Virus record (IMG/VR): IMGVR_UViG_3300045988_107814
Location: 64,001 to 128,000 of that record
Strand: one strand, 5' to 3'
DNA from: a virus
DNA: 64,000 nucleotides
Shown here: one piece after another, positions 1 through 64,000 of the stretch
Layout of the letters: each line of letters begins with the position of its first letter
Position numbering within the stretch: position 1 is the first letter of the stretch
Made by a program: the position numbers and the translations under genes
Notes under the pieces: model-generated
Databases searched by the model: none
Told to the model about the DNA's origin: nothing
The model's input: the letters and a program-made list of their open reading frames with translations, nothing else

Positions 1-2174
1 ATTGGATCTTGTTCATCTGGATCAAGAATCAATTGTGCAACACTTTGAGAATATTCGTTTACATTAGTCATCATCTGGTTAGTATTTGTAATATTTAAGA
101 ACATTGGTGGCGGTAATACTACAGATAACTGAATGTTATCATCAAACTCATTATTATAAATCTTATTAAATATACGAGTAAGATTCTTCTGATATTTACT
201 TTGACGATTATATACTTTTCTTAAAAACTTACTAGAAGACATAGTTAACTGAGAAGAATAATCTACAGAATTACGCATCTGAATCATTTCCATAGGAACA
301 TCTGTGCTATTAACAGCCATTTCTTCAAGAGATGTCATAAACTCAGTTTGCCATTCTACTTGTTGACCTTGCATAACTTCAAAATCAATAGGAGCCTGAC
401 CACCTGGACTTCTAGGAATAATATAATCATTAAACATACCAGTTATATTCAAGATATGGTTAATATTCTCAATCTGTCTAATACCAAAGTTACCTTTCTT
501 AATCTGATTGATAGTATTAAGTAATGTCTTTGAAATATTAGTATCTACGGTTTGATTTACATAATATACACGTTTATCTTGTGCTCTTGTCATGTTCCAA
601 ATAGAATGCGTAATATACATAGCACAGTACAATGTTGCTGGGAACATTGCTTTATCTAGATCAGAAATACCTCTATGAGTATCTTTGTTCATATTAAAAT
701 ATACATGTTCCATATCATCGGGTGGAATAAATGTAACTCTAACCTTATTCATATGAGAACTGTTATTATCATAATTATATTTAAGAACTGTATAAATTTC
801 ATTTCTTAAATCTTGATTGGCGTTAATAAACTTAGCATCAATAAAATTAGAAATCTGATTAGCAAGAAATCTAATAATAGTATTCTGCTTATTAGATTGA
901 TCTAGCATACTATTTGTAGAAAGAATAGAATTAGATCCTTTTAAAGACATTGTAGGATCTTGCATCTTATCGTAATCACCTACTGGATTATAAGGACCAT
1001 CCACTTCAATATAATAATAACCAAAACAATACTCTTCAATATAGATAGGAATAACATGTTTACGTTCTAATACCTTTACAATAGTACCAGGTACATTAAT
1101 AAACTTATCATCCTTTGTCTTTCTCTTAGCAGTGTTCTTATCTACTAATCCATCTTGTCCTCTATCATCAAATCCTTCAAATGACAAATCATCTTTAATA
1201 GTCTTCTGAAATCTTCCCTTTACAACATCACGTATATTTTCAGCTGATTCAAGGATTGTTTCTTCAGAAAAATTTGCACCTTCATAATTCAATGACATTT
1301 CGTTCAATGATTGACAAGCTTTTTCAAATCTCATTGTATTTTCTACTACAGAGTTAATTACACCAGTATAACATTCCAATTCAATATTATCCAATCCAGT
1401 CTCTTTAAACATTTCTGGAGTAATATCTTTTGGCAATTCATCCATTTGAATATTACCTGATTCTGTTATAATAGTAGATTCTTTGATATCTAATTCAGCA
1501 CGAGTATTATTCTTTTGCTTTAATAATCTAGCTACTGCCTTCTTATATGGTACAACATAAACAAATGCTTCACCATACTTAGACGCTTGTTCATAAATCT
1601 CATCTGTTAAATCTTGGAACTTATAAGTTTCTTTAATAAACTTAATATGCTCATTATATGTTTCAGAATCATTTGTGATATTTGATGAAGTGATATTAAT
1701 ATAATCTTTAGAAAAATGGTCTGCTGATAGCACATTGTCTTTTCTAGTATCTAATGCCTCTTGCAATCTTGGCATGTATTTTAGAATAGTATCAATCTTG
1801 TTATCATAATCAAATACAGTAGTTGTATTATTGATAAATCCCATTAATCCAGCTTCTATAACTTGACTATCATTAATAAGAGATTCTAAACTTTTACCAG
1901 ATTCTTTATCACCAGGCTTTAAATTACTACCTTGCCGCTGCATTCTAGAATATAGAGTGCTCATAGTTCCTTTACCTGTATTATCCATATTAACAGAAAC
2001 TATGTTATCTATAGAAGAGTCAAGTTTAGATTTAATAGATTCAAGATCTTGTTTATTAGAAGGCTGTGAATAATATGTCTTACTATATAGATTATCTAAG
2101 TTATTTTGAATGGTATTGGAAAGTCTATTAATAATACCACTAGATGATTTTTTCTTATCATCTTTTTTAGCCAT
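1..2174 (-). CDS. portal protein, partial (C-terminal end lies beyond the left edge)
   Basis: Absent from the supplied ORF track (no stop inside the window). The minus-strand frame from the ATG at 2174-2172 stays open to base 1 (about 724 codons), with GGAGG 7 nt upstream. It translates as MAKKDDKKKSSSGIINRL... The core segment HRGISDLDKAM..MTRAQDKRVYYVNQTVD..MFNDYIIPRSPGGQAPIDFEVMQGQ..FMTSLEEMAVNSTDVPMEMI follows the pattern I know from T4 gp20-type portals (G-x-S-x-L, R-x-x-x-R-R-V-F-Y-x-D, E-D-Y-F-x-P, L-x-G-G, x-V-P). Confidence 0.65.
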   Translation of the reverse strand, partial: MAKKDDKKKSSSGIINRLSNTIQNNLDNLYSKTYYSQPSNKQDLESIKSKLDSSIDNIVSVNMDNTGKGTMSTLYSRMQRQGSNLKPGDKESGKSLESLINDSQVIEAGLMGFINNTTTVFDYDNKIDTILKYMPRLQEALDTRKDNVLSADHFSKDYINITSSNITNDSETYNEHIKFIKETYKFQDLTDEIYEQASKYGEAFVYVVPYKKAVARLLKQKNNTRAELDIKESTIITESGNIQMDELPKDITPEMFKETGLDNIELECYTGVINSVVENTMRFEKACQSLNEMSLNYEGANFSEETILESAENIRDVVKGRFQKTIKDDLSFEGFDDRGQDGLVDKNTAKRKTKDDKFINVPGTIVKVLERKHVIPIYIEEYCFGYYYIEVDGPYNPVGDYDKMQDPTMSLKGSNSILSTNSMLDQSNKQNTIIRFLANQISNFIDAKFINANQDLRNEIYTVLKYNYDNNSSHMNKVRVTFIPPDDMEHVYFNMNKDTHRGISDLDKAMFPATLYCAMYITHSIWNMTRAQDKRVYYVNQTVDTNISKTLLNTINQIKKGNFGIRQIENINHILNITGMFNDYIIPRSPGGQAPIDFEVMQGQQVEWQTEFMTSLEEMAVNSTDVPMEMIQMRNSVDYSSQLTMSSSKFLRKVYNRQSKYQKNLTRIFNKIYNNEFDDNIQLSVVLPPPMFLNITNTNQMMTNVNEYSQSVAQLILDPDEQDP

Positions 2175-2196
2175 ATGACTACCTCCTTTTATAATA

Positions 2197-2209
2197 TTAA
2201 TAGATTGTT
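2197..2209 (-). promoter_or_regulatory. candidate phage promoter, AACA-N3-TAWTAA class
   Basis: The minus strand reads AACAATCTATTAA, 22 nt upstream of the portal ATG. The same 13-nt pattern occurs upstream of three other structural-type genes (12905, 43799, 49604). Confidence 0.3.
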
Positions 2210-2253
2210 GATTTGATTAGTTTTTGTCATTTTGAAATAATTAATCAATTTAG

Positions 2254-2405
2254 TTATATATAATTATAGTGAATAGAAGATAGATTATAGGCTATTATTA
2301 TAAAAGCTATTCGGTCTGGATGCTCGGAGACCTTAAACTGAGCAATGGATGTATAAACTTTGGGGTTAATTTACTATGATCCCACGACGTTAAAGGGAGG
2401 CCAAT
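2254..2405 (+). promoter_or_regulatory. conserved promoter plus 5' leader element, copy B
   Basis: Blocks shared with copy A (24935-25080, minus): TATATAATTATAGTGAATAGAAGA (23/25 identical), a hairpin (ggtct..agacc, 2313-2332), TGTATAAA (2350-2357) and ATGATCCCACGACGTTAAAGGGAGG (2376-2400, 21/24 identical), which runs into the SD and ATG of the 2406 gene. Confidence 0.55.
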
Positions 2406-2927
2406 ATGGTAAAAGACTTTAACACGAACAAGCAATTCAAGCTGACTGAAAGGGAAAATAAAAATCCTAATCAGTCAATATGCTGGAATTGTCAAAACGC
2501 AGTTCCATCTGCAACAACTGGTTGTTGCTGGTCAAGGAACTTTATGCCTGTTAAGGGATGGGAAGCTAAACCCAACCTTGATATGAGATCCTTTAGGATT
2601 AAAAAATGCCCGCTTTTCAAAGAAGAAACTCCTGAAAGTAGGCAAGGAAATTTATGCAAGTATGATTCTGCTTGCATAAAACTAGCGGAGCATATCATTA
2701 AAAGTGAAATATCTCATTATAGAGAAATCTTGAGACAGTATTCACAAGCTCCACTCTACAGTAAGGATAGTCAGAAAGTTGCTGGAGAACTTCATTGCAT
2801 AGAAAGATATTTGTGTAGTGAAGTCTATGCAAACCTTACTATGAGATTGGTAGACCTTAAAGACTTCTGCAATCAACTCAGAAGAGAATATGGGATCGAA
2901 CCGATGGACGAATATTTCGTTTATTGA
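2406..2927 (+). CDS. Cys-rich small protein (putative zinc-binding, possible regulator)
   Basis: 173 aa, with AAAGGGAGG 6 nt before the ATG. It has a cysteine cluster CWNC-x10-GCCW...KKCP with FMPVKGWEAKP. I recall similar small proteins in temperate Firmicutes phages, but from memory only. It lies in a locally GC-richer two-gene island. Confidence 0.6.
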   Translation: MVKDFNTNKQFKLTERENKNPNQSICWNCQNAVPSATTGCCWSRNFMPVKGWEAKPNLDMRSFRIKKCPLFKEETPESRQGNLCKYDSACIKLAEHIIKSEISHYREILRQYSQAPLYSKDSQKVAGELHCIERYLCSEVYANLTMRLVDLKDFCNQLRREYGIEPMDEYFVY

Positions 2928-2983
2928 TTCAATATACATACGCAATCCACCACCCGACGATGTCCAAAAAGGAGGACTATAAA

Positions 2984-3448
2984 ATGAACAGTTATATCCA
3001 AAAAACCAATGGCGAAAAAACATGGGACAGATACGATTTTGTAAAGTTCCTGGATGGAGATTCTGTAATAACGGAACTCAATAATACAATGGCTGATGCT
3101 ATTTTTCAGTCAATTGTAAACCAGACATTGATTTCTGGTACAGATATCACCGAATCCACACTCAATAGATTCGGTGATATGTATGAAAAGATGATGATTA
3201 GCAAGGTCAACATTTATTGCCTTGATTGTGGCAAGGTTTCAAACGAAGAAGTTCTTTACTTCACAGTAAGTGTGACTGGCTATAAAAGATATTTGAACCT
3301 GAAAAGGCTCTTTACAATCGTTACCGAAAATAATATTACCATCGGTGATATGAAGGAAATGGAGGATAATGATAACAAATTTGTTATCCTCTCTGTCGAT
3401 GAAAGATGGGTATTTGAATGTGAAAGAGAACCGCTAAGAAGAAGATAA
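2984..3448 (+). CDS. hypothetical protein
   Basis: The ORF track begins it at a TTG (2924) overlapping the previous stop. The ATG at 2984 has GGAGG (2971-2975) 8 nt upstream, so I prefer it (154 aa). Contains CLDCG. A terminator follows. Confidence 0.7.
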   Translation: MNSYIQKTNGEKTWDRYDFVKFLDGDSVITELNNTMADAIFQSIVNQTLISGTDITESTLNRFGDMYEKMMISKVNIYCLDCGKVSNEEVLYFTVSVTGYKRYLNLKRLFTIVTENNITIGDMKEMEDNDNKFVILSVDERWVFECEREPLRRR

Positions 3449-3486
3449 ATTCTTCTAATGACTGATTTATAAGAGACATAAAATAA

Positions 3487-3519
3487 GAAACGTGCTATTG
3501 CCAAGCACGTTTCTTTTTT
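3487..3519. terminator. bidirectional rho-independent terminator
   Basis: gaaacgtgct-attgcca-agcacgtttc forms a 10-bp stem, with a T-run on the plus strand and an A-run before it. It lies between convergent genes. Confidence 0.8.
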
Positions 3520-3520
3520 A

Positions 3521-4150
3521 TTATAAATCCAGAAAATTCATAAATGTTTGTATGTCAAGATTATCCTTATGAGATATAAACTCAACGATGAAATTATAGT
3601 TATTATTAAGATTATATATTCTAGCATCTAAATCCGTCTTTTTAGTGCCAGGTAACATACTCGGAGTTAAATATATAACCTTATTCTTTAATATATATCT
3701 AGAAGCTCCATCTGCTGTCTTTCTTAATAAAACGTCATTATAAAATCTCTCATCATTATTTAACCCAGAAATATAATCTGTATCAACACAAGATCTAATA
3801 TAAGAACTCAATTCCTCAAGAGTACTAATTGATTTGTTAAAAGAAGTCACTGCATTATATCTTGTAATAGAATCAAAATTTTCAAGAATTCCAATGTCTG
3901 TTTCGAATCCAACAGTTTTATCATATACAACATCTGTAGAATAAATCTTGTTAAAATATTTATCAGAAAGATTATTACACTTAGTCATTATAATATTTCC
4001 TGGATTAGTTACAAACAATATATTTCCAAATATATTGTGTCTAATGACATAAAAGTATTTATTTGTGTTTGTCTTAATCTTCATGCTTTTCAAATATGAT
4101 TTAAATATGGTAGAACTATTTTTGAGATCTTCTCCAAATATATTATCCAT
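3521..4150 (-). CDS. hypothetical protein
   Basis: 209 aa. Its ATG overlaps the stop of the upstream polymerase fragment in TAATG (4148-4152), suggesting translational coupling. Confidence 0.75.
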   Translation of the reverse strand: MDNIFGEDLKNSSTIFKSYLKSMKIKTNTNKYFYVIRHNIFGNILFVTNPGNIIMTKCNNLSDKYFNKIYSTDVVYDKTVGFETDIGILENFDSITRYNAVTSFNKSISTLEELSSYIRSCVDTDYISGLNNDERFYNDVLLRKTADGASRYILKNKVIYLTPSMLPGTKKTDLDARIYNLNNNYNFIVEFISHKDNLDIQTFMNFLDL

Positions 4151-6192
4151 TATACAGTCTCTCCAATCTGTTTAGGTTTACTATACAAATAACCATCCTT
4201 AAGACTATCATAAATTTCTGTAAAGTTATTAAAATCAGAATTGTCAAAGTCAAACTTAGGTTGATTGAACTTGTCTTTATTTCCAGATACAATAGCATTT
4301 ACAATTTCCAAGTCACGTTTATTATTACATTTAATAAACATACTTCTATCATCCATTTCAGGACTACCAGAAATATCATCAAAATCATGATATGTCATAA
4401 TTCCACTAGGATATTTCACTGTTGTAAAATACTCAATAATATCATCATACATCTCTTCATATCCAGCAAAATGGAACCAACGACTAAAGAATTCAATCCA
4501 GTTATGAGATTGTAGATCATCCATAAATTGTCCTTCTCGTTTCCATTTAACATCATCACGTCTAAATCTATTTTCAAATTCATATACCTTATTAGGAATA
4601 TTTACATGTCCAATCAAAGTTGTTCTAGACATATTAAATTCAGATGTGATAGATGGATACAAAGCTTTATAATCAAAGTCATCCAAGTTATCAAAGATTG
4701 AAATTGGAACACCATTAATTTTCATCTTAGAATAGTCACTGTTATATTTAGGATCCGCAACAAATGCTCCAGGGAAATTAACTTTAGGATTGTTTTGATT
4801 TGTGTTGTTTCCTATAATCATACCATAGTTATAATATGATTTAGCGGCTCTATTTTTAAGATATACTGTCTGACGATAAATCTTAGACCAACGAGTATTA
4901 TCAAGTAATACATTATTGTATGCTGAATCTATATCATTAACTTTGAATTCAATACAATACTGAACAATAGTATCCATAATATTATAAAATACAAATGTTT
5001 CATAATCTTTATATGGAAGATCAGCAAGTTTATTTGTAATATGACTATAATCAAGCTTCTTTACACCACAAGTAATTTCGCCGATATAATCCAATCGATA
5101 ATTTGCAATTGCCTTTTGACCTTTACGTCTAGATGCAAAGTGAATCATTTGATCAAGATATACAGAATAACTACTAATCTTTGCGAAATCATTACGTTCT
5201 TCATATTTGAACTGATTTCTTTCGTCAATCATATACTTTACTTCTTTATATTTAAAATCTGGACTACACATTATACCTTTAGGATTATATCCAAGATTAA
5301 TAATTCTTTGGATAATATACGGAATATCGAAAGCCATATTCCAAGCAAGTACAATATCAGGTTTAATATTGTTGATATAATTAAATAGATGCTTTAGCAT
5401 TATAATCTCATCTTTCTCATCATAGAAATGAAATTGTACAGTCATCTTATCTACTTTATATTTTCTTGCTTGTTTAGATCCACCTACAGCATTGATAAGA
5501 AAACTCTTTAATTTATTATGAAGAGCAGGAGTATGAGTTTCTTTTTCAAACTTTTCAATCAAAGGATTCTTATCATTTCTCAATAAGAATGAATGAACAA
5601 CTAATGACTGATCATCAATAAAAGACACTGCATTAATCGGACACTCACCCAACGAAACAAAATCTCCTTCACAATCAATGATATCAGCCTCAATATCAAG
5701 AAATGATTTAGTTGGTTTGGTATAGCTATTTTCATATGTGTGAGAAAATTGAAATCTAATATTATCTTCAATATCCATATCAGACATAAGAACTCTAGGA
5801 TCATAGTTACACATTGTTCTATTTCCTAATCTATTACCATTTCTGATATTATCATAGAATTTATTAAGAAGTCCTAATCTCTCAGCAATATCTTTCTGTA
5901 ACTGTTGATATGGAACAATTATACATTTACAATCATCTTTCATTGCATATTCCAAAGTATAATTTGGAATTTCTTGTCCATCAAGAAGCATATAATATTC
6001 ATAACTAGGATCAACAATAGTTTCAAGAAATTTCTCTCCTGTATTACAATCCTTGATAATTAAATCAATTGCTCCTGGTTGCCATTTACCAGACAAATCC
6101 TTTCTAGGATAATGGTAAATAGTATTCAACAAAGATAATGGATATCCTTTTGGATATTGACCTATTAAAAAATCATTATCATAATACTTCAT
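4150..6192 (-). CDS. family B DNA polymerase, N-terminal fragment (N-terminal domain, 3'-5' exonuclease, palm motif A)
   Basis: 680 aa, with GGAGG before the ATG. Carries ExoI FLDIEADI (5680-5703), ExoII WNMAFDIPYI, ExoIII YNIMDTIV and motif A DFDYKALYPSI (4648-4680). Motifs B and C are absent. Confidence 0.85.
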   Translation of the reverse strand: MKYYDNDFLIGQYPKGYPLSLLNTIYHYPRKDLSGKWQPGAIDLIIKDCNTGEKFLETIVDPSYEYYMLLDGQEIPNYTLEYAMKDDCKCIIVPYQQLQKDIAERLGLLNKFYDNIRNGNRLGNRTMCNYDPRVLMSDMDIEDNIRFQFSHTYENSYTKPTKSFLDIEADIIDCEGDFVSLGECPINAVSFIDDQSLVVHSFLLRNDKNPLIEKFEKETHTPALHNKLKSFLINAVGGSKQARKYKVDKMTVQFHFYDEKDEIIMLKHLFNYINNIKPDIVLAWNMAFDIPYIIQRIINLGYNPKGIMCSPDFKYKEVKYMIDERNQFKYEERNDFAKISSYSVYLDQMIHFASRRKGQKAIANYRLDYIGEITCGVKKLDYSHITNKLADLPYKDYETFVFYNIMDTIVQYCIEFKVNDIDSAYNNVLLDNTRWSKIYRQTVYLKNRAAKSYYNYGMIIGNNTNQNNPKVNFPGAFVADPKYNSDYSKMKINGVPISIFDNLDDFDYKALYPSITSEFNMSRTTLIGHVNIPNKVYEFENRFRRDDVKWKREGQFMDDLQSHNWIEFFSRWFHFAGYEEMYDDIIEYFTTVKYPSGIMTYHDFDDISGSPEMDDRSMFIKCNNKRDLEIVNAIVSGNKDKFNQPKFDFDNSDFNNFTEIYDSLKDGYLYSKPKQIGETV

Positions 6193-6235
6193 ATATTTTA
6201 CCTCCGTCTTTCTTAACTAACGCATTGCGTAACTT

Positions 6236-6380
6236 AATGACTATTATATATTAGTTTGTCAATGTATAAAAATCGAAAATAACTCCTCACGGTACCCGAC
6301 AACCGTGAGGAATCAAAATAAATTAACAGAGGAAAACAAACTCATAAGAGGAAATCATGTCCCAACCAGACCTTAAGGTA
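6236..6380 (+). promoter_or_regulatory. degenerate third copy of the leader element, with a GC-rich hairpin
   Basis: Contains TGTATAAA (6263-6270), a 9-bp hairpin tcctcacgg-tacccgacaa-ccgtgagga (6284-6311) with no T-run, and ATCATGTCCCAACCAGACCTTAAGGTA (6354-6380), which resembles the ATGATCCCA..GAC.TTAAAGGGA block of copies A and B. It sits in a divergent intergenic region. Confidence 0.35.
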
Positions 6381-6430
6381 ATATTTCAACCTTATTTAAA
6401 TGTTCAAAAATATTAGCGATTTATATGAAA

Positions 6431-6446
6431 AACATCTCTATAATTA
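6431..6446 (+). promoter_or_regulatory. candidate phage promoter, AACAT-N3-TATAAW class
   Basis: AACATCTCTATAATTA is 15/16 identical to 25128-25143 and ends 23 nt before the ATG at 6470. Confidence 0.4.
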
Positions 6447-6469
6447 GCACATAAAGGAGGAAACATTAT

Positions 6470-7420
6470 ATGTCTATGCTTAATTGTGATGTTTTTACAT
6501 CTCCAGAATCTGCAAATAAAGATTCTAACACTACTACTCCAATAGTTAATAATACTTCTGAGAGTACAGATCCACCTAAAAGAAAAAGAGGACGACCAAG
6601 AAAAAGTGAACAGCAGTCTAATACTTTAGAAGTTAGTGCTTCTTCTAATATTCAGAAACAAGATATGCATGTTCCTATGTGTCAATCTGATGAATCATAT
6701 GAAAATAATTATGATGAAACCAATAACATGTTGAAATATTCTATTATGCAATTGGATATCTTGGCAAATGATGTTAAATCAGAACTTGATTCTATTAGAA
6801 AGTCAAAGACCCTAAAAGGTAAATATCAATATATTTCTGATCTTTGTTCTACAGCTAGTAACTTAGTAAGTTCTAAGATTTCCGCTATTAAAGAAATCAA
6901 CTCTGTTAAAACAAACTGTTATAAACTAGAACTACAGAGAGCTAAAGATATTAGAACTTCTCAAGTTAATCAGCAAGATGATGATAAATATATTACAGAT
7001 CTATACAATGCTTATATTAATACTCCTGTTGGCGGAGTTCCTAATCCAGCATTACAATATACATCATCCAATATTGGTGGTAATATCAATGCTTATATGA
7101 ATGGTATGAACACTACTCAAGTTAATGAAGAACAAAATTTCCAGAATTATATGAATAACTTATCTCCAGAACAGAATAGAATGATTATTGGTGATAATCC
7201 TAATATTGAAACTGTAGTTGCATTTGATCCTAATACTGGAGAAAAGGCATTTGAAGTTATTGATACTAGTACAGGTTTATCTGTTCCTAATTATCCAAGA
7301 CCAAATGCCTCTTTATTAGATGATACAAGTGTAGATGTTTCTACAGGTATTGCCTCTAATACTAATATTGGACAAAGTTGGAAAGTTGTTGTACTTGGAG
7401 ATATGCTAAATAAGTTTTAA
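6470..7420 (+). CDS. hypothetical protein with N-terminal AT-hook
   Basis: 316 aa, with AAAGGAGG before the ATG. KRKRGRPRK (6578-6604) matches the GRP-core AT-hook. The C-terminal half is N/Q/T-rich. Confidence 0.75.
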   Translation: MSMLNCDVFTSPESANKDSNTTTPIVNNTSESTDPPKRKRGRPRKSEQQSNTLEVSASSNIQKQDMHVPMCQSDESYENNYDETNNMLKYSIMQLDILANDVKSELDSIRKSKTLKGKYQYISDLCSTASNLVSSKISAIKEINSVKTNCYKLELQRAKDIRTSQVNQQDDDKYITDLYNAYINTPVGGVPNPALQYTSSNIGGNINAYMNGMNTTQVNEEQNFQNYMNNLSPEQNRMIIGDNPNIETVVAFDPNTGEKAFEVIDTSTGLSVPNYPRPNASLLDDTSVDVSTGIASNTNIGQSWKVVVLGDMLNKF

Positions 7421-7483
7421 TCTATATATTATTATAATGATTACATGAAGTAATCAAAATTTTACTTTTAAGGAGTTTAAATT

Positions 7484-7825
7484 ATGGAAATCAACATCGA
7501 TGGAATTGAAACTTTGGCAACTGATTTTTTCAGTAATCTTGACACTTGTCGTCCTGAACCCGTGCAACTTACTTTAGGTGAAGAATGTTATGTAGTAGAT
7601 CAATCTATGATAGATGAAGAGAATGAATCATATGCATTCATTCCTTGTATCGTTGTAAGAATTGATCAGTCTACAAGAATTCCTGGAAGATGGTATTATG
7701 CTCTTCAGGCAAAAGATTCAATTAATGATAAAGCGTTAAACTCTATTAGGGAAGGGGATTTATTATATTATAAATATCTTGAAAATACATCTCCGTTTCT
7801 TATGAAAATTAACGAAGTTAGATAA
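7484..7825 (+). CDS. hypothetical protein
   Basis: 113 aa, with a TAAGGAG RBS. A terminator follows. Confidence 0.75.
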   Translation: MEINIDGIETLATDFFSNLDTCRPEPVQLTLGEECYVVDQSMIDEENESYAFIPCIVVRIDQSTRIPGRWYYALQAKDSINDKALNSIREGDLLYYKYLENTSPFLMKINEVR

Positions 7826-7856
7826 TCTTATCTAACGTAATCAAATTTAAAAAGAG

Positions 7857-7885
7857 GGATGAGTCGAAAGGCTCATTCTTTTTTG
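7857..7885 (+). terminator. rho-independent terminator
   Basis: gatgag-loop-ctcatt stem followed by CTTTTTTG. Confidence 0.65.
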
Positions 7886-7902
7886 TTAAAGGAGGTTAGA
7901 AA

Positions 7903-9207
7903 ATGGCATATAGAGAGATAAAAGTACAAGATGTATCTATAAGTAATCAGTTAAATAAAAATATTACTGTAGCACCTTTGCATCAAAGCTATGCGTTATG
8001 CATAGAATATATGAAACATTGGTTTTTAGAAAAGTTTGAAAAAGATTTCTTTTCTTGGATTCATATAGATGGTAGTCATGTATTTGGAGAGATATCCAAA
8101 ATTGATAAAAAGACTATTATGTCTCATCTAAGTGATGACAAAGCTGCTCTATCTATTATTCCTATGATAGATGATGATTATAATAGAGATAGATTAGATC
8201 AGAATTTATTCGGGATAGATCAATTTATCAATACTACAAAGATTGATAAGTCATTCTTTCAAGATCCAATTAATAGAAGATATATAATGATGCAGATGGA
8301 TATGATATTAATGACATTTACTTATAGAGTAAAAGTACCATCAAGAGCAATGCAGTTAGATTTACAGAAGTATATGAAATTAGCATTCAGAACAAACTTA
8401 TCAGAAACTAAAGATGCTGATTTAGACTATGTATTACCATATCCAATGATGCTATTTGTAGCCAAAGATTTAGGTTTTGAAATTAAAGATGACAGAATTT
8501 GTGAACCTCTTAAATTCCTTACTTATTTAAATAGTCGCTCATATATACCTATCACATATAAACGTTCTAATGTAAATGCTAGAGAAGAATACTTTGTAAG
8601 AGTAGATCATCTTCCAGTTAGATTAGGGATTAAAGATGTTATTAAAGATGACGGTAATAGATATGGTCATATTGCAGATGACTTTGGTATTGAAATGCAA
8701 GTAGAAGCTAGGTTTCCGGCAATGCAATTATATGTATATTTCACAAAAGAAGACTTTACAAAAGTTGCTTTTGGTAAAGAAGCATATAATATTGATAATA
8801 CTCTGATGATGTCTCTGCATTATTATGATGACCCACCGGCAATTAATGATAAGGGATGGAAACTTACAGTCAATGCTCAATGGGAAGAAGATAAACCTGG
8901 TAAAATAAATATTGATCTTAATGAATTATTTGATGGTGAATTGTCAGATATTTCTAAGAATTTATTGTCTAAATTTATTTCTCCTAGTGTATTTATAGAT
9001 ATACAAATCTATAGTGGAGGATTAAAATTAGAAGAAGTTGATATAGATTGGACTAATATGAAACTATCAGCAAACAACCCAACAAATAAACTAGTATCTA
9101 CATTAGCAATTTATATTGATCTTGATTATTTAAATAGTAATAGAATTGAAAGTTATGGTAACAGCTCTAGCAAGGTATTACCAAGTACCCCAGAAAGGTC
9201 TTACTAA
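7903..9207 (+). CDS. hypothetical protein (head-module position)
   Basis: 434 aa, with an AAAGGAGG RBS. It opens the plus-strand block that ends with the capsid gene. Confidence 0.75.
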   Translation: MAYREIKVQDVSISNQLNKNITVAPLHQSYALCIEYMKHWFLEKFEKDFFSWIHIDGSHVFGEISKIDKKTIMSHLSDDKAALSIIPMIDDDYNRDRLDQNLFGIDQFINTTKIDKSFFQDPINRRYIMMQMDMILMTFTYRVKVPSRAMQLDLQKYMKLAFRTNLSETKDADLDYVLPYPMMLFVAKDLGFEIKDDRICEPLKFLTYLNSRSYIPITYKRSNVNAREEYFVRVDHLPVRLGIKDVIKDDGNRYGHIADDFGIEMQVEARFPAMQLYVYFTKEDFTKVAFGKEAYNIDNTLMMSLHYYDDPPAINDKGWKLTVNAQWEEDKPGKINIDLNELFDGELSDISKNLLSKFISPSVFIDIQIYSGGLKLEEVDIDWTNMKLSANNPTNKLVSTLAIYIDLDYLNSNRIESYGNSSSKVLPSTPERSY

Positions 9208-9243
9208 GAACTTTATTATAAAACTACTAAGGAGGTCGATATA

Positions 9244-11856
9244 ATGAGTCTAACGTATAAAGACATTATTGTGCGTCAGAGAAATCTTTTATCTGAAGTA
9301 TATACTTGTGATACTAATGTATTGCAATTATATAATTCAATAAAAGAGAATTATTCTTTTGCCAAGGCTAAGTTATTTTTAGAGCATTGGTATGGGCTTA
9401 GAGTAGAGGATGTTGCTATCAATAAAGTATTAGAAGTATTTACTATTATTGCTGACAATGATAATGAATCTAATATTAAAAATGCTGCTAATATTATTGA
9501 AAGTAATATTATTCCAAAACTTCGTAATGCTAAACAAACAAATATGCTTAACCATTATAAACGTGGTTGGATTAAGCATAAACACACATCTATGCTTAAT
9601 GATACTAAAGATAATGAAACAGCAGTATCTAGAGCAAAAGCAAATAAAGGATATTTAGGAAATTCATTACATCCAAATAGAAAATATAAGAGAGATATAT
9701 ATGGTAGAAAAATGGGTGAAGTAAAGAAAGCCAACTCTCAAGAAAATGGTAGTGAAGAAGGACAACAAGACAACCAAAAAGTAACAGAAGAATGTTTTAA
9801 TAGATTTATTGCTAAAGCATTTGTCAATGAACAATGCGATAGAGTTTTGACAAATCATAGTAAATTAACAAGACGATTTAATCTAGATAGTATTATAAGA
9901 AAATGTCCTCTAGATCAAGCATCATTACAAGAGTGTGTATATAATATATGTAATCTTATAGATACTTATGATGCTCCTATTGGAGTAAAGTATGATATCG
10001 CTCTTGAAAATATCATGTATTTAATGAATAAAAACTGTGTTCCTGTGAGCAATACATTCATTATCGAAACAGTTACAGATTATTTTTTAATGTCTGAAAA
10101 TGAAAATCTTACTAATACAGCAAAGATTCATGATATGGTATATATTATTGAAAATTCTAAATTCTTTACAGAAGATGAATTAAAATGTGTATCTTATTTA
10201 TATGAAGATGAACAAGCTATTATCGAAGCTGTAGAGAATGAAGAAGATATAGATCGAGAACCATTAGAAGAAAATAAAGTACATGATATGTTTATGAAAT
10301 ATAAGAAAAAGAAAATAATTACATTAAAAAAGAAACAAAAGGTAGAATCTCTTAAAATTAAAAAAGAGATTCATGACTTTAAAAAACAACACAATAAATC
10401 TATCGAAAAATTTAAAGTTTCGATATCTAGAATTTTTGTTAATAGTCCAGAAGGTATTATTAATGAACTTCCAGATATATTTGCATTTGTTAGATTAGGA
10501 ATTGTTGTTGGTGGTTTTGCTATTAATCCTATTCTTGGTGTAATTACATTAGTAACTGGATTCTTTTTAAAAATGAAAGTATCTAGAGATAGAATGGAAA
10601 AAGTATGTGCTCAGTATGAAAAAGAACGTGATCATTATAAAAAGAAAATGAATGAAGCAACTGACGAAAAGAAGAAAAAGAAATATGAAGAACTGTATAA
10701 ACAGTATAAAAGTGATCTAAATAAATTAGAAATGTATAGAGATGAACTATATACAGAAAAAGAAAATGATAAGAGAATGGAAGAAAAATACGCTAAAGAA
10801 GCTGAAAATAATAATGATGATTTCGACTTTGATTTTGATATGGATTTTAATTTTGATGAACAGACTGCAATAGAATATACAGAAAGATTAGCTACATTGT
10901 ATGAGCAATTATCTTATGCTAAAGGAAATCTAATGAAAGCAGTATCTAGTAATATAAGTAATATGGATAGTAATGATATATATGGTATATCAGAAGCTAT
11001 TAAATTATGTAATGATATTGTGGATTGTCCAAGATATGTATCTATCCTAGAAGATGATTTATCAAGAACAAGAGCAAATAAATCTATATCATATATTTCA
11101 TCATTACAGAAGATTGATGCTATTAAAACATGTATATCAGATATAGATAAGATCAAATATAATGGTTTATTAGAAAATGCTTATGTAATAAACGATGACA
11201 CTGTTCAAAATGATATTATATATATTTATAAAACTCTAAAATGTAAATATGATATCATTGATGATACTATTGATTATATAACTAGTGCTATTACAGAAGC
11301 TAAAGATGAAAAATCTGGTATGTCATTTATGAGTAAAATGAAAATAGCATCTGAAAATCTTAGAAGAACAATGTTAAAAGCAAAAGATAAAGACAAACAA
11401 CTCAGTATGAAACTAGATAGCGAATTAAACAGAGTTACTAAGTCTGCTAAGAGAGCTATGATTAGTGATAGTAGAGAAAGTATTATTCGTGGTTCATTCT
11501 TACCATCTGCTTCTAAGTGTATTCATATCGCTCTAGCTTCTGGTGTTGCAGCATTATTTAGCCCAGTATTCGCAGTTATTGGTCTTATTGGATACATCGG
11601 TTGTTCTAAATCTTTAACAGAAAAAGAGCGTAATCTTATTCTAGATGATATCGATATAGAAATAAAAATGTGTGATAAATACATGAAAATTGCTGAAGAT
11701 AAGGATGATTTAGTTGCAGTTAGAGAAATAATGAAAACAAAACGAGATTTGGAAAGACAACGTGCTAGAATTCTATATAATAAAAAGTATATCTTCAAAG
11801 GAAAGAAACAATATGACATGCCTGATTTGAAAAAGAAACATGAAAATGATGATTAA
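9244..11856 (+). CDS. large coiled-coil protein with two glycine-rich hydrophobic hairpins
   Basis: 870 aa, with a TAAGGAGG RBS. Has K/E-rich heptad-like stretches. The hydrophobic Gly-rich segments are IFAFVRLGIVVGGFAINPILGVITLVTGFFL (about 10474-10570) and CIHIALASGVAALFSPVFAVIGLIGYIGC (about 11518-11605). Confidence 0.75.
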   Translation: MSLTYKDIIVRQRNLLSEVYTCDTNVLQLYNSIKENYSFAKAKLFLEHWYGLRVEDVAINKVLEVFTIIADNDNESNIKNAANIIESNIIPKLRNAKQTNMLNHYKRGWIKHKHTSMLNDTKDNETAVSRAKANKGYLGNSLHPNRKYKRDIYGRKMGEVKKANSQENGSEEGQQDNQKVTEECFNRFIAKAFVNEQCDRVLTNHSKLTRRFNLDSIIRKCPLDQASLQECVYNICNLIDTYDAPIGVKYDIALENIMYLMNKNCVPVSNTFIIETVTDYFLMSENENLTNTAKIHDMVYIIENSKFFTEDELKCVSYLYEDEQAIIEAVENEEDIDREPLEENKVHDMFMKYKKKKIITLKKKQKVESLKIKKEIHDFKKQHNKSIEKFKVSISRIFVNSPEGIINELPDIFAFVRLGIVVGGFAINPILGVITLVTGFFLKMKVSRDRMEKVCAQYEKERDHYKKKMNEATDEKKKKKYEELYKQYKSDLNKLEMYRDELYTEKENDKRMEEKYAKEAENNNDDFDFDFDMDFNFDEQTAIEYTERLATLYEQLSYAKGNLMKAVSSNISNMDSNDIYGISEAIKLCNDIVDCPRYVSILEDDLSRTRANKSISYISSLQKIDAIKTCISDIDKIKYNGLLENAYVINDDTVQNDIIYIYKTLKCKYDIIDDTIDYITSAITEAKDEKSGMSFMSKMKIASENLRRTMLKAKDKDKQLSMKLDSELNRVTKSAKRAMISDSRESIIRGSFLPSASKCIHIALASGVAALFSPVFAVIGLIGYIGCSKSLTEKERNLILDDIDIEIKMCDKYMKIAEDKDDLVAVREIMKTKRDLERQRARILYNKKYIFKGKKQYDMPDLKKKHENDD

Positions 11857-11870
11857 TGGAGGTGAATAAT

Positions 11871-12884
11871 ATGGATTATTTGGAAGGTCTTAGAAATATA
11901 ATTCTTAATGAATTGAATATTGGTGGTCAAGAAGTACAAGAAGAAAATGATGATGATAACGGAGATCAGAATTTTATGGATGACGATGATAATCCGCCAG
12001 CAGAAGAACCTGCACCCGCTGAAGATGCTCCAGCACCAGATGAAGGAGAAGATGATACATCCGATGATGGTGATCAAAACTTCATGGATGACGATGGTGG
12101 TGGAGATGATGCACCTGTTGAAGATGCTCCTACAGACGACGGATCATCTGATGATGGAGATCAGAATTTTATGGATGATGATAGTGGTGAGGGAGATACA
12201 TCTGATACTGGAGAAGAACCTGCTAGTGATGATGGATCCGCTGAAGATGATGGCGATCAAAACTTCATGGATGACGATAGTAGTGGAGAAGGAGGAGACT
12301 CTGCTGAAGGTGGTGGAGATGATTCTGGATCTGAAGAAGCTCCTGAAGATAGTGGTGATCAACAAGAAGGAGAAGAACAGCCTGAAGGTCAAGATTATGA
12401 TATTAATAAGATTGAAGACGAATTGTTCTCTAGTTTAACACCAGAACAAATTGCTATTAAAAATCATGAATTAAAAGATCAATTCATTGAACTGTATTCT
12501 ATTATCGGTAGTACTTTAGTCAGAATCAATGATATATCTAAATCTAATGAAAATATTAATGTACTAAAATTTATTACAGAAAAATTATTAGAGCTTAGAG
12601 AAATGATTGACTTTAATATTACTACTGCATATCAGACTAGAACTTATATTGAAAATAATATTATTTATCAACAATGTATAGCAACTCTTAATGCTATAGC
12701 AGATATTATTGATAATATTCCTAAATTAGATGGTAGAGACGAAGATCAAGAAGAAGATGAAGAAGACAAGAATGGTATTTCAGTAGAAGATGACGATGAA
12801 GAAGAAGTAAAAGCACTAGACATTTCTGACACTAGTGTAAGCAATTATCAAGAAGAATCTACAGATTATAATTCTTTATTTTAA
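11871..12884 (+). CDS. highly acidic repeat protein, scaffold-like by position
   Basis: The ORF track starts at 11856 (TAATG overlap with the previous stop). The ATG at 11871 has GGAGG (11858-11862) 8 nt upstream. The N-terminal 180 aa or so are mostly D/E/G with four GDQNFMDDD repeats, the centre is helical, and the tail is acidic. It lies directly upstream of the capsid gene. Confidence 0.7.
   Translation: MDYLEGLRNIILNELNIGGQEVQEENDDDNGDQNFMDDDDNPPAEEPAPAEDAPAPDEGEDDTSDDGDQNFMDDDGGGDDAPVEDAPTDDGSSDDGDQNFMDDDSGEGDTSDTGEEPASDDGSAEDDGDQNFMDDDSSGEGGDSAEGGGDDSGSEEAPEDSGDQQEGEEQPEGQDYDINKIEDELFSSLTPEQIAIKNHELKDQFIELYSIIGSTLVRINDISKSNENINVLKFITEKLLELREMIDFNITTAYQTRTYIENNIIYQQCIATLNAIADIIDNIPKLDGRDEDQEEDEEDKNGISVEDDDEEEVKALDISDTSVSNYQEESTDYNSLF
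11961..12278 (+). repeat. four in-frame GDQNFMDDD repeats
   Basis: The units lie at 11961-11987, 12069-12095, 12156-12182 and 12252-12278. Units 1 and 3 use gatcagaatttt and units 2 and 4 use gatcaaaacttc, so a two-unit block was duplicated. Confidence 0.9.
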
Positions 12885-12904
12885 ATTTATTAATGGAATA
12901 TCAT

Positions 12905-12917
12905 AACAATATAATAA
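12905..12917 (+). promoter_or_regulatory. candidate phage promoter, AACA-N3-TAWTAA class
   Basis: AACAATATAATAA lies in the scaffold-capsid intergenic region, 108 nt before the capsid ATG. Confidence 0.3.
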
Positions 12918-12936
12918 AAATAGTGGAAAGGATATT

Positions 12937-13002
12937 ATGTTGCTTACACTATTAATTTTAATAACAGTAATATTATCATCTCTAAACATTTATAAATTTT
13001 AA
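12937..13002 (+). CDS. possible 21-aa hydrophobic micro-ORF (MLLTLLILITVILSSLNIYKF)
   Basis: ATG preceded by GGAAAGGA at 6 nt spacing. It encodes a single hydrophobic helix between the scaffold-like gene and the capsid gene. Too short to support on its own. Confidence 0.2.
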   Translation: MLLTLLILITVILSSLNIYKF

Positions 13003-13025
13003 TTCCAAAAAGGAGGATACTAATT

Positions 13026-15104
13026 ATGCCAGTAATCGGTGAAGTAGCAAGCCGTAAGCCTGGTTCGTCTGGTTATTCCCATGACCCAATGGCTGGTTTT
13101 GCTAAAGAATTTTTAAATTTGTCTAATTCTATTCTAGAAGAGGCTAGACTAGATTTATATGAAGATACATCTAAGGTTTTAAGAACTAATGTTACAGATG
13201 AAACTATGAAGTCTTTCTTCATGGAAAATTCTGCTGACCCCGCAGGTATGACTACTGAGGAATATGAAGACCATATGGCTATGATGGAACAGGCTTATGA
13301 AAATGATAAGGAAGCCGTTCTTGAACATTGTGGTATGGGTCAATATAACCCAGTTGTAGGTATGACATTCCCGATTCATAAGAATATTATGCTTAACAAT
13401 ATCTTTGATAAGGGTGCTATTCCTAAGTTTGTAGCAACTTCTCCTAAGTTCACAGTTTCTATGGAAACAAGATGGTTGATTGATCCTGAAACTGGTGAGA
13501 AGATCGATATGTGGAAAGAACAATACAAGATGACTGATGCTATTGATAAGGCAGCACCAATGAAGTCTATGTATCTTCCACTCCCAGAAGCTGAGAATAC
13601 TAACATCCTGACAACTCTATTTGGTGTTCCTGAGGATCAGAATAATAACCTTTCTATTGAATCTTATATTTCTGGTCTAGTTGGTAGCCGTGTTGTATAT
13701 CCAGGTCAGACTGTAAATGCTTCTGTTGAAATTACAGATACCACTGATAATACTAAGACTTATCGTATTATTAAGTATACTAATACTACAACTGCCGCTG
13801 TTCTATTAGGTTCTGAATTAGCTGCTACTCCTGTTACAAAGCCTACTGACTTTGATAGTCAGCGTGATAAGCAGTTAGTTGATGAAAAAGGTCAGCCTAT
13901 TGTTGATGGTACTAAAGTAACTGCTAAGGTTGCTGGTGCTGTATTTGATTGGAGAGGTTCGTTTGTTCCAGCTTATGGCGGTTATGATCGTCAGATTTGT
14001 GAACAGTTTGCACTTCCTATGCCTTCTAAGGTAGAACCTGGTACTCTTCCTGGTACTACTAAGCTTACAGTTACTCTTGCAGATGGCACTACTGTTACAA
14101 TCGATAATACCACTAGTGAAGATTCTATTCCTGGTAATTACAGAACTGTAGGTTTTGTATCTGGTTTCTCTAAGGATAATCGTTTTGGTATTACATCTTC
14201 TAACGCTAATGTAGCAGGTGTAATTCTTACTTCCAGAATTGATACTTCTTCTGCTATGCTTAAGACAGCTTCTGTTTCTTGGAGTGTTCGTACTGATATT
14301 ATCGAAATTCCTAACCGAGTTCCGATTAATGTAACTATCAGCCCTGAAGAAGTTAAGGATATCGCAGCTCTGTATCAGATTAACCAGCTTACTAAGGTTA
14401 TGTCTCTGATGAAGATTTCTCTTGGTAACTATAAGGATGATCATATCAGACGTGAACTTGATGAAAGTTTCTTAACTATGCCTGATGATTCTAAGATTGC
14501 TCGTCAGTTTGACTTTGCTCCAACACAGTCTTATGCACTAGATCCAATCGAGTGGCGTCATAAGACATTTATGGATAGCTTAGATACTCATGCTACTCAG
14601 CTTCTCCATGTATTGAATGATCCTAACGTTACATTCAATATTATTGGTCGTGATGATCTTATCCGTAAGATTACTCCTACAGATTACACATATCAGTCTC
14701 CTTCTAGCATTGGTCCTGTTCAGCTAGACTTTGTAAAGACTGTTGTTACATCTGATAAGAGAACATATCAGTTCATTAGCTCTGACAAGCTTCGTGATTC
14801 TAACAACTTAATGATTATTGTTTGCCCAAGAAACTCTGAGAGATTCATTTATCGTATTTATGATTATCAGATGTACTTAAGCAACGAAATCAGAAATATT
14901 ACTAACCCTGCACTTCCAGCTGTTCATGCGTTCGAGCGTTGGGTAATGAAGGATTACCAGCCAGTTCAGGGACGTATTCGTATCCTCAATCCTACTGGTT
15001 TACGTAACTACGGTACTGATTATGCATTCAGCAATGATCCTACTGGTCGTGGTGACGGTATGAAGAGCATTGGTAAGAATGATTTCAACATTGATGCTAT
15101 CTAA
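13026..15104 (+). CDS. major capsid protein (HK97-fold type, large)
   Basis: 692 aa, with an AAAGGAGG RBS. Codon usage is noticeably GC-richer and biased (cgt, ggt, ctt), and it has its own strong terminator. The acidic gene precedes it. The segment ISPEEVKDIAALYQINQLTKVMSLMKISLGNYKDDHIRRELDE resembles the conserved S-x-E-x-x-x-D-(x)n-E-I-D-R-E-L region of T4-type capsid proteins. Confidence 0.65.
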   Translation: MPVIGEVASRKPGSSGYSHDPMAGFAKEFLNLSNSILEEARLDLYEDTSKVLRTNVTDETMKSFFMENSADPAGMTTEEYEDHMAMMEQAYENDKEAVLEHCGMGQYNPVVGMTFPIHKNIMLNNIFDKGAIPKFVATSPKFTVSMETRWLIDPETGEKIDMWKEQYKMTDAIDKAAPMKSMYLPLPEAENTNILTTLFGVPEDQNNNLSIESYISGLVGSRVVYPGQTVNASVEITDTTDNTKTYRIIKYTNTTTAAVLLGSELAATPVTKPTDFDSQRDKQLVDEKGQPIVDGTKVTAKVAGAVFDWRGSFVPAYGGYDRQICEQFALPMPSKVEPGTLPGTTKLTVTLADGTTVTIDNTTSEDSIPGNYRTVGFVSGFSKDNRFGITSSNANVAGVILTSRIDTSSAMLKTASVSWSVRTDIIEIPNRVPINVTISPEEVKDIAALYQINQLTKVMSLMKISLGNYKDDHIRRELDESFLTMPDDSKIARQFDFAPTQSYALDPIEWRHKTFMDSLDTHATQLLHVLNDPNVTFNIIGRDDLIRKITPTDYTYQSPSSIGPVQLDFVKTVVTSDKRTYQFISSDKLRDSNNLMIIVCPRNSERFIYRIYDYQMYLSNEIRNITNPALPAVHAFERWVMKDYQPVQGRIRILNPTGLRNYGTDYAFSNDPTGRGDGMKSIGKNDFNIDAI

Positions 15105-15133
15105 GTAATTATTTCATATTAATTCAGTCTTTC

Positions 15134-15171
15134 ATCGCCTAGTGTCTTGGTTAGGCACTAGGCGATTTTTA
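15134..15171 (+). terminator. rho-independent terminator after the capsid gene
   Basis: An 11-bp stem, atcgcctagtg / cactaggcgat, followed by TTTTT. Confidence 0.85.
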
Positions 15172-15193
15172 TATTGAAAGGAGGATATCAAAT

Positions 15194-16402
15194 ATGATTA
15201 GACAGATCAGATATGATTTTGATGATCTAGAAATGGCTTGTGCTGAGATCATCGATTCTGATGGTAAAAGAGGTCTAACCAATCTAAAAAAAGAATTAAA
15301 TAGATTCTTTAAAGATTCTAATTGTAAGGAAATTCTGTTTACTAAATCTGATACATTATTTTTTGGTATGTGTGTATATCCTCAAGTTACTAAAGAACTT
15401 GTAGTAGAGATTTTACAAGATGATAAAAATGTAAGATTCAAGGAATATAGTATCGAAATTGATTCTAAGATTCTTAACCCTATGCTTGGTATAACTCCTA
15501 GAGAATTACTTGCTATGGTGCTGCATGAAGTAGGTCATATTGTAAATGATAATGGTCCTGTGGATGAAGTTAGAAAAGTTATTGCATTGCAACTTACCAA
15601 GAACGGTGATTCATTAAATATTCCAAAGACTGCACAATACTATACCATCATTAGTTATGGTATTAAAGATACTGTAAGAAAACTAACATCTATGTTATTT
15701 GTATATAGAGATGGTGAAGTTCTTGCAGATGAGTTCGTTCATATGTGCGGATATGGCGAAGATCTAAACTCTATATTTGATAAGATTTGTAAATCTGGTA
15801 TGAAGATTAATGATAGAACAGCAAATAAACTAACTGCATTAGCATGGGTATTAGCTGTATATAAAGAAATTAAGATTAAGAGAATCCCAGCATTAAAATT
15901 ACTAGAGAAAATGCATAGTATTTCTGGATCTCAATTAGAGAAACGAGAAATGGAAATTATGACAAATGCCATTAAAACAATTGATGATTCTAGTGTTAAT
16001 GAATGCTGTGATTATACAAATACAGAATTGTACTGTGTGTTTAATGAATCTAAAACAGAAATTAAACAGAGTAAATATGCTCAATTAAGAAAAGAATCTG
16101 CTATAAAAAATATAAGAAAGTTTGAACAAGACTTATATGAATATAAAATGCGTATTCGTCATGTAGTAGATGAAGATGATGCATATTATCTAATGCGTAT
16201 GATCAATACTCGTATTTCTGTTATTGAGGATTTTCTTGATCATGAACGTTTAACTGAACAAGAACATAAACGTTGGTGGGGATTATTAGAAAGGTATTAT
16301 TCTTTACGTGAAGAACTTGCTAATCATACTACATATAAGTATGATTATAGTGGTAGTACAATTGTTGTTAATTATCCAGATATTAAACCTGGACGTATGT
16401 AA
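15194..16402 (+). CDS. HExxH zinc-metalloprotease-like protein
   Basis: 402 aa, with a GAAAGGAGG RBS. Carries LAMVLHEVGHIV (HEVGH at 15524-15538). The family is not identified. Confidence 0.55.
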   Translation: MIRQIRYDFDDLEMACAEIIDSDGKRGLTNLKKELNRFFKDSNCKEILFTKSDTLFFGMCVYPQVTKELVVEILQDDKNVRFKEYSIEIDSKILNPMLGITPRELLAMVLHEVGHIVNDNGPVDEVRKVIALQLTKNGDSLNIPKTAQYYTIISYGIKDTVRKLTSMLFVYRDGEVLADEFVHMCGYGEDLNSIFDKICKSGMKINDRTANKLTALAWVLAVYKEIKIKRIPALKLLEKMHSISGSQLEKREMEIMTNAIKTIDDSSVNECCDYTNTELYCVFNESKTEIKQSKYAQLRKESAIKNIRKFEQDLYEYKMRIRHVVDEDDAYYLMRMINTRISVIEDFLDHERLTEQEHKRWWGLLERYYSLREELANHTTYKYDYSGSTIVVNYPDIKPGRM

Positions 16403-16447
16403 CAAAAAAAAATAACCGCATCATAAGACACGGCTATAAACAATATC

Positions 16448-16469
16448 GACACTGGAGAAATCCAGTGTC
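16448..16469. terminator. hairpin between convergent genes
   Basis: gacactgga-gaaa-tccagtgtc forms a 9-bp stem. The T-runs on both sides are interrupted. Confidence 0.55.
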
Positions 16470-16477
16470 TATTGTTT

Positions 16478-16966
16478 TTACACAACAGGATTAACACCCA
16501 TAGAACTAACTTGCTCTCTAAGCTGTTGATTCTGTGCTGCAAGTACATTATTCTGTTGCAATAAACTATTTACATCAATAAATAATCCTTGCTGTTGTAC
16601 TTTGCTAATGTCATTATCAATTAAAGACATAATTTTATCTTTAATTTGCTCTTCATTTGTAAGGTTATACGTAAGAGCAATTTGACCTAAAGCTGCGTAA
16701 ATAGGACTTTTCTTATCTGCATCTGTTTCAATATCACTTAATACAGATTTTACAATGCTAAGATCATGCATAAAGTCATTAAAACTTTCCTTTTCATACA
16801 TGAATTTATTAATAGCACAAATTGAATCTCCGTTTTTTTCATCTGTTTTCCATTCTGTAATAATATCAGATAAAATATTATCATTATTACAACGTGATAT
16901 AGCATTTGCAAACATCTCGATTCCATTTACAACGCTAGCTTTAAAGTTTGGTGTCATCATACCCAT
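16478..16966 (-). CDS. hypothetical protein
   Basis: The ORF track starts at 16987, but that start contains the RBS. The ATG at 16966 (MGMMTPNF) has GGAGG 7 nt upstream (162 aa). Confidence 0.7.
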   Translation of the reverse strand: MGMMTPNFKASVVNGIEMFANAISRCNNDNILSDIITEWKTDEKNGDSICAINKFMYEKESFNDFMHDLSIVKSVLSDIETDADKKSPIYAALGQIALTYNLTNEEQIKDKIMSLIDNDISKVQQQGLFIDVNSLLQQNNVLAAQNQQLREQVSSMGVNPVV

Positions 16967-17059
16967 TTTATTTCCTCCTAATGACAAAATATATTTGAGG
17001 ATGACAATCGAGTCATCCTCTTCTTACACCTTAATATTATATAATACAATTATTGTTTA

Positions 17060-17770
17060 CTAATCAAAAATCGACTTATTGTTTCTGCCATTAAATGTTC
17101 TTCCAGTAGATCCAGATGCTGTACTTGAATCTGTTAATTTTGGTTGATTTCTAGTGCTATTGTCTGTGCTATAATCAACTCTATTAACAGGATTATCTCT
17201 TAACATCATAAATGTTAATGCAGTGTTTGCATAATTTAACATATCTAATCTAGATAAAGAATAGTATAATCCATTAAATGTGTCTACTGATATTTGTACA
17301 GGATCTGGTGTGTTGAGATATAAGTTTAAACACATACAATCTCCACCTTCTTTTTTGAAGATACCAGGAGATATCTTTATAACCATATCTAATGGAAGTT
17401 TTAATATAAAACTTTCATCTGTTGTTATAACAAGACTATTATCAAGATATGCATAAATATGATTAGCTCCCATTTCAAACCATGTTTTCTTTGCCTTATC
17501 AAACATGTCTAAAAGTGCAAACATATTTTCTGGATAAATATAGAGCTTTATAGGTTTAATACTTTTTCTTCTATCGTCAATATAAAGGTAATAGCTCAGA
17601 TTACGTTTTATCATAGTATTACAAGATTCTGAATCGTTTAATTTAAATTCTGTACAATTGGAATAAACTCTGTCATTTGATTTGAATGAGGCTACTGTAT
17701 GAAAGAATACTTTAACATCTTCATTCAATACATATATTACATCATTCATATACATATAATCTGTTTGCAT
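17060..17770 (-). CDS. hypothetical protein
   Basis: 236 aa, with a GGAGAGGTGG RBS. Confidence 0.75.
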   Translation of the reverse strand: MQTDYMYMNDVIYVLNEDVKVFFHTVASFKSNDRVYSNCTEFKLNDSESCNTMIKRNLSYYLYIDDRRKSIKPIKLYIYPENMFALLDMFDKAKKTWFEMGANHIYAYLDNSLVITTDESFILKLPLDMVIKISPGIFKKEGGDCMCLNLYLNTPDPVQISVDTFNGLYYSLSRLDMLNYANTALTFMMLRDNPVNRVDYSTDNSTRNQPKLTDSSTASGSTGRTFNGRNNKSIFD

Positions 17771-17800
17771 ATTACCACCACCTCTCCACAGTAATAAAGA

Positions 17801-19351
17801 CTACCACCATGCTTTATTACCATTATCATCTAATCTTTCAAATGGCATACCACCATATTTTATTAGTCTGTTGTGCATTACGTTAAATGCAGTATTTTTG
17901 AGTTGCTTGTTTGTAAATCTTATTTCCTTTGTATCGAGTGCATATTTATCATACATTGGAAGTGCGTTTTTATAATAATTATAAATAGGCTTTACAGAGA
18001 TATCTACTAGATCTATATAGAATGAATTATATTTTCTTGTCCTACCAAATCTCTGTTGATTCTGCGGTAACGATTTTGTAGGTTCAGCCATATTTATACA
18101 TACCATAAGATCATCAATATCCAAACAAGCCCCAGCAGATTTAGACGTTGTTAATATGAGTGTATTATTCTTTGCAGATGCTTTGTCTGGATTAATAGAC
18201 GTATAGATTCCAATATCATTAGCATACTCAGAATAGTTATATCTTAACCAATTATAAAAGAATACTATTGAATTATTGGTAGAAAAGAATAATAACTTCT
18301 TTCCTGGAATCTTACTAATCATATCCATAACAATTCTTGAAATATAGTCAAAGTTTTGTTTCAAGATAACAATATCATTATATGTCATCTTATTAAAACC
18401 ATGATTGCTAAAACAAGGTAACATCTCTTGTTCAGTCACACCACTCTTATAAAGCAATGCAATATAATGAGTATGAGGATCTGATTCAGGATCAAATAAC
18501 GATAGAGTTGGAACATTTCTAAAGTAATTCTGATATACTCTATCTTGATTAGAATCTCCTCTAGATGGTGTTGCTGATAGATATAATGTCTTATATACTG
18601 GAGAAGCATAATCTATATTGCATATATTATCAAAATTAAGATGTGCTTCATCTATTATCTTAAGACCGATACCAAGTTTATTAAACAATACATCTATAGA
18701 TTCCCAACCATTATTCTTTGCATATGAAAGAATAGTATCATGTGTTATAGTGTATACTTTATACTTATCTGGATTGAAATTACTTTTAATAATTTTATTC
18801 ATCATAATAGATCCTGATATAAACATCAACTCAGATGGAATAAGATTAGTATGCTGAAGATATGCATCTTTCCATTGATTAAGCCAATCTACAGAATTAG
18901 TAATAATAACTGTTTTTACATTCAACAATGCAGAGTAAACTATACCTAAATATGTTTTACCTGCACCTGTATTCAATGCCAAAAACAATTGATCATATTT
19001 TTTAGTATAACTATATTCGCCTTTACCAGAAAGAAACTTAAGTGCTAACTCTTGTTTCTCATCTTTAGGTGGAAACTTGATTAATATCTGATTTGTATTG
19101 AGCCTCGGTTTATTATAGGTGTTTTCATAAAATGCATAACAACCTACAATACGTTCTATAAATGGTATATCAACACCTCTTGGAATTGTATATGTTTTAT
19201 TTACTCTATCATAAACAACTCCAATAGATTTGAATGAGAATGTTGTCTTATCATAAATATCAAATAGTTTCTCTAACTCAGGTATATCACCAATATTATA
19301 ATTATTAATCACTATCTTATTATGATAAACAACTAACTTTCTGTTGTCCAT
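17801..19351 (-). CDS. SF2 DEAH-box helicase
   Basis: 516 aa. Walker A LALNTGAGKTY, motif II IIDEAHLNF, motif III LSATPS, motif VI QQRFGRTRK. Confidence 0.85.
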   Translation of the reverse strand: MDNRKLVVYHNKIVINNYNIGDIPELEKLFDIYDKTTFSFKSIGVVYDRVNKTYTIPRGVDIPFIERIVGCYAFYENTYNKPRLNTNQILIKFPPKDEKQELALKFLSGKGEYSYTKKYDQLFLALNTGAGKTYLGIVYSALLNVKTVIITNSVDWLNQWKDAYLQHTNLIPSELMFISGSIMMNKIIKSNFNPDKYKVYTITHDTILSYAKNNGWESIDVLFNKLGIGLKIIDEAHLNFDNICNIDYASPVYKTLYLSATPSRGDSNQDRVYQNYFRNVPTLSLFDPESDPHTHYIALLYKSGVTEQEMLPCFSNHGFNKMTYNDIVILKQNFDYISRIVMDMISKIPGKKLLFFSTNNSIVFFYNWLRYNYSEYANDIGIYTSINPDKASAKNNTLILTTSKSAGACLDIDDLMVCINMAEPTKSLPQNQQRFGRTRKYNSFYIDLVDISVKPIYNYYKNALPMYDKYALDTKEIRFTNKQLKNTAFNVMHNRLIKYGGMPFERLDDNGNKAWW

Positions 19352-19370
19352 TACAATTCACCTCTCAAAA

Positions 19371-19401
19371 TAAAAAGGAACTACTCAAACAGAGTAGTTC
19401 C
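19371..19401 (-). terminator. rho-independent terminator after the beta-prime fragment gene
   Basis: ggaactactc-aaaca-gagtagttcc forms a 10-bp stem, with a T-run on the minus strand (A-run at 19372-19376). Confidence 0.75.
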
Positions 19402-19414
19402 CAAGTTTTACCGA

Positions 19415-21637
19415 TTAACCCATGAAAGTAAACAGTTCATTAGGCTTTCCTTCATTTTCCACAACCGGATTTTCTGCAAGGAATTTCTGAGGCTGAACCA
19501 TATAAAGAAGATCGTATCCAGACGGTTCACTCTTCTTATAGCTTAACGGGTTATAAAGCATTCTTGCAATATCCTGAGACTGAAGAGCTACAGAAATACT
19601 CGGATGAGTTTGAATAGCTTTCTTCAATGTCAGAATTGTATAATTCTGCTGATTAGGAACTGACCAGTCTGGAACGTCAATAATATTTTCAGCAGAACGA
19701 ATCTGATTCATAATGATAATCTCAAGATGAACACTCATAATTCCATCAAGACCAATGTTGTTAAGCTTATCACTCAACGCTTCAAGGAATGTCTCTGCTG
19801 TATAGCTATCTGTATTTGACTTTCTATCGATAACTCTAATAACAGATTCAAGTCTCTCAGACATATCATCATTATGAATACTTTCAAGATCAAACAAAGG
19901 ATAATCTTCACCGATAAGATTGTTTACTGGAATAGTAATATCTTCATCAACATCATTAATATTCTTGAGTTTAAGATACTCAATAAGCCATTCGCTTAAT
20001 TGGAAATTATCCAAGTTAGTAGACTTGATAGGATATTCCATACCAGTAGATTCATTTCTGAGATAAAATACATTTACATATTTAATAATCTCATCAAATG
20101 TTGCATCAATATCGTCATCATCAGATTCATCACTTTCGATAGCAGCAAACACTTCTTCTTGAATGTCACCATCTTTAATAATGAATTTCCATTTCTTAGC
20201 ATCTTCAAATTCTGGATTAATATAGATAGTACCATTATCAACTACAATAAGCTGTTCAAGTTGTTCCTTAGTAAGCATACTAGTATCAAATGTCAACTCA
20301 TCAATCTTTGCTTCGAGAAGATGTTTTGCAGACAACATCATCTGAGTCAACGGTTCTGTCAGATTTGTTACACTATAAATTCCAATATTTACAGCAGGAA
20401 TAATATTGTATAACTCACCCATACACTTTCTACAAACACCTCTACCCTCTGCGGCAGATCTACATTTGATTGGGCTTCTTAAATAGATTTCCTTTCCAAT
20501 AAGATTAGAATTAACTTTAGTGATATTATAAACATCACTAGTTCTATATTCCATTCCCATTGGGTCCAGTCTGTAATATCTATCGGCAATCTTCTTTAAT
20601 GCTACCTCATCAGTAACTTTGTACTTCAAGAAATTACGAGTACCACAATCATATCCAGGATCAATCTTATTTGTATATGGGATAGTATACTTCTTCGTTC
20701 TAGAACAATTAAGAATCATAATTCTACTAAACTGACCAGAACGAGCAGTATTTTTCTTTGACAGAATCTGTGCAATTCTTGCAATCAAAGACTCAAGAAT
20801 ATGAAATGCAACATTAGTAGCACCACCACTAATATAATTAGTGTTTACTACATAAGGGAAAATACCACCCTCGCCATTAGGCTTGACACCAATATTGATA
20901 TACATTTCACGAGCCTGTTTAGGTTTAATACCTTCTTTTGCTCTAAATGCATCAGATAAGCAATGATCTCTACCAATATATTTCTTAGCATTTACAATAT
21001 AATCGATAAGACGATTCATATCTTTTAATGCTTCTGCATTCATCTGCTCAGGTGGGAACTGAGAATAATAGTTGGTCTTATGTCTGTCCATAATTTCTTT
21101 AAAACCAGGGCAGTTATTATACATAAGAATAAAGTCTTCGTTGTTGATAGAATTGTTAAAGAACCACGCAAACTTATCAACAAACTTAAGATTCCTCAGA
21201 GTATCATAGATAATTCTATTAAGATTATGAATAATCATAATATCACTATCATTACCACATCTTTCTCTTGTAGGAATAATAGCAAATCTATCAATATACT
21301 TCTTGATATAGCCGTTGGTAATACCGTCCTTATTAAAGAATACATGATACGGTTTAATTGTTTGACCAGTTTTAATAATAAACTGCCAAACAATGATGTT
21401 GATAAGAGAATAAGACAACGGCAATCTTACTCTCATATTATTATCGAAAACGAATTCAATTTTTGTATTCTGAATTGCCTGAATTTCAATATAATCCAAG
21501 AATACATTTTTCAAATCATTAACATAATCATCAATGTTAGATTCATTGATATCACTTGTTCTAATGGTAACAGAATTACCATTAATCACTGGTGTAAAAA
21601 CACCATAATCATAAATTTGGGCAACGTTAGTGTTCAT
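19415..21637 (-). CDS. multisubunit RNA polymerase beta-prime subunit, C-terminal half
   Basis: 740 aa.
- KPNGEGGIFPYVVNTNY matches the KPDG..I..PI.ANF region.
- NTARSGQFSRIM (within 20701-20760) matches the bridge-helix TANSGYLTRRLV.
- DCGT is conserved.
- LRSPIKCRSAAEGRGVCRKCMGELY (about 20413-20480) matches the VRS..C....GVC..CYG zinc site.
- NLTEPLTQMMLSAKH matches the trigger-loop GEPGTQLTMRTFH.
- No NADFDGD catalytic loop is present, so this is only the C-terminal half. Confidence 0.8.
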   Translation of the reverse strand: MNTNVAQIYDYGVFTPVINGNSVTIRTSDINESNIDDYVNDLKNVFLDYIEIQAIQNTKIEFVFDNNMRVRLPLSYSLINIIVWQFIIKTGQTIKPYHVFFNKDGITNGYIKKYIDRFAIIPTRERCGNDSDIMIIHNLNRIIYDTLRNLKFVDKFAWFFNNSINNEDFILMYNNCPGFKEIMDRHKTNYYSQFPPEQMNAEALKDMNRLIDYIVNAKKYIGRDHCLSDAFRAKEGIKPKQAREMYINIGVKPNGEGGIFPYVVNTNYISGGATNVAFHILESLIARIAQILSKKNTARSGQFSRIMILNCSRTKKYTIPYTNKIDPGYDCGTRNFLKYKVTDEVALKKIADRYYRLDPMGMEYRTSDVYNITKVNSNLIGKEIYLRSPIKCRSAAEGRGVCRKCMGELYNIIPAVNIGIYSVTNLTEPLTQMMLSAKHLLEAKIDELTFDTSMLTKEQLEQLIVVDNGTIYINPEFEDAKKWKFIIKDGDIQEEVFAAIESDESDDDDIDATFDEIIKYVNVFYLRNESTGMEYPIKSTNLDNFQLSEWLIEYLKLKNINDVDEDITIPVNNLIGEDYPLFDLESIHNDDMSERLESVIRVIDRKSNTDSYTAETFLEALSDKLNNIGLDGIMSVHLEIIIMNQIRSAENIIDVPDWSVPNQQNYTILTLKKAIQTHPSISVALQSQDIARMLYNPLSYKKSEPSGYDLLYMVQPQKFLAENPVVENEGKPNELFTFMG

Positions 21638-21720
21638 TATAAATTCCTCCTAAAACTATTGTTATGTAATAGTTTTTGACAAAGTCATTTCCTATTACAT
21701 GTTAATAATATACTAATAAG

Positions 21721-21757
21721 AAAAAAATTAGTCAGTAGCTTAATCGCTACTGACTAA
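21721..21757 (-). terminator. rho-independent terminator
   Basis: ttagtcagtagc-ttaatc-gctactgactaa forms a 12-bp stem. The A-run at 21721-27 gives a T-run on the minus strand. Confidence 0.85.
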
Positions 21758-21778
21758 CCAAATCACATTATAATATAA

Positions 21779-22237
21779 TTAGTGACGAGTCTTGCTCATT
21801 TCCTTTGGTTGCAACTTAGGAGTATTGATATGCTTTTGGCCTTGACCAGAAACATACATACGCTGACCCTGGCGAGCTACAGTCTTAGCTTTGTTAGCAT
21901 ACTTCTTCTTAATAGCAGCTAAAAGCTTACGTTCCTGAATACGATTCTTTACAAGCTTCTTCCAAAGATTATCATTATTATCCTTGGCCAACTGTAAAGC
22001 AGCCATGCCTGTACGACGAGTCAAATCATCATTCTTATTTAAACGAACAATTGTCTTACGACTAATTTTCTTAGCTTCCTGAAGTACATCTGCATTTTCA
22101 AGAAGTTCACGCTTTTCTTCATCAGAATCAGAATAATGATCATCATAGAAGAAAGCTTCCTGAAGTTCATCCATATTTAAATACATCTGAACTTCTCTTG
22201 TGTCTTGAGCTAACTGCTCATTAGTATAAAGTCCCAT
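21779..22237 (-). CDS. small protein with acidic N-terminal and very basic C-terminal halves (MGLYT N-terminus)
   Basis: The ORF track starts upstream at 22276 (non-ATG start). The ATG at 22237 has GGAGG 9 nt upstream (152 aa). Codon usage is biased (ctg, cgt), and it has its own terminator and promoter-like motif, suggesting high expression. Confidence 0.7.
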   Translation of the reverse strand: MGLYTNEQLAQDTREVQMYLNMDELQEAFFYDDHYSDSDEEKRELLENADVLQEAKKISRKTIVRLNKNDDLTRRTGMAALQLAKDNNDNLWKKLVKNRIQERKLLAAIKKKYANKAKTVARQGQRMYVSGQGQKHINTPKLQPKEMSKTRH

Positions 22238-22299
22238 AGGATTAATCCTCCTTAATAAAATAAAATTTAATTGCAATTAAAAATATTTCGCATACTAAT

Positions 22300-22313
22300 A
22301 CCAGTCTTTTTTA
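22300..22313 (-). promoter_or_regulatory. candidate phage promoter, AACAT-N3-TATAAW class (variant)
   Basis: The minus strand reads AACAATTATATAAA, 62 nt upstream of the ATG at 22237. Confidence 0.25.
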
Positions 22314-22408
22314 TATAATTGTTATGATTTTAAAGTACGAATAACAATTTGATAATAGATTATAATTATACGTAATAGGTAGTCTGACGAAAATTTGGAG
22401 GTTTTAGT

Positions 22409-24508
22409 ATGGACATTACTCAAATTGTTAAAAGTAAAACAACAGATCTTTATAAAAAAGATATGTTAGATGCACTTAAGTTATCTTTTCCAGGTATGAC
22501 AGAAACTGATTTAATGGAAGCTATTGATTATTCTATTACAAAAAGAGGTAGCGATAGTAAAGCATATCTAGATAATAACTATAAGAAAATAAGAGAAAAC
22601 AGAACTCTATTTGAAATTACTGATTATATTATACAGAGAGAACCAATCATTACAGTTTCAGGTGTAATGTTTAGAAAACATGGTTATTGTCCTAATCCTT
22701 TTGTAATGCTTATTCAGGAATTCTTGGAGCAAAGAGGTATTTATAAAAAGACAATGTTTAAATATCCTAAAGGTTCTGAGGAATTTGAAAAGTATAATAT
22801 TCTTCAGTTATCAGAAAAAGTATCTGGTAATGCAATGTATGGTGCTTCTGGTAATCATACAAGTATCTTTTATAATCTTTATGTTGCACAGAGTATTACA
22901 ATGCAAGGTAGAAGTTGTATTGCATCAGCTATTATGTTATTCGAAGCAACAATGGCTAATAATGTAAAGTTACTTAGTCTGAATGATGCGGTGACTTTTA
23001 TTACAAATATTAGACGTGAGCCTGTATTAAAGTATCCAGATGAATTGATTATTGATAAAGATAATTATGTAACTGTAGAAGAATGTTTCTTTAAGATTCT
23101 TTATAGTTCTGGATTCTATTGGATTCCTACAGAAAAAGAAATGACTCTTATTTGGGATATTCTTAATCAGTGTAATCAGCATGAATTGAATAAGATTTTC
23201 TATAAGAATAATCTATTTTGGTTTGTTGATAATAGCCTTGTTATGAACAAGATTATTTCTATTCTTTCTACTCTTGATGAGCCATTTATTGATCCTAATA
23301 GTCCTCCTGAATCTATTAAAGGTATGATGGATGAATTATATGATATGATCTATGAATGGGTTTATTATGATAAACAATATATGGATAGAATTGATAGAAC
23401 AGAAAATATGTACAGATGTGTATCTATGCTTACAGATACAGATAGCTGTTTTATTTCTTTTGATGGATGGTATAGATATATTCTTGATAAGACATTTAAT
23501 ATTCCTATGAAGATTAAAGAGCTTGAAATTGAAGAAAAAACAGGTGAAGTAAAGGAAGCATTTGATATAGGCTATGACTATGACTTTTATAAAGATGAAA
23601 TTATTGAAAGTCAGAATATTATTAGACCTGATGTAATTATTCCTCAGGTTGGTTTTCGTTGTAGTATCATCAATATTCTTGCAAGTATTATGGGAAGACT
23701 TGCTATTGATTATATGTGTAAGTATTCTGATAATTCTAATTCTACTATTTGTCATGATGGTTCTCGACGTAAAAGTTTCTTTATTCTTAAGAATGAATTC
23801 CAACTTAAACGTGCTTTGATTACAGATGGGAAAAAGAATTATTGTGCATATCAAGAACGTCAAGAATCTAATATTATTCCAAAAGAAAAAGCTCTTGCAA
23901 TTACAGGCATGCCGATCAAAAAAGTAGGTGTTCCAGAATCTACAAAAGTTAGACTTCAAAAAATTCTTCTTGAACAAATTCTAGATAATCCTGGCGAAAT
24001 TTCTCAAGTAGAAATTGTAAAACAGTTAGCTATATTCGAAAAACAAATTATTCAAGCTATCGAAAATGGTAGTAAAGAATATTTTAAACCAGAAAGAATC
24101 AAAGCTAAAGATGCTTATGATAATCCTATGAGAGAATCTGGTGTTAAGGCCGCAATAGCATTTAACTTCCTCAAGGATGACGATATGGAAGCTATTGATC
24201 TTGATGAAAGAAATAGTATTCTAAATATTAAAGTAAATATTGATCTTAAAAATATTGAGAATATGAAAGATAGATATCCAGATGTTTATAAACGTGCTAT
24301 TGAACTAATGTCAACAAGAAAAGAATTTGAAAAAGGAATTACTGCTATCGCTATTCTAGACAATATGCAAGTACCTGAATGGATTAAGGAATATATTGAT
24401 TATACTACTATTGTAAATGATAATCTTAGACCATTTCCTTGCGAAGCCTTAGGTATTGATAGAATGGACAACAAGAATATTAATTATACTAATATTTTGA
24501 AGTTTTAG
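22409..24508 (+). CDS. family B DNA polymerase, C-terminal fragment (fingers motif B, palm motif C, thumb)
   Basis: 699 aa, with a TTGGAGG RBS. Carries motif B KVSGNAMYGASG (22817-22852), motif C MLTDTDSCF (23426-23452) and the KKNY (KxY) motif. It has no exonuclease motifs and no motif A. Confidence 0.85.
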   Translation: MDITQIVKSKTTDLYKKDMLDALKLSFPGMTETDLMEAIDYSITKRGSDSKAYLDNNYKKIRENRTLFEITDYIIQREPIITVSGVMFRKHGYCPNPFVMLIQEFLEQRGIYKKTMFKYPKGSEEFEKYNILQLSEKVSGNAMYGASGNHTSIFYNLYVAQSITMQGRSCIASAIMLFEATMANNVKLLSLNDAVTFITNIRREPVLKYPDELIIDKDNYVTVEECFFKILYSSGFYWIPTEKEMTLIWDILNQCNQHELNKIFYKNNLFWFVDNSLVMNKIISILSTLDEPFIDPNSPPESIKGMMDELYDMIYEWVYYDKQYMDRIDRTENMYRCVSMLTDTDSCFISFDGWYRYILDKTFNIPMKIKELEIEEKTGEVKEAFDIGYDYDFYKDEIIESQNIIRPDVIIPQVGFRCSIINILASIMGRLAIDYMCKYSDNSNSTICHDGSRRKSFFILKNEFQLKRALITDGKKNYCAYQERQESNIIPKEKALAITGMPIKKVGVPESTKVRLQKILLEQILDNPGEISQVEIVKQLAIFEKQIIQAIENGSKEYFKPERIKAKDAYDNPMRESGVKAAIAFNFLKDDDMEAIDLDERNSILNIKVNIDLKNIENMKDRYPDVYKRAIELMSTRKEFEKGITAIAILDNMQVPEWIKEYIDYTTIVNDNLRPFPCEALGIDRMDNKNINYTNILKF

Positions 24509-24512
24509 TAAC

Positions 24513-24552
24513 AAAAAATAAACAGGACGTAAAGTCCTGTTTATTTCTTTTT
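24513..24552. terminator. bidirectional rho-independent terminator
   Basis: aaacaggac-gtaaa-gtcctgttt stem, flanked by an A-run and a T-run, between convergent genes. Confidence 0.8.
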
Positions 24553-24577
24553 GCTTTGTGAAGATATGTTTATAGTA

Positions 24578-24934
24578 TTACTTTTCTTGTGCTATTTCCC
24601 TTGCTATTTCTTTAATTTGAATTTTCTTTACTAAATAAATAACAGAATCGTTGTATTCGAAGAACGAATCAAATAATTTTTCATCGGCTTCAATCTGACT
24701 TTTAAATGCACTATAGCCAGAATTAATAATTGAGTGTTCACGAATAAATAAGTTTTCTAACATATTAATTTTAGATTCGTTCCTTCGTTTAATAGCCTTT
24801 AAAAATGATAAAGAGTAAGTAAGGTCAAGCATATTCTTGCATTCGTAAGGAATATTTCCAACCTTAAACGACTTTTTGATTGCACGATGAAACTTATTTG
24901 CTGCCGAAATAGCTACCTTAATATCGTTGGTCAT
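24578..24934 (-). CDS. hypothetical protein
   Basis: 118 aa, with an AAAGGGAG RBS that is part of conserved leader copy A. Confidence 0.7.
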   Translation of the reverse strand: MTNDIKVAISAANKFHRAIKKSFKVGNIPYECKNMLDLTYSLSFLKAIKRRNESKINMLENLFIREHSIINSGYSAFKSQIEADEKLFDSFFEYNDSVIYLVKKIQIKEIAREIAQEK

Positions 24935-25080
24935 GATAATGCCTTTCTCCCTTTAATGTCTGGGATCATAAGTTTTATACAAACTTATGATTACTTGCCT
25001 TTTGACAACTGGAGTAATTTGCAAGTCTCCAGTTATTGATATAGATAGAATGTATTCTCCTATTCACTATAATAATATAT
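24935..25080 (-). promoter_or_regulatory. conserved promoter plus 5' leader element, copy A
   Basis: On the minus strand it reads, in order:
- ATATATTATTATAGTGAATAGGAGA (25056-25080)
- hairpin aactggag-12 nt-ctccagtt (25007-25034)
- hairpin ataagtt-tgtataa-aacttat (24968-24988), which carries TGTATAAA in its loop
- ATGATCCCAGACATTAAAGGGAG (24947-24969), running into the ATG at 24934. Confidence 0.55.
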
Positions 25081-25127
25081 AAAGCAATAAATAAAATCTT
25101 ACACTTCTGTATATTTCTTGTATCTTG

Positions 25128-25143
25128 AACATATCTATAATTA
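25128..25143 (+). promoter_or_regulatory. candidate phage promoter, AACAT-N3-TATAAW class
   Basis: AACATATCTATAATTA is 15/16 identical to 6431-6446 and ends 26 nt before the ATG of the giant gene. Confidence 0.4.
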
Positions 25144-25169
25144 AAGAGTGAAAGGAGGTCATTATTTAT

Positions 25170-28100
25170 ATGGCTGTTTCAGTACAGAAATATATGAAGA
25201 ATATGATAAAATCTGTGGCGTATGGTACGTCAGATGTTTTATCTGAAAAATTTGAATATGTTAGGGACTTCAAAGAAGAAAATCAAGAAGTCTTTAAAGA
25301 AGCATATAGTGCAGTAAAAGATTATAAAAACACATATGCTAGAATCAAAAAAGCTATAGTAAATAATAAAGTAATGGATGCAGCTAGAATCGGTTATGAT
25401 TCTATGTTATATAGTATTACAACAGGCGATTTCTATGCAAAATCTAAAGAAGCCGAAGTAATGGATAAATATGGTGGTGATATATTAGACGGCTTTGATG
25501 TAGATAATGAAGATTTTGATTGGGATAATGAAGATTTATCTACTGGAGATAAAGTTATAGCTACAGCTATTAAAAAAAATGGCAAAGTTGGAACTGCTCT
25601 AACCATTGAAGCTGTTTCTCAAACTGGAAAAGCACAAATGGATGTAGCTAAAGAAAATACAATGTTATTATATACTCAAAATGAGCGTATGTTAAATAAA
25701 CTTGATACTGGATTTACTAATATAATGGGATTCTTAAAACAAAATGGAGAACAAACTGCTAAAATCCAGAATCAAATGAATGATAACTTAAATAAATTTA
25801 TGACTCATGTAGATAATAATGTAGAGAAATTAACTAAACAAATGGACGAATTACTTCAAATGCAAAGAAATATATATAATGGTCCAGAGCAAAAAGAGAA
25901 AAAACATAAAATAGGATATGATGATATTATAAGTAATAAAGGCGTTATTAATATAAAAGAATATGGAAAGCAAATTAAAAAACAAGCATTTGAAGCTGCT
26001 AATAATTTATCAGGTGGAATGCTAAGTCAAATGTTTGGAGAATCTATAAGCGGATCTAACTTATTAGCTACAGCAGCATCTACATTACCAAGAGATATAT
26101 TAAAAGGTATGATTAACAAAGCTCTCGGTGCTAAATTTGATCAAGCTGCCAAAGAATTAGATACAACTCTACAAGGAATTATTCCAACTCTAATGTCAAA
26201 GGCTAATGCTGCCGGTAGAGGAGATAATAAAATATTAAGTTTCTTAGGAAAAATATTTGGTATTAAAGATAAAAAGAATGAAAAAGTAGAAACTGATAAA
26301 TATAATAGAGGTGCTATACCATTTGATGGAGTGACTAAACGTGCTATAACAGATGTAATCCCATATTATTTGAGAAAGATGACAGCCTCTATGACAGGTA
26401 AACCAGAAATGGTATATGATTATCAATCTGGTAGATGGACTACTATGAGAGGTATTAAGCAAGAACATGAAAAAACAATGACAATGGCTAAAGATAGAAC
26501 AACCGGATTATTATTAAATATACTAGAAAGTAATATGGGTGGAAGAAGAATAAGCGATTCATTTAAAACAAAAGACGAATATGATAAATTTATGAAAGCT
26601 CTTGAATCCTATTCTAGTAGACTGTTATCAGCTGGTGATTTTGGTTCTATAAAAGAATCTGAATTAGATAGTAGTGCTCAAGAAGAAATTCATAAAGCAT
26701 TACGATATGTAATGAGATTAGATGATGATACTGGAAAAGATAGAAGATTTACTAAAGGAGCTAATGGCAAAAAAACAAGTTCTGGACTTGGAAGAAGTAG
26801 TATTGGTTCTTTATCTACTATATTAAGAGAATATAAGAATGCACAAAATGCCGCAATTAAAGCTATCAATGACGGCGATTCTACATTAAGATTAATTAAT
26901 GCAGAAGGCCTTGACAGAATAAGTTATGAAAGTTATTCTGATAAAGCGGGTGCTAATAAATATGGAGATTTAGATCAAAGATATATTCAAGATCTTCCAA
27001 TAACACAAGTATTATTAAGAGGCAAAGATGAATACGGTGTATCTATGTATCAATATTTAAGAGACATGGGTAAGAGTTTAAGATTTATTAAAGCTAATTC
27101 TGTATATCTTGCTGGAATTAATGGTACTGGTATAGGAGATGAATTATCAGAAGAAAAATGGAAATCCATATTTGAAAGTAATGGGTCTGGCGAAGGATTA
27201 TCTTATTCTGATGATAAACCTGCTAAGTATGCATTAGAATATTATAAGGAACAACACAAAGAAATTAAAAGAAAAGAAGAAAAAGGTTATGAATCTAGAA
27301 TTGCAAGAGCAAAAAATAGAGCCGAACAAAAAGGCGAATCTTTCTATGTTGCTGATGATTTTTATTCTTTTTCTTCTAAAGACGGTAAAACAGGTCTTAA
27401 AAAAATTATAACTACACAAGAAGAATCAAAAATAGCAAAGACAATTAAAGAAGAAGAAAAGGAAAGATTAAAGAAAGAAAAAGAAAGATGGGCTAATATA
27501 ACTGACATTGTTGGAGAAGATAGTGCAAAATTATTAAAAGATGCATCCGATGATTTTGATAGTTCTGAATCATTAAGTAAAAATATGAGTAAAGTTAAAG
27601 ATAAAGGCTTTGCTGCTAATTTAATGATGTTTGCTAAATGGGCTACTAATAAAGTGGGTAACCCAGCTAATGCGGCTGCTGATGCTGTTATAAAAGTAGA
27701 TTATTGGTTACAAAAATTAATTTATGGTGAAGATTTAAAAAGTGATGATAAAAAGACAGGATTTTTTACAAGAGTAAAGGATTCAATTAAAGATGGGTTT
27801 AAAACAGTAACTGATAAAATTCAAGAAGGATTTGATACTCTTAAAGAAAAACTGAAACCACTTAAAGAAAAATACTTGGATCCAATATTAGAAAAAGTTT
27901 CTAATACGTTATTTGGTACAAAGGATGGAGATGGTATTAGAAGTGGCGGAATATTAGGTGGTTTTATAGGAGGAATTCAAAAAGGTATAAGAAAAAATAC
28001 AGCGGATGTAGAAAGATATGCTAAAGAAAAAGCTAAAAAATTTGGTAATAAAGCAAAGCAAATTTTTAATATAAGTGAAGAACCAAAAGCAACTCCACCT

Positions 28101-31100
28101 AAACCTGAACAGAAAAAAGTAGAACCTCTTACAGTTCTTACACCAGGACAAGTTAAATTTAAAGAAAAAATTCAAAATACTAAAGATCAAATATATAAAT
28201 TAAGAAGTGCTATAAGTTCTAGTATGAAATATATAAAAGAACTAGAGGACAAAATTTCATATATAAGTGATGGTCTTAAGACATTTAGTAAAAAGAATGT
28301 AGAATATTATTCAGAGGAACAATATAAACTTGACAAACAAGAAAGAACAGCGTATCAAATTCAATTAAATGAAGAAAAAGCAAAATTGAAAAAATTAAAA
28401 AATACATTAAGCAAAAAGATAAAAACATACAATTCTATGGTAAAACATGCTCTGTCTATAGGTATTAATGATTTTCAATTAATTGATGAGAATGGTGCAG
28501 ATGTTAAAACAATGGCTGTTGGTGGTGTGAATAAAACTGGCAAATCATTCCAATCTGTATTATCTGCTGGTGAACTTCATAATGGTGTACCAGTAAGATC
28601 TATGGGTATATATACCATTAATCCTGGTGATACAGTTGTTAACCCAGCTAGTGCATCTACAAGATCTAGACAAGCTAGAGCAGAGAAAAATTATCTAAAC
28701 AATATTAAACGAAACGCTGAAGCTAACCAAAAGCTATCTCCAGATGAACAAGTTCCTAGTGAAACAGAACAAAAAGAAGATCCAAATAAATTTGCTGAAT
28801 TAATGACAAATAAAGACTGGACAGAATTAACTGATAAGAAGCAAAGAGCTGAATTCTTAGGAAATGTGGCTAGTAGAGGTCTTATTGGCGGTGGTCTTGG
28901 TCTGTTAGTAGGTGGTCCTTTATTAGGTGCTGCTGTTGGTGCTGCTTCTTCATTAACCAAATCTACCGATGCTTTCTCAAGTCTGCTATTTGGCGACGCT
29001 ATTAAAGATAAAGATGGTAATGTTCAAGTTGATGAAGATGGTAAAATTGTTAGATCAGACAATGGTCTTATTTCTAAAGAAATTATGAAGGCTATGCCAG
29101 ATGTTAAGAAGTTTGGTATTGGTGGTGCTATTGCAGGTCTCATCACCCCTCTAGGTCCATTAGGTGGTATTCTAGCAGGTTCAGCATTAGGATTTGCAAA
29201 AAACTCTGAAATATTCCAAGGTTCTTTATTTGGTGATGGTGGTATATTCTCTGATAAGAATGTAAATAAACTTAAAAAAGGTGCTAAGAATATTGGTGCT
29301 GGTGCTATTATCGGTGCTATTGCTATGCCTGGTCCTTTTGGTTTATTAGGAAATGCTCTTATTGGTGCTACAGCTGGCTATATAACTTCTACTGACAAAT
29401 TCAAAGATGCTTTACTTGGCGAAAAATCTGATCCTAATGATCCAAATAGTAAACGTCAAGGTGGTATTGTTGGTGGAATTAAAGATGCTTTACGTCCTAT
29501 GAAAGATTTCGGTCTGCATCTACGTGATAATATTATGGATGAAATCTTTGGTAAGGATGAAGGCGATGGTCGTAAGGGTGGACTATTTGGTGCTATTAGA
29601 GATAATATGGTAACTCCTATTATCGAAGGTGGTAAATCTGTATTCCAAACTTTGCAAAATAATGTATCTGATATGGCTCATCTATTAGGTGATGCTTATA
29701 AAAAATTTAGAGCAAATCACGCTGGTAATGATTTCTTTGGTGGATTAATTGAAAAAGCAGATAAACTTACTGGAGGTGCTATTAAAGGTGCTGGTTCTAT
29801 TGGTAGGGCTATGACTAAACCATTTAGACTTTTAGGTGACGATGGTATTGGTGGAATGCTTACTGCTAGACGTATTAAAAATGGTACAGAAATAGGTAAA
29901 TCTGCTACGCAAAGAAATATATTTAGAACAAAACATAACCTAGGCATAGGTGATAAATATGCTAAAGCTGACCAAGTAATGGCCAACATGTCTAGAGAAG
30001 ATCTACTAATGGCTCAATCATTATTAGAATTTGGCGACAATACTGATATGATTGATCAGGCTAGAGATAATGACTATGCTATTTTAGGTCAAGAATTAAG
30101 AAAGAATCTAAATAGATCAGATGCTAAAAAAGTTATTAAATTAATAAAAGATGGTAATATTGCCGAAGCACAAAAATTTGCTAGAACTAGAAAAGTATCT
30201 GATGATTCAAAGAAAAATGTAGAATCCTTAATTAGTAATCACCAATATAAATTAGATCAGTATAAGAGTACTAAAAAGAGAATTGAAAGTCTTGGTAAAG
30301 ATTCTCAAACTATTTTAAAAGATTTGGGGTTAAAAGTAGATACTAAAGATCCAAAATCTGTAAGATATTTAAAGAAACAATTGTCTAAAGAAATTGCTCA
30401 TCAAGATGCTGGTTTAACTGATGAAGAAATAGCATTTAAAAAGCAAGAAGAAATGTGGAAAGGTAAAGATTCTCCATTAACTGTAGTTAATACTGGTGTA
30501 ACAACTGTTGTAGAATTATTACAACAGATTAAACTTGGTAATGAATATGACAATCTTCCTGCTAGTGAAAAAGCAAAATACTCTAAAACTGAATATATTA
30601 ATTCTCATAAAACTACAGCTGATACAGAAACACAAGTTAAGAAAACTGCTGTAGGAAAAGGTGTACAACCATCTGTAGCTGTAAACCCTCAAGCTAACTT
30701 ATATAAGAAAATGGAAGATATTAAAAATGAAGAATATATGAAGTCTCTAAAAGAAGTATCTGATAGAGGTGTTAAAATTTTCAACAACTTAGTTGCAGAA
30801 GATTTAAGAGATCCAGAAAAAATAGAATTCGATATAGCAGCTCAATATAGTGTGTCTGAAGATGGTTCTGATGGTAAACCAAAATATGAACCAAATAAAA
30901 AGTTAATCCGTAATATTAAAATTACTAGATTTAAAAAGACATATGAATTCGATGTTACCTATACATGTAATGAAAAAGGTGATGTTTCATTAACTACTGA
31001 TCAAGAAGAAACATTTACTATTGCTAGAGATTCTTTTGTTAGTGAATATATGAGAAAATTCATTCCTAAAGATCGTAAAGAAATAATTAAAAATATGAAC

Positions 31101-34100
31101 TTTGGTGATATGATTAGAACTTCTGTTAAGGCTGCTGGAATAATTGCTATTGCATCTGTAATACCTGGTGGTATCTTTGCAGTTGGTGGCTTTAAACTTG
31201 CCAAGTCTATTAATAAACATTTCGATCTTACTGGAAAAGCTAAACGTCTAACTAAAAAAGGTATTAATAAAGTATCTATGGGTGTTAAGAATAAGCTAGG
31301 TTCTCATGACTTAGATATGCAATCTAGACACCAAAAGAAAAAAGAAAAGAAATATAATAAGAAAGCTAATAAAGCATTAAATGAAGCTATAGAACACAAC
31401 GATCCTAGACTTGATCAAATTGCTCAAGAACAATTTGGACAGAATTATGCTGATCTAGAAAGAAAGCAAAAATATACAGTAAATGATATATTTAGAGAAG
31501 AGGTTAAAAACGAAAAAAGATCTTGGCAAGCTTCTGGTCATGGTTTAGTTGGTAATATAAAAGCTATTGGTAAAAATATGGGCACACTTAAAACTAAAGC
31601 ATTTAATGCAGCCAAAGCTCTAAAAGAAAAGGAACAAGAGAAAGATAACTTTATTGGTAAATTCTTTAATAAATTAGACAAATGGAAAATTAAAAATGAT
31701 AAACGTAAATTTGAAGGCAAGTCCAATCCATTAACTAAAATAATTAAATGGTTATTTGTTGGTGGCATTGCTACTCCTATTCTTGTAGGATTTGTTAAAG
31801 ACAAGATTATGCCAGCAATACATGATAAGATTCAACCATGGTTAAAGAAAGCTGGAGAAAAGATAATTGGTAAAAAGAATCAACAGACTGGTGAATATGA
31901 AGGCGGTATTGTATCTGGTATAGTAAATCCAATTAGAAACTTCTTTAAAGATAAATTCCAAACTATACACGACTGGTTCCATAATGATGGTAAATTTACA
32001 AGTAATGATACTGGTTTTAAAGGCTTCTTAGGAAACTTTGTAAATGTATTTAAGTATGGTGTAAAACTATGGCAAAGTGGTGCTAATACAATTATAAATG
32101 ATGTATTACCTGGATTTGTAGAGGCTATTGTTTCTAAGTTACCAGATATATTAAAATCTGTAGGTAAAGGTATTGTTGATGGTATTGCTTCTTGGTTTGA
32201 TAAGAAAGATGGTACTGGTAAACAATCTCTTGATAAAATTGATGGTTCTATGGTATCTGGTGGCGGTGGTAATACTAGAGCAAATACGAATACTGATAAT
32301 TCTACAATAGAGTTTAATAACACTGTAGGTGGAAAATTCTCTATGGAAGCACCTAAATACATGGGTTCTGGACCAGATTATAGTAGTATTCAAGTAAATG
32401 ATGCATTAGCAGATACATCTCAAACAAAGAATAAAGATGGTACTACTACAATAACAAATAAAGATAATGGTAAAAATGTTACTACAGAAAAAATTAATGA
32501 TGACGAAATGGTATCTGCTGGTGTTAATGCATCTGGAACAGAAATTTTCTATAAACTTTCTGATACAAATAGAACTCAGCCATATTCAAAAACAGGTGAT
32601 GGCCAATATTTAAGAATAGATAATCAAACAGATGTAATGAATAATACATTACAAGATAATACAAGTTTTCAAGAAATGATTGAAAATGATAATGCCGGTA
32701 ATGCTGGTGTTACAAATTCTTATACTGGCACAACTCCTGGATTAGATAATGCTATTAAAGGAACTAAAATCGGTGTTAAAGCACTCACTTCTAAGTCTGG
32801 TGCTAAAGGTCTTACACTGGCTCTTAAAGCCGGTGGTAAAACTATTAAAACAGTTGGTAGAGTTGCTTCTATTCCTGTTGGTGGTAAACGTAGTATAGCT
32901 GGTAAAGTAATAACTAAAACAACTAATGGATTAGGAAATATTGTAGAAAAAGGTGCTGATAAACTTTCTAACGATATATTTAATGTAGGTCAGAAAATAA
33001 CAAACAAAGCATTATCAAAGAGTAAAACACTACAAAAAGTAAATGAACTAGGATTAAAGATAAATGATTCTTGGATGAATAAATTCGGACATGGTCAAAA
33101 TAAACTAGATGCACTTGATAGAAGTATTGATAGAGCACTTGAAAAAGGTGATACTGCTAAAGCAGAAAAATTATTAGACAAAGCTACTAAAGTTGAAGAT
33201 AAAATAAATAATGGAAATGTCTTTAGTAAATTTAAAGATAAGGCTACTTCAAAAGTTAAGAATAGTAAAGCTGGTCAAGCTGTTACTAAAGTTAGCGAAG
33301 GTGCTAAAAATATAAAAACAAAAGCTAAAGATGTTGTTAAGAAAACTAAAGTAGGACAAGCAGCTACAAAAGTTAAAGGCGTAGCTGATGATGCTGTTAA
33401 ATCTGTAAAAGGAATATTCGAAAAAGCTAAAAAGAGTATAGTAGACTGGTTTAAGAAATTATTTAAAAATGGTACATTTAAGAAAGCACTTAAAGAAGCT
33501 GGTCAAGAAGCAAGTGATGAAGCTATTGAAAAAATGGCTAAAGAATCTGGTGAAAAACTAGTTAAGGAATGTGCTGAAGAGGGTGCTGAAAAAATTGCTA
33601 AAGCAGCTGGTAAGAATGCTATAGCAACTGCATCTGATGCAACTGGTATTGGTGTTGTTATTAATATAGCAATGGCTGTAGCAGACTTCGCACTGGGTAT
33701 GGATGATTGCAGAAACATTCTTCAAATAACAGATAAAGAAATTCCTATATCTTGGAGAATATTTGCTGGTCTTGCTAATGCACTTCAAGATATTCCAGCT
33801 GTAGGTATCATATTCGGCATTATCGGTGCTAAAAATATCGTTTATTTCTTAATTGATATTCTAGGTCCTATTATTGCTCCTGATGCAACCAAAAAGATAA
33901 GAGAAAAACAAAAACAAGCTGAAGAAACAGTAGCTGAATATAATAGACAACATAATACAAATCTTACATTAGAAGAATATAATAATAAATTTAATAAAAC
34001 TTTCTCTAGTGTTACTAAGGGATTAGCAGCCGATGCAGGTTCTTTCTTATCTGGTAGAGATGCTACAGTATCTCAATCAATGGAGTCTAGACGTATTGTT

Positions 34101-37100
34101 GAAGATGCCGGTAAAAAAGTAACTAAAATAAGAAAGAAACTAGAAGATATTGCTTCTCATATGTGGGAAAAAGAAGGTAAAAAGTTTAAAGGCTTTAATC
34201 TTACTAAAGAAACATATGGTACATTATGTGCAGAAGTAATTGATAAAATTGTAATGTTGCTAAATGGTTTAGATGAAGATAAATTAGATAAAGTTTTAGA
34301 ATCTGCTGGTAAAATGAGAATGAACTTTGCTGAAAATTATGGTAGTGGATATGTTAAAGTTCTTACATTTGGTGCTGTTGATTTGGACCCATTTGTAGAC
34401 GCTTGGGATGACGGTTATAAAGGTTTGTCATACTTAGGTCTAGATGAGGATAAATTTGAAAATACAGACGTGGTTAAATGTATTGGTGGTATTGCATCTG
34501 TATTTGTAAAATCATGTGGCGGTGCTAAATTAAAAGGAAAAATCATTGATATAGTAATTACTACATTCTGTAAGGGAATGTCAGCTGATGGTAAAAAAAT
34601 TGGTGAAAATGAAAAGAAAATGATAGAAGAAAGCGGTAAAGATATAGAAGAAATAAATAATCAATATACAGCAGTTCAGCAACAATTTAAAGAAGCTGGT
34701 CAAGCTCAATCAGTTGCTATTGATTCTAACGGTAATGTAACTACTGATAATATTGTAACAAATGCAAATGCTAATAATAAACTTTCTACTACCAATACTT
34801 TACAAACAGCAACTTCTCCATTAAGTAAAATCAGTAATAAATTTTCTGAAATTATAAATAATGCAGTTGGTGGATTTACTGGCGGATTAGATAATATTGA
34901 AGAATTGTTTAAATCTTTATCTAGTAAAAATAAGAGTACTAATGAAGCAATTGATGCTATGACACTATTACCAACTGATAAGAAATATTGGAAAATAGAA
35001 TTAGATAATACGAATCCATTTGTTAGTGCTATATTTAACTTTATGGAATCTATGAACAGAGTTGTTAAAGCTCCATTTGCATTAGCAGCAGCTTCTCTAG
35101 GTAGTGGTCTTGAAGTTATTTCTAGTAACTCTGCTGATAATGGTGGATCTGCTCAAACTGTAAATGATTCTAGTGGTAATACTGGAAGTTCAACAGCTTC
35201 TACTAATAATGCTTCTTCTGGTTCTACATCTTCTAAGAGTAGTGGAGGATTCTTAAGTAAAGTAGCAAGTAAAGGTAAAAGTATATTAAAGAAAATTGGT
35301 GGTGCATTTAAGAGTCTATTTGGTAGAGGTGCTGATGATGAATATACCGATGATACAGGTTATGGTGATGATCCATTCCATATTTATCAAAGAGACTATA
35401 AGAGATCATATAAAACAAATGGTGATACAGAAAATCAAACAGTAGCAGATTCTGGTTGTGGCCCAGCCGCAGCAGCTTCTCTATTAAGAATGTATGGTAA
35501 AAACGGTAATATGAATAATGCTGTTAGTTATGCACTTAATAATAACTACAAGGAAGTAAATGGTGGTACTTATCCACAATACTTCAATGATTATCTAAAT
35601 AAAAATGGTATTAGTACTAACTCTAATGCAAATAATAGAGATGTGGTAAATAGTCTTATTCATAATAAACCAGTTATATTAATGGGTCAAGATGCATCCA
35701 ATAGTGGTAGAACTCCATATGGATCTAAGTATTCTCACTATGTCGTTGCTAGAGGACTTGATTCTAATGGTAATGTAATAGTAGAAGATTCTGAAGATAA
35801 AAAGGGTTCTACTAGATATAGCCTTGCTGATACTTTAAGAAATTCTTCTGTAAGAATTACTACAGGTAGTGGAAAATATGGCAGAGCTAAAGGCACTGTG
35901 TTAGATAACTTTGTTAGTGGTGTTAACTCTGTAATGGCTTCTTCTGTTACAAGCATCTTAGGCAACTTATCTAGCAGTATAGGATATAGCGATAGTAGTA
36001 GCGGTAGCACATCATCTAGTGGTAATACTGGTAGTAGCGGTGGTACTGTTATCGCTGGTACTAATGGAACAATAAGTGATCTAACAAAAGACTCCGATGT
36101 TAAAACAAAATGTGGTTATACAGCTGAACAATTAACAGCCGCTATTAAAGCTATACATCCAGAAGGTTGCTCTGCTGAACAATTCCCAGAAGCAGCTATT
36201 AATGTAGAAAAATCTAAAGGTCTTAATGCATTATTTATAATTGCTGCTGCTATTCAAGAACATGGATGGGATGGTAAAGTTGGTATTAATACAACAGGTG
36301 CTAACTGGGGTAACTGGAATGTATTTAATATTATGGGTAGTCCACATGCTTCTAATGGTCGTTGGAAAGACTATAATGATCTTACTGATGCATTTAGTGG
36401 ATTCGGTGATCTTATTCTAGGTAGCACTTATTATGGTGCTGGATTAAAAACGCCTGAAGCGATTGGTAATAGATATTGTCCTCCAGATTTAGAAGAAAAT
36501 GCAAATTACGGTCAATGGGGCGAATCAGTATGTAATGTTGCTCAAAATATTGTAAAACACATTCCTACTTCTGGATCTGGTCGTGGTAATAATAAGATTG
36601 AACCAGCAATAAATAAAAAATTAATAAATAATATTACAGACTCTATTAGTTATGGAACAGTATCTGCTCTTAATGGCGGATCTGGTAAATGGGGTCGTGA
36701 TGGTGAAGAAGATACAACAACCGCTGATGATACCACAACAACAGATACTTCAACAGAAACAACTGATAGTACTACAACTACTACTAATACATCATCATCT
36801 AGTTCTAGTAGTGCTTCTGAATCTGCTGGATTATTAAGTAAACTAACTGAATATACAACTAATCTTACTAAGGGTGTATTTGGAGATTTTTACGATGCAT
36901 TATATGGTAAAACAGAAACAAGTACAACCACACCAACATCTGGTAATACTATTACTGGTACATTATCTTCTGGTGATTCAATTGCTAATATGAAAACCTT
37001 ATTTAGTTACTTTACATCTCAAGGATTAAGTGATAATTTAGCTGCCGGTATTCTTGGTAATATTAAAGCTGAATCTGGTTTTAATCCTAACGTATTATAC

Positions 37101-39161
37101 GGTGGTGCTATTGGTACTGTATTTGATCAGCAATCATTAGCATATGGTCTAATTCAATGGACAGGTACTGATGCAAGAGCTAGCTTATATAACTGGTGTA
37201 CTGCAAATAACTGTGATCCTGATACACTGGATGGCCAAGCTAAATGGATTGTTGCTCAAATTAAAGGTATAAATCTAAACGATGAAACAAATACTGCTAA
37301 TGCTTCTAAATTTAATGGTAGTACTGGTAGAGGTACTATGACATATAATGCTCAATTATTTAATGCTAGAGGTTCATTTGAAACATTTAATACTTATTCT
37401 ATAGAAAAAGCTACAAAATTATGGCTAGAATGTGTAGAAAGACCTGGTGATGTAAATAGTTTCTTACAAGCTAGAGTAGAAAATGCTAAGCAAATACTTG
37501 CAGAATGTAAAGGAACTAGCAGTGGTTCTGGAAGAGGTAGAGGAATAATTAATAAAGCTTTATCTAAACCTAATAAACTAAGAAAGAGAAGATTTGGCAG
37601 AGGTATTTGGGGTCGTGATGGTGAAGAAGAAACAACTACCACTACAACAACCACCACAACGACAGAAGCAGCAGATACTTCTACATCTGAAGATGAAAAT
37701 ACTGGTGTAACATATAGTAGTCCTATAGGTCCAACTAAACCAGATAACTCTACTGATGATACTACAACAACCAATGATTCCGATACAACATCGAGTACAG
37801 GTAGTAATGGTAGTGATACTCTATTAAGTAAACTTACAGATTACGCTTCTAAAGCTGTTAAGGGAGTATATGGTGATTTCTATGACGCATTATATGGATC
37901 TGATACATCTTCCAATGAATCTGATGCTTCATTATCTAATGTAACTGGAAATAGCACTATAACTCAAGGAACTGGTGTGCCATATGAAACTTATAAACAC
38001 TGGAAACAAGGTGATTATGGAACATATCCAGCACCTTGGGCAAGTAAGAACATTGCAACTGGTGGGGGATATGATACATGTGCTGATAGCGGTTGTGCAC
38101 TTGTATCCTCGGCTATATTATTAGTACACTCCGGATCTATAACCGATAGTTCATTTGACCCTGGTGTATTTATTGATGACGTTGTTGCAAGAGGAGCTAC
38201 AAATTATAAGGGTGAATGGTCAAGTCTAGATACATTAATGGATTATAAAAATTCTGGTATTATGACAGGTGTAGATTATCAAAAATGGTGTTTTGGTCAA
38301 GACTTCACTCAATCTGCATCTTGGGATACTATATATAATACATTATTAAAACAACTACAAGATGGTTATTATGTAATGATACGTGTATCTATTCATGGTA
38401 CTTGTGGTCACTTTGTAGCGTTAGATTATATTGATACGTCTTCTAAAACTATCTATATAATGGACCCTGGTTCATCTCATAAAGAAAATTTAACTGATTA
38501 TTCTGGAAGAATTCTTGGTTACGCAACATTTAAAACCAATGCATCTAATGCTAGTCAATATATTTTAAATGGTAAAAGAAGTGGCTCTGGTAGAGGTAAA
38601 TTTAGCAAGAATACATCTTCGTTTACAGGTAGAGGAAATGATAATAAATATACATTTGCTAATATTAATTCTTCTGTAAATAAGAGAATTGGTAGACAAA
38701 TGATGAAATATACTAAACCTGAGCATTTCTATCCACCTACTGGACAAGGAAGAGGTGTATCTGGTTTAGTAAGTTATGATCAAATTAAAAATAACACAAA
38801 GTCTACTTCTACAACATCAATGACTACTCCTACTAATAACAATAATCAAATAATTGCTTCTAACAATTATATTGGTTCAGCTTCTACTATCGGAACTTCT
38901 TCTGGTGGTAACGGTATAGATTTGAATCAATTAATTAGTTTAATATCTATTATAGCAAACAATGCTGATAAGATGGATGCAATATTACAGTTATTAGGAG
39001 CCATTGCAACTAATACTCAAAATACATCTACAGCTATTTCAAATAATAATAAATCTAAAACAACAAATAATAACGGTCTATCTGCATTGAGAAATGCATT
39101 AGATTCAAATAGTTCTGGAATAGATATTGCAAAAGCAGTTTATCAAATAGCAAAAAGTTAA
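25170..39161 (+). CDS. giant virion-associated multidomain protein (tape-measure or ejection-protein-like) with four C-terminal peptidoglycan-hydrolase domains
   Basis: A 4663-aa uninterrupted ORF in AT-rich DNA, with a GAAAGGAGG RBS and a terminator.
- The N-terminal two thirds are K/E-rich and helical, with Gly-rich hydrophobic segments (28878-29385, about 31130-31200, about 31745-31800, about 33640-33880).
- C39-like Cys peptidase 1: ADSGCGPAAAASLL, Cys at 35457; SHYVVARG, His at 35735.
- GH73-like glucosaminidase: AIQEHGWDG...NVFNIMG, about 36110-36560.
- Phage-tail-lysozyme-like domain: LAAGILGNIKAESGFNPN...YGLIQWTG, about 36990-37500.
- Cys peptidase 2: ADSGCALVSSA, Cys at 38094; GHFVALDY, His at 38408. 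Confidence 0.85.
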   Translation: MAVSVQKYMKNMIKSVAYGTSDVLSEKFEYVRDFKEENQEVFKEAYSAVKDYKNTYARIKKAIVNNKVMDAARIGYDSMLYSITTGDFYAKSKEAEVMDKYGGDILDGFDVDNEDFDWDNEDLSTGDKVIATAIKKNGKVGTALTIEAVSQTGKAQMDVAKENTMLLYTQNERMLNKLDTGFTNIMGFLKQNGEQTAKIQNQMNDNLNKFMTHVDNNVEKLTKQMDELLQMQRNIYNGPEQKEKKHKIGYDDIISNKGVINIKEYGKQIKKQAFEAANNLSGGMLSQMFGESISGSNLLATAASTLPRDILKGMINKALGAKFDQAAKELDTTLQGIIPTLMSKANAAGRGDNKILSFLGKIFGIKDKKNEKVETDKYNRGAIPFDGVTKRAITDVIPYYLRKMTASMTGKPEMVYDYQSGRWTTMRGIKQEHEKTMTMAKDRTTGLLLNILESNMGGRRISDSFKTKDEYDKFMKALESYSSRLLSAGDFGSIKESELDSSAQEEIHKALRYVMRLDDDTGKDRRFTKGANGKKTSSGLGRSSIGSLSTILREYKNAQNAAIKAINDGDSTLRLINAEGLDRISYESYSDKAGANKYGDLDQRYIQDLPITQVLLRGKDEYGVSMYQYLRDMGKSLRFIKANSVYLAGINGTGIGDELSEEKWKSIFESNGSGEGLSYSDDKPAKYALEYYKEQHKEIKRKEEKGYESRIARAKNRAEQKGESFYVADDFYSFSSKDGKTGLKKIITTQEESKIAKTIKEEEKERLKKEKERWANITDIVGEDSAKLLKDASDDFDSSESLSKNMSKVKDKGFAANLMMFAKWATNKVGNPANAAADAVIKVDYWLQKLIYGEDLKSDDKKTGFFTRVKDSIKDGFKTVTDKIQEGFDTLKEKLKPLKEKYLDPILEKVSNTLFGTKDGDGIRSGGILGGFIGGIQKGIRKNTADVERYAKEKAKKFGNKAKQIFNISEEPKATPPKPEQKKVEPLTVLTPGQVKFKEKIQNTKDQIYKLRSAISSSMKYIKELEDKISYISDGLKTFSKKNVEYYSEEQYKLDKQERTAYQIQLNEEKAKLKKLKNTLSKKIKTYNSMVKHALSIGINDFQLIDENGADVKTMAVGGVNKTGKSFQSVLSAGELHNGVPVRSMGIYTINPGDTVVNPASASTRSRQARAEKNYLNNIKRNAEANQKLSPDEQVPSETEQKEDPNKFAELMTNKDWTELTDKKQRAEFLGNVASRGLIGGGLGLLVGGPLLGAAVGAASSLTKSTDAFSSLLFGDAIKDKDGNVQVDEDGKIVRSDNGLISKEIMKAMPDVKKFGIGGAIAGLITPLGPLGGILAGSALGFAKNSEIFQGSLFGDGGIFSDKNVNKLKKGAKNIGAGAIIGAIAMPGPFGLLGNALIGATAGYITSTDKFKDALLGEKSDPNDPNSKRQGGIVGGIKDALRPMKDFGLHLRDNIMDEIFGKDEGDGRKGGLFGAIRDNMVTPIIEGGKSVFQTLQNNVSDMAHLLGDAYKKFRANHAGNDFFGGLIEKADKLTGGAIKGAGSIGRAMTKPFRLLGDDGIGGMLTARRIKNGTEIGKSATQRNIFRTKHNLGIGDKYAKADQVMANMSREDLLMAQSLLEFGDNTDMIDQARDNDYAILGQELRKNLNRSDAKKVIKLIKDGNIAEAQKFARTRKVSDDSKKNVESLISNHQYKLDQYKSTKKRIESLGKDSQTILKDLGLKVDTKDPKSVRYLKKQLSKEIAHQDAGLTDEEIAFKKQEEMWKGKDSPLTVVNTGVTTVVELLQQIKLGNEYDNLPASEKAKYSKTEYINSHKTTADTETQVKKTAVGKGVQPSVAVNPQANLYKKMEDIKNEEYMKSLKEVSDRGVKIFNNLVAEDLRDPEKIEFDIAAQYSVSEDGSDGKPKYEPNKKLIRNIKITRFKKTYEFDVTYTCNEKGDVSLTTDQEETFTIARDSFVSEYMRKFIPKDRKEIIKNMNFGDMIRTSVKAAGIIAIASVIPGGIFAVGGFKLAKSINKHFDLTGKAKRLTKKGINKVSMGVKNKLGSHDLDMQSRHQKKKEKKYNKKANKALNEAIEHNDPRLDQIAQEQFGQNYADLERKQKYTVNDIFREEVKNEKRSWQASGHGLVGNIKAIGKNMGTLKTKAFNAAKALKEKEQEKDNFIGKFFNKLDKWKIKNDKRKFEGKSNPLTKIIKWLFVGGIATPILVGFVKDKIMPAIHDKIQPWLKKAGEKIIGKKNQQTGEYEGGIVSGIVNPIRNFFKDKFQTIHDWFHNDGKFTSNDTGFKGFLGNFVNVFKYGVKLWQSGANTIINDVLPGFVEAIVSKLPDILKSVGKGIVDGIASWFDKKDGTGKQSLDKIDGSMVSGGGGNTRANTNTDNSTIEFNNTVGGKFSMEAPKYMGSGPDYSSIQVNDALADTSQTKNKDGTTTITNKDNGKNVTTEKINDDEMVSAGVNASGTEIFYKLSDTNRTQPYSKTGDGQYLRIDNQTDVMNNTLQDNTSFQEMIENDNAGNAGVTNSYTGTTPGLDNAIKGTKIGVKALTSKSGAKGLTLALKAGGKTIKTVGRVASIPVGGKRSIAGKVITKTTNGLGNIVEKGADKLSNDIFNVGQKITNKALSKSKTLQKVNELGLKINDSWMNKFGHGQNKLDALDRSIDRALEKGDTAKAEKLLDKATKVEDKINNGNVFSKFKDKATSKVKNSKAGQAVTKVSEGAKNIKTKAKDVVKKTKVGQAATKVKGVADDAVKSVKGIFEKAKKSIVDWFKKLFKNGTFKKALKEAGQEASDEAIEKMAKESGEKLVKECAEEGAEKIAKAAGKNAIATASDATGIGVVINIAMAVADFALGMDDCRNILQITDKEIPISWRIFAGLANALQDIPAVGIIFGIIGAKNIVYFLIDILGPIIAPDATKKIREKQKQAEETVAEYNRQHNTNLTLEEYNNKFNKTFSSVTKGLAADAGSFLSGRDATVSQSMESRRIVEDAGKKVTKIRKKLEDIASHMWEKEGKKFKGFNLTKETYGTLCAEVIDKIVMLLNGLDEDKLDKVLESAGKMRMNFAENYGSGYVKVLTFGAVDLDPFVDAWDDGYKGLSYLGLDEDKFENTDVVKCIGGIASVFVKSCGGAKLKGKIIDIVITTFCKGMSADGKKIGENEKKMIEESGKDIEEINNQYTAVQQQFKEAGQAQSVAIDSNGNVTTDNIVTNANANNKLSTTNTLQTATSPLSKISNKFSEIINNAVGGFTGGLDNIEELFKSLSSKNKSTNEAIDAMTLLPTDKKYWKIELDNTNPFVSAIFNFMESMNRVVKAPFALAAASLGSGLEVISSNSADNGGSAQTVNDSSGNTGSSTASTNNASSGSTSSKSSGGFLSKVASKGKSILKKIGGAFKSLFGRGADDEYTDDTGYGDDPFHIYQRDYKRSYKTNGDTENQTVADSGCGPAAAASLLRMYGKNGNMNNAVSYALNNNYKEVNGGTYPQYFNDYLNKNGISTNSNANNRDVVNSLIHNKPVILMGQDASNSGRTPYGSKYSHYVVARGLDSNGNVIVEDSEDKKGSTRYSLADTLRNSSVRITTGSGKYGRAKGTVLDNFVSGVNSVMASSVTSILGNLSSSIGYSDSSSGSTSSSGNTGSSGGTVIAGTNGTISDLTKDSDVKTKCGYTAEQLTAAIKAIHPEGCSAEQFPEAAINVEKSKGLNALFIIAAAIQEHGWDGKVGINTTGANWGNWNVFNIMGSPHASNGRWKDYNDLTDAFSGFGDLILGSTYYGAGLKTPEAIGNRYCPPDLEENANYGQWGESVCNVAQNIVKHIPTSGSGRGNNKIEPAINKKLINNITDSISYGTVSALNGGSGKWGRDGEEDTTTADDTTTTDTSTETTDSTTTTTNTSSSSSSSASESAGLLSKLTEYTTNLTKGVFGDFYDALYGKTETSTTTPTSGNTITGTLSSGDSIANMKTLFSYFTSQGLSDNLAAGILGNIKAESGFNPNVLYGGAIGTVFDQQSLAYGLIQWTGTDARASLYNWCTANNCDPDTLDGQAKWIVAQIKGINLNDETNTANASKFNGSTGRGTMTYNAQLFNARGSFETFNTYSIEKATKLWLECVERPGDVNSFLQARVENAKQILAECKGTSSGSGRGRGIINKALSKPNKLRKRRFGRGIWGRDGEEETTTTTTTTTTTEAADTSTSEDENTGVTYSSPIGPTKPDNSTDDTTTTNDSDTTSSTGSNGSDTLLSKLTDYASKAVKGVYGDFYDALYGSDTSSNESDASLSNVTGNSTITQGTGVPYETYKHWKQGDYGTYPAPWASKNIATGGGYDTCADSGCALVSSAILLVHSGSITDSSFDPGVFIDDVVARGATNYKGEWSSLDTLMDYKNSGIMTGVDYQKWCFGQDFTQSASWDTIYNTLLKQLQDGYYVMIRVSIHGTCGHFVALDYIDTSSKTIYIMDPGSSHKENLTDYSGRILGYATFKTNASNASQYILNGKRSGSGRGKFSKNTSSFTGRGNDNKYTFANINSSVNKRIGRQMMKYTKPEHFYPPTGQGRGVSGLVSYDQIKNNTKSTSTTSMTTPTNNNNQIIASNNYIGSASTIGTSSGGNGIDLNQLISLISIIANNADKMDAILQLLGAIATNTQNTSTAISNNNKSKTTNNNGLSALRNALDSNSSGIDIAKAVYQIAKS
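36689..36908 (+). repeat. intragenic linker module, copy 1 (WGRDGEE, Thr/Ser-rich tract, LLSKLTEY..GDFYDALYG)
   Basis: Begins with the 23-nt string tggggtcgtgatggtgaagaaga, which is identical at 37608-37630. It has the same protein architecture as copy 2. Confidence 0.85.
37608..37898 (+). repeat. intragenic linker module, copy 2 (WGRDGEE, poly-Thr, LLSKLTDY..GDFYDALYG)
   Basis: See copy 1. Includes a run of eleven Thr codons. Confidence 0.85.
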
Positions 39162-39167
39162 AATAAT

Positions 39168-39200
39168 AGAGGGTTGGATTGCTCCAACCCTCATATTTTT
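39168..39200 (+). terminator. rho-independent terminator after the giant gene
   Basis: agagggttgga-ttgc-tccaaccctc stem followed by ATATTTTTA. Confidence 0.8.
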
Positions 39201-39208
39201 ATGTCAAG

Positions 39209-39222
39209 AACATTAGTATAAT
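39209..39222 (+). promoter_or_regulatory. candidate phage promoter, AACAT-N3-TATAAW class
   Basis: AACATTAGTATAAT lies directly after the terminator and 29 nt before the ATG at 39252. Confidence 0.35.
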
Positions 39223-39251
39223 ATTCAAAATAATAATAAGGAGGTTTAGTA

Positions 39252-41513
39252 ATGGCTTACAATTATGTATACCCACTAAATATGAATAAGATAGCGGAAA
39301 CATTTTATGCTAAAAAAGCAAGCGATCTATCTAATAGTGGATTTTATATTATGTGTAAAACTGATACTAATATTTATGCATCTAGTGAAAAAGCACTTGC
39401 AAATGCAAATGTAACAACAGAAACAGATAAAGCAATGATGAGAATAAAAGGTAAATCGTCTGCTAAAATATATGATGTAGTTAAAGATCATAATAGAATA
39501 TTGGTTAAAATATACGCAGGTGCTAAAGAAGCTTGGTTATATATTGGAACAGTACAAGCATATGGTAGTTCAACAGGTAGCTATTATAGATGGACAGTTG
39601 GCCCTACAGTTAATATAGGTGCAACGAAAAATTGTCTTAAAAAATTTAATATAAGACGATTTAAAGAATCAAATACACCTAATAGATATGCTAATTTAAA
39701 TTTAAGTGTAACAGAAATAGATGCTAGTAGAGTATTGAAAACAAATCAAAGCGAAATAGATGGTGCTGATAATAATACTGAAGAAAAAAGAACAAATACA
39801 ACAGATAATATAACTAGTACTAGTACAGCAACTGGAGAATCTGGAGTAACATATGAATTTGCTGTAAAGGCTGCTCCAAATACTTACTATTATGATATTG
39901 GTAAGTATATAAGAGATAACTCTTATGAAGCATATGCATCTCAAAATAATATAAATTCTGGCATTGATTATAGTAAACTTAAATATATTTTTGGCATTCC
40001 ATATCAATATCTTCCTACAACAGATTGTAGAGTTGGGGATGATTTCTCAGATGAAATAGAACAAGCTGGATATGAATTTGCTGACAAAATTATATCTAGA
40101 ATGCCACTATTATATGTAACTCCAGGTAATACATCTTTTATGGGTAATGCCGGTTCTAAAGAAAATTACAGAACTTTTTTACTTGGTAAATTAGGTGTAA
40201 GCGGTGCTACATCTGGAGAAAATGATATAATGGAATCTTCTCTAGAAACTATGCTTGGAGAATACAATGGTAAACTATATACATTAACTCCAGCATATAA
40301 AGAATATTTTGAATATGTAAATCCATTATGTCGTGCTGGTGCAATATTCTTAGATATTGGAGAATTATCATTTGAATCTGAGACAACAAGTGGAACTAAT
40401 AAATTTCAAAACTATAACTGGGGTATTAACCAAGGTATAGCATATGAGATATATACCGAAGAAGAAAGTACAGAAGATGATACTAAAAAAAGTGATACTA
40501 AAGATGAGGAAGAAAATACAGATAATGCAGATGGGAAAAAGGCTAAATTTGATGAAGATTATTCTGATTTCTTTGAATCTACTATAACCAAGATCAGTGA
40601 AAAAATAAGTGATTTTGAGAGTAGATTATATTACGGTAACTCTATAGCTTTCTATATAAATTCCGATGCATCGTTTCAAGATTCTTTTGGTAATGAAACA
40701 ACAGAATCTTCTTTATCTTCTCTTATAAATGGTTTATCTGATAAAGCTAGAGAAATACAATTCTTATTGGGCACTTCTAGACAAATGGTTGGTGAAGCAT
40801 TTGATAAAGTAGACGGTACTCTTGGTCCAATAAAACAGCAAATTGATAATATAGTTAATAAAGTTGCTGGTGGTAACTCTATATTTACTACAATTGCAAA
40901 TAGTGTTAAAACTATTGTTTCTGGCGGTAGGTTACAATTTCCACAAATATGGTCTAATAGTTCTTTCTCAAAATCTTATAGTATATCTATTAAATTAAAT
41001 ACTCCAAGTACAGATAGAGTTTCTTGGTGGTTAGATATATATGTGCCACTTTGTCATCTTATGGGATTAATTCTTCCTAGATCTGAATATATTAACTCTT
41101 ATACTACTCCATTTATTGTAAAAGCATTCTATAAGGGTATGTTTAATATAGATATGGGCATTATAACAGAAATGACATTCACTAAAGGTAAAGAAGGCTC
41201 ATGGACTAAAGATGGCTTACCTACTGTAGTCGATGTAAGTTTCACTATTCAAGACTTATATAGTACGATGTCTATGACATCTACAGAAAGTATGTTTAAA
41301 GGAAAAACATTACAGAATGTAGCTGAGATGGATTATATAGCAAACTTATGTGGTATTAATATAAATGAGCCTGATATATTTAGAATGATTAGATTATGGT
41401 GTGTATTCAATATTTCTAATAGAGTATACGACTTTATTCCTAACCTTGAAATGGGAGTTGAAAAGTATATTGGTAATAGAGTATTAAGTGCTTATAATAA
41501 TTTTTGGTTTTAA
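39252..41513 (+). CDS. hypothetical protein (probable virion protein by position)
   Basis: 753 aa, with a TAAGGAGG RBS. It immediately follows the giant gene. Confidence 0.75.
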   Translation: MAYNYVYPLNMNKIAETFYAKKASDLSNSGFYIMCKTDTNIYASSEKALANANVTTETDKAMMRIKGKSSAKIYDVVKDHNRILVKIYAGAKEAWLYIGTVQAYGSSTGSYYRWTVGPTVNIGATKNCLKKFNIRRFKESNTPNRYANLNLSVTEIDASRVLKTNQSEIDGADNNTEEKRTNTTDNITSTSTATGESGVTYEFAVKAAPNTYYYDIGKYIRDNSYEAYASQNNINSGIDYSKLKYIFGIPYQYLPTTDCRVGDDFSDEIEQAGYEFADKIISRMPLLYVTPGNTSFMGNAGSKENYRTFLLGKLGVSGATSGENDIMESSLETMLGEYNGKLYTLTPAYKEYFEYVNPLCRAGAIFLDIGELSFESETTSGTNKFQNYNWGINQGIAYEIYTEEESTEDDTKKSDTKDEEENTDNADGKKAKFDEDYSDFFESTITKISEKISDFESRLYYGNSIAFYINSDASFQDSFGNETTESSLSSLINGLSDKAREIQFLLGTSRQMVGEAFDKVDGTLGPIKQQIDNIVNKVAGGNSIFTTIANSVKTIVSGGRLQFPQIWSNSSFSKSYSISIKLNTPSTDRVSWWLDIYVPLCHLMGLILPRSEYINSYTTPFIVKAFYKGMFNIDMGIITEMTFTKGKEGSWTKDGLPTVVDVSFTIQDLYSTMSMTSTESMFKGKTLQNVAEMDYIANLCGININEPDIFRMIRLWCVFNISNRVYDFIPNLEMGVEKYIGNRVLSAYNNFWF

Positions 41514-41596
41514 AAATGTCATAACTATATAGTAAGGGTAATAATAATTACTCTGTAATGGGTTAATGTCGGTATTTGTGTCTCCTGAAAAATAGT

Positions 41597-41633
41597 CCAC
41601 TGATAGGAATATTCCTATCAGTGGATCCTTTTG
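41597..41633 (+). terminator. rho-independent terminator
   Basis: ccactgatagga-atat-tcctatcagtgg forms a 12-bp stem followed by ATCCTTTTG. Confidence 0.75.
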
Positions 41634-41678
41634 CAAAATACCGTATCTGTAACAATTAATTAAAAAGGAGGTACTTGA

Positions 41679-42383
41679 ATGAGTAGTTTAAAAAAGAAAA
41701 TGCAAGATTATAAAAATAAATATGGAGATATACCGCTAGATTATAAAGAACGTCTAGAATGGATGTGTGATAAATATAAAATATCTTCAAATGATATGGA
41801 TTATATTTTGTATGAGCGTGATAGAAGAATGAATTCTCTATATTATACTAGTATAAAAGTTATATTATATCAAGTACCTCAAGGTGCTAAACGTCCTAGA
41901 TATAGGTTTGTTAATAGAAAAAATCTTGTGTCAGCGGCTATTTCAGATCCAGGCTACATACATGTATATTCTCCTGACGCTGCTAGTAACCACGATTATA
42001 TGAAAAGGCTTGTAAATGAACAAGAATTCATACAATTAGAACATCTTATTTGTACTCCATGTGATGTTTGCTATAAAGCCTATTTCCCTACGCCTAAATC
42101 ATATAATAAGACTGAAACGTTTATGGCTGAAATAGGACTCGATAGACCACTAGTAAAACCAGATTTTGATAATATAGAAAAACTATATGCAGATATGTAT
42201 AATAGTAATGTATGGATTGATGATGCTCTTACTGTAGATGCTGCAATAGGAAAATTCTATTCTATATTACCAAGAGTTGAAATTGATCTTAATTATCTTA
42301 ATGCTGTATATTGTAAGCAGCAATATGATAATATAACAAGTAGAAAAGATTATAAAGAAAACATGAACTTATCATTTATTTAA
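41679..42383 (+). CDS. rusA: RusA-family Holliday junction resolvase
   Basis: 234 aa. YQVPQGAKRPRYRF, followed by KPDFDNIEKLYADMYNSNVWIDDALTVD...PRVEIDL, matches the Gram-positive RusA pattern (PQGK-RPR, then KPD-DN-x-K-(x)n-DD). Confidence 0.7.
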   Translation: MSSLKKKMQDYKNKYGDIPLDYKERLEWMCDKYKISSNDMDYILYERDRRMNSLYYTSIKVILYQVPQGAKRPRYRFVNRKNLVSAAISDPGYIHVYSPDAASNHDYMKRLVNEQEFIQLEHLICTPCDVCYKAYFPTPKSYNKTETFMAEIGLDRPLVKPDFDNIEKLYADMYNSNVWIDDALTVDAAIGKFYSILPRVEIDLNYLNAVYCKQQYDNITSRKDYKENMNLSFI

Positions 42384-42398
42384 GAAAGAGGTAAAGAA

Positions 42399-42779
42399 AT
42401 GAATACTTTTGTCAGAACTTCAAATGTTAAATCTATCAATCAAATAAGAAAATATCTATGGGAAAATGTATATTCTAAATTTCCAAACTTAGATAGATTA
42501 GTTAAACTCATTGGTGAGGAAATTAAAAACAATTATTCTATAGAAATAGAATCATTCCAGATTTATTTTCAGTCAATGAGTATGAATATTATATTTGCAC
42601 AAGATATTGTATATGATAGTAATTTATTAACATGCATTCATAAAGGATATAAAAAATATGTTCAAGAAACTGTTGGTAAATTAAAAGACGACGAAATGAA
42701 TAATGCTTGGTTAAGCAATTATGATAAATTTACTATTGTTACATTTAAAGGAAGACGAGAACTTATTATTGGATTATAA
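42399..42779 (+). CDS. hypothetical protein
   Basis: 126 aa, with a GAAAGAGG RBS. Confidence 0.7.
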   Translation: MNTFVRTSNVKSINQIRKYLWENVYSKFPNLDRLVKLIGEEIKNNYSIEIESFQIYFQSMSMNIIFAQDIVYDSNLLTCIHKGYKKYVQETVGKLKDDEMNNAWLSNYDKFTIVTFKGRRELIIGL

Positions 42780-42783
42780 AAAT

Positions 42784-42811
42784 TGCAGGTAACCGATTAA
42801 GGTTACCTGCA
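42784..42811. terminator. bidirectional terminator hairpin
   Basis: tgcaggtaacc-6 nt-ggttacctgca forms an 11-bp stem between convergent genes. Confidence 0.8.
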
Positions 42812-42817
42812 TATATT

Positions 42818-43777
42818 TTACTTCTTCATATCTTTAAGCATCTTTTCAATATATGCTTCATCAACATTAATAATCTTTAAAGAATCTAATGCAGTTACAA
42901 ATGTACAAATAGTTTCACAATGTTCAACAATCTTATCCATATTAAGTCTGGAATTATCAACAAATACTTTACCAGCAGATTCATTTACAATAGCCGCTTT
43001 GGAAAGAGTGTATACCATTTGTTCCAGTACATTTTTAGTCTTACTGTTTCTAATATCAGTTGCTCTTCTCTTACCCAAAGCAATGTAACCTTCTTCAATT
43101 TTAGCAGCTTTCTCTTGTTCTTTCTTGCTGTTTACTTTATCGGCAAGTTTCTGTTTGTTATTTTCAACTTTCTGCTGAGTCTTAGATAAGGATGCTGCAA
43201 GTTCTGCTTTTTCACTCATATTAGTATTCATGAATTCAGCGGCTTGATCTTGTACTCTGTCAGTAATCTTATCAACAGCATCACCAACTTCAATCTTACT
43301 TAGCTTATCATAAAACTTGTCCTTATCTTTCTTATCAGGTTTAAAAGATTCAGGATTATCTTTATCAGCTCTTTCAAGAATAGACTCTACTGTAGTTTCA
43401 ATTACATATGCCATCTCAGACATAATATAAGAAGTACCTCTAAATTTCTTTAAAAGCTTCATAGAACCTTCTTCATTTACAAAGTTTGTTACTAACTGTC
43501 TTACTAACTTTTGATGATACTGTTCTCTTACAAGTACAGGATTTAAACAGTTATCTACAATAGCTACTAATCCTTCAGTAACATATGCATCAGTAAGCTT
43601 CTTTTTATAATCAATATAAGAATAATCTACTCTATTACGAGAATTAAGTTTATTCCAAATAGCAGCTCTGTCTGCGGCTTCAGATAAATAGGCTAATCTT
43701 TCTTTAGATTGATTGTAACTTTGTTTAGCCTCTTTTCTTGCAGCAGCTTCAAGCATAAGTTTAGTATCTTCGTACAT
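42818..43777 (-). CDS. hypothetical coiled-coil protein
   Basis: 319 aa, with an AAAGGAGG RBS. K/E-rich and helical. Confidence 0.75.
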   Translation of the reverse strand: MYEDTKLMLEAAARKEAKQSYNQSKERLAYLSEAADRAAIWNKLNSRNRVDYSYIDYKKKLTDAYVTEGLVAIVDNCLNPVLVREQYHQKLVRQLVTNFVNEEGSMKLLKKFRGTSYIMSEMAYVIETTVESILERADKDNPESFKPDKKDKDKFYDKLSKIEVGDAVDKITDRVQDQAAEFMNTNMSEKAELAASLSKTQQKVENNKQKLADKVNSKKEQEKAAKIEEGYIALGKRRATDIRNSKTKNVLEQMVYTLSKAAIVNESAGKVFVDNSRLNMDKIVEHCETICTFVTALDSLKIINVDEAYIEKMLKDMKK

Positions 43778-43798
43778 ATTACAATCCTCCTTTTGATA

Positions 43799-43811
43799 TT
43801 ATTAATATGTT
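43799..43811 (-). promoter_or_regulatory. candidate phage promoter, AACA-N3-TAWTAA class
   Basis: The minus strand reads AACATATTAATAA. It overlaps the stop of the 1473-aa gene and lies 21 nt before the ATG at 43777. Confidence 0.3.
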
Positions 43812-46800
43812 TAAGAGGTTACTACACGTATGTTTATATACGGTGTACCATCCAAATCATCTGTATCTACATGCAAGAATTCTGGAACCATAGATAACAT
43901 TTCCATATTCTCAGTAGATATAATATGCTGATTAATAGCATCATAAATATTGAATGAAACGAATTCAAAATAAATAAGATATTCAGCAAATTCAGATTCT
44001 ATCATAGTAGTAATGTTCGGGAAGTGGATATCATCTAATTGATCAAGTTTCTCAAGATATCCCTTAATACTATCCTTAATATTAGTTATAATGCTAGCAG
44101 CATCGCTATCTTCATTATAGAACTTAGCTCTAAATGTCATAGTCAATGCAACGTTATCAATCAACTCTGTTGTAGCATCTCCATCATCATCTGTCAAGTG
44201 ATACATATTAGATGGGCCGTAAGTATTGAAGAACTTATAATCTAAACCAAATGTACATTCCAATGGAGAAATAGCATCAAGAACATAGTTAATCTTCTTC
44301 TTCATTTCTTTAATAAATGTATTAACTCTTTCTTCAGTATTCCAATAAAAATATCTTACACAAGGTACTCTATTAATAATATAAGATTCAATCTGATCAT
44401 TAGCAGGACTAAAGATATCATTTGTCTTAATAGAAGTCACATAAGAATTCATTATATTAGAATAGTCATATAGTAAGTTAATACCCTGATAAGTACTATA
44501 TACATTTGTCAATACCATCTGTCTTAATGTATAATTATCAATATATCCAGATTCTTCTTTCTCTACAGGAATAGTCATAGTAAACTCAGTATTTTGCGGT
44601 ACAGAATTATATAGAGATTCAGACTTAGAATTATTAATAGCTACATATTGACTTGTTAATCCATCTGTATATGTCTTAGGAGTTGGAATATCATACTTGT
44701 ATAAAACAAATATCTTCATTTCAGTGTTTAGATTTAAATAAGCACTAGATGCATAGAATTTGGATCCTCTTAAATTATCTAACCAACCACTCTTAAGCAT
44801 TTGATCATAATCTACAGGACGAGCATTATTAGCATCTGTATAGAAGCATCTATATCTTTCATAGAATAGCTTCTTTGCTTCTTCTGTATTTAATGGATCA
44901 TCTCCACCAATCTCATTAGCAATTTCATCCAATACTTCTTTTACACCAATATAAACATCGTTATTATCATCTATAATATCAGTAATATCTAAATCTTTAT
45001 CTTCTTTAGATGATGTGGTAAATGGTCTAGAATACAAATTAACTTCATATGGAATACCATTTGCAAAATCATCATCACCAGTAGTAGATCCAACATACTG
45101 AGCAATAGAATACATTATTGGTTTGGAAGCCGTATTATTTTTACCTTTCTTATAGAATACTGCAATTACTTGAGTTCTATTGATCATATTATTATCTATA
45201 GATCCGGTGTTTGGTTTTAAGTTTATACTAATTGTATACTTATATCTATTATCAGACAGATAAGAAGTTCTACAAGTTTTAACACTAGGAAGAATAAACT
45301 GTACTGGAGATTTACTATTAATACAATCAAATTCTTGATATCTTGTTTCGTTAATAATATCAAGATAATAGGATGCTGTAATTCTATGAGAATCTATCTC
45401 AGCATTATCTTTAAGAACTATACTTAATGGTGTAGTATATAAGAACTTAGTTATCTTAGATATTAGCACAATATAAGTACTGTCGAAATTCTTTTGATCA
45501 TCTGAAATGCTAGGAATAATATATCTATAGTGAGCAAGATCACCAATTTCAGTTTGTTCATTTACCATAACTTCTATACTTATAATCTTGCCATCATTCT
45601 TTTCTATAGATAATACTTCACCTAAAGTCCAAGTAGACGGATCTTTATAATAGAAACTTGAATTTATATCAGATCCATTATAAGTACTAAATCTAATCAA
45701 GTCCCCTTCAGTTAATGTCATAGAATCGAAGTTATATTTACCCTGACCATCATAAGAATACACATCAATAGTATTAATAGAATCTAGAATTAACCATGTA
45801 TTACTACCACCGTTAATATATCTAGATATAATATTGTTATAGAACGTCTCTATATAGCATATTTTATTATCATAACTTAAAGATCTTATATCTGTAAAAT
45901 AATCAGGTACCCAGACATTTCTATTAATATTCTCTGGATTTAATACAGTTACAGGTGCTTCAGAGAATTTAGTTGTCGAATCTACAAATGATATATTTGT
46001 ATACCAAAGATAGAAATTAACATTAATATCAGTTGTATTATTACCACTTACAATAAGATCAAAAGGTATGTCTATTACACATTTATTTTCTTTATCTACT
46101 ACATTTCCAGAAGTATCAAATACTCTTGGTCTATAGAATCTTACGGCAGTAATAAGATCATCATATTCAGAATTAACTTGTATAGATGATACGGTATATT
46201 TATAACTTCCATCATCATTAGTAGTTCGTACTAATCTTACAGTTAGATATTTACCATTTTCTGAATTAGGGTCATCAGATATTACTCGTCCACTAGTAGA
46301 ATTTTCGTATACGATTACTTTAGCAGCAGATAATTCAGCTACATCTCTCTTTGGAAAGTGAGTAGTGGTTGTTATACTTCCATTTACTTCTTTCCATTCT
46401 ATTTCCAAATCATGAATATCCATATAGTCAGATCCCATAGGAAAGAAAGTTAATAATAATGTGTTTAGAGACATCTTCACATTACGAAGATTACAATTTC
46501 TACATGTACCATAAAACCAATTATCATATAATTCTTCTTTACTAGGCTGCATATTCTTTATATTTTTAGAATAGAATGGTTTAAAATATACAGAAGAATT
46601 CTCATGAAAATCATAAGATAATTCTGGTTTCTTTGTTTTATATTCAAAATCAGGAATATCTAACTCATGTTCAAAAGATGTTCTATATGGTGACTTAGCC
46701 CACATAGCCATACTTTCATCAGTGGGTGTTCCTTGATAAGTTGTATAACCATCTACGTCATAAAAAGAATAGTTTGTTTCTACATTAGATACTTTCTGTT

Positions 46801-48232
46801 GTAAATATCCAATAAAATTATTCTTAAGTAATGGTAAATTTGCTCCATTACCAAACTTATAGTAATATATAGGAGTGCCACTTTCTAGATAGATCTTTCC
46901 ATTATATGAATCTCGTCTAGTACTTTCAATATAAATAGGAATAGTGTTTGTAGGAACAATATTTAATTGAGAATCTTTCATTAAGTTATATATATAATAT
47001 ACTCTATCTAATATATTATCTTCTTTTCTAAATACATGAAGAACAGAGTTTTCATTATTAAGACTATTAAAGAAATTTCTCAAGTCAGTAAGAGTTGTTA
47101 TACTTCCTCTAGATAAAGCTTCTTTAGGAATAATATGTTGTAGCTGTTCAATAGTCTGTCGATCAAGTCCTCCTGTAGAACCATCCTCACCTCTTTGAGC
47201 TACAATTACATATAGATTAGTGTATCTATCTGAAGTTAATCGTATTGTCTTTTCTTCAGAATATTCAAAGTTACCAGCAGAACCATCAGTAGTATATAGC
47301 TGAATTACTATATCAGAGTTTGCAGGTGGTTGATAATTAGTAGGATCAAATCTAATTCTTATCGTATTACTATTAATATACTGATAATAGCAATACTTTT
47401 GTTCTGCTATCTCTTGATTATATAATCCATCATATACTGGATTAAGATATACTGTTTTTCCTTCACTATCTGTAGAAGAATCAGAAGGTTCTTTTACAAG
47501 TACACTAAAGTGACTCATCTGTTTATCAAATGAGAAATTAATAGTTTTATTAGCAATCACATCAGAATCAAGAATCTTTTCATTAATCTCTTTATAATAA
47601 ACTTGATGTAAATTAGTTGATAATACAACCATGTTGTCTTCTTCATAATTAAAAATAGAAATAGGTGGTAAGAAAGGATTCTCAAGATCAGATATCGGAT
47701 TCTTGTGATCCATATTATACGTCGCTGTATATACATAATTACGATCACTACCATTTGTACTATCATTAAGATTTACATAATTAATAGTGATATCATAATC
47801 TGGATGAAATTCAAACTCATCAAACTTTAATGGTGTATCGGCAGTAAGAGTAAACTTACCATCTATCATATTTGCCTTTAATGCTTTTTCTGGAAACATC
47901 AAAAGTACTTTCATATTAGCCGCCGTAGCAGCTACTTTTTCAACACCAAGAGATAATGCATGAGTGATAACATTTCTATCAAACTTAGCTCTTGTTGGTA
48001 TAGCTTCATTTGATAACTCAGATGCAGTTACTATAGCATTTTGTAATAAAGACGAGAATTGATATCCTAGATAACCGTACATACCAATCATTAAAGTTTC
48101 TTTTGTATCTCCGTCTTTAGTGATACCATCTATATTTACTTTCTTTATATTATCTACAAACTTAGTAATATCATATATATCAGAATTAAGAATCTTCTGT
48201 GATGTCGTTTCTTCAGTTTTTTTTACAGACAT
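43811..48232 (-). CDS. large hypothetical protein (probable tail or baseplate structural protein)
   Basis: 1473 aa, with an AAAGGAGG RBS. Rich in N/T/Y/S and predicted beta-type sequence, with no enzymatic motif recognised. Confidence 0.7.
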   Translation of the reverse strand: MSVKKTEETTSQKILNSDIYDITKFVDNIKKVNIDGITKDGDTKETLMIGMYGYLGYQFSSLLQNAIVTASELSNEAIPTRAKFDRNVITHALSLGVEKVAATAANMKVLLMFPEKALKANMIDGKFTLTADTPLKFDEFEFHPDYDITINYVNLNDSTNGSDRNYVYTATYNMDHKNPISDLENPFLPPISIFNYEEDNMVVLSTNLHQVYYKEINEKILDSDVIANKTINFSFDKQMSHFSVLVKEPSDSSTDSEGKTVYLNPVYDGLYNQEIAEQKYCYYQYINSNTIRIRFDPTNYQPPANSDIVIQLYTTDGSAGNFEYSEEKTIRLTSDRYTNLYVIVAQRGEDGSTGGLDRQTIEQLQHIIPKEALSRGSITTLTDLRNFFNSLNNENSVLHVFRKEDNILDRVYYIYNLMKDSQLNIVPTNTIPIYIESTRRDSYNGKIYLESGTPIYYYKFGNGANLPLLKNNFIGYLQQKVSNVETNYSFYDVDGYTTYQGTPTDESMAMWAKSPYRTSFEHELDIPDFEYKTKKPELSYDFHENSSVYFKPFYSKNIKNMQPSKEELYDNWFYGTCRNCNLRNVKMSLNTLLLTFFPMGSDYMDIHDLEIEWKEVNGSITTTTHFPKRDVAELSAAKVIVYENSTSGRVISDDPNSENGKYLTVRLVRTTNDDGSYKYTVSSIQVNSEYDDLITAVRFYRPRVFDTSGNVVDKENKCVIDIPFDLIVSGNNTTDINVNFYLWYTNISFVDSTTKFSEAPVTVLNPENINRNVWVPDYFTDIRSLSYDNKICYIETFYNNIISRYINGGSNTWLILDSINTIDVYSYDGQGKYNFDSMTLTEGDLIRFSTYNGSDINSSFYYKDPSTWTLGEVLSIEKNDGKIISIEVMVNEQTEIGDLAHYRYIIPSISDDQKNFDSTYIVLISKITKFLYTTPLSIVLKDNAEIDSHRITASYYLDIINETRYQEFDCINSKSPVQFILPSVKTCRTSYLSDNRYKYTISINLKPNTGSIDNNMINRTQVIAVFYKKGKNNTASKPIMYSIAQYVGSTTGDDDFANGIPYEVNLYSRPFTTSSKEDKDLDITDIIDDNNDVYIGVKEVLDEIANEIGGDDPLNTEEAKKLFYERYRCFYTDANNARPVDYDQMLKSGWLDNLRGSKFYASSAYLNLNTEMKIFVLYKYDIPTPKTYTDGLTSQYVAINNSKSESLYNSVPQNTEFTMTIPVEKEESGYIDNYTLRQMVLTNVYSTYQGINLLYDYSNIMNSYVTSIKTNDIFSPANDQIESYIINRVPCVRYFYWNTEERVNTFIKEMKKKINYVLDAISPLECTFGLDYKFFNTYGPSNMYHLTDDDGDATTELIDNVALTMTFRAKFYNEDSDAASIITNIKDSIKGYLEKLDQLDDIHFPNITTMIESEFAEYLIYFEFVSFNIYDAINQHIISTENMEMLSMVPEFLHVDTDDLDGTPYINIRVVTS

Positions 48233-48254
48233 AGTTAACCTCCTTTACTAAGCA

Positions 48255-49571
48255 TTAATTAACCCATAATAATCTATGAAATTCAGCAGATTTATCATTT
48301 GTATTTTGACCAGTTCTTAATGAACTACCCTTAAATATTTTTCCATCAGATGTCATTACTAATGGAAGACCAACCCAAGTTTTACCATCAGCAATAGTAT
48401 TTATTTCGCCCCAATGAGCAATAGCTTTTGTAATAGAACTAGAATAAGCTGATATATCCATAGATCTTGATGTAAGATAATTTAATTCTGCTAAATTAAT
48501 AGGATCCATATCTTTTACAAATTGTGCTTTCCAGTTAACAGTAAATTTAATATTACCTTCGATATTAGATATTGTTCCTCTAGGCACAGACATTGGAGTG
48601 CATCCTGTAGCTTTTGCCCAATACATAATTCTACCAGTATCATCAACAATAACTTTCCAAATAGATAACGCTTCTGGATATATCTTATTTATAATATAAT
48701 CATATCTAGTTGGCATTATCTCTTCCATGTATTTGGCTCTAAAATATTCATCATATATCTTAAATAACATATATACATCTAAATATTTGGTATCTTTAAA
48801 TTCTAAAGTAAAATCATATTGAAGGTCAGAAGCAATAGAACCTTCTCTATAACTTGTATTAATTTGATATAAGTTTTGATTATTTAATACATCTGTAGCT
48901 GTAATATCAGGTAAATCAAATGTACTAGTAACCATATTTGATAACAACGGAATAAATTTATTACTCAAATCGATATTTACACCACCATAATCACGAGTTC
49001 CAGCTTTACCTCCAAAACATTGCTGTAGTGAGTAATAACTTAGTTTATATCTATTAAATGCTTCTATAAAAAATGGTATACTCTTAAGCTTACTATACAT
49101 TTTATATGGTTCACCAGTTTCTACTAAATGCAGATCAGGTCTAGAGAAAAACAAGTATTCTCTAGTTCCAGTAACAAGTTCATGTGTAGGATCTAGATAA
49201 CCATATCTGCTGAACTTATTAAACCTATTATTTAGCATATCTTCTGGATCAGATAATGTACTTCCGTATAGCATATTATTATATTGGCTATCTGTAAATC
49301 TCATATCAGATGCTTTAAAATTTTTTATTTTAGAATTTACAGTTTCTTTTTTACCTTCACCTGTTACAATATATTTACTATAATCCCAGGATGTTTTATA
49401 ATTATCGTCATCTGTATTTTCTATTCCATCTACACCATTATCAACTCTTTCTTTAACAATATGTGCATAATCAGATGTGTGTTCATTCCAACCAGCTAAC
49501 TCTGAAGCATAATTCAAATCTTTCCCTTTATGATAAGTATTCATAAAAGAAAACTTTGCATCTGTCGACAT
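48255..49571 (-). CDS. hypothetical protein (probable structural)
   Basis: 438 aa, with a GAAAGGAGG RBS. First gene of the minus-strand block containing the 1473-aa gene. The segment TFDLPDITAT..FTLEFKDTKYLDVYMLFKIYDEYF loosely recalls tail-tube-fold (T4 gp19-like) proteins. That resemblance is weak. Confidence 0.7.
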   Translation of the reverse strand: MSTDAKFSFMNTYHKGKDLNYASELAGWNEHTSDYAHIVKERVDNGVDGIENTDDDNYKTSWDYSKYIVTGEGKKETVNSKIKNFKASDMRFTDSQYNNMLYGSTLSDPEDMLNNRFNKFSRYGYLDPTHELVTGTREYLFFSRPDLHLVETGEPYKMYSKLKSIPFFIEAFNRYKLSYYSLQQCFGGKAGTRDYGGVNIDLSNKFIPLLSNMVTSTFDLPDITATDVLNNQNLYQINTSYREGSIASDLQYDFTLEFKDTKYLDVYMLFKIYDEYFRAKYMEEIMPTRYDYIINKIYPEALSIWKVIVDDTGRIMYWAKATGCTPMSVPRGTISNIEGNIKFTVNWKAQFVKDMDPINLAELNYLTSRSMDISAYSSSITKAIAHWGEINTIADGKTWVGLPLVMTSDGKIFKGSSLRTGQNTNDKSAEFHRLLWVN

Positions 49572-49603
49572 TGTTTATCCTCCTTTCTTCCTATTCTCAG
49601 GAT

Positions 49604-49616
49604 TTATTATGATGTT
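49604..49616 (-). promoter_or_regulatory. candidate phage promoter, AACA-N3-TAWTAA class
   Basis: The minus strand reads AACATCATAATAA, 32 nt upstream of the ATG at 49571. Confidence 0.3.
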
Positions 49617-49758
49617 CAACCTGGTAAAGTAATACACATTTATATACTATTATAATGATAAAAATAAAGTATATCATTTTAACACCCTATAACTTCAAAG
49701 AAAAGGTTGTACAAAAATAGTACGAAAATTTTATTCAATGTTATAGGAGGATTTTATT

Positions 49759-50100
49759 ATGAATACAATTGACATGCATAACGGTATGGTGAACAACATG
49801 GAATGGGATGCAAAAAAATCTGCCGAGTTAGCTGCAATTCACAATAAACGTTATAATGAATGTATTAATAATGATAGACAAAATAATCAATCTTATAGTA
49901 ATACAGATATGTCTTCTATTAATCGAAGACTCGATTCTATTGAAAGAAAGATTGATAATTTGCGAAATCTTATCGTTAATAGTACATCAAATAACGGTGA
50001 GTTATTTATATTTGCTCCAAAGAAAAATATTAATGCTGGAGTTTCATTTGGTCTTACCGAAGCACAATTTAATGCTCTGCTAAAACGTATTTCAAAATAA
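49759..50100 (+). CDS. hypothetical protein
   Basis: 113 aa, with a TAGGAGG RBS. Confidence 0.7.
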   Translation: MNTIDMHNGMVNNMEWDAKKSAELAAIHNKRYNECINNDRQNNQSYSNTDMSSINRRLDSIERKIDNLRNLIVNSTSNNGELFIFAPKKNINAGVSFGLTEAQFNALLKRISK

Positions 50101-50134
50101 CAGATGTCGTTAGTTGATATACTTTATTTTTTTG

Positions 50135-50148
50135 AACATTCCTATAAA
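50135..50148 (+). promoter_or_regulatory. candidate phage promoter, AACAT-N3-TATAAW class
   Basis: AACATTCCTATAAA lies 22 nt before the ATG at 50171. Confidence 0.35.
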
Positions 50149-50170
50149 ATTCGAACAAGGAGGTAAAAAT

Positions 50171-51730
50171 ATGTACGGAAGAGAATACTTTCATGAATCT
50201 GCTGTTCGAGATATTGTAGATATTTTAACTTCTCTTAAAGATTATGATGAAGTACAATTCATCAATAATGCCAAAACAAATAGAAGTTTCAAGTCTATTA
50301 CATCCGCAACAAAAGATTTAATTCTTACTTTCCCAATAATGGTAAGCTCTGATATTGAACCAGACAATGCTATTATGATTGCTAAGGCACATGAGAAAAA
50401 AATGGCATCATTACTTCATATTCTTTTTACTGCTATTAGTGTAGGAAATAATGAAGATGTTTTCGATTATGTCAAAAAATTCCATTCTAACATGGGTAGT
50501 ATGAATGGTACACTTGACGACTATGTTGATAGTCTTGATAGAATGGCTAATACATTCGGTGAATCATATGATCAAACTCTTAAAATTGATAAAGCTGTGT
50601 TAAATACTGTACTTGAAGATTTAAAAGAGTCTAATTATGTTTTACCTGATGACACTAAAGAAGCTAGTCTTGAATCTTTTAAAATTATTCCTGGTTATCG
50701 TACAGGAATGAATGATATGATTATTCAAGAAGCAAAATCTAAATCTAATAGAAATGGTGATATTTTTTTTAAAGATGAAAGAGAAGCTGCTGGGTATATT
50801 TCTGGTCGTGGTTTATCATTAGATTATGATATTTCCAAACTTGATTCAGATTATCCAGACGGTACAAAATTTCCTGATGGTACACTTGCTAGTAATTATA
50901 CAAGAAGTAGACTTAGAACTGCATTTACTACGATGAACTATGAAGAAAAACACAATAAATCAAATGATAATCATTATGTATCTAAAATGAACTATAAATC
51001 TGGATTTGCAAGTGATAAAGACTATGCAGATTATTTAAAGAATATGACAGATTATCATGGAAAAGTAATTCTAAATAATGAATACAAAAAAGCTAATGAA
51101 CTTCAGCCTACTATGATGGTAGTTAATTTTATGCGTCATTCTGAAGAAAATGGTGATCATATTAACACAGCTGTAATCGGTATTAAAGCTAAAATTTATC
51201 CAGTTTCTTCTGCTGATATTTGTAACAGAATTTCTAGTAAGCTTGATGATAAAAATGTACTTACTAATTTTGTAAGAGCTACTACAAATGAAATTGCATT
51301 TTTCCGAGATTTCTTATTTGCTATTGATAAGGCTAAAATCGATGCTACTTCTTATAGTAAGAAAGCTACATCTAATAAGCTTTGGAAAGTTCTAGAAAGA
51401 AGATCTCAAAAGAGTAAGTTTAGACGTTCATTAAAGATGTATAATGATGCTACAGCAATTTCTACTCTAGTGTTATCTGAGAACGATGTAGAATATCTAA
51501 AGAAAGTTAATGATGTAGATATTCTAAATGTAGGTAAAGCTAGAAAGATTTTAGATGCATATAACTTTATGTGTATCTGTATTCTCAATCAGTCTACAGA
51601 AGTTGCGTCTATTCTCTATGATACTGGTGACGATACTTACGAGATGATTCCTTTCTCTGGACTTGAAAGAGAAGCTAGTGATAATAGTTATAAGAAGATG
51701 GTAAATCTTCTATCTAAGGTTAGTAGATAA
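50171..51730 (+). CDS. hypothetical protein
   Basis: The ORF track starts at a TTG (50114). The ATG at 50171 (MYGREYF) has AAGGAGG 7 nt upstream (519 aa). Confidence 0.75.
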   Translation: MYGREYFHESAVRDIVDILTSLKDYDEVQFINNAKTNRSFKSITSATKDLILTFPIMVSSDIEPDNAIMIAKAHEKKMASLLHILFTAISVGNNEDVFDYVKKFHSNMGSMNGTLDDYVDSLDRMANTFGESYDQTLKIDKAVLNTVLEDLKESNYVLPDDTKEASLESFKIIPGYRTGMNDMIIQEAKSKSNRNGDIFFKDEREAAGYISGRGLSLDYDISKLDSDYPDGTKFPDGTLASNYTRSRLRTAFTTMNYEEKHNKSNDNHYVSKMNYKSGFASDKDYADYLKNMTDYHGKVILNNEYKKANELQPTMMVVNFMRHSEENGDHINTAVIGIKAKIYPVSSADICNRISSKLDDKNVLTNFVRATTNEIAFFRDFLFAIDKAKIDATSYSKKATSNKLWKVLERRSQKSKFRRSLKMYNDATAISTLVLSENDVEYLKKVNDVDILNVGKARKILDAYNFMCICILNQSTEVASILYDTGDDTYEMIPFSGLEREASDNSYKKMVNLLSKVSR

Positions 51731-51754
51731 ATTATAGAAAGGAGGTTTATATAA

Positions 51755-53476
51755 ATGGCTATTTTTTCTGATTTAGAATTAGAAGGAATTCTAAATGAAG
51801 CAGAAGATGAAAGAAAGTATAAAGATAGTGTAAAAAGAAATATACAAAATATTAAAGATGCTGGTAATAAAGCCAAATCTAATATAAAGAATAATTCTTG
51901 GATTGGTAAGAAGATGTCTTCTAAGAATGAATCTGGTATGCAAACTATTACATTTAAAGAAGATGCAGACGGAAATGTTTTAGAAAGCTCTCTAGATGAA
52001 GGAACTAAAGAATCTAGATTTGAAGTAAAATTTGGTGATGATGGTAAGAATAAAAAAGAAACTGTTACTAAACATCGTCATTATGATTTTGAATTTGGAC
52101 TTGGTAATAGACGTGTAAGAGATTCATTTGATAGAAAATATGTCAAACTAGAAGATGATGATTCTTTTGAGGAATCTGAGAAAGTTGATCCTGAAAAAAT
52201 CACAAGAGATTTGACTCTTAAGGCTACTATAGGCATTGGTAAGGAAAAACAAGATTGGGAAGAAAATCCTGGAACTAAAACTGGTGAAATGATTGGAAAT
52301 ATTGCTACTGGTGGTAATTTCCTAAATGATGTTGGTAAGAAAGCTGGTAGAAGTATTGGTTCTAAAGTAGACGATTTCATTCATAAAAAGAATAGAGAAC
52401 GTAGAAAGTTAAAAGAAGATTCTGAAGTTATTTATAGAAGTCCAGAATATAATCGTATTATTGACGAGTTCTTTGACTTTACAGATAGAGAAACTCGTAA
52501 GGTTCTTTTAGCAGTGAATGAAGCTGATCAAAATAAGATTCTTGTTTCTTTAACTTCTAAGCTATATGATAATGTAGTAGATAAAGTAGATGATATCGAT
52601 TTTGGTGAGATTGAAATGTCTAAGGGTGATATTGAAAAACTTCCTAACTTCGAGACACTACATGAATGTCTAAATAATATGGCTAGATTATTGATTGAGT
52701 TTAAGCAAGATACACATCCAGTAGATCAAATCGCTGAATGTATTTCTAATATGATTGAAACTAAGGATATGTGGAAAAAAGCCTATGCTTTAAATGTAGA
52801 ACTTCCTATGATTACTTATAATACTATTGTATTAGCAATTATCGAAGCTACTTCTTATATGGTATCAATGTGTGTAGAATTTGTTAAGTCACCATCAGAA
52901 GATACAATGAAGATAATGATTGATAAGTCTGCTCTTACAAAATCTAAGAGTCATATGATTCTTAAGAATATCGAATCTTTCAACTCTGCATTTAGAAAAG
53001 GTCAAGTACAAAAGGCTATGTGGCATGTTATCGATGAATCTGCAAAGAAAAAGAACTTTGTTGGTCTCGGTATTTATGGCGGATTAGGAGTAGGTGCAGC
53101 TGCTGTAGCTGGAATTGCTGGCTTATTATTCTGTATTATTCCACTGCTTAGAGAATTGATCTTCCTATTCTATTATACTAGGGTGAGAGTTTCTGACTTC
53201 TTTGAAGTGCAGGCTGATCTATTACAAGTATCTTCTTATAATGTAGAGAATAATAGATTAGATCTAACTAAGGAAGAAAGAAAGAAGATTGCCACTAAAC
53301 AAATGAAGACTGCTGATAAGTTTAGAAATGCTTCTAGATTCATTGCTATTAAAACTTCTGAAGCTGAGAACAAAGCAGTCAAAGAAATTAAAAAAGAAGA
53401 TAATAAGAAATATAAAGTGAATGATGTTGTTGATGAACTCCCAGATTCAGCAGCAGCAAGTTCGGCATTATTCTAA
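51755..53476 (+). CDS. hypothetical protein with glycine-zipper hydrophobic hairpin
   Basis: 573 aa, with a GAAAGGAGG RBS. Contains FVGLGIYGGLGVGAAAVAGIAGLLFCIIPLL (about 53057-53150), followed by LTKEERKK. Confidence 0.75.
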   Translation: MAIFSDLELEGILNEAEDERKYKDSVKRNIQNIKDAGNKAKSNIKNNSWIGKKMSSKNESGMQTITFKEDADGNVLESSLDEGTKESRFEVKFGDDGKNKKETVTKHRHYDFEFGLGNRRVRDSFDRKYVKLEDDDSFEESEKVDPEKITRDLTLKATIGIGKEKQDWEENPGTKTGEMIGNIATGGNFLNDVGKKAGRSIGSKVDDFIHKKNRERRKLKEDSEVIYRSPEYNRIIDEFFDFTDRETRKVLLAVNEADQNKILVSLTSKLYDNVVDKVDDIDFGEIEMSKGDIEKLPNFETLHECLNNMARLLIEFKQDTHPVDQIAECISNMIETKDMWKKAYALNVELPMITYNTIVLAIIEATSYMVSMCVEFVKSPSEDTMKIMIDKSALTKSKSHMILKNIESFNSAFRKGQVQKAMWHVIDESAKKKNFVGLGIYGGLGVGAAAVAGIAGLLFCIIPLLRELIFLFYYTRVRVSDFFEVQADLLQVSSYNVENNRLDLTKEERKKIATKQMKTADKFRNASRFIAIKTSEAENKAVKEIKKEDNKKYKVNDVVDELPDSAAASSALF

Positions 53477-53496
53477 TATAAGAAAGGAGTTTAATA

Positions 53497-54828
53497 ATGG
53501 GTATTTACACATCTAATAGATACTTACAGTCTGAAGATTATGTATCTGACATTCCTGTTAATGAAGCATATGATGCTGCATTTGGTTGTGCACATGCACT
53601 TGCTGAATGTGAAATTAATGATATGGCTTTATTTGAAAGTGCTATCTATAGTGATATTGCAGAAGTTAGAGCTATGCAAGAAGGCTATGGTTATGTTAAC
53701 GAAAATGCATTTACTGATGTACTTAAGAGAGTTAAAGAAATTTTCATTAAGCTTATCGGTAAGATTAAAGGTATTTTTGCATCTTTCCTTACTAAATTAA
53801 CATCTGCATTTAAGAGTGGTGAAGATTTAGTAAAGAAGTATAGTACTAAGATTAACTCTTATCAGAATTGGAAAGGCTTTAAGTGTAAGAAGATCCGTAA
53901 GCCTATAGCAAGCGATATCAAAACTGCAATTTTGGACAAAGATGTTTTTGGAACATTTATAAATCAATACAAAACTGGAGCAATAAAATATACATTAAAT
54001 ATAAAGACAGATTCTAATGAAGCTAGTATATCAATTAATACTAAACTTAAAGACTATACTAAGGTAGAAGATATTAAAGAAGCAGATACTGAAGATCTTA
54101 AAAATGCTATTCTCGAAAAGCATATTACAGGCTGTGATGATATCAAGGAAATTACAAAGAGTGTAATGGATAAGTTATTTGAAGAAGAAGAAACAATTGA
54201 TGATGAAGTTAAAGATGGTCAATACTTTAATGCAAATTGGATCAAGGGTGCTTTAGTAGATAGTAAGGACTGGATCAAAGAAGTTAAAAAGTATAACGAT
54301 GAAGTTAATAAAGGTATAAATACAATAATTGATAATCTTAAAAAGACTAATGATAACTTAAATAATTTAATCGATAAAAAGGGAGATATGTATTTTCAAC
54401 ATGGTGCTGAATATGCTAAAAACTTTGCAAGAACTGATGGTAATACTAACAAAGTAATAAAAAATTATTACGGATTTAAAGATGAAAAAGAGACAAAGCA
54501 TAATGTAGCTGATGATAGATATATTAATGGTCAGAAACAAATTGATCCTGATTATCAATTAAGATCTGATAAGGGAGTGTATAGTTTATCTGATGTTCAA
54601 AAGGCAGTTCAAGCATTACAGAAGCTTGCTACTAATCACTCTGAAGTAATTACTACTGTTACAAATGAGTATATGAAAACTGTTAAATTCACTATTGCTC
54701 AGGCTAAGAAACTATATACTGCCGCAGCAGTTTGGTCTTCTGGTGTTCATAAAGAATCTGTAGAATTTTCTGAAGCTATGGGTGATGTAGCATTAGAACA
54801 ATTCTATTCTAATATGGAATCTCTTTAA
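53497..54828 (+). CDS. paralog family member P1 (MGIYT N-terminus)
   Basis: 443 aa, with a GAAAGGAG RBS. It shares three identical blocks with P2 and the family helix NENAFTDVLKRVKEIFIKLIGKIKGIFASF. Confidence 0.8.
   Translation: MGIYTSNRYLQSEDYVSDIPVNEAYDAAFGCAHALAECEINDMALFESAIYSDIAEVRAMQEGYGYVNENAFTDVLKRVKEIFIKLIGKIKGIFASFLTKLTSAFKSGEDLVKKYSTKINSYQNWKGFKCKKIRKPIASDIKTAILDKDVFGTFINQYKTGAIKYTLNIKTDSNEASISINTKLKDYTKVEDIKEADTEDLKNAILEKHITGCDDIKEITKSVMDKLFEEEETIDDEVKDGQYFNANWIKGALVDSKDWIKEVKKYNDEVNKGINTIIDNLKKTNDNLNNLIDKKGDMYFQHGAEYAKNFARTDGNTNKVIKNYYGFKDEKETKHNVADDRYINGQKQIDPDYQLRSDKGVYSLSDVQKAVQALQKLATNHSEVITTVTNEYMKTVKFTIAQAKKLYTAAAVWSSGVHKESVEFSEAMGDVALEQFYSNMESL
53552..53904 (+). repeat. 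identical block 1 shared by P1 and P2 (partner 54984-55336)
   Basis: 353 nt, offset 1432. The protein sequences are identical. The out-of-frame ORFs 53540..53800 and 54957..55232 also translate identically, which requires nucleotide identity. Confidence 0.9.
54052..54266 (+). repeat. identical block 2 shared by P1 and P2 (partner 55490-55704)
   Basis: 215 nt, offset 1438. Encodes DYTKVEDIKEADTEDLK...GALVDSK in both genes. Confidence 0.85.
54587..54822 (+). repeat. identical block 3 shared by P1 and P2 (partner 55956-56191)
   Basis: 236 nt, offset 1369. Encodes LSDVQKAVQALQKLATNHSE...EQFYSNMES in both genes. Confidence 0.85.
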
Positions 54829-54925
54829 AACTTTAATTATAAACATATAAATAAAATGTGTGTAAATCTTTTGATATTGAAAAGTATTAAAGTATATAAC
54901 AACACTAAACAAGGAGGTAAAATTA

Positions 54926-56197
54926 ATGGGTATTTATACATCTGGTAGATATCTGAATGAGGCATATGATTATGCTTCCGATGTTCCTGTTAATGAAGCA
55001 TATGATGCTGCATTTGGTTGTGCACATGCACTTGCTGAATGTGAAATTAATGATATGGCTTTATTTGAAAGTGCTATCTATAGTGATATTGCAGAAGTTA
55101 GAGCTATGCAAGAAGGCTATGGTTATGTTAACGAAAATGCATTTACTGATGTACTTAAGAGAGTTAAAGAAATTTTCATTAAGCTTATCGGTAAGATTAA
55201 AGGTATTTTTGCATCTTTCCTTACTAAATTAACATCTGCATTTAAGAGTGGTGAAGATTTAGTAAAGAAGTATAGTACTAAGATTAACTCTTATCAGAAT
55301 TGGAAAGGCTTTAAGTGTAAGAAGATCCGTAAGCCTGTTAATATTTCTGAAGGCATTATTACTAGTATTAATAAATTATTTGGAAATGAGTCAAGTGATT
55401 CAACTGGTATTGGTAATATCACATACACTATTAATTTAAAAAATACTGGCGATTCTACTAAAAGAATAGCACTTACTACCGGACTTAGAGACTATACTAA
55501 GGTAGAAGATATTAAAGAAGCAGATACTGAAGATCTTAAAAATGCTATTCTCGAAAAGCATATTACAGGCTGTGATGATATCAAGGAAATTACAAAGAGT
55601 GTAATGGATAAGTTATTTGAAGAAGAAGAAACAATTGATGATGAAGTTAAAGATGGTCAATACTTTAATGCAAATTGGATCAAGGGTGCTTTAGTAGATA
55701 GTAAAAAAGCTAAAGAAAAAGTAGAAAAGTATAATAAAAAATGTGTAGAAAATATCAATAAAATTATTGATAATCTTGATAGAGACGAGAAAGCAATTTC
55801 TGAACTTATCGGAAAAAATGTAGATAAATATAAAACAAAAGATACAAGTGCTGATATATCCTACTCTAATTCTGATAAAGGTAAAGTTAGTAAGACTGAT
55901 AAATTCAGTTATTCTGAAACTGATAATAAACCATCTGCTAGTTATGGTGTTAGTCTATCTGATGTTCAAAAGGCAGTTCAAGCATTACAGAAGCTTGCTA
56001 CTAATCACTCTGAAGTAATTACTACTGTTACAAATGAGTATATGAAAACTGTTAAATTCACTATTGCTCAGGCTAAGAAACTATATACTGCCGCAGCAGT
56101 TTGGTCTTCTGGTGTTCATAAAGAATCTGTAGAATTTTCTGAAGCTATGGGTGATGTAGCATTAGAACAATTCTATTCTAATATGGAATCTATCTAA
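54926..56197 (+). CDS. paralog family member P2 (MGIYT N-terminus)
   Basis: 423 aa, with an AAGGAGG RBS. Mosaic with P1. Confidence 0.8.
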   Translation: MGIYTSGRYLNEAYDYASDVPVNEAYDAAFGCAHALAECEINDMALFESAIYSDIAEVRAMQEGYGYVNENAFTDVLKRVKEIFIKLIGKIKGIFASFLTKLTSAFKSGEDLVKKYSTKINSYQNWKGFKCKKIRKPVNISEGIITSINKLFGNESSDSTGIGNITYTINLKNTGDSTKRIALTTGLRDYTKVEDIKEADTEDLKNAILEKHITGCDDIKEITKSVMDKLFEEEETIDDEVKDGQYFNANWIKGALVDSKKAKEKVEKYNKKCVENINKIIDNLDRDEKAISELIGKNVDKYKTKDTSADISYSNSDKGKVSKTDKFSYSETDNKPSASYGVSLSDVQKAVQALQKLATNHSEVITTVTNEYMKTVKFTIAQAKKLYTAAAVWSSGVHKESVEFSEAMGDVALEQFYSNMESI

Positions 56198-56218
56198 TAG
56201 AAAGGAGATATAAACACA

Positions 56219-57529
56219 ATGGGTATTTATACTGAAGCTTATACTAGTTATGATCATTCTGATTATACTAGTGTAGAGCCATTTATTGGTGAGAGCTTTA
56301 ACTATCATGAATTAGGTATTATTGCTGCTCATGAAATTAACACTAATTATAATTCCTTTATGAAGAGCATTGCATTGTCTGAACTTGCTGCTCTTGAACA
56401 GACTGGTTCCACAGATGTGTTCTATGAGTCTGTAGATATTAAGGGTATCTTTGCTAAGATCAAGGCATTTTTCCAAAAGGTTCTTGAAAAGATTAGAAAG
56501 ATTTTCCATACATTCATTGCTAAGATGAAATCTTGGTTTGGTGATACTAAGAAGTTTGCTGAAAAGTATGGTAAAGAAATTAAGAATAAATGGAATAATG
56601 TTAAATCTGACTGGGAATTCAAAGGATATAACTTTAGTGTCGTTGATAATGTTAAAATTGATACCGACATTAAAGCAGATGCTAAAACTAATAGTAATGC
56701 ATTAAAGCAACTTATGGCTACTTCCGATTTTACAGGGCTTGCTAATAGTGGATATGCTAAAATTAGTGGTGGTACTTATAAAGATACTCAAGGTCAAGAT
56801 ACTAATAACGATGACTGGGCTAATCATAAAACAACAAAACCTGGACCCAATAACACTTATGCAGAACCTGAGAATGATCAAACTTTTAAAGATCTTAAAG
56901 CAGCAATCTCTTCTATTAATGAAAACTATGAAGATTGTGTAGATCATATGCGTCAGCAGGCAATTACAAGTATTGCTGGCAACGATCATAAACTTTTATT
57001 AAAATTTGATGTTTCTGCTTCTGGTGATGGTTTAGATGCTAAAGAGTTCTCTAAAGAATTATTTAAAGCATTTAGAAACGACGAAGATTCTAAGAAAAAT
57101 ATTACTAAGTCTGAAATTGAAACTATGTACGGTGGAAGCATTAATAACTTAGTTGAGTTTATTAAAAATTTTGATAAGACACTTAAAGATGTTAAGGAAG
57201 CTCAAAAGAAGATTGATGATTCTTACAAGAAGCTAATTTCTAAAATTGAATCTCAGGCTAGCAAATTAAAGTCTGAAAATACTGGAAAAAATGATAATCT
57301 AACATATTGTGCAGGATTCTATCAGAAAGTTTACAGTAGTATTTCTAGTATTGTTACTGAAGAATTCGCTGCATATATTTCTGCACTTAAAGAAAAGTGC
57401 ACACAGGCTAAGGAAATCTGCGTTAAGACTATTAGTCTTTCTAAGAAAATGACAGAATCTTATGACTATTTCGATAGTTATAGCGATAATGGTGGTTTTG
57501 ATTTTATTAGCTCTGTAAAGCTAGTTTAA
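56219..57529 (+). CDS. paralog family member P3 (MGIYT N-terminus)
   Basis: 436 aa. Family helix FYESVDIKGIFAKIKAFFQKVLEKIRKIFHTF. Confidence 0.8.
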   Translation: MGIYTEAYTSYDHSDYTSVEPFIGESFNYHELGIIAAHEINTNYNSFMKSIALSELAALEQTGSTDVFYESVDIKGIFAKIKAFFQKVLEKIRKIFHTFIAKMKSWFGDTKKFAEKYGKEIKNKWNNVKSDWEFKGYNFSVVDNVKIDTDIKADAKTNSNALKQLMATSDFTGLANSGYAKISGGTYKDTQGQDTNNDDWANHKTTKPGPNNTYAEPENDQTFKDLKAAISSINENYEDCVDHMRQQAITSIAGNDHKLLLKFDVSASGDGLDAKEFSKELFKAFRNDEDSKKNITKSEIETMYGGSINNLVEFIKNFDKTLKDVKEAQKKIDDSYKKLISKIESQASKLKSENTGKNDNLTYCAGFYQKVYSSISSIVTEEFAAYISALKEKCTQAKEICVKTISLSKKMTESYDYFDSYSDNGGFDFISSVKLV

Positions 57530-57567
57530 TAAATCAGAAGTTCTGATTATATAAATTGTAAATCAGA

Positions 57568-57600
57568 GCTGGGATACCTACAGGTGTCCCAGCCCTTTAT
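57568..57600 (+). terminator. rho-independent terminator
   Basis: gctgggatacc-taca-ggtgtcccagc stem followed by CCTTTAT. Confidence 0.65.
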
Positions 57601-57623
57601 ATTATTATATAGGAGGTAAGTAA

Positions 57624-58799
57624 ATGTCTTTATTATTTTCTTTAGATAATATTCTCCTAAATGAATCTAACGATATTATCGATATCGATAATATTGAATG
57701 TATGGATAACAGTTTAAAAAATTATTCTTTTGTGCAAGAAGGATATAATTTTATTCTAGAAATGAATTCAGATTACATTACTGCTGAAAAGACATTTTGC
57801 GAAGCAGTTTTAGGTTCTTATGGTAATGATAATATTATTAACGAATCATTTAGTGGATTCTTTGATAAGATTAAAGCAATCATTCATAAATTTATTGATT
57901 GGGTTAAAAAGATCTTTAAAGAATTTTCTATCAAGATTCATTCTTTAGTTTCTAGTGATAAGTATATTAAGAAAAACCATAAACTTCTTGATAAATTTGA
58001 CGATTCTAAAGATGAATTTGAATTTGAAGGGTACGAATTTTCCAATATTAATAACACAACGATTCCAGCAAATAACGCTTTAGATGCGTTTTCTGAAGAT
58101 AATGATGGTAAAGGTTATCTTAATACTTGGTATGGTGCTTCTGGTACTGATGAAGAAAAAACAAATGAATTAAACAATAACCTAAATCAAAAATTATCAA
58201 ATCTTCAAGATAATATGGAAGATTTCTATGATAGTTTTAGAGCTAAAGTTATTAATAGAACAGATGAGTCATATGATTCTAGTGAATACGGAGAAGTACT
58301 ATTTAAATTATTTAGAAGTGGTGAAACTAGCCCTTCTTCAATTACAGTAGATAGTTCTCTTGTAAATGAAATCTATCATAGATTTGATAGCTATAAAGAA
58401 ACAGTAAAGTCTATCGAAAAAACTCAAAAAGATATTATAAAAAACTATCAAGATTTAGAAAAGTATCTAGATAAAATGATTAAATTATCGAAAGAGGGAG
58501 AAAAGCTAAAACTTTCTATTAGCGATACATCTAGTGTTTATGCAAATAAACAAATTGAAACATTAGGAAATGTGTCTAATCGAAAGTCAGACAATGAAAT
58601 TAAAAACAAATCTACATTTGATATTATGAATAATTATCTAAAAGTACAATCTACTAAAATAAATGAGATGTGTCAAATTCATACAAGAGCATTTACTGCT
58701 AAATTAGAAGCTGCTAAAGATTGCTTTAAACAAGATAAAAAGATTCTTTATAAAGCATTATCTAAAGTAGCTAAACGTTCTAATAAATCTGACTATTAA
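57624..58799 (+). CDS. paralog family member P4
   Basis: 391 aa, with a TAGGAGG RBS. Family helix INESFSGFFDKIKAIIHKFIDWVKKIFKEF. Confidence 0.8.
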   Translation: MSLLFSLDNILLNESNDIIDIDNIECMDNSLKNYSFVQEGYNFILEMNSDYITAEKTFCEAVLGSYGNDNIINESFSGFFDKIKAIIHKFIDWVKKIFKEFSIKIHSLVSSDKYIKKNHKLLDKFDDSKDEFEFEGYEFSNINNTTIPANNALDAFSEDNDGKGYLNTWYGASGTDEEKTNELNNNLNQKLSNLQDNMEDFYDSFRAKVINRTDESYDSSEYGEVLFKLFRSGETSPSSITVDSSLVNEIYHRFDSYKETVKSIEKTQKDIIKNYQDLEKYLDKMIKLSKEGEKLKLSISDTSSVYANKQIETLGNVSNRKSDNEIKNKSTFDIMNNYLKVQSTKINEMCQIHTRAFTAKLEAAKDCFKQDKKILYKALSKVAKRSNKSDY

Positions 58800-58816
58800 T
58801 ATGGAGGTGAAACAAT

Positions 58817-60280
58817 ATGGAATTAAGTTTAGATAATACTATTGTAAATGAAGTCGAATCTTCTATTGAAAGACAGAGTAGAGATATTAAATTTTGTTAT
58901 GATATTGCCGAGCAAAATCGTGAAATGGAAAGATATGTTAATGAATGTATTATCAAAGCTAGTGGTAATAAGAAAGCTATTAACGAAATGTATGTTCTTA
59001 ATGAATCTTCTTTTACGTCAAAAATCAAGAATTTCTTCTTAAAAATCATAAACTTCTTTAAAAAAATTTTTGAAAAATTTATTGCCGCTATGAGAGGTAT
59101 ATTTCAACAACATAAAAATTATATTGATTCATATAATGTTATAATTACTAAATGTAAATGGAAAGCTGGAGATGTCTATGATATAAAAAATAGATTTATC
59201 GGAATAGCTAGAATTCTTGAAGCTGCCAATAATGTAAATGATGCAATTATCGGAATGAATATAGATAGATTTGTAAATGAAAACAATGTACCTGAGTTAG
59301 AAATAAATGACTCAATATATTCAGATTCTAAAAAATTAGAAAGTTTAAAACTTCCAGAAAAAATTTCTAATGGAGAAGGAAAACAACAAATGTTTGATCA
59401 ATTTATCAAACAAGGATATTGGAAAAATGTCAAAGATTTTAATTCTTATAAAGAAACAGACTCCGAAGGTAATGTAGATACAGCTGCTACATTTTCTTCT
59501 TGGTTTGATGGTGGTAAAGGAACTGTAACATGGAATGAAAACTATGTAGATGAAAACTTTCAAACTATTATTAATGTAACATATGCTGGTGAATCTTATC
59601 TAAAAAAATTAGAAAGTATAGTGTCTGTTATTACTAAAAAGATGAAAGAATCTTCTGATAAAATGGAAAAATATGTTAAAGAAGCTTCTGATAAAATTAA
59701 TAAATCTATTGATTCTACACCAAATTCTACTTCCACCAAAACAGGTACGGGAACCCAAACAGATACAGAACAATCAACTCAAACAGCGTCAGCTGATATG
59801 ACATTGAATTATTCTGGCGGATATATCAATGAAGTAGGTTTTAGACCTAGTAGTTCAAATGATGAAAATAAGACTGATTTAAACAAAACTGGTGATAAAG
59901 AAATAAAAAATGCAACTAAGACACATCAAGATATACAAAATATGCAAGTTAAAGGTCTTAAGAGTGCAGATGTAGATACTTCTGGTGCCAATACTAAAGA
60001 CCTTAAAGATAAGGCACAAAAATATCTAGATATTGATATGAATAATAGACAGGTAAGAATTAATGAATCTGTAAATATCTCATCAACAATTGCTAAAAAA
60101 ATGCTTGAATCTTTTGAAAAGACGACTGATGATTTTTATAAGATTATCAAAGCACATGTTCAATGGTATTTATCTAATCCAGGTGAAGATAAAAAAGAAG
60201 AAAATAAAACTAATAGACCAAGAAATCTCAATTTAAACGCTGGAGCAGTTCAAGTGGAAAAGAATACTCCTAAATCTTAA
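58817..60280 (+). CDS. paralog family member P5
   Basis: 487 aa, with a TGGAGG RBS. Family helix LNESSFTSKIKNFFLKIINFFKKIFEKF. Confidence 0.8.
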   Translation: MELSLDNTIVNEVESSIERQSRDIKFCYDIAEQNREMERYVNECIIKASGNKKAINEMYVLNESSFTSKIKNFFLKIINFFKKIFEKFIAAMRGIFQQHKNYIDSYNVIITKCKWKAGDVYDIKNRFIGIARILEAANNVNDAIIGMNIDRFVNENNVPELEINDSIYSDSKKLESLKLPEKISNGEGKQQMFDQFIKQGYWKNVKDFNSYKETDSEGNVDTAATFSSWFDGGKGTVTWNENYVDENFQTIINVTYAGESYLKKLESIVSVITKKMKESSDKMEKYVKEASDKINKSIDSTPNSTSTKTGTGTQTDTEQSTQTASADMTLNYSGGYINEVGFRPSSSNDENKTDLNKTGDKEIKNATKTHQDIQNMQVKGLKSADVDTSGANTKDLKDKAQKYLDIDMNNRQVRINESVNISSTIAKKMLESFEKTTDDFYKIIKAHVQWYLSNPGEDKKEENKTNRPRNLNLNAGAVQVEKNTPKS

Positions 60281-60289
60281 TAAAAATTT

Positions 60290-60315
60290 ACCAGAGTACT
60301 TTAAAGTACTCTGGT
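60290..60315. terminator. bidirectional terminator hairpin
   Basis: accagagtact-ttaa-agtactctggt forms an 11-bp stem between convergent genes. Confidence 0.8.
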
Positions 60316-60319
60316 ACTT

Positions 60320-61531
60320 TTATTCGTTAAATGCTTTCTTAAACTTTAATACAGTACTCATTATAAAATTCTCTGTCTGTTTTATAAATAGCTGTTGAAC
60401 TTGTAGTAATATATATCGTCCAGAATATGATTCATGTACTGGATCGTTTATAATATACTCTTTATTCAATGTAAATAAAGATGCATCTAAATCATTCTTT
60501 ACTATACTAATTACAACATTAGCAGATTCTACATTATGTGTTATAGGATTAATAGTATTTTGATCATTATTAGATACATTCATTACTTGATTAATAGTAG
60601 ATGTGATTTTTGCTTTGTTATCTTGTACTTCTTGTTCAAATACATCGCCTTTGGAATTTATAACAGTTACTTTATTTACCATCTTATTAGAAACCATGTT
60701 TTTAGTATATTCTACTTTAGAAGCATCTATTCCTATAGTACATTTTCCAGATCGTAGGTCTAAATAAGATCCAGGCTCTTCGGATGTAGTATTATCAATT
60801 TTTCTTATATCTATTACTATTGTATAAATATATTGATTACGAGCACGTATTGGGTTGCCTGACGATGATACAATATACGTAGTATCAAAATCAATAAAAA
60901 ACCTATAAGAAGTATCATAAAACGTTCCCAAGTTATCATTTAAGTACTTTACATAATTAGATATAGAATCAATAGGAGGAATTATAACTTGATCAAACTT
61001 AGTATCATATCTAATTGGTTCAAGCAACATATTACCTAGATAATTAGAAGATTGTAATATTAACGAATTCATACTAGCATTATGATATACTCCATTTATA
61101 GTATTTCTGTTATTATTAATAGCATCTTGTTGTATTAAGAATATAGTAACTTCTTTATATTGTCTATTACCAGTTTTTGAATCTATTCCATCTGGATTAT
61201 CTAATTTATCAGTTCTAGATAAATCTTCGTTTAAAATATATATGAATTTATCATTAAAATATTTCTCTGTTACATTATCACTTTGGTTAGTATTGTCATA
61301 TTTATATATACCTAATGTAACAAGATTATCATTAGAATGCTTGATCATATCATCTAGAATATTCTTTTCTATAGAACCAAATATAGTGATTACAGGCATA
61401 TTAGTATTATCAAAATCTTTATCTATAAGAATATATTGAATCTGTTTAGAATCTATTTCCACTTCAGTATTAGTAGAATTGATATATTTTAATACAATCT
61501 TATAGTTATACTGTTCACCTTGTTTAGCCAT
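60320..61531 (-). CDS. hypothetical protein
   Basis: 403 aa, with a GAAGGAG RBS. Confidence 0.75.
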   Translation of the reverse strand: MAKQGEQYNYKIVLKYINSTNTEVEIDSKQIQYILIDKDFDNTNMPVITIFGSIEKNILDDMIKHSNDNLVTLGIYKYDNTNQSDNVTEKYFNDKFIYILNEDLSRTDKLDNPDGIDSKTGNRQYKEVTIFLIQQDAINNNRNTINGVYHNASMNSLILQSSNYLGNMLLEPIRYDTKFDQVIIPPIDSISNYVKYLNDNLGTFYDTSYRFFIDFDTTYIVSSSGNPIRARNQYIYTIVIDIRKIDNTTSEEPGSYLDLRSGKCTIGIDASKVEYTKNMVSNKMVNKVTVINSKGDVFEQEVQDNKAKITSTINQVMNVSNNDQNTINPITHNVESANVVISIVKNDLDASLFTLNKEYIINDPVHESYSGRYILLQVQQLFIKQTENFIMSTVLKFKKAFNE

Positions 61532-61567
61532 TTTATCATCTCCTTCATTATAAAAAAGTTACAAAGC

Positions 61568-61603
61568 AAAAAAGAAACACAAGTGACTTGTCCGTCACTT
61601 GTG
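61568..61603 (-). terminator. rho-independent terminator
   Basis: cacaagtgac-ttgtcc-gtcacttgtg forms a 10-bp stem. The A-run before it gives a T-run on the minus strand. Confidence 0.75.
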
Positions 61604-61612
61604 GATTTCTTT

Positions 61613-62620
61613 TTAATTAGAGTTCATAGCTCTAACAAATGGTTCATCAACTTCAAGTAAAAACAGGTAGTTAAGAATGTTCTCTTCATCTACATTGAAA
61701 GTCTTGTCCAATACGTTAGCTAAGTTGTTATAGTCGCATTGTTTGTACACACGCCAACTTTTAACAAGAGATTCATAAGAGTTCTCGTATACTTTAGTGT
61801 AAGTTATAAGATCGCTAATACAAAGTCTCCTAAACATATCTTCTGACTCTGTTTTCTGGAATATTACTGGAGAATTATAACCATTCAGAAGTTGTCCCTT
61901 CGAAATCTTTTCTCGTATAATTGTAATAGTCCGTTTGAAATTATTAATCATTTCCATACCAAGTTCAGGACACTTGTGATATGCCATTATTACTGGTATT
62001 AGTCCAGGATTAATATCAGATGTTACTGTAGAACCTTTCCTAGGATACATTATATCTATTACATTATTAAATGTAATAAACTTTGTATTGGTACTTGGTC
62101 TAATAACAAATGACGATGGAATGAATGCTGGAATCTGATAAGAATATATACTATTTGATATAATTAGAGCAGAATGTCTAACTGGTAATGTTTCTGATTT
62201 AATCAAACTGAATATAACAGAAGCAGAGTTATATACATTTCTCTCTATAAAATATACCAATGGAAAATATGGTGATATCTTCTTCAGTATAATAAACATA
62301 TCTTCGTTCTTAGCATTTATATTTTCAAAAATATTATTGATACTAGATAACGTATTGACTATAAAGATTCTAGTGTTAACGTTATACCTAGACTTAAAAT
62401 AGTGCCTGTAATGAGCAGCTAGATTAAGTATATTTACCGATAATATTTTAACATCATTAACTAACAAAGTTTCAGCAAGAACGTTCTTATATATCGACTG
62501 TACGTCAATATAAATATCAACTGGAGTCTTTGTTAGGATATTAGATGATGGATTGTTTATTAGAAACTGATCAAGAATGTTATACTTGACAAATTTCTGA
62601 AACAATAAAGCTCTATTCAT
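61613..62620 (-). CDS. hypothetical protein
   Basis: 335 aa. Its ATG overlaps the upstream stop in TAATG (62618-62622). Confidence 0.75.
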   Translation of the reverse strand: MNRALLFQKFVKYNILDQFLINNPSSNILTKTPVDIYIDVQSIYKNVLAETLLVNDVKILSVNILNLAAHYRHYFKSRYNVNTRIFIVNTLSSINNIFENINAKNEDMFIILKKISPYFPLVYFIERNVYNSASVIFSLIKSETLPVRHSALIISNSIYSYQIPAFIPSSFVIRPSTNTKFITFNNVIDIMYPRKGSTVTSDINPGLIPVIMAYHKCPELGMEMINNFKRTITIIREKISKGQLLNGYNSPVIFQKTESEDMFRRLCISDLITYTKVYENSYESLVKSWRVYKQCDYNNLANVLDKTFNVDEENILNYLFLLEVDEPFVRAMNSN

Positions 62621-62964
62621 TAATCATCACCTACGCTGTTTATAAGTTTTTTCAATTTGGATTCGCATTTATCGCAAATACTTGGTATATCTGTAAATGG
62701 ATGTTGTCCATCTGAAAATACTATACACATTGTAGAATTGCAGAGTTTACACTTAGTATAAAATCTTGTATGAAACGGAATAGAAATAGGATATAGTTTT
62801 CTTATACATGTTTCGAACAAACATCTATCCTGTATAGTATCAGCATACTGACAATTCTTACAATCATCAGTATACTTTACAATATCAACACCATCCTCTT
62901 TATCATAATTTGGAGTAGCGTTGTTATACTTTTTTAATGTTGAATCAAATACACCTTTTGACAT
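62620..62964 (-). CDS. zinc-ribbon protein (three CxxC pairs)
   Basis: The ORF track uses a TTG at 62976. The ATG at 62964 (MSKGVF) has GGAG 6 nt upstream (114 aa). Contains CKNC, CKLC and CDKC plus additional cysteines. Confidence 0.7.
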   Translation of the reverse strand: MSKGVFDSTLKKYNNATPNYDKEDGVDIVKYTDDCKNCQYADTIQDRCLFETCIRKLYPISIPFHTRFYTKCKLCNSTMCIVFSDGQHPFTDIPSICDKCESKLKKLINSVGDD

Positions 62965-62965
62965 A

Positions 62966-63352
62966 TCAATCTCCAATCAGAGCTTTAGGATCATAGAAAT
63001 CATCTTCAATAGTACCAGCATCTGCATCATATAATTCATCAGATTCTCCAAGTACAGAATTCAATGATTTTCTAAAATCTTCTCTATTTTGAAGAATACC
63101 TAGAACTTCTTTTGTATTACCATAACCCATATTGAGTAATGTTTTTGCAAGTTCAGACGGGCCTTCTTCTGTCATAAAAGTATAACCTTTATTGCAGGTT
63201 TCTGTTCCATCTGGATTAGAAATCCATTTACGAACTTCCAATCTTTCAGTAGGATTATCTCCCCATCTAATTTTTCTTACAGCACCAAAAAGGTTCTGTT
63301 TTTCTTCAAATGTAAAGTCAATATTCTCTACAACTGTATATGAGAATGCCAT
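62966..63352 (-). CDS. PC4/YdbC-like ssDNA-binding protein with acidic tail
   Basis: 128 aa, with a TAAGGAGG RBS. VRKIRWGDNPTERLEVRKWISNPDGTETCNKGYTFMTEEGPSELAKTLL matches the bacterial PC4-like pattern (W-G..., D-I-R-x-W, K-G-x-T-L-x-x-E-E). The C-terminus DELYDADAGTIEDDFYDP is acidic, like SSB tails. Confidence 0.5.
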   Translation of the reverse strand: MAFSYTVVENIDFTFEEKQNLFGAVRKIRWGDNPTERLEVRKWISNPDGTETCNKGYTFMTEEGPSELAKTLLNMGYGNTKEVLGILQNREDFRKSLNSVLGESDELYDADAGTIEDDFYDPKALIGD

Positions 63353-63372
63353 TTTATATCCTCCTTAAATAT

Positions 63373-63407
63373 AAAAAAGACACATGCGGGAAAATCCCAC
63401 ATGTGTC
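63373..63407 (-). terminator. rho-independent terminator
   Basis: gacacatg(cggg)-aaaa-(tccca)catgtgtc stem. The A-run at 63373-78 gives a T-run on the minus strand. Confidence 0.8.
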
Positions 63408-63449
63408 CTTTATGTGTGTGCATGTCGTTTGTTTAATTACATATTTCTA

Positions 63450-63968
63450 TTACTGCTGGAACACTGCTCCAAGCTGGCTAGAAATACGACGCTTGTTGGC
63501 TACATTAATCTGTTCGATCTTGATAACAGAATTTGAACCAGTAGCATTAAATGCAGCCGGTACGAGATTGTACTCATACTTGTTCTTCTTGTCCTTACCT
63601 GCCAGCATAGCTAATACAGCCTTTGCATCAAGGTATACATCACCAATGATATTGGTAAATGTTACATTTGTCCAAGAGGTACCTGTCTGAGTAGTGATGA
63701 TATAATTGTTACCATTCACCCACTTATGCTTCGGATTATCCTGAGAGAAGTACAGAAGCTTAGTCAGGAGTTCCTTAGCAGATTTTGTGATCTTTGCATA
63801 CTTGGTTGCATCATATGCATTCATATTCTGCAACTGTACCATATTGATCAAGTTTGTAGCGATAGAATTCTTCGATACAATTTCCTCTGGATCAACAGTT
63901 GACGTGATGCAACGAACAAGATTAGTTTCGCTATTAGACAGCTTATCCTTAAACTGCTGTTCGGTCAT
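63450..63968 (-). CDS. hypothetical, probably abundant protein; start uncertain
   Basis: 172 aa from the first ATG. Codon usage is biased and GC-richer, and it has its own terminator. There is no clear SD before 63968, and the frame stays open to the right edge of the window, so the true start may lie outside. Confidence 0.6.
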   Translation of the reverse strand: MTEQQFKDKLSNSETNLVRCITSTVDPEEIVSKNSIATNLINMVQLQNMNAYDATKYAKITKSAKELLTKLLYFSQDNPKHKWVNGNNYIITTQTGTSWTNVTFTNIIGDVYLDAKAVLAMLAGKDKKNKYEYNLVPAAFNATGSNSVIKIEQINVANKRRISSQLGAVFQQ

Positions 63969-64000
63969 ATACTTAAACGAGCAGACGAATACGAAGCCGC

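Follow-up and report, generated by a model that had tools for sequence, protein, structure and literature searches.

A recurring glycine motif delimits an array of predicted cell-wall hydrolase domains in a giant, probable virion protein from a phiKZ/AR9-related jumbo phage

We found that the region under study encodes the array of enzymes near the C-terminus of a giant protein, predicted to reside in the virion, of a phiKZ/AR9-related jumbo phage. The array is built of cassettes, each combining a short helix with a Ser/Thr-rich linker, a hydrolase domain directed at the cell wall, and a junction element. This element has the form G-x-G-K/R, often followed by aromatic-G-K/R-G, and in the clade of our sequence reads SGSGRG, a basic spacer, and WGRDGEE. 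Relatives exchange the domains of the array but keep its junction elements and its first domain, a C39-type cysteine peptidase with an intact catalytic set. Our preferred explanation, held tentatively, is that the C39 domain may cut its own chain at the junctions. The muralytic activity of the array is predicted from the domain assignments. All coordinates refer to the window, the stretch of 64,000 nucleotides that we analyzed (positions 64,001 to 128,000 of IMG/VR record IMGVR_UViG_3300045988_107814).

The features listed in a preliminary description of the window all fall within one ORF (25170-39161, + strand), and the enzyme array (aa 3400-4470) lies in the C-terminal ~1,280 residues, the last quarter, of its 4,663 residues (Table 1). 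On the basis of gene order and N-terminal homology, we assign this ORF as corresponding to the giant cell-wall hydrolase that phiKZ/AR9-type jumbo phages carry in their virions. The phiKZ protein, gp181, is a muralytic enzyme that belongs to the virion structure and has been placed at the baseplate (PMC5380687). The giant gene occupies the same genome position as those for phiKZ gp181, RAY gp162, and BpSp gp263, upstream of a homologue of gp182, gp161, and gp264, respectively, with RusA and tail genes nearby. Specifically, the order of giant gene, 753-aa virion protein, and RusA is the gp263-gp264-resolvase order of Bacillus phage BpSp, and the giant gene with its downstream partner also corresponds to the pair gp162 (a lysozyme-domain protein) and gp161 of Erwinia phage RAY. 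The N-terminal 435 residues aligned with BpSp gp263 (BLASTP, E 1e-13, in a database of two sequences only), and RAY gp162 had no significant similarity to the giant ORF in a two-sequence BLASTP database. The window protein resembles these three in its giant size and in carrying muralytic domains near the C-terminus; it differs in being about twice as long and in having four enzyme domains of other families rather than one lysozyme or transglycosylase domain. The window also codes for a split family B DNA polymerase, a multisubunit RNA polymerase beta subunit, and a tail-tube-like protein. Neither the enzyme array nor the capsid protein has a close relative among GenBank phages, where we also found no cultured relative.

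Several traits of the giant ORF are suggestive of a tape-measure protein without being defining: its length, seven Gly-rich hydrophobic segments, C-terminal lytic domains, and a conserved extreme C-terminus, which is kept in distant members of the family as ...M[NT][AS]IA... The hydrophobic segments (aa 1237-1263, 1317-1342, 1375-1398, 1981-2011, 2188-2210, 2817-2847, and 2864-2903) were detected with a Kyte-Doolittle scan using a 19-residue window and a score >1.4. Scanning the whole 4,663-aa protein yielded no match to a tape-measure family in Pfam or PHROG.

Table 1. Features of the giant ORF and its C-terminal array, in window coordinates.
Feature	Position	Strand	Basis or remark
Giant ORF	25170..39161	+	4,663 aa; ORF list and translation
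N-terminal conserved region, aa 1-435	25170..26474	+	Collinear BLASTP match to BpSp gp263 aa 9-406
Span with seven Gly-rich hydrophobic, membrane-segment-like stretches	28878..33878	+	Kyte-Doolittle scan
Helix before C39 domain, ending in junction site 0, SLFGRG (aa 3381-3387)	35232..35333	+	Disordered in AlphaFold2 model
Domain 1, C39-type papain-fold Cys peptidase (aa 3402-3565)	35373..35864	+	Pfam, AlphaFold2, Foldseek
Junction 1, GSGKYGRA	35865..35888	+	Directly after last strand of domain 1; disordered in model
Domain 2, putative GH73-like glucosaminidase	36087..36569	+	Pfam PF01832 sub-threshold; FlgJ profile match
Junction 2, bipartite: SGSGRG (36570-36587), basic spacer, GSGKWGRDGEE (36678-36710)	36570..36710	+	
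Helix before domain 3, AGLLSKLTEYTTNLTKGVFGDFYDALYGK	36825..36911	+	Same helix precedes enzyme domains in P0005, P0007, P0016, P0038
Domain 3, phage tail lysozyme, phi29 gp13 N-terminal type	36987..37517	+	PF18013; PDB 3csr
Junction 3, bipartite: SGSGRGRG (37521-37544), basic spacer, FGRGIWGRDGEE (37593-37628)	37521..37628	+	
Helix before domain 4, DTLLSKLTDYASKAVKGVYGDFYDALYGS	37815..37901	+	
Domain 4, conserved Cys4309/His4414/Asp4432	37977..38567	+	Homologue alignment; hhalign
Junction 4 and trailing sites: SGSGRGK (38580-38600), TGRGN (38625-38639), GQGRG (38742-38756)	38580..38756	+	
C-terminal tail, conserved (...LSALRNALDSNSSGIDIAKAVYQIAKS)	38937..39158	+	BLASTP matches to 10 homologues

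The assignment of domain 1 as a C39-type cysteine peptidase, proposed from the sequence in the preliminary description, is well supported. Its match to the Pfam model Peptidase_C39_2 (PF13529) has an E-value of 4e-14 and covers aa 3426-3541; this was the only C39 model to pass, as the classical one, PF03412, scored 18.6 bits, under its 22-bit cut-off. The AlphaFold2 core was predicted with pLDDT >90, and its best Foldseek matches were a papain-like cysteine-protease toxin (9l5u), PCAT1, a CdiA-CT toxin, and ComA. PCAT1, ComA, and LahT all matched at a probability of 1.00, and the pseudomurein endoisopeptidase PeiR ranked 20th. The catalytic set comprises Gln3423, Cys3430, His3523, and Asp3540, all invariant in a 10-sequence alignment, and 132 of the 133 full-length family representatives preserve the Cys, His, and Asp. 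The nucleophile had been placed correctly at 35457; the histidine had been given as 35735, which is the last base of the preceding codon (His3523 is at 35736-35738).

The three remaining domains were assigned with differing certainty. Domain 3, described earlier as resembling a phage tail lysozyme, is a well-supported lysozyme of the phi29 gp13 type, matching Phage_lysozyme2 (PF18013) over aa 3940-4110 with an E-value of 1e-26 (94.2 bits, cut-off 28.2) and the phi29 gp13 structure (PDB 3csr) with an E-value of 3e-5. For domain 2, a GH73-like glucosaminidase is plausible but weak: a profile of five homologues matched the GH73 domain of FlgJ in the PDB (E 1.3e-4), across a region that covers the conserved QEHGW segment including its Glu, but the Pfam Glucosaminidase model PF01832, with an E-value of 1.6e-4, reached 22.7 bits and thus fell under its 30.2 cut-off. 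Domain 4 is probably papain-like. Four homologues (39-90% identity) all share its Cys, His, and Asp, which line up with those of domain 1 in hhalign (E 0.002, probability 14%); no family assignment emerged from Pfam, from a PDB profile search, or from Foldseek against PDB and BFVD with a poor AlphaFold2 model (pLDDT 60). Of the second Cys/His peptidase suggested previously, the conserved residues hold, with the cysteine at 38094 (Cys4309) and the histidine one base beyond the suggested 38408 (His4414, 38409-38411). Its status as a second conserved protease does not, as closer relatives carry a different Cys/His domain at this position.

The four glycine motifs reported previously lie where described, the same motif following each domain, and we detected a fifth site, FGRG (site 0; aa 3384-3387, 35319-35330), upstream of domain 1. 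In the AlphaFold2 model, the junction sites reside in disordered flanks beside the confident core of domain 1. A conserved helix, LLSKLT.Y.....KGV[FY]GDFYDALYG, precedes each of domains 3 and 4; the YGDFYDALYG helix is a feature of a subclade (26 of 133 representatives). The enrichment of the motifs was evident from 2,000 shuffles of the C-terminal 1,287 residues, none of which reached the observed counts: SGSGRG occurred three times (shuffle mean 0.001), GSG[RK] five times (0.15), G.G[RK] eight times (1.3), and WGRDGEE twice (0). The first 3,376 residues of the giant ORF contain no GSG[RK]. Similarly, a combined pattern (G.G[RK] or aromatic-G-[RK]-small) matched every other ORF of the window once at most and the major capsid protein not at all, and the junction motif was absent from the other ORFs in L001 and L002. 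In L001, the giant gene looks split or frameshifted, but we rejected this reading, as the interruption is a scaffold gap of Ns.

The protein belongs to a family of at least 440 clusters (50% identity; E <= 1e-30), whose members are 3,000-6,000 aa long, are encoded on contigs of up to 170-260 kb, and have no functional name in the records we checked. The bin names of related metagenome-assembled genomes conflict (Bacilli, Succinivibrionaceae, Eubacterium, and Spirochaetaceae), so no host can be inferred from them. Members swap SGNH, amidase, M23, and NlpC/P60 domains, and the last domain of the window protein differs from that of P0003/P0004 or P0005/P0007 through exchange at the junction boundaries. 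The preliminary description had raised conservation of the junction motif in homologs as a check, and the motif is indeed conserved: G-x-G-K/R or aromatic-G-K/R-G, with x variable, forms the conserved core and appears within 9-52 aa after 19 of 23 domain ends, trailing C39, GH73, lysozyme, SGNH, amidase_2, and M23 domains in homologues of 33-45% identity. Around the C39 domain, the motif occupies the upstream flank (the position of site 0) in 90 and the downstream flank in 91 of 132 representatives, compared with ~8 of 132 for control windows. Among the 133 full-length representatives, the C-terminal part carries 6.9 motifs per 1,000 aa and the N-terminal part 1.6, with sharp peaks on either side of the C39 domain. 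The aromatic-G-R-G units are sometimes tandemly expanded (for example, KYGRGKFGRSKLGR in P0018), and the variable residue of aromatic-G-x-G agrees within proteins slightly more than under permutation (0.177 versus a mean of 0.144), a signal too weak to be informative. The stand-alone 717-aa protein P0015 has the same GH73-like domain and no motif. The C39 domain is the only enzyme domain retained by every scanned homologue and the most N-terminal one in most of those examined (exceptions: P0019 and P0045).

The array shows traits expected of a self-processing polyprotein, namely an embedded protease whose active site is intact and a common motif where modules meet, also on either flank of the protease. 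According to the self-processing explanation that we tentatively prefer, the protein would be carried inside the tail or along with it, fixed at the tail tip by its conserved C-terminus, and would be ejected ahead of the DNA so that the hydrolases could open the cell wall; the Gly-rich hydrophobic segments of the N-terminal two thirds may help membrane crossing. The junction elements would be specific proteolytic processing sites and the embedded C39-type peptidase the likeliest enzyme, cutting at both of its own flanks and after each downstream domain to release or unlock separate hydrolases. Such cutting might occur at assembly or, more plausibly, after ejection, and would make the array a self-processing polyprotein. 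Full-text literature searches for the motif string and for gp181 processing returned nothing relevant. The absence of the motif from the known relatives BpSp gp263 and RAY gp162 counts against this explanation.

C39 double-glycine peptidases prefer a glycine beside the scissile bond, and their classical sites are GG, GA, or GS after an amphipathic leader. The junctions do not fit this double-glycine pattern, to which the preliminary description had pointed: their core is G-x-G-K/R or aromatic-G-K/R-G, which counts against self-processing. Also counting against self-processing, P0045, P0020, and P0021 possess only a C39 remnant without the Cys-bearing half (the nucleophile helix) and still keep motifs: few in P0020 and P0021, nine within 781 aa in P0045.

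These remnants are in line with a chain that is never cut, a possibility to which we give nearly as much weight, in which the junctions would be basic/aromatic glycine pieces for docking or hinging and domain 1 an endopeptidase of the cell-wall-degrading cocktail. The junctions might then order the enzyme domains in the tail lumen or tip, or bind anionic envelope polymers after ejection. C39-like folds do serve as cell-wall peptidases, as in PeiR, which is among the fold matches of domain 1, and in the N5 domain of mycobacteriophage LysA, a presumed lysin peptidase (PMC3314691), and this counts against a processing role. Moreover, the tandem aromatic-G-R-G expansions and the conserved 30-residue basic spacers resemble binding elements more than minimal cleavage sites, and the conservation of both the N- and C-termini of the chain suggests assembly as one unit and fits a protein that works in one piece. 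However, no binding partner is known for docking or hinge pieces, and the 3,376 residues that would take up most of a tail lumen carry no motif. The strict placement of the motif at domain boundaries, next to any type of domain and on both flanks of the protease fold, is the usual signature of polyprotein sites.

The junctions might instead be cut in trans, by a phage maturation protease, by the HExxH protein encoded at 15194-16402, or by a host envelope protease acting after Gly-Arg/Lys, which we consider improbable. The members that retain motifs without a C39 nucleophile would be explained, and G-K/R followed by a small residue suits enzymes that cut after basic residues better than it suits C39 specificity. 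The HExxH protein, named earlier as a candidate protease, does contain the motif (LHEVGH) in an ORF adjoining the capsid gene, but it matched no peptidase family, with no Pfam hit and a sole PHROG match of unknown function, and no serine protease gene was found in the window. Furthermore, neither the capsid protein nor any other structural ORF of the window, the neighbouring ones included, has the junction motif, which rules it out as a general head-maturation site. Finally, it is very improbable that the motif is a by-product of cassette shuffling, with linker DNA serving as a recombination point for lysin domains and the peptide having no function: close relatives clearly swap domains at these boundaries, but sites within one gene use different synonymous codons, indicating that selection acts on the protein, and the peptide motif is kept at 33-45% protein identity in >100 clusters in which nucleotide identity is lost.

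The self-processing explanation has precedents. [quoted passage not shown] Like Tal of the lactococcal phages TP901-1 and Tuc2009, the window protein, a predicted component of the virion tail, combines domains that degrade the cell wall with a glycine-rich motif exactly at a catalytic-domain junction. In contrast, Tal, from a small siphovirus, is a tail-tip protein of 918 aa with one site (NGGGNSGGGD), no basic or aromatic residues in it, and no embedded C39 domain, and its cleavage removes lytic domains rather than separating many. Domain 1 shares its fold and its Gln/Cys/His/Asp set with ComA, PCAT1, and LahT; unlike them, it resides in a phage structural protein without fusion to an ABC transporter, and its candidate sites, G-x-G-K/R, differ from their substrates. 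The modular, shuffled lysins of mycobacteriophages (LysA) likewise begin with a C39-like peptidase followed by glycosidase or amidase domains (PMC3314691), but they are small soluble endolysins produced late in infection, have no junction motif, and are not virion proteins.

Very large delivered proteins with exchangeable enzyme modules and one constant protease-fold domain are also found among MARTX toxins, which are processed by an internal cysteine protease domain, and among polyvalent phage proteins. We know of no report of a comparable recurring, sequence-defined junction motif in polyvalent proteins. In both groups, the modules have disparate intracellular activities and the protease is a zincin or CPD, whereas the modules described here all target the cell wall and the protease is of the C39 type. 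For the polyvalent proteins, which are injected, autoprocessing by embedded peptidases has been predicted (PMC5512222).

Overall, our analysis defines a large family that lacked a functional name in the records checked, and its cassette grammar of helix, linker, hydrolase, and junction motif provides a ready rule for setting domain boundaries. The individual domains, with their limits already set, are natural candidates for enzybiotic engineering. It is conceivable, albeit somewhat unlikely in this full form, that these widespread giant tail proteins of jumbo phages are virion-delivered self-processing polyproteins, in which an invariant C39-type peptidase cutting at G-x-G-K/R frees an exchangeable cocktail of hydrolases at the infection site, a phage counterpart of MARTX with a new C39 specificity. 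Even if the chain is never cut, such strong conservation of a motif in disordered linkers points to a so far unrecognized interaction during infection by jumbo phages. Should cleavage occur at the junctions, they would constitute the first processing code defined by sequence that is known to us in a tail or ejection protein of a phage, would represent a new specificity for C39-type peptidases, and would show how one gene can deliver several lytic enzymes.

The C-terminal 1,287 aa of the giant protein are enriched in the glycine-rich junction motif, which the preliminary description had seen recur after each enzyme domain. In this region, SGSGRG occurs 3 times compared with a mean of 0.001 across 2,000 shuffles, GSG[RK] 5 times (0.15 in shuffles), G.G[RK] 8 times (1.3), and WGRDGEE twice (0), all far above the shuffle counts, and the first 3,376 aa contain no GSG[RK]. 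A combined junction pattern (G.G[RK] or aromatic-G-[RK]-small) yielded 0 or 1 match per other ORF in the window. We found an additional fifth site, SLFGRG, upstream of domain 1, whose motif-bearing flanks are disordered in the AlphaFold2 model. Junctions 2 and 3 each have two parts, SGSGRG and, after a basic spacer of ~15-30 residues, WGRDGEE; next come an acidic Thr/Ser-rich linker and a conserved helix (LLSKLT.Y.....KGV[FY]GDFYDALYG) ahead of the next enzyme. Since synonymous codons differ among the junction sites, it is the protein sequence that is conserved.

The four domains proposed earlier fared unevenly. Domain 1 is well supported as a C39-type peptidase domain: its AlphaFold2 core has pLDDT >90, and the top Foldseek matches were a papain-like Cys-protease toxin (9l5u), PCAT1, a CdiA-CT toxin, and ComA, with LahT and the pseudomurein endoisopeptidase PeiR at lower ranks. 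Profile matches likewise make domain 3 a well-supported phi29 gp13-type lysozyme domain. Domain 2 is weakly supported as GH73-like; its five-sequence profile matches the FlgJ GH73 (E 1.3e-4) across the QEHGW segment, including a Glu. Domain 4 received no family assignment from Pfam, PDB profile, or fold searches, and is probably papain-like: its Cys, His, and Asp are invariant in four homologues and in register in a weak profile alignment to domain 1. The two Cys positions named previously (35457 and 38094) were exact, and each His position fell one base before the His codon itself.

Features of the window and C39 remnants in related proteins (window positions unless marked aa)
Feature	Position	Strand	Description
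Giant ORF	25170-39161	+	4,663 aa; single ORF containing the whole finding
Domain 1	aa 3402-3565		C39-type Cys peptidase; Peptidase_C39_2, E 4e-14
Domain 2	aa 3640-3800		GH73-like glucosaminidase (weakly supported); Pfam Glucosaminidase 22.7 bits, below cut-off of 30.2
Domain 3	aa 3940-4116		Phage_lysozyme2, E 1e-26; phi29 gp13, E 3e-5
Domain 4	aa 4270-4466		Cys/His/Asp domain
753-aa protein	39252-41513		directly downstream of giant ORF
Family B DNA polymerase, first gene	4150-6192	-	PHROG DNA polymerase families
Family B DNA polymerase, second gene	22409-24508	+	Pfam divDNApol and C-terminal part of DNA_pol_B
Multisubunit RNA polymerase beta subunit	19415-21637	-	
Helicase gene			in window
Major head protein	13026-15104		
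HExxH ORF	15194-16402	+	402 aa, directly after major head protein gene; LHEVGH at ~aa 110-115
1,473-aa ORF	43811-48232	-	PHROG 18960 (unknown function); adjoins tail-tube-like ORF
Tail-tube-like ORF	48255-49571	-	Pfam Phage_TTP_15
Seven successive ORFs	50114-60280	+	391-573 aa
Several 'virion structural' proteins			in window
P0045 C39 remnant	aa ~3270-3420		
P0020 C39 remnant	aa ~1314-1466		
P0021 C39 remnant	aa ~1358-1496		

Conservation in homologs further supports the motif. A search with the C-terminal 1,287 aa retrieved 21 proteins from metagenomes; their contigs reach 259 kb, and their domains include SGNH/GDSL, Amidase_2, M23, NlpC/P60, and a second lysozyme; relatives with swapped domains keep the junction elements and the C-terminal tail. 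In seven proteins with Pfam coordinates, the motif follows 19 of 23 domain ends, 9-52 aa away and before the next domain. A stand-alone metagenomic protein of 717 aa (P0015) has a GH73-like domain 65% identical to domain 2, reads HISESQSS where the giant reads HIPTSGSGRG, and contains neither the junction motif nor the other array domains; the motif is thus a feature of the array rather than of the domain fold. Searching 1.84 billion representative proteins with a C39-domain profile returned 2,623 matches at E <= 1e-3 and 440 at E <= 1e-30. The best 150 are nearly all 3,000-6,056 aa long, with C39 lying near the three-quarter point of the chain, and none of ten matches looked up carried a functional name. 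Among 133 full-length representatives (pairwise identity <50%), the C39 active site is intact in 132, and motif density is 6.9 per 1,000 aa from the C39 domain onwards versus 1.6 before it, with sharp positional peaks immediately before and after C39 and another past the next domain. The motif occurs in the 50-aa upstream flank of C39 in 90/132 and in the downstream flank in 91/132, compared with ~8/132 in control windows. Its family consensus is G-[S/Y/F]-G-[K/R]-G, replaced by YG[TM]G or GSGSG in distant members.

On a 92-kb related contig (L002), the giant is encoded by two adjacent genes, 4095-9968 (1,957 aa) and 10001-15511 (1,836 aa), 32 bases apart (9969-10000) and not split at a junction motif; an apparent split on another contig (L001) was rejected as a scaffold gap of Ns. 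Among the contigs L005-L008, those of 212-245 kb with family members were binned into MAGs labeled Bacilli bacterium and Eubacterium sp.; these contigs, which come from gut and rumen samples, probably represent entire phage genomes mis-binned into bacterial MAGs. Shorter contigs (5-9 kb) were binned as Succinivibrionaceae and Spirochaetaceae.

Judged by its other genes, the window (G+C ~30%) is part of a phiKZ/AR9-related jumbo phage, and no close relative was found among GenBank phages. Its family B DNA polymerase is apparently split between two genes on opposite strands, ~16 kb apart. The 753-aa protein has homologues in phiKZ-like, Erwinia, Goslar, Staphylococcus, and Bacillus jumbo phages. 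In Erwinia phage RAY, the homologue is gp161, following gp162 (2,239 aa, 'lysozyme domain protein'), which we take to be the phiKZ gp181 equivalent; the giant shows no significant similarity to gp162. Bacillus phage BpSp (AR9/PBS1-like) shares the window's gene order: gp263 (1,797 aa), gp264, and a Holliday junction resolvase correspond to the giant ORF, the 753-aa protein, and RusA, and gp263 aligns collinearly with the giant's first 435 aa. Unlike the giant, both gp263 and gp162 lack the junction motif. In phiKZ, gp181 is a muralytic structural protein sited at the baseplate (PMC5380687). The giant has seven Gly-rich hydrophobic segments within its N-terminal two thirds, and its extreme C-terminus is conserved family-wide. 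From this synteny, homology, and precedent, together with the hydrophobic segments and conserved C-terminus, we infer a tail-associated, ejected, tape-measure-like protein; Pfam and PHROG tape-measure models did not match the whole giant protein. The 1,473-aa and tail-tube-like ORFs occupy the position of BpSp gp268-gp269, and are maybe a sheath/tube pair. The run of seven ORFs may be a structural module, baseplate or fibre; of the six ORFs scanned, the two at its start fall in PHROG 'virion structural protein' families and the other four had no match.

The C39-type domain would cut the giant chain at the junction elements, yielding a self-processing polyprotein. At every boundary examined, whatever the flanking domain, disordered linkers carry a short sequence-specific element, which lies on both sides of the protease-fold domain 1; with an intact active site, this is the usual signature of self-processing polyproteins. 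The TP901-1 tail-associated lysin (Tal) is processed at a Gly-rich motif at the junction ahead of its catalytic domain (PMC11409707), and autoprocessing by embedded peptidases was predicted for injected phage polyvalent proteins (PMC5512222). Given this three-part pattern and these two precedents, we tentatively rank junction processing by the C39-type domain above any other specific mechanism, at less than even confidence because every step past the anatomy is inference; the polyprotein reading is possible but doubtful.

The main rival, only slightly less likely, is an array that stays uncut, its motifs serving to dock or hinge the domains or to bind envelope polymers. Several points count against self-processing. 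The core motif is not GG/GA/GS; it has a conserved basic residue, often an aromatic, and is tandemly expanded in some members. C39-like folds also act on cell walls, as in PeiR and the mycobacteriophage LysA N5 domain (PMC3314691), and conservation of both chain ends fits assembly as one unit. Moreover, P0045 and, independently, P0020 and P0021 have an identical in-frame deletion that removes the Cys-bearing N-terminal half of C39; it begins right after the upstream motif and leaves the His/Asp half and flanking motifs, and nine motifs remain in 781 aa of P0045. These remnants may represent a recurrent pseudo-protease variant. Cleavage of the junctions in trans by another protease is unlikely: the HExxH protein, suggested earlier as a candidate, matches no Pfam peptidase family (its sole match being PHROG 2767, of unknown function), and the capsid protein has no match to the combined junction pattern, which argues against a head-maturation protease. 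A pure recombination scar is highly improbable given the synonymous differences between sites and motif conservation at 33-45% identity.

Jumbo phages were already known to have giant virion hydrolases, and tail lysins with several domains and the Gly-rich processing of Tal have likewise been described. The novelty lies in the scale, with four domains in this protein and four to six in its relatives, within proteins of 3,000-6,000 aa; in the cassette grammar; in the constancy of the C39-type first domain; and in a junction motif that is retained across hundreds of clusters.

Follow-up and report, generated by a model that had tools for sequence, protein, structure and literature searches.

Recurrent gene conversion and cassette exchange in a tandem pair of probable internal head protein genes of an AR9/PBS1-like jumbo phage

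At the gp37/gp38 tail-fibre adhesin loci of T-even phages, conserved motifs that flank hypervariable segments serve as recombination sites by which specificity is swapped. The internal proteins IPI-III of phage T4 are packaged in the head and ejected, carry a targeting sequence, and are encoded at hyperplastic loci furnished with conserved promoter cassettes, the PeSLs (PMC2839356, PMC4122927). In giant phages, the PF12699 family (phiKZ_IP) of internal head, or inner-body (ejection), proteins includes phiKZ gp92-96 and gp162/163 together with SPN3US gp53/54, termed 'paralog family A', and the number of its paralogues varies from 2 to 7 between phages (PMC5694885).

The locus described here consists of two neighbouring genes, P1 and P2, of an uncultivated AR9/PBS1-like jumbo phage of the mammalian gut. 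As at the T-even adhesin loci, recombination in conserved segments reassorts the variable parts that they bracket among related phages. P1 and P2 differ in belonging to an unrelated family whose products probably lie inside the head and not at a fibre tip, and in having long framework blocks (215-353 nt) and two resident copies. Strong variation among related phages is also common to P1/P2 and the T4 internal-protein loci, which are likened here by description; in T4 the variation takes the form of whole-gene replacement, whereas in P1/P2 it consists of intragenic cassettes set in a conserved framework. By analogy, the T4 PeSLs, located at recombination joints, may be compared with the conserved, putatively promoter-bearing spacer of P1/P2. 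As in interlocus conversion generally, paralogues within a genome resemble one another more than they do their orthologues at synonymous sites, identity tracts are sharply bounded at limits that vary by genome, and diverged islands endure. P1/P2 depart from the general case in being a structural gene pair of a lytic jumbo phage, and in that their framework is, in addition, the means by which genomes of a very large natural population exchange alleles.

The stretch analysed (hereafter the window) comprises 64,000 nucleotides of virus record IMGVR_UViG_3300045988_107814. It carries the jumbo-phage hallmarks of split DNA polymerase and multisubunit RNA polymerase genes and is syntenic with AR9; the nearest isolates are AR9 and PBS1, phages of Gram-positive bacteria, and not phiKZ; a relative of this AR9/PBS1-like kind would probably grow on a Firmicutes host. 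A search of 50,697 phage records with the locus and P1 (blastn/tblastn) returned no match, nor did the major head protein against phage records. A single-sequence scan of IMG/VR likewise found nothing, and alignment-based scans recovered 4 and 14 loci. Below, W denotes the window genome, L001, L002 and so on denote related genomes or assemblies, and the suffixes a and b denote the upstream and downstream copies.

P1 to P5 form a tandem array of paralogues on the plus strand, downstream of two virion structural genes. The nearer of these (51755..53476, plus strand, 573 aa) matches phrog_23545, virion structural protein (E 2.9e-29), and, by tblastn, the Bacillus phage AR9 gp214/PBS1 virion structural protein. 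It is separated by 20 nt from P1, copy a (53497..54828, 443 aa), which corresponds to database protein P0001 (100% match). P1 begins with a variable N-terminal segment, N1 (53497..53551), upstream of a conserved V-N-E motif. Block A (53552..53904, 353 nt) follows and encodes a helical module common to P1-P5 that is matched by PF12699. Next come cassette 1 alpha (53905..54051), block B (54052..54266, 215 nt), cassette 2 alpha (54267..54586), and block C (54587..54822, 236 nt). Cassettes 1 and 2 are hypervariable regions 1 and 2 (VR1 and VR2); the first ~100 nt of cassette 2 alpha encode a moderately conserved helix, and the remainder is hypervariable and predicted with low confidence. No terminator-like hairpin follows P1, and a spacer of 97 nt of unique sequence (54829..54925, plus strand) leads to P2, copy b (54926..56197, 423 aa; database protein P0004). 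P2 consists of N2 (54926-54983), block A (54984-55336), cassette 1 beta (55337-55489), block B (55490-55704), cassette 2 beta (55705-55955), and block C (55956-56191). Beyond it lie P3 (56219..57529, 436 aa, 21% identity to P1), a terminator-like hairpin (57568..57593, plus strand), P4 (57624..58799, 391 aa), and P5 (58817..60280, 487 aa), which has only the N-terminal ~100-aa module in common with P1-P4.

Compared base by base, P1 and P2 show no mismatch in blocks A, B, or C. The original prediction had read the three blocks as nucleotide-identical and would have fallen had scattered differences appeared within them, and on direct comparison it holds. The identity of block B extends 1 nt further to the left, the other boundaries cannot be extended, and a repeat search of the window recovers the same three repeat families. 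The matching out-of-frame reading frames that had also been remarked upon are present (53540-53800 and 54957-55232) and are a trivial consequence of identical DNA. The beginnings of the two genes (55 and 58 nt) do differ, as predicted, at 19 of 58 aligned columns (dS 2.1). The claim that does not survive is that the intervening segments are unrelated inserts. They are homologous hypervariable regions, conserved in position: cassette 1 differs at 85 of 153 columns (28% protein identity) and cassette 2 at 198 of 320, its first ~62 nt being 71% identical between the copies (repeat family D4).

Between P1 and P2, dS is ~0 in the framework and ~1.0-1.1 in the cassettes. Framework dS between lineages reaches 0.8-1.8, with dN/dS ~0.1-0.3, and hence the identity at the DNA level does not stem from constraint; purifying selection alone was rejected as its cause. 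Chance is excluded as well: the family varies at 247 third-codon framework sites, of which 1 separates P1 from P2 and 109-132 separate either of them from other lineages. The cassette phase across the identical blocks and the exact figure of 100% depend on the assemblers, and since bubble popping in de Bruijn graphs can in part make resolved repeats identical, 'identical' is safely read as near-identical or identical.

One explanation is an assembly artefact: either two alleles of one gene, contributed by co-occurring strains, were placed one after the other, or the phase of the repeats is wrong. L001, with flanks that match the window at 100%, has one gene, repeat nodes in a de Bruijn graph are identical by construction, and the L004 contig breaks within block A, exactly 55 nt before the end of the block, and it follows that the repeats trouble assemblers. 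Against this, the end of block C is linked to the second block A by unique sequence, namely the 97-nt spacer and the N-terminus specific to P2, and this P1-spacer-P2 junction recurs in L004, L005, and L025 (three or four other assemblies, made with SPAdes and MEGAHIT). L004 may share its reads with the window; L005 comes from another sample and is 92% identical, and L025 was assembled with MEGAHIT from another sample. In L025_a, the phase N1-alpha-alpha is the same as in P1, at least 8 distant genomes have two copies, and the tandem layout and a homologous spacer are found in distant relatives. Tandem mis-assembly of two alleles, the outcome by which the original prediction could have been overturned, is accordingly rejected, and an artefact of either kind is very improbable.

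The single gene of L001 (ERZ1034170) is a hybrid of the two copies, with the order N1-A-c1(P2)-B'-c2(P1)-C-tail(P2), and L022 (ERZ773224) holds an analogous hybrid. Recombinant combinations and collapse of the pair had been anticipated from the direct repeats, and these two genes are of that kind, whether they are deletions by unequal crossover or assembly collapses. Perfect repeats of 215-353 nt break or collapse short-read assemblies, so neither copy number nor cassette phase can be trusted at such a locus without long reads.

Two-copy relatives reveal how the identity arose. Third-position differences within a genome number 1 in W, 39 in L009, 30 in L008, and 49 in L013, as against 43-135 between genomes. 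L008 differs from orthologues at 43-71 positions (30 between its own copies) and L013 at 67-71 (49 between its own), and in three lineages the paralogues within a genome are closer at synonymous sites than orthologues are. Long nucleotide-identical framework tracts join the paralogues of every two-copy genome, and their boundaries vary: 387 and 177 nt in L008, 366 nt in L014, and 144, 174, and 120 nt in L003. A Sawyer-type permutation run test is significant in 6/6 other genomes (L002, L003, L008, L009, L013, and L014; P<=0.0004) and says nothing about W, where only 3 differences are left. Block A has also changed in concert. W_a equals W_b, L025_a differs from L005_b at 1 of 353 positions, treating these different samples as a single strain by assumption, and the window differs from that variant at 23-24 of 353. 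Recurrent interlocus gene conversion between the P1- and P2-type copies is thus well supported, and homogenisation of the framework by conversion, as originally proposed, is borne out by the identical tracts and the concerted change in block A.

The same patterns bear on another history, in which one gene was recently duplicated and three segments (N-terminus, cassette 1, and cassette 2) were then imported separately from other phages, without gene conversion. Cassette replacement between strains is real, single-copy lineages included; the number of events is similar to that in the conversion model; and a P4-based tree sets single-copy lineages between two-copy ones. Such a history does not sit well with distant lineages that have the same layout of upstream gene, copy a, spacer, and copy b, with a homologous spacer. 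It also does not account for tract boundaries that vary by genome, for paralogues closer than orthologues in three lineages, for the parallel change of block A in copies a and b that separates the window from the L005/L025 strain type, or for identity that reaches the very edges of the cassettes, where donor framework imported along with them is absent. A point against the conversion reading is that simple tandem duplication would not give this layout, and independent duplications in three lineages would be another, though an unlikely one. Duplication with imports is on balance improbable, and conversion within an old pair is the reading followed here.

The two hypervariable regions are homologous and present throughout the family. 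Among 120 homologues, 43 VR1 types and 50 VR2 types occur in 70 combinations, with 5 four-gamete quartets, and mean pairwise identity across the family is 0.31 in cassette 1. Pairs in which one region is >=90% identical and the other <=40% number 37 and 34 for the two directions. L002_b and L003_b, for instance, differ mainly in VR1, and the single-copy L015 and L019 carry different VRs on a framework with dN 0.018 and dS 0.27. Differences between near-identical strains are almost confined to the P1/P2 locus, in the form of swapped cassettes and the two single-gene a/b hybrids. The suggestion that cassettes are replaced by recombination with other phages is thereby upheld, with the addition that the two cassettes reassort independently between strains. 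Since the framework mediates this replacement in single-copy lineages too, the diversity is one of shuffled old allele classes and not of local hypermutation.

Cassettes of one allele class diverge at the background rate: W_a and L025_a differ at 7 of 147 positions in cassette 1 and 5 of 320 in cassette 2, with flanks 96% identical. Sharply bounded hypervariable regions in an otherwise conserved protein, two of them in this case, might suggest programmed diversification, by a diversity-generating retroelement (DGR) or by silent-cassette antigenic variation of the pilS/vls type. The VRs, on the other hand, differ by many indels and in length, and alleles within a class are no further apart than their flanks. 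The window contains only two full-length copies, P1 and P2, both with a ribosome-binding site. Within its 64 kb, part of a genome of ~219 kb, neither cassette recurs as DNA or as protein, and there are no silent donor cassettes, template repeats, or partial copies, nor did the repeat search of the window find inverted repeats flanking the cassettes. Because indels are present and repeats absent from the window, DGR and shufflon-like mechanisms were rejected; the locus has neither the template repeat and length constancy of a DGR target nor the partial copies of a pilE/pilS or vlsE system. Programmed diversification is scarcely credible as the source of the VRs.

Another explanation accepts the mechanics and disputes their meaning. 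The VRs would be unconstrained loops or linkers, diverse as a neutral side effect of frequent recombination, which would equally account for the keeping of two copies, and they would not be a system of adaptive specificity or evasion. The non-synonymous divergence of the cassettes, which the original prediction proposed to test, bears on this point. Cassette dN/dS is ~0.7-1.6 (~1.1-1.3 for close allele pairs), that is, near 1, a range compatible with relaxed constraint and with diversifying selection alike. Frameworks <=90% identical never carry identical cassettes, the structure model gives very low confidence to the hypervariable part of VR2, which may be disordered, and divergence at the background rate within an allele class is likewise what neutrality would give. 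On the opposite side, deeply diverged allele classes, saturated at dS, persist in strains whose flanks are 96-100% identical, and copies a and b hold different VR classes in 8/8 two-copy genomes examined, despite repeated framework conversion. AF2 moreover models VR1 as a folded region of helices and a beta hairpin (pLDDT 72-80), and divergence islands that resist gene conversion are commonly interpreted as selected (PMC3728101). The neutral account is a serious contender, although the balance leans somewhat against it, and selection for different VRs is retained below as the working view.

The spacer is homologous in all two-copy relatives, and in true single-copy relatives it precedes the gene as well. 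It holds a conserved non-coding element (54842..54880, plus strand), made up of AACATATAAATA and an invariant stretch of ~28 nt after it. The late promoter consensus of AR9 is AACA-N6-TA/G (PMC5312081), and AACATATAAATA fits it. Across the window, AACA-N6-TR has a ~2.2x higher density in intergenic DNA, where many genes have it suitably positioned upstream of them, the 12-nt promoter core shows no window-wide enrichment, and RNAalifold detected no covariation in the spacer. The extended spacer motif occurs once in the window and was rejected as a repeated element. The similarity to the consensus points to a putative late promoter for copy b.

What the proteins do is suggested by remote homology. 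Neither P1 nor P2 matches PF12699 at E<=1, and they reach the Pfam model only via P3 and P4. HHalign links the P3 family to the P1 family (probability 98.1%) and to P4 (99.8%), and the P5 module is recovered at 86-87% (E ~4e-6). P3 itself aligns to PF12699 at profile positions 88-375 of 387 with 15 bits (E 0.015), below the gathering score of 27 bits; the best score, 32.6 bits over aa 70-130, belongs to the P4 orthologue of L002, and PF12699 is the top Pfam family among the P3/P4 orthologues, 7/23 of which match it. Four PHROGs annotated 'internal head protein' are matched as well. Compared directly by hhalign, phiKZ gp92-96 align weakly (E 0.003, 36 columns), as do AR9 gp215/gp216; gp215 is syntenic and annotated as a virion structural protein, and its similarity is marginal. 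In phiKZ-like internal head proteins the prohead protease cleaves off an N-terminal propeptide at a short X-X-E motif. A [V/I]-x-E motif at P1 residues 21-23 aligns in P1-P4, with E23 invariant, and the N-terminal segment of P1 may be a propeptide. The AF2 model of P1 is poor (pLDDT 60). Foldseek searches of BFVD with it gave nothing significant (best E 4.9e-3, TM 0.28-0.35, to uncharacterised gut Myoviridae proteins), and the P1 and P3/P4 family profiles met only spurious coiled-coil and apolipoprotein matches among PDB sequences.

Like P1-P5, phiKZ gp92-96 are same-strand tandem paralogues of ~370-550 aa beside head structural genes, and copy number varies between related phages in the P1/P2 family as it does in PF12699 (PMC5694885). 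P1-P5 are probably virion proteins of the internal head or ejection type, with a remote relationship to phiKZ_IP (PF12699), a placement based on sequence comparison that lends support to the earlier guess of a packaged or surface protein. For PF12699, neither paired concerted evolution nor two population-wide hypervariable cassettes were found described in the literature searched.

Taken together, the evidence leads us to consider the following history likely as a whole, its evolutionary mechanism being well supported and the role of the proteins and the adaptive value of the cassettes being inferred. P1 and P2 are an old tandem pair, a and b, within the five-gene array, each protein combining a three-block framework under purifying selection with two hypervariable regions. 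The data show that repeated framework exchange between the two loci keeps blocks A, B, and C free of synonymous divergence, whereas both variable regions and the extreme N-terminus remain anciently diverged. They also show the framework acting as the crossover substrate by which VRs are replaced and reassorted between co-circulating strains, single-copy lineages included. Identical blocks spaced 1.43 kb apart as direct repeats are expected to undergo unequal crossing-over, giving single a/b hybrid genes. Copy a may be expressed by read-through from the upstream structural genes and copy b from its own late promoter. The framework, notably the N-terminal module of P1-P5, may be required for incorporation into the head, and selection may keep the VRs different between the two copies.

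As an evolutionary process, P1/P2 are a clean new example of a known one: interlocus gene conversion, well documented here for a lytic phage in nature, at a locus that is the main difference between otherwise identical genomes. A bolder interpretation is that the VRs are the specificity or recognition parts of head-packaged, ejected proteins, that their old allele classes are kept by negative frequency-dependent selection through host defences or variable targets, and that the framework and the second copy together form a system of combinatorial diversity; we regard it as speculative and rather unlikely. If it were true, jumbo phages would possess a diversity system for ejected proteins analogous to the shuffling of tail-fibre adhesins and acting after DNA entry, and the selecting agents might be variable host targets or host defences, the latter either sensing the VRs or being blocked by them. 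Independently of that interpretation, if the P1/P2 family belongs among the internal and ejection paralogue families of giant phages, such families hold two discrete, population-wide hypervariable modules on a strongly conserved scaffold, and the VRs point to the residues likeliest to meet the host.

P1 (53497-54828, plus strand; an ORF of 443 aa) and P2 (54926-56197, plus strand; 423 aa), tandem paralogues in a window of 30% G+C, contain three plus-strand framework blocks in which a base-by-base comparison finds 0 mismatches, as originally predicted: block A (53552-53904 and 54984-55336; 353 nt), block B (54052-54266 and 55490-55704; 215 nt, extendable leftwards by 1 base) and block C (54587-54822 and 55956-56191; 236 nt). 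As de Bruijn assembly can render resolved repeats identical by construction, this identity is to be read as at least near-identity. None of the remaining block edges can be extended, and a repeat search of the window recovers the same three families. The intervening segments, first described as unrelated inserts, are instead homologous hypervariable regions, alignable as protein and constant in position in every homologue. Between P1 and P2, differences occupy 19 of 58 aligned columns in the N-terminal 55/58 nt, 85 of 153 in cassette 1 (VR1) and 198 of 320 in cassette 2 (VR2). Identity ends at 54266 even though the next ~62 nt, at the 5' end of cassette 2, are still 71% identical (54267-54339 compared with 55705-55777); because homology persists past block B, the end of the conversion tract is not set simply by its loss. 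The helix encoded at 54267-54339 is conserved across the family (mean identity 0.80).

Silent sites point to recent homogenisation of the two copies. By the Nei-Gojobori method, dS between P1 and P2 is ~0 in blocks A, B and C, rises to 1.0-1.1 in both cassettes and reaches 2.1 over the first 18 codons. Framework dS measured across lineages is 0.8-1.8 (dN/dS ~0.1-0.3), which rules out chance or constraint as the cause of block identity. Of 247 framework third codon positions that vary across the family, a single one separates P1 from P2, and 109-132 separate either of them from other lineages. Since framework silent sites are free to change, the identity of P1 and P2 must reflect recent homogenisation.

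The alternative raised in the original prediction, that two alleles were misjoined in tandem, is ruled out by a recurring junction. Unique sequence, made up of the 97-nt spacer (54829-54925) and the N-terminus specific to P2, links the end of block C to the second block A, and the same junction is seen in three other assemblies, L004, L005 and L025. L004 (ERZ2115219; 218,633 bp, SPAdes), a contig of the same phage which may derive from the same reads as the window, is 100% identical to positions 53850-63197; its first base corresponds to 53850, exactly 55 nt short of the end of block A. This is a typical repeat break: short-read assembly at k=55 is interrupted by the identical blocks. L005 (ERZ18726985) comes from a separate sample and is 92% identical to the window, while L025, a MEGAHIT assembly of a fourth sample, is 96% identical and has the P1 phase of N-terminal segment and alpha-type cassettes (N1-alpha-alpha). 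Genomes of ~212-218 kb that are more distantly related likewise have two copies. In metagenome assemblies, the phase and copy number of loci with such repeats are fragile.

More than 380 homologues of P1 occur in metagenomes, mainly on gut and rumen contigs of about 177-221 kb, and 23 related loci were retrieved for comparison. Two copies, here called a (P1 in the window) and b (P2), are found in the window, L002, L003, L007-L009, L012-L014 and L018, and a single copy in L006, L010, L011, L015-L017 and L019-L021. In every two-copy genome, a and b contain long nucleotide-identical framework tracts with boundaries that vary by genome (387 + 177 nt in L008; 366 nt in L014; 144 + 174 + 120 nt in L003; 120 + 138 + 147 nt in L009). 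When the longest concordant run at framework sites polymorphic in the family was tested by permutation, P was <=0.0004 in all six other two-copy genomes tested; for the window, with 3 differences left, the test is uninformative. The two copies also differ at fewer silent sites from each other than from orthologues or other lineages: 30 against 43-71 in L008, 49 against 67-71 in L013, and 39 against ~110-135 in L009. The clearest example lies in the window's own sublineage: block A is the same in P1 and P2, and a second variant, 23-24/353 away, is common to copy a of L025 and copy b of L005 (1/353 positions between these two). Provided that L005 and L025, from different samples, represent one strain type, block A has moved in concert in both copies since the strains split. 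Differing tract boundaries, the run test and lower silent-site divergence within genomes thus bear out the predicted homogenisation of the framework by gene conversion.

The pair itself appears to be old. True single-copy genomes carry the gene for a 573-aa protein, then a conserved ~100-nt spacer, then the gene; in two-copy genomes, copy a lies ~20 nt past the 573-aa gene and the homologous spacer separates a from b. The recurrence of this unusual layout in several lineages argues that the pair arose once, and against repeated duplication. In one clade, comprising L002 (5583, 7001), L003, L007, L008, L013 and L014, TTG is the start codon of both paralogues (LGIYTS...); the window's clade uses ATG, and MGIYT begins P1, P2 and the downstream paralogue P3.

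Cassette diversity was surveyed in 120 representative homologues, with types defined at 70% identity. Mean pairwise protein identity is 0.31 in VR1 and 0.25 in VR2; for block A, block C and the N-terminal segment it is 0.82-0.87, and for block B 0.61. The 43 VR1 and 50 VR2 types occur in 70 combinations, including five four-gamete quartets; VR1 is >=90% identical with VR2 <=40% in 37 pairs, and the reverse holds in 34. Among 726 pairs with frameworks >=97% identical, VR1 is <=40% identical in 97 and VR2 in 201. Single-copy lineages take part as well: L015 and L019 have a dN of 0.018 and dS of 0.27 in framework A and a cassette dN of 0.7-0.9. A main source is thus exchange between genomes, in addition to exchange between a and b, in agreement with the predicted cassette replacement by recombination with other phages. 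Identical cassettes were never seen on frameworks <=90% identical in this set, which confines exchange to sublineages. In 8/8 two-copy genomes examined, the a and b cassettes belong to different classes (23-49% identity).

Alleles of one class diverge no faster than their flanks: P1 and copy a of L025 differ at 7/147 positions in cassette 1 and 5/320 in cassette 2, with flanks 96% identical. This flank-rate divergence, the many indels that distinguish cassettes and the lack of a second copy of any cassette within the 64-kb window exclude hypermutation of the DGR kind; the last observation also excludes a silent-cassette archive within the window. In the cassettes dN/dS is ~0.7-1.6, and ~1.1-1.3 in close allele pairs, values that do not separate diversifying selection from relaxed constraint.

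Recombination between the direct repeats was also predicted, and two single-gene hybrids have the expected form. L001 (ERZ1034170; a 13.3-kb locus from another sample, compared with 47497-62000) has one gene in place of two, between an upstream flank of 6,408 nt that matches the window at 100% and a downstream flank of 6,055 nt that matches it at 99.93%. This gene consists of the P1 N-terminus, block A, the P2 version of cassette 1 (no mismatch), a form of block B distinguished by a 13-nt patch and 3 inserted nt, the P1 cassette 2 (1 mismatch), block C, and the last P2 codons with the P2 downstream flank; the a-b spacer is missing. L022, from another clade, is an analogous hybrid: its 5' flank is of the a type, its block A resembles b, its cassettes resemble a (nearest to copy a of L008) and its tail is that of b. 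Both are products expected of unequal crossing-over between direct repeats plus conversion, and both could also be assembler collapses, although the distinct block B of L001 shows that this gene is not just a mistaken path through the window's own graph. In either case, L001 and the window are otherwise identical over ~12 kb and differ essentially only at the P1/P2 locus, the single point of difference in ~12.5 kb. Recombination has a hot spot here, and a gene for a RusA-like resolvase lies nearby (41679-42383).

The window carries jumbo-phage genes for a split DNA polymerase, an RNA polymerase beta-like subunit (19415-21637, minus strand) and a large major head protein. The family-B DNA polymerase is apparently divided between 4150-6192 (minus) and 22409-24508 (plus), ~16 kb apart, an opposite-strand split as in phiKZ/AR9-like phages. 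Among isolates, Bacillus phages AR9 and PBS1 come closest, with a syntenic neighbourhood that includes RusA. The upstream 573-aa protein (51755-53476) matches the AR9 virion protein gp214 in its C-terminal half only, and its Gly/Ala-rich hydrophobic residues ~440-480, GLGIYGGLGVGAAAVAGIAGLLFCIIPLL, look like a membrane-spanning or fusion-like segment; AR9 gp213, which precedes gp214, is annotated with a transmembrane domain. A single 4,663-aa ORF (25170-39161, plus) with Peptidase_C39_2 (aa 3426-3541) and Phage_lysozyme2 (aa 3940-4110) domains presumably encodes a giant virion-associated lysin or tape-measure-like protein.

At 54842-54853 the conserved spacer core, AACATATAAATA, agrees with the late promoter consensus established by experiment for AR9, AACA-N6-TA/G (PMC5312081). 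Many genes of the window, among them the major head gene and the giant ORF, have an AACA-N6-T[AG] motif 17-110 nt upstream (plus strand: 6431, 12905, 22343, 25128, 39209, 41651, 54842; minus strand: 49605, 22312, 62694). These motifs, often AACAT-N4-TATAAT-like, have ~2.2x the density in intergenic DNA that they have in coding DNA, which suggests that the uncultivated phage uses late promoters of the AR9 type. Terminator-like hairpins are found between P3 and P4 (57568-57593; strong) and past P5, where plus and minus gene blocks converge (60289-60316; perfectly palindromic and bidirectional); there is none after P1. Given the promoter fit in the spacer and no terminator after P1, copy b is probably served by a late promoter within the spacer and copy a is probably read through from upstream. 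The surrounding ~40-nt non-coding element (54842-54880), AACATATAAATAAAATGTGTGT(GT)(G)AAATCTTTTGATATT, occurs once in the window and is near-invariant at homologous sites in L002, L006, L009, L011, L018, L019 and L021, lineages with flanking proteins just 45-50% identical. Its first 12 nt are the promoter fit and the remaining ~28 nt would be transcribed; RNAalifold pairs an invariant AUCUUUU with the Shine-Dalgarno AAGGAGG, with no covariation.

Downstream of P1 and P2 lie P3 (56219-57529), P4 (57624-58799) and P5 (58817-60280). Profile-profile comparison relates the P1 and P3 families (98.1% probability, E 1e-13, 285 columns) and P3 and P4 (99.8%); P5 has only the N-terminal ~100-aa module in common with the array (86-87%). 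This helical module, F..KIK.FF.K..EKI.KIF..F..K (in block A and P5), is common to five consecutive genes that differ elsewhere. P3 matches PF12699, the phiKZ-like internal head proteins, below threshold but over almost the whole profile (E 0.015, positions 88-375 of 387), and P1 and P2 do not match the model themselves. PF12699 is the commonest family among P3/P4 orthologues (7/23), one of which exceeds the gathering score (32.6 vs 27 bits) over aa 70-130, the P1-P5 module, which could serve in head targeting or assembly. Four 'internal head protein' PHROGs were matched weakly. Giant phages carry two to seven PF12699 paralogues (PMC5694885); in phiKZ, five tandem genes, gp92-96, encode internal head proteins of 371-547 aa, to which direct hhalign comparison gave a weak match (E 0.003). 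An AF2 model is mediocre (pLDDT 60) and mostly helical, with VR1 as helices plus a beta hairpin (pLDDT 72-80) and a VR2 core at pLDDT 35-48; structure and PDB profile searches found no significant relatives. On these profile matches, the balance tips slightly towards P1 and P2 forming a distant branch within the superfamily of internal head or ejection proteins, and they would act inside the virion. A [V/I]-x-E at residues 21-23, aligned in P1-P4, may be a protease site, which would place the variable N-terminus in a propeptide.

The earlier interpretation is largely borne out as to evolutionary mechanism, the unrelated inserts apart. Both processes vary on known themes: tandem paralogues that evolve in concert, and modules swapped by way of a shared framework, as happens in tail-fibre adhesins; no earlier description in this protein class was found in the literature searched. 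A model is well supported in which the conserved framework is homogenised between copies a and b by recurrent interlocus gene conversion, and two old, highly polymorphic cassettes, which may carry adaptive meaning, are traded by homologous exchange.
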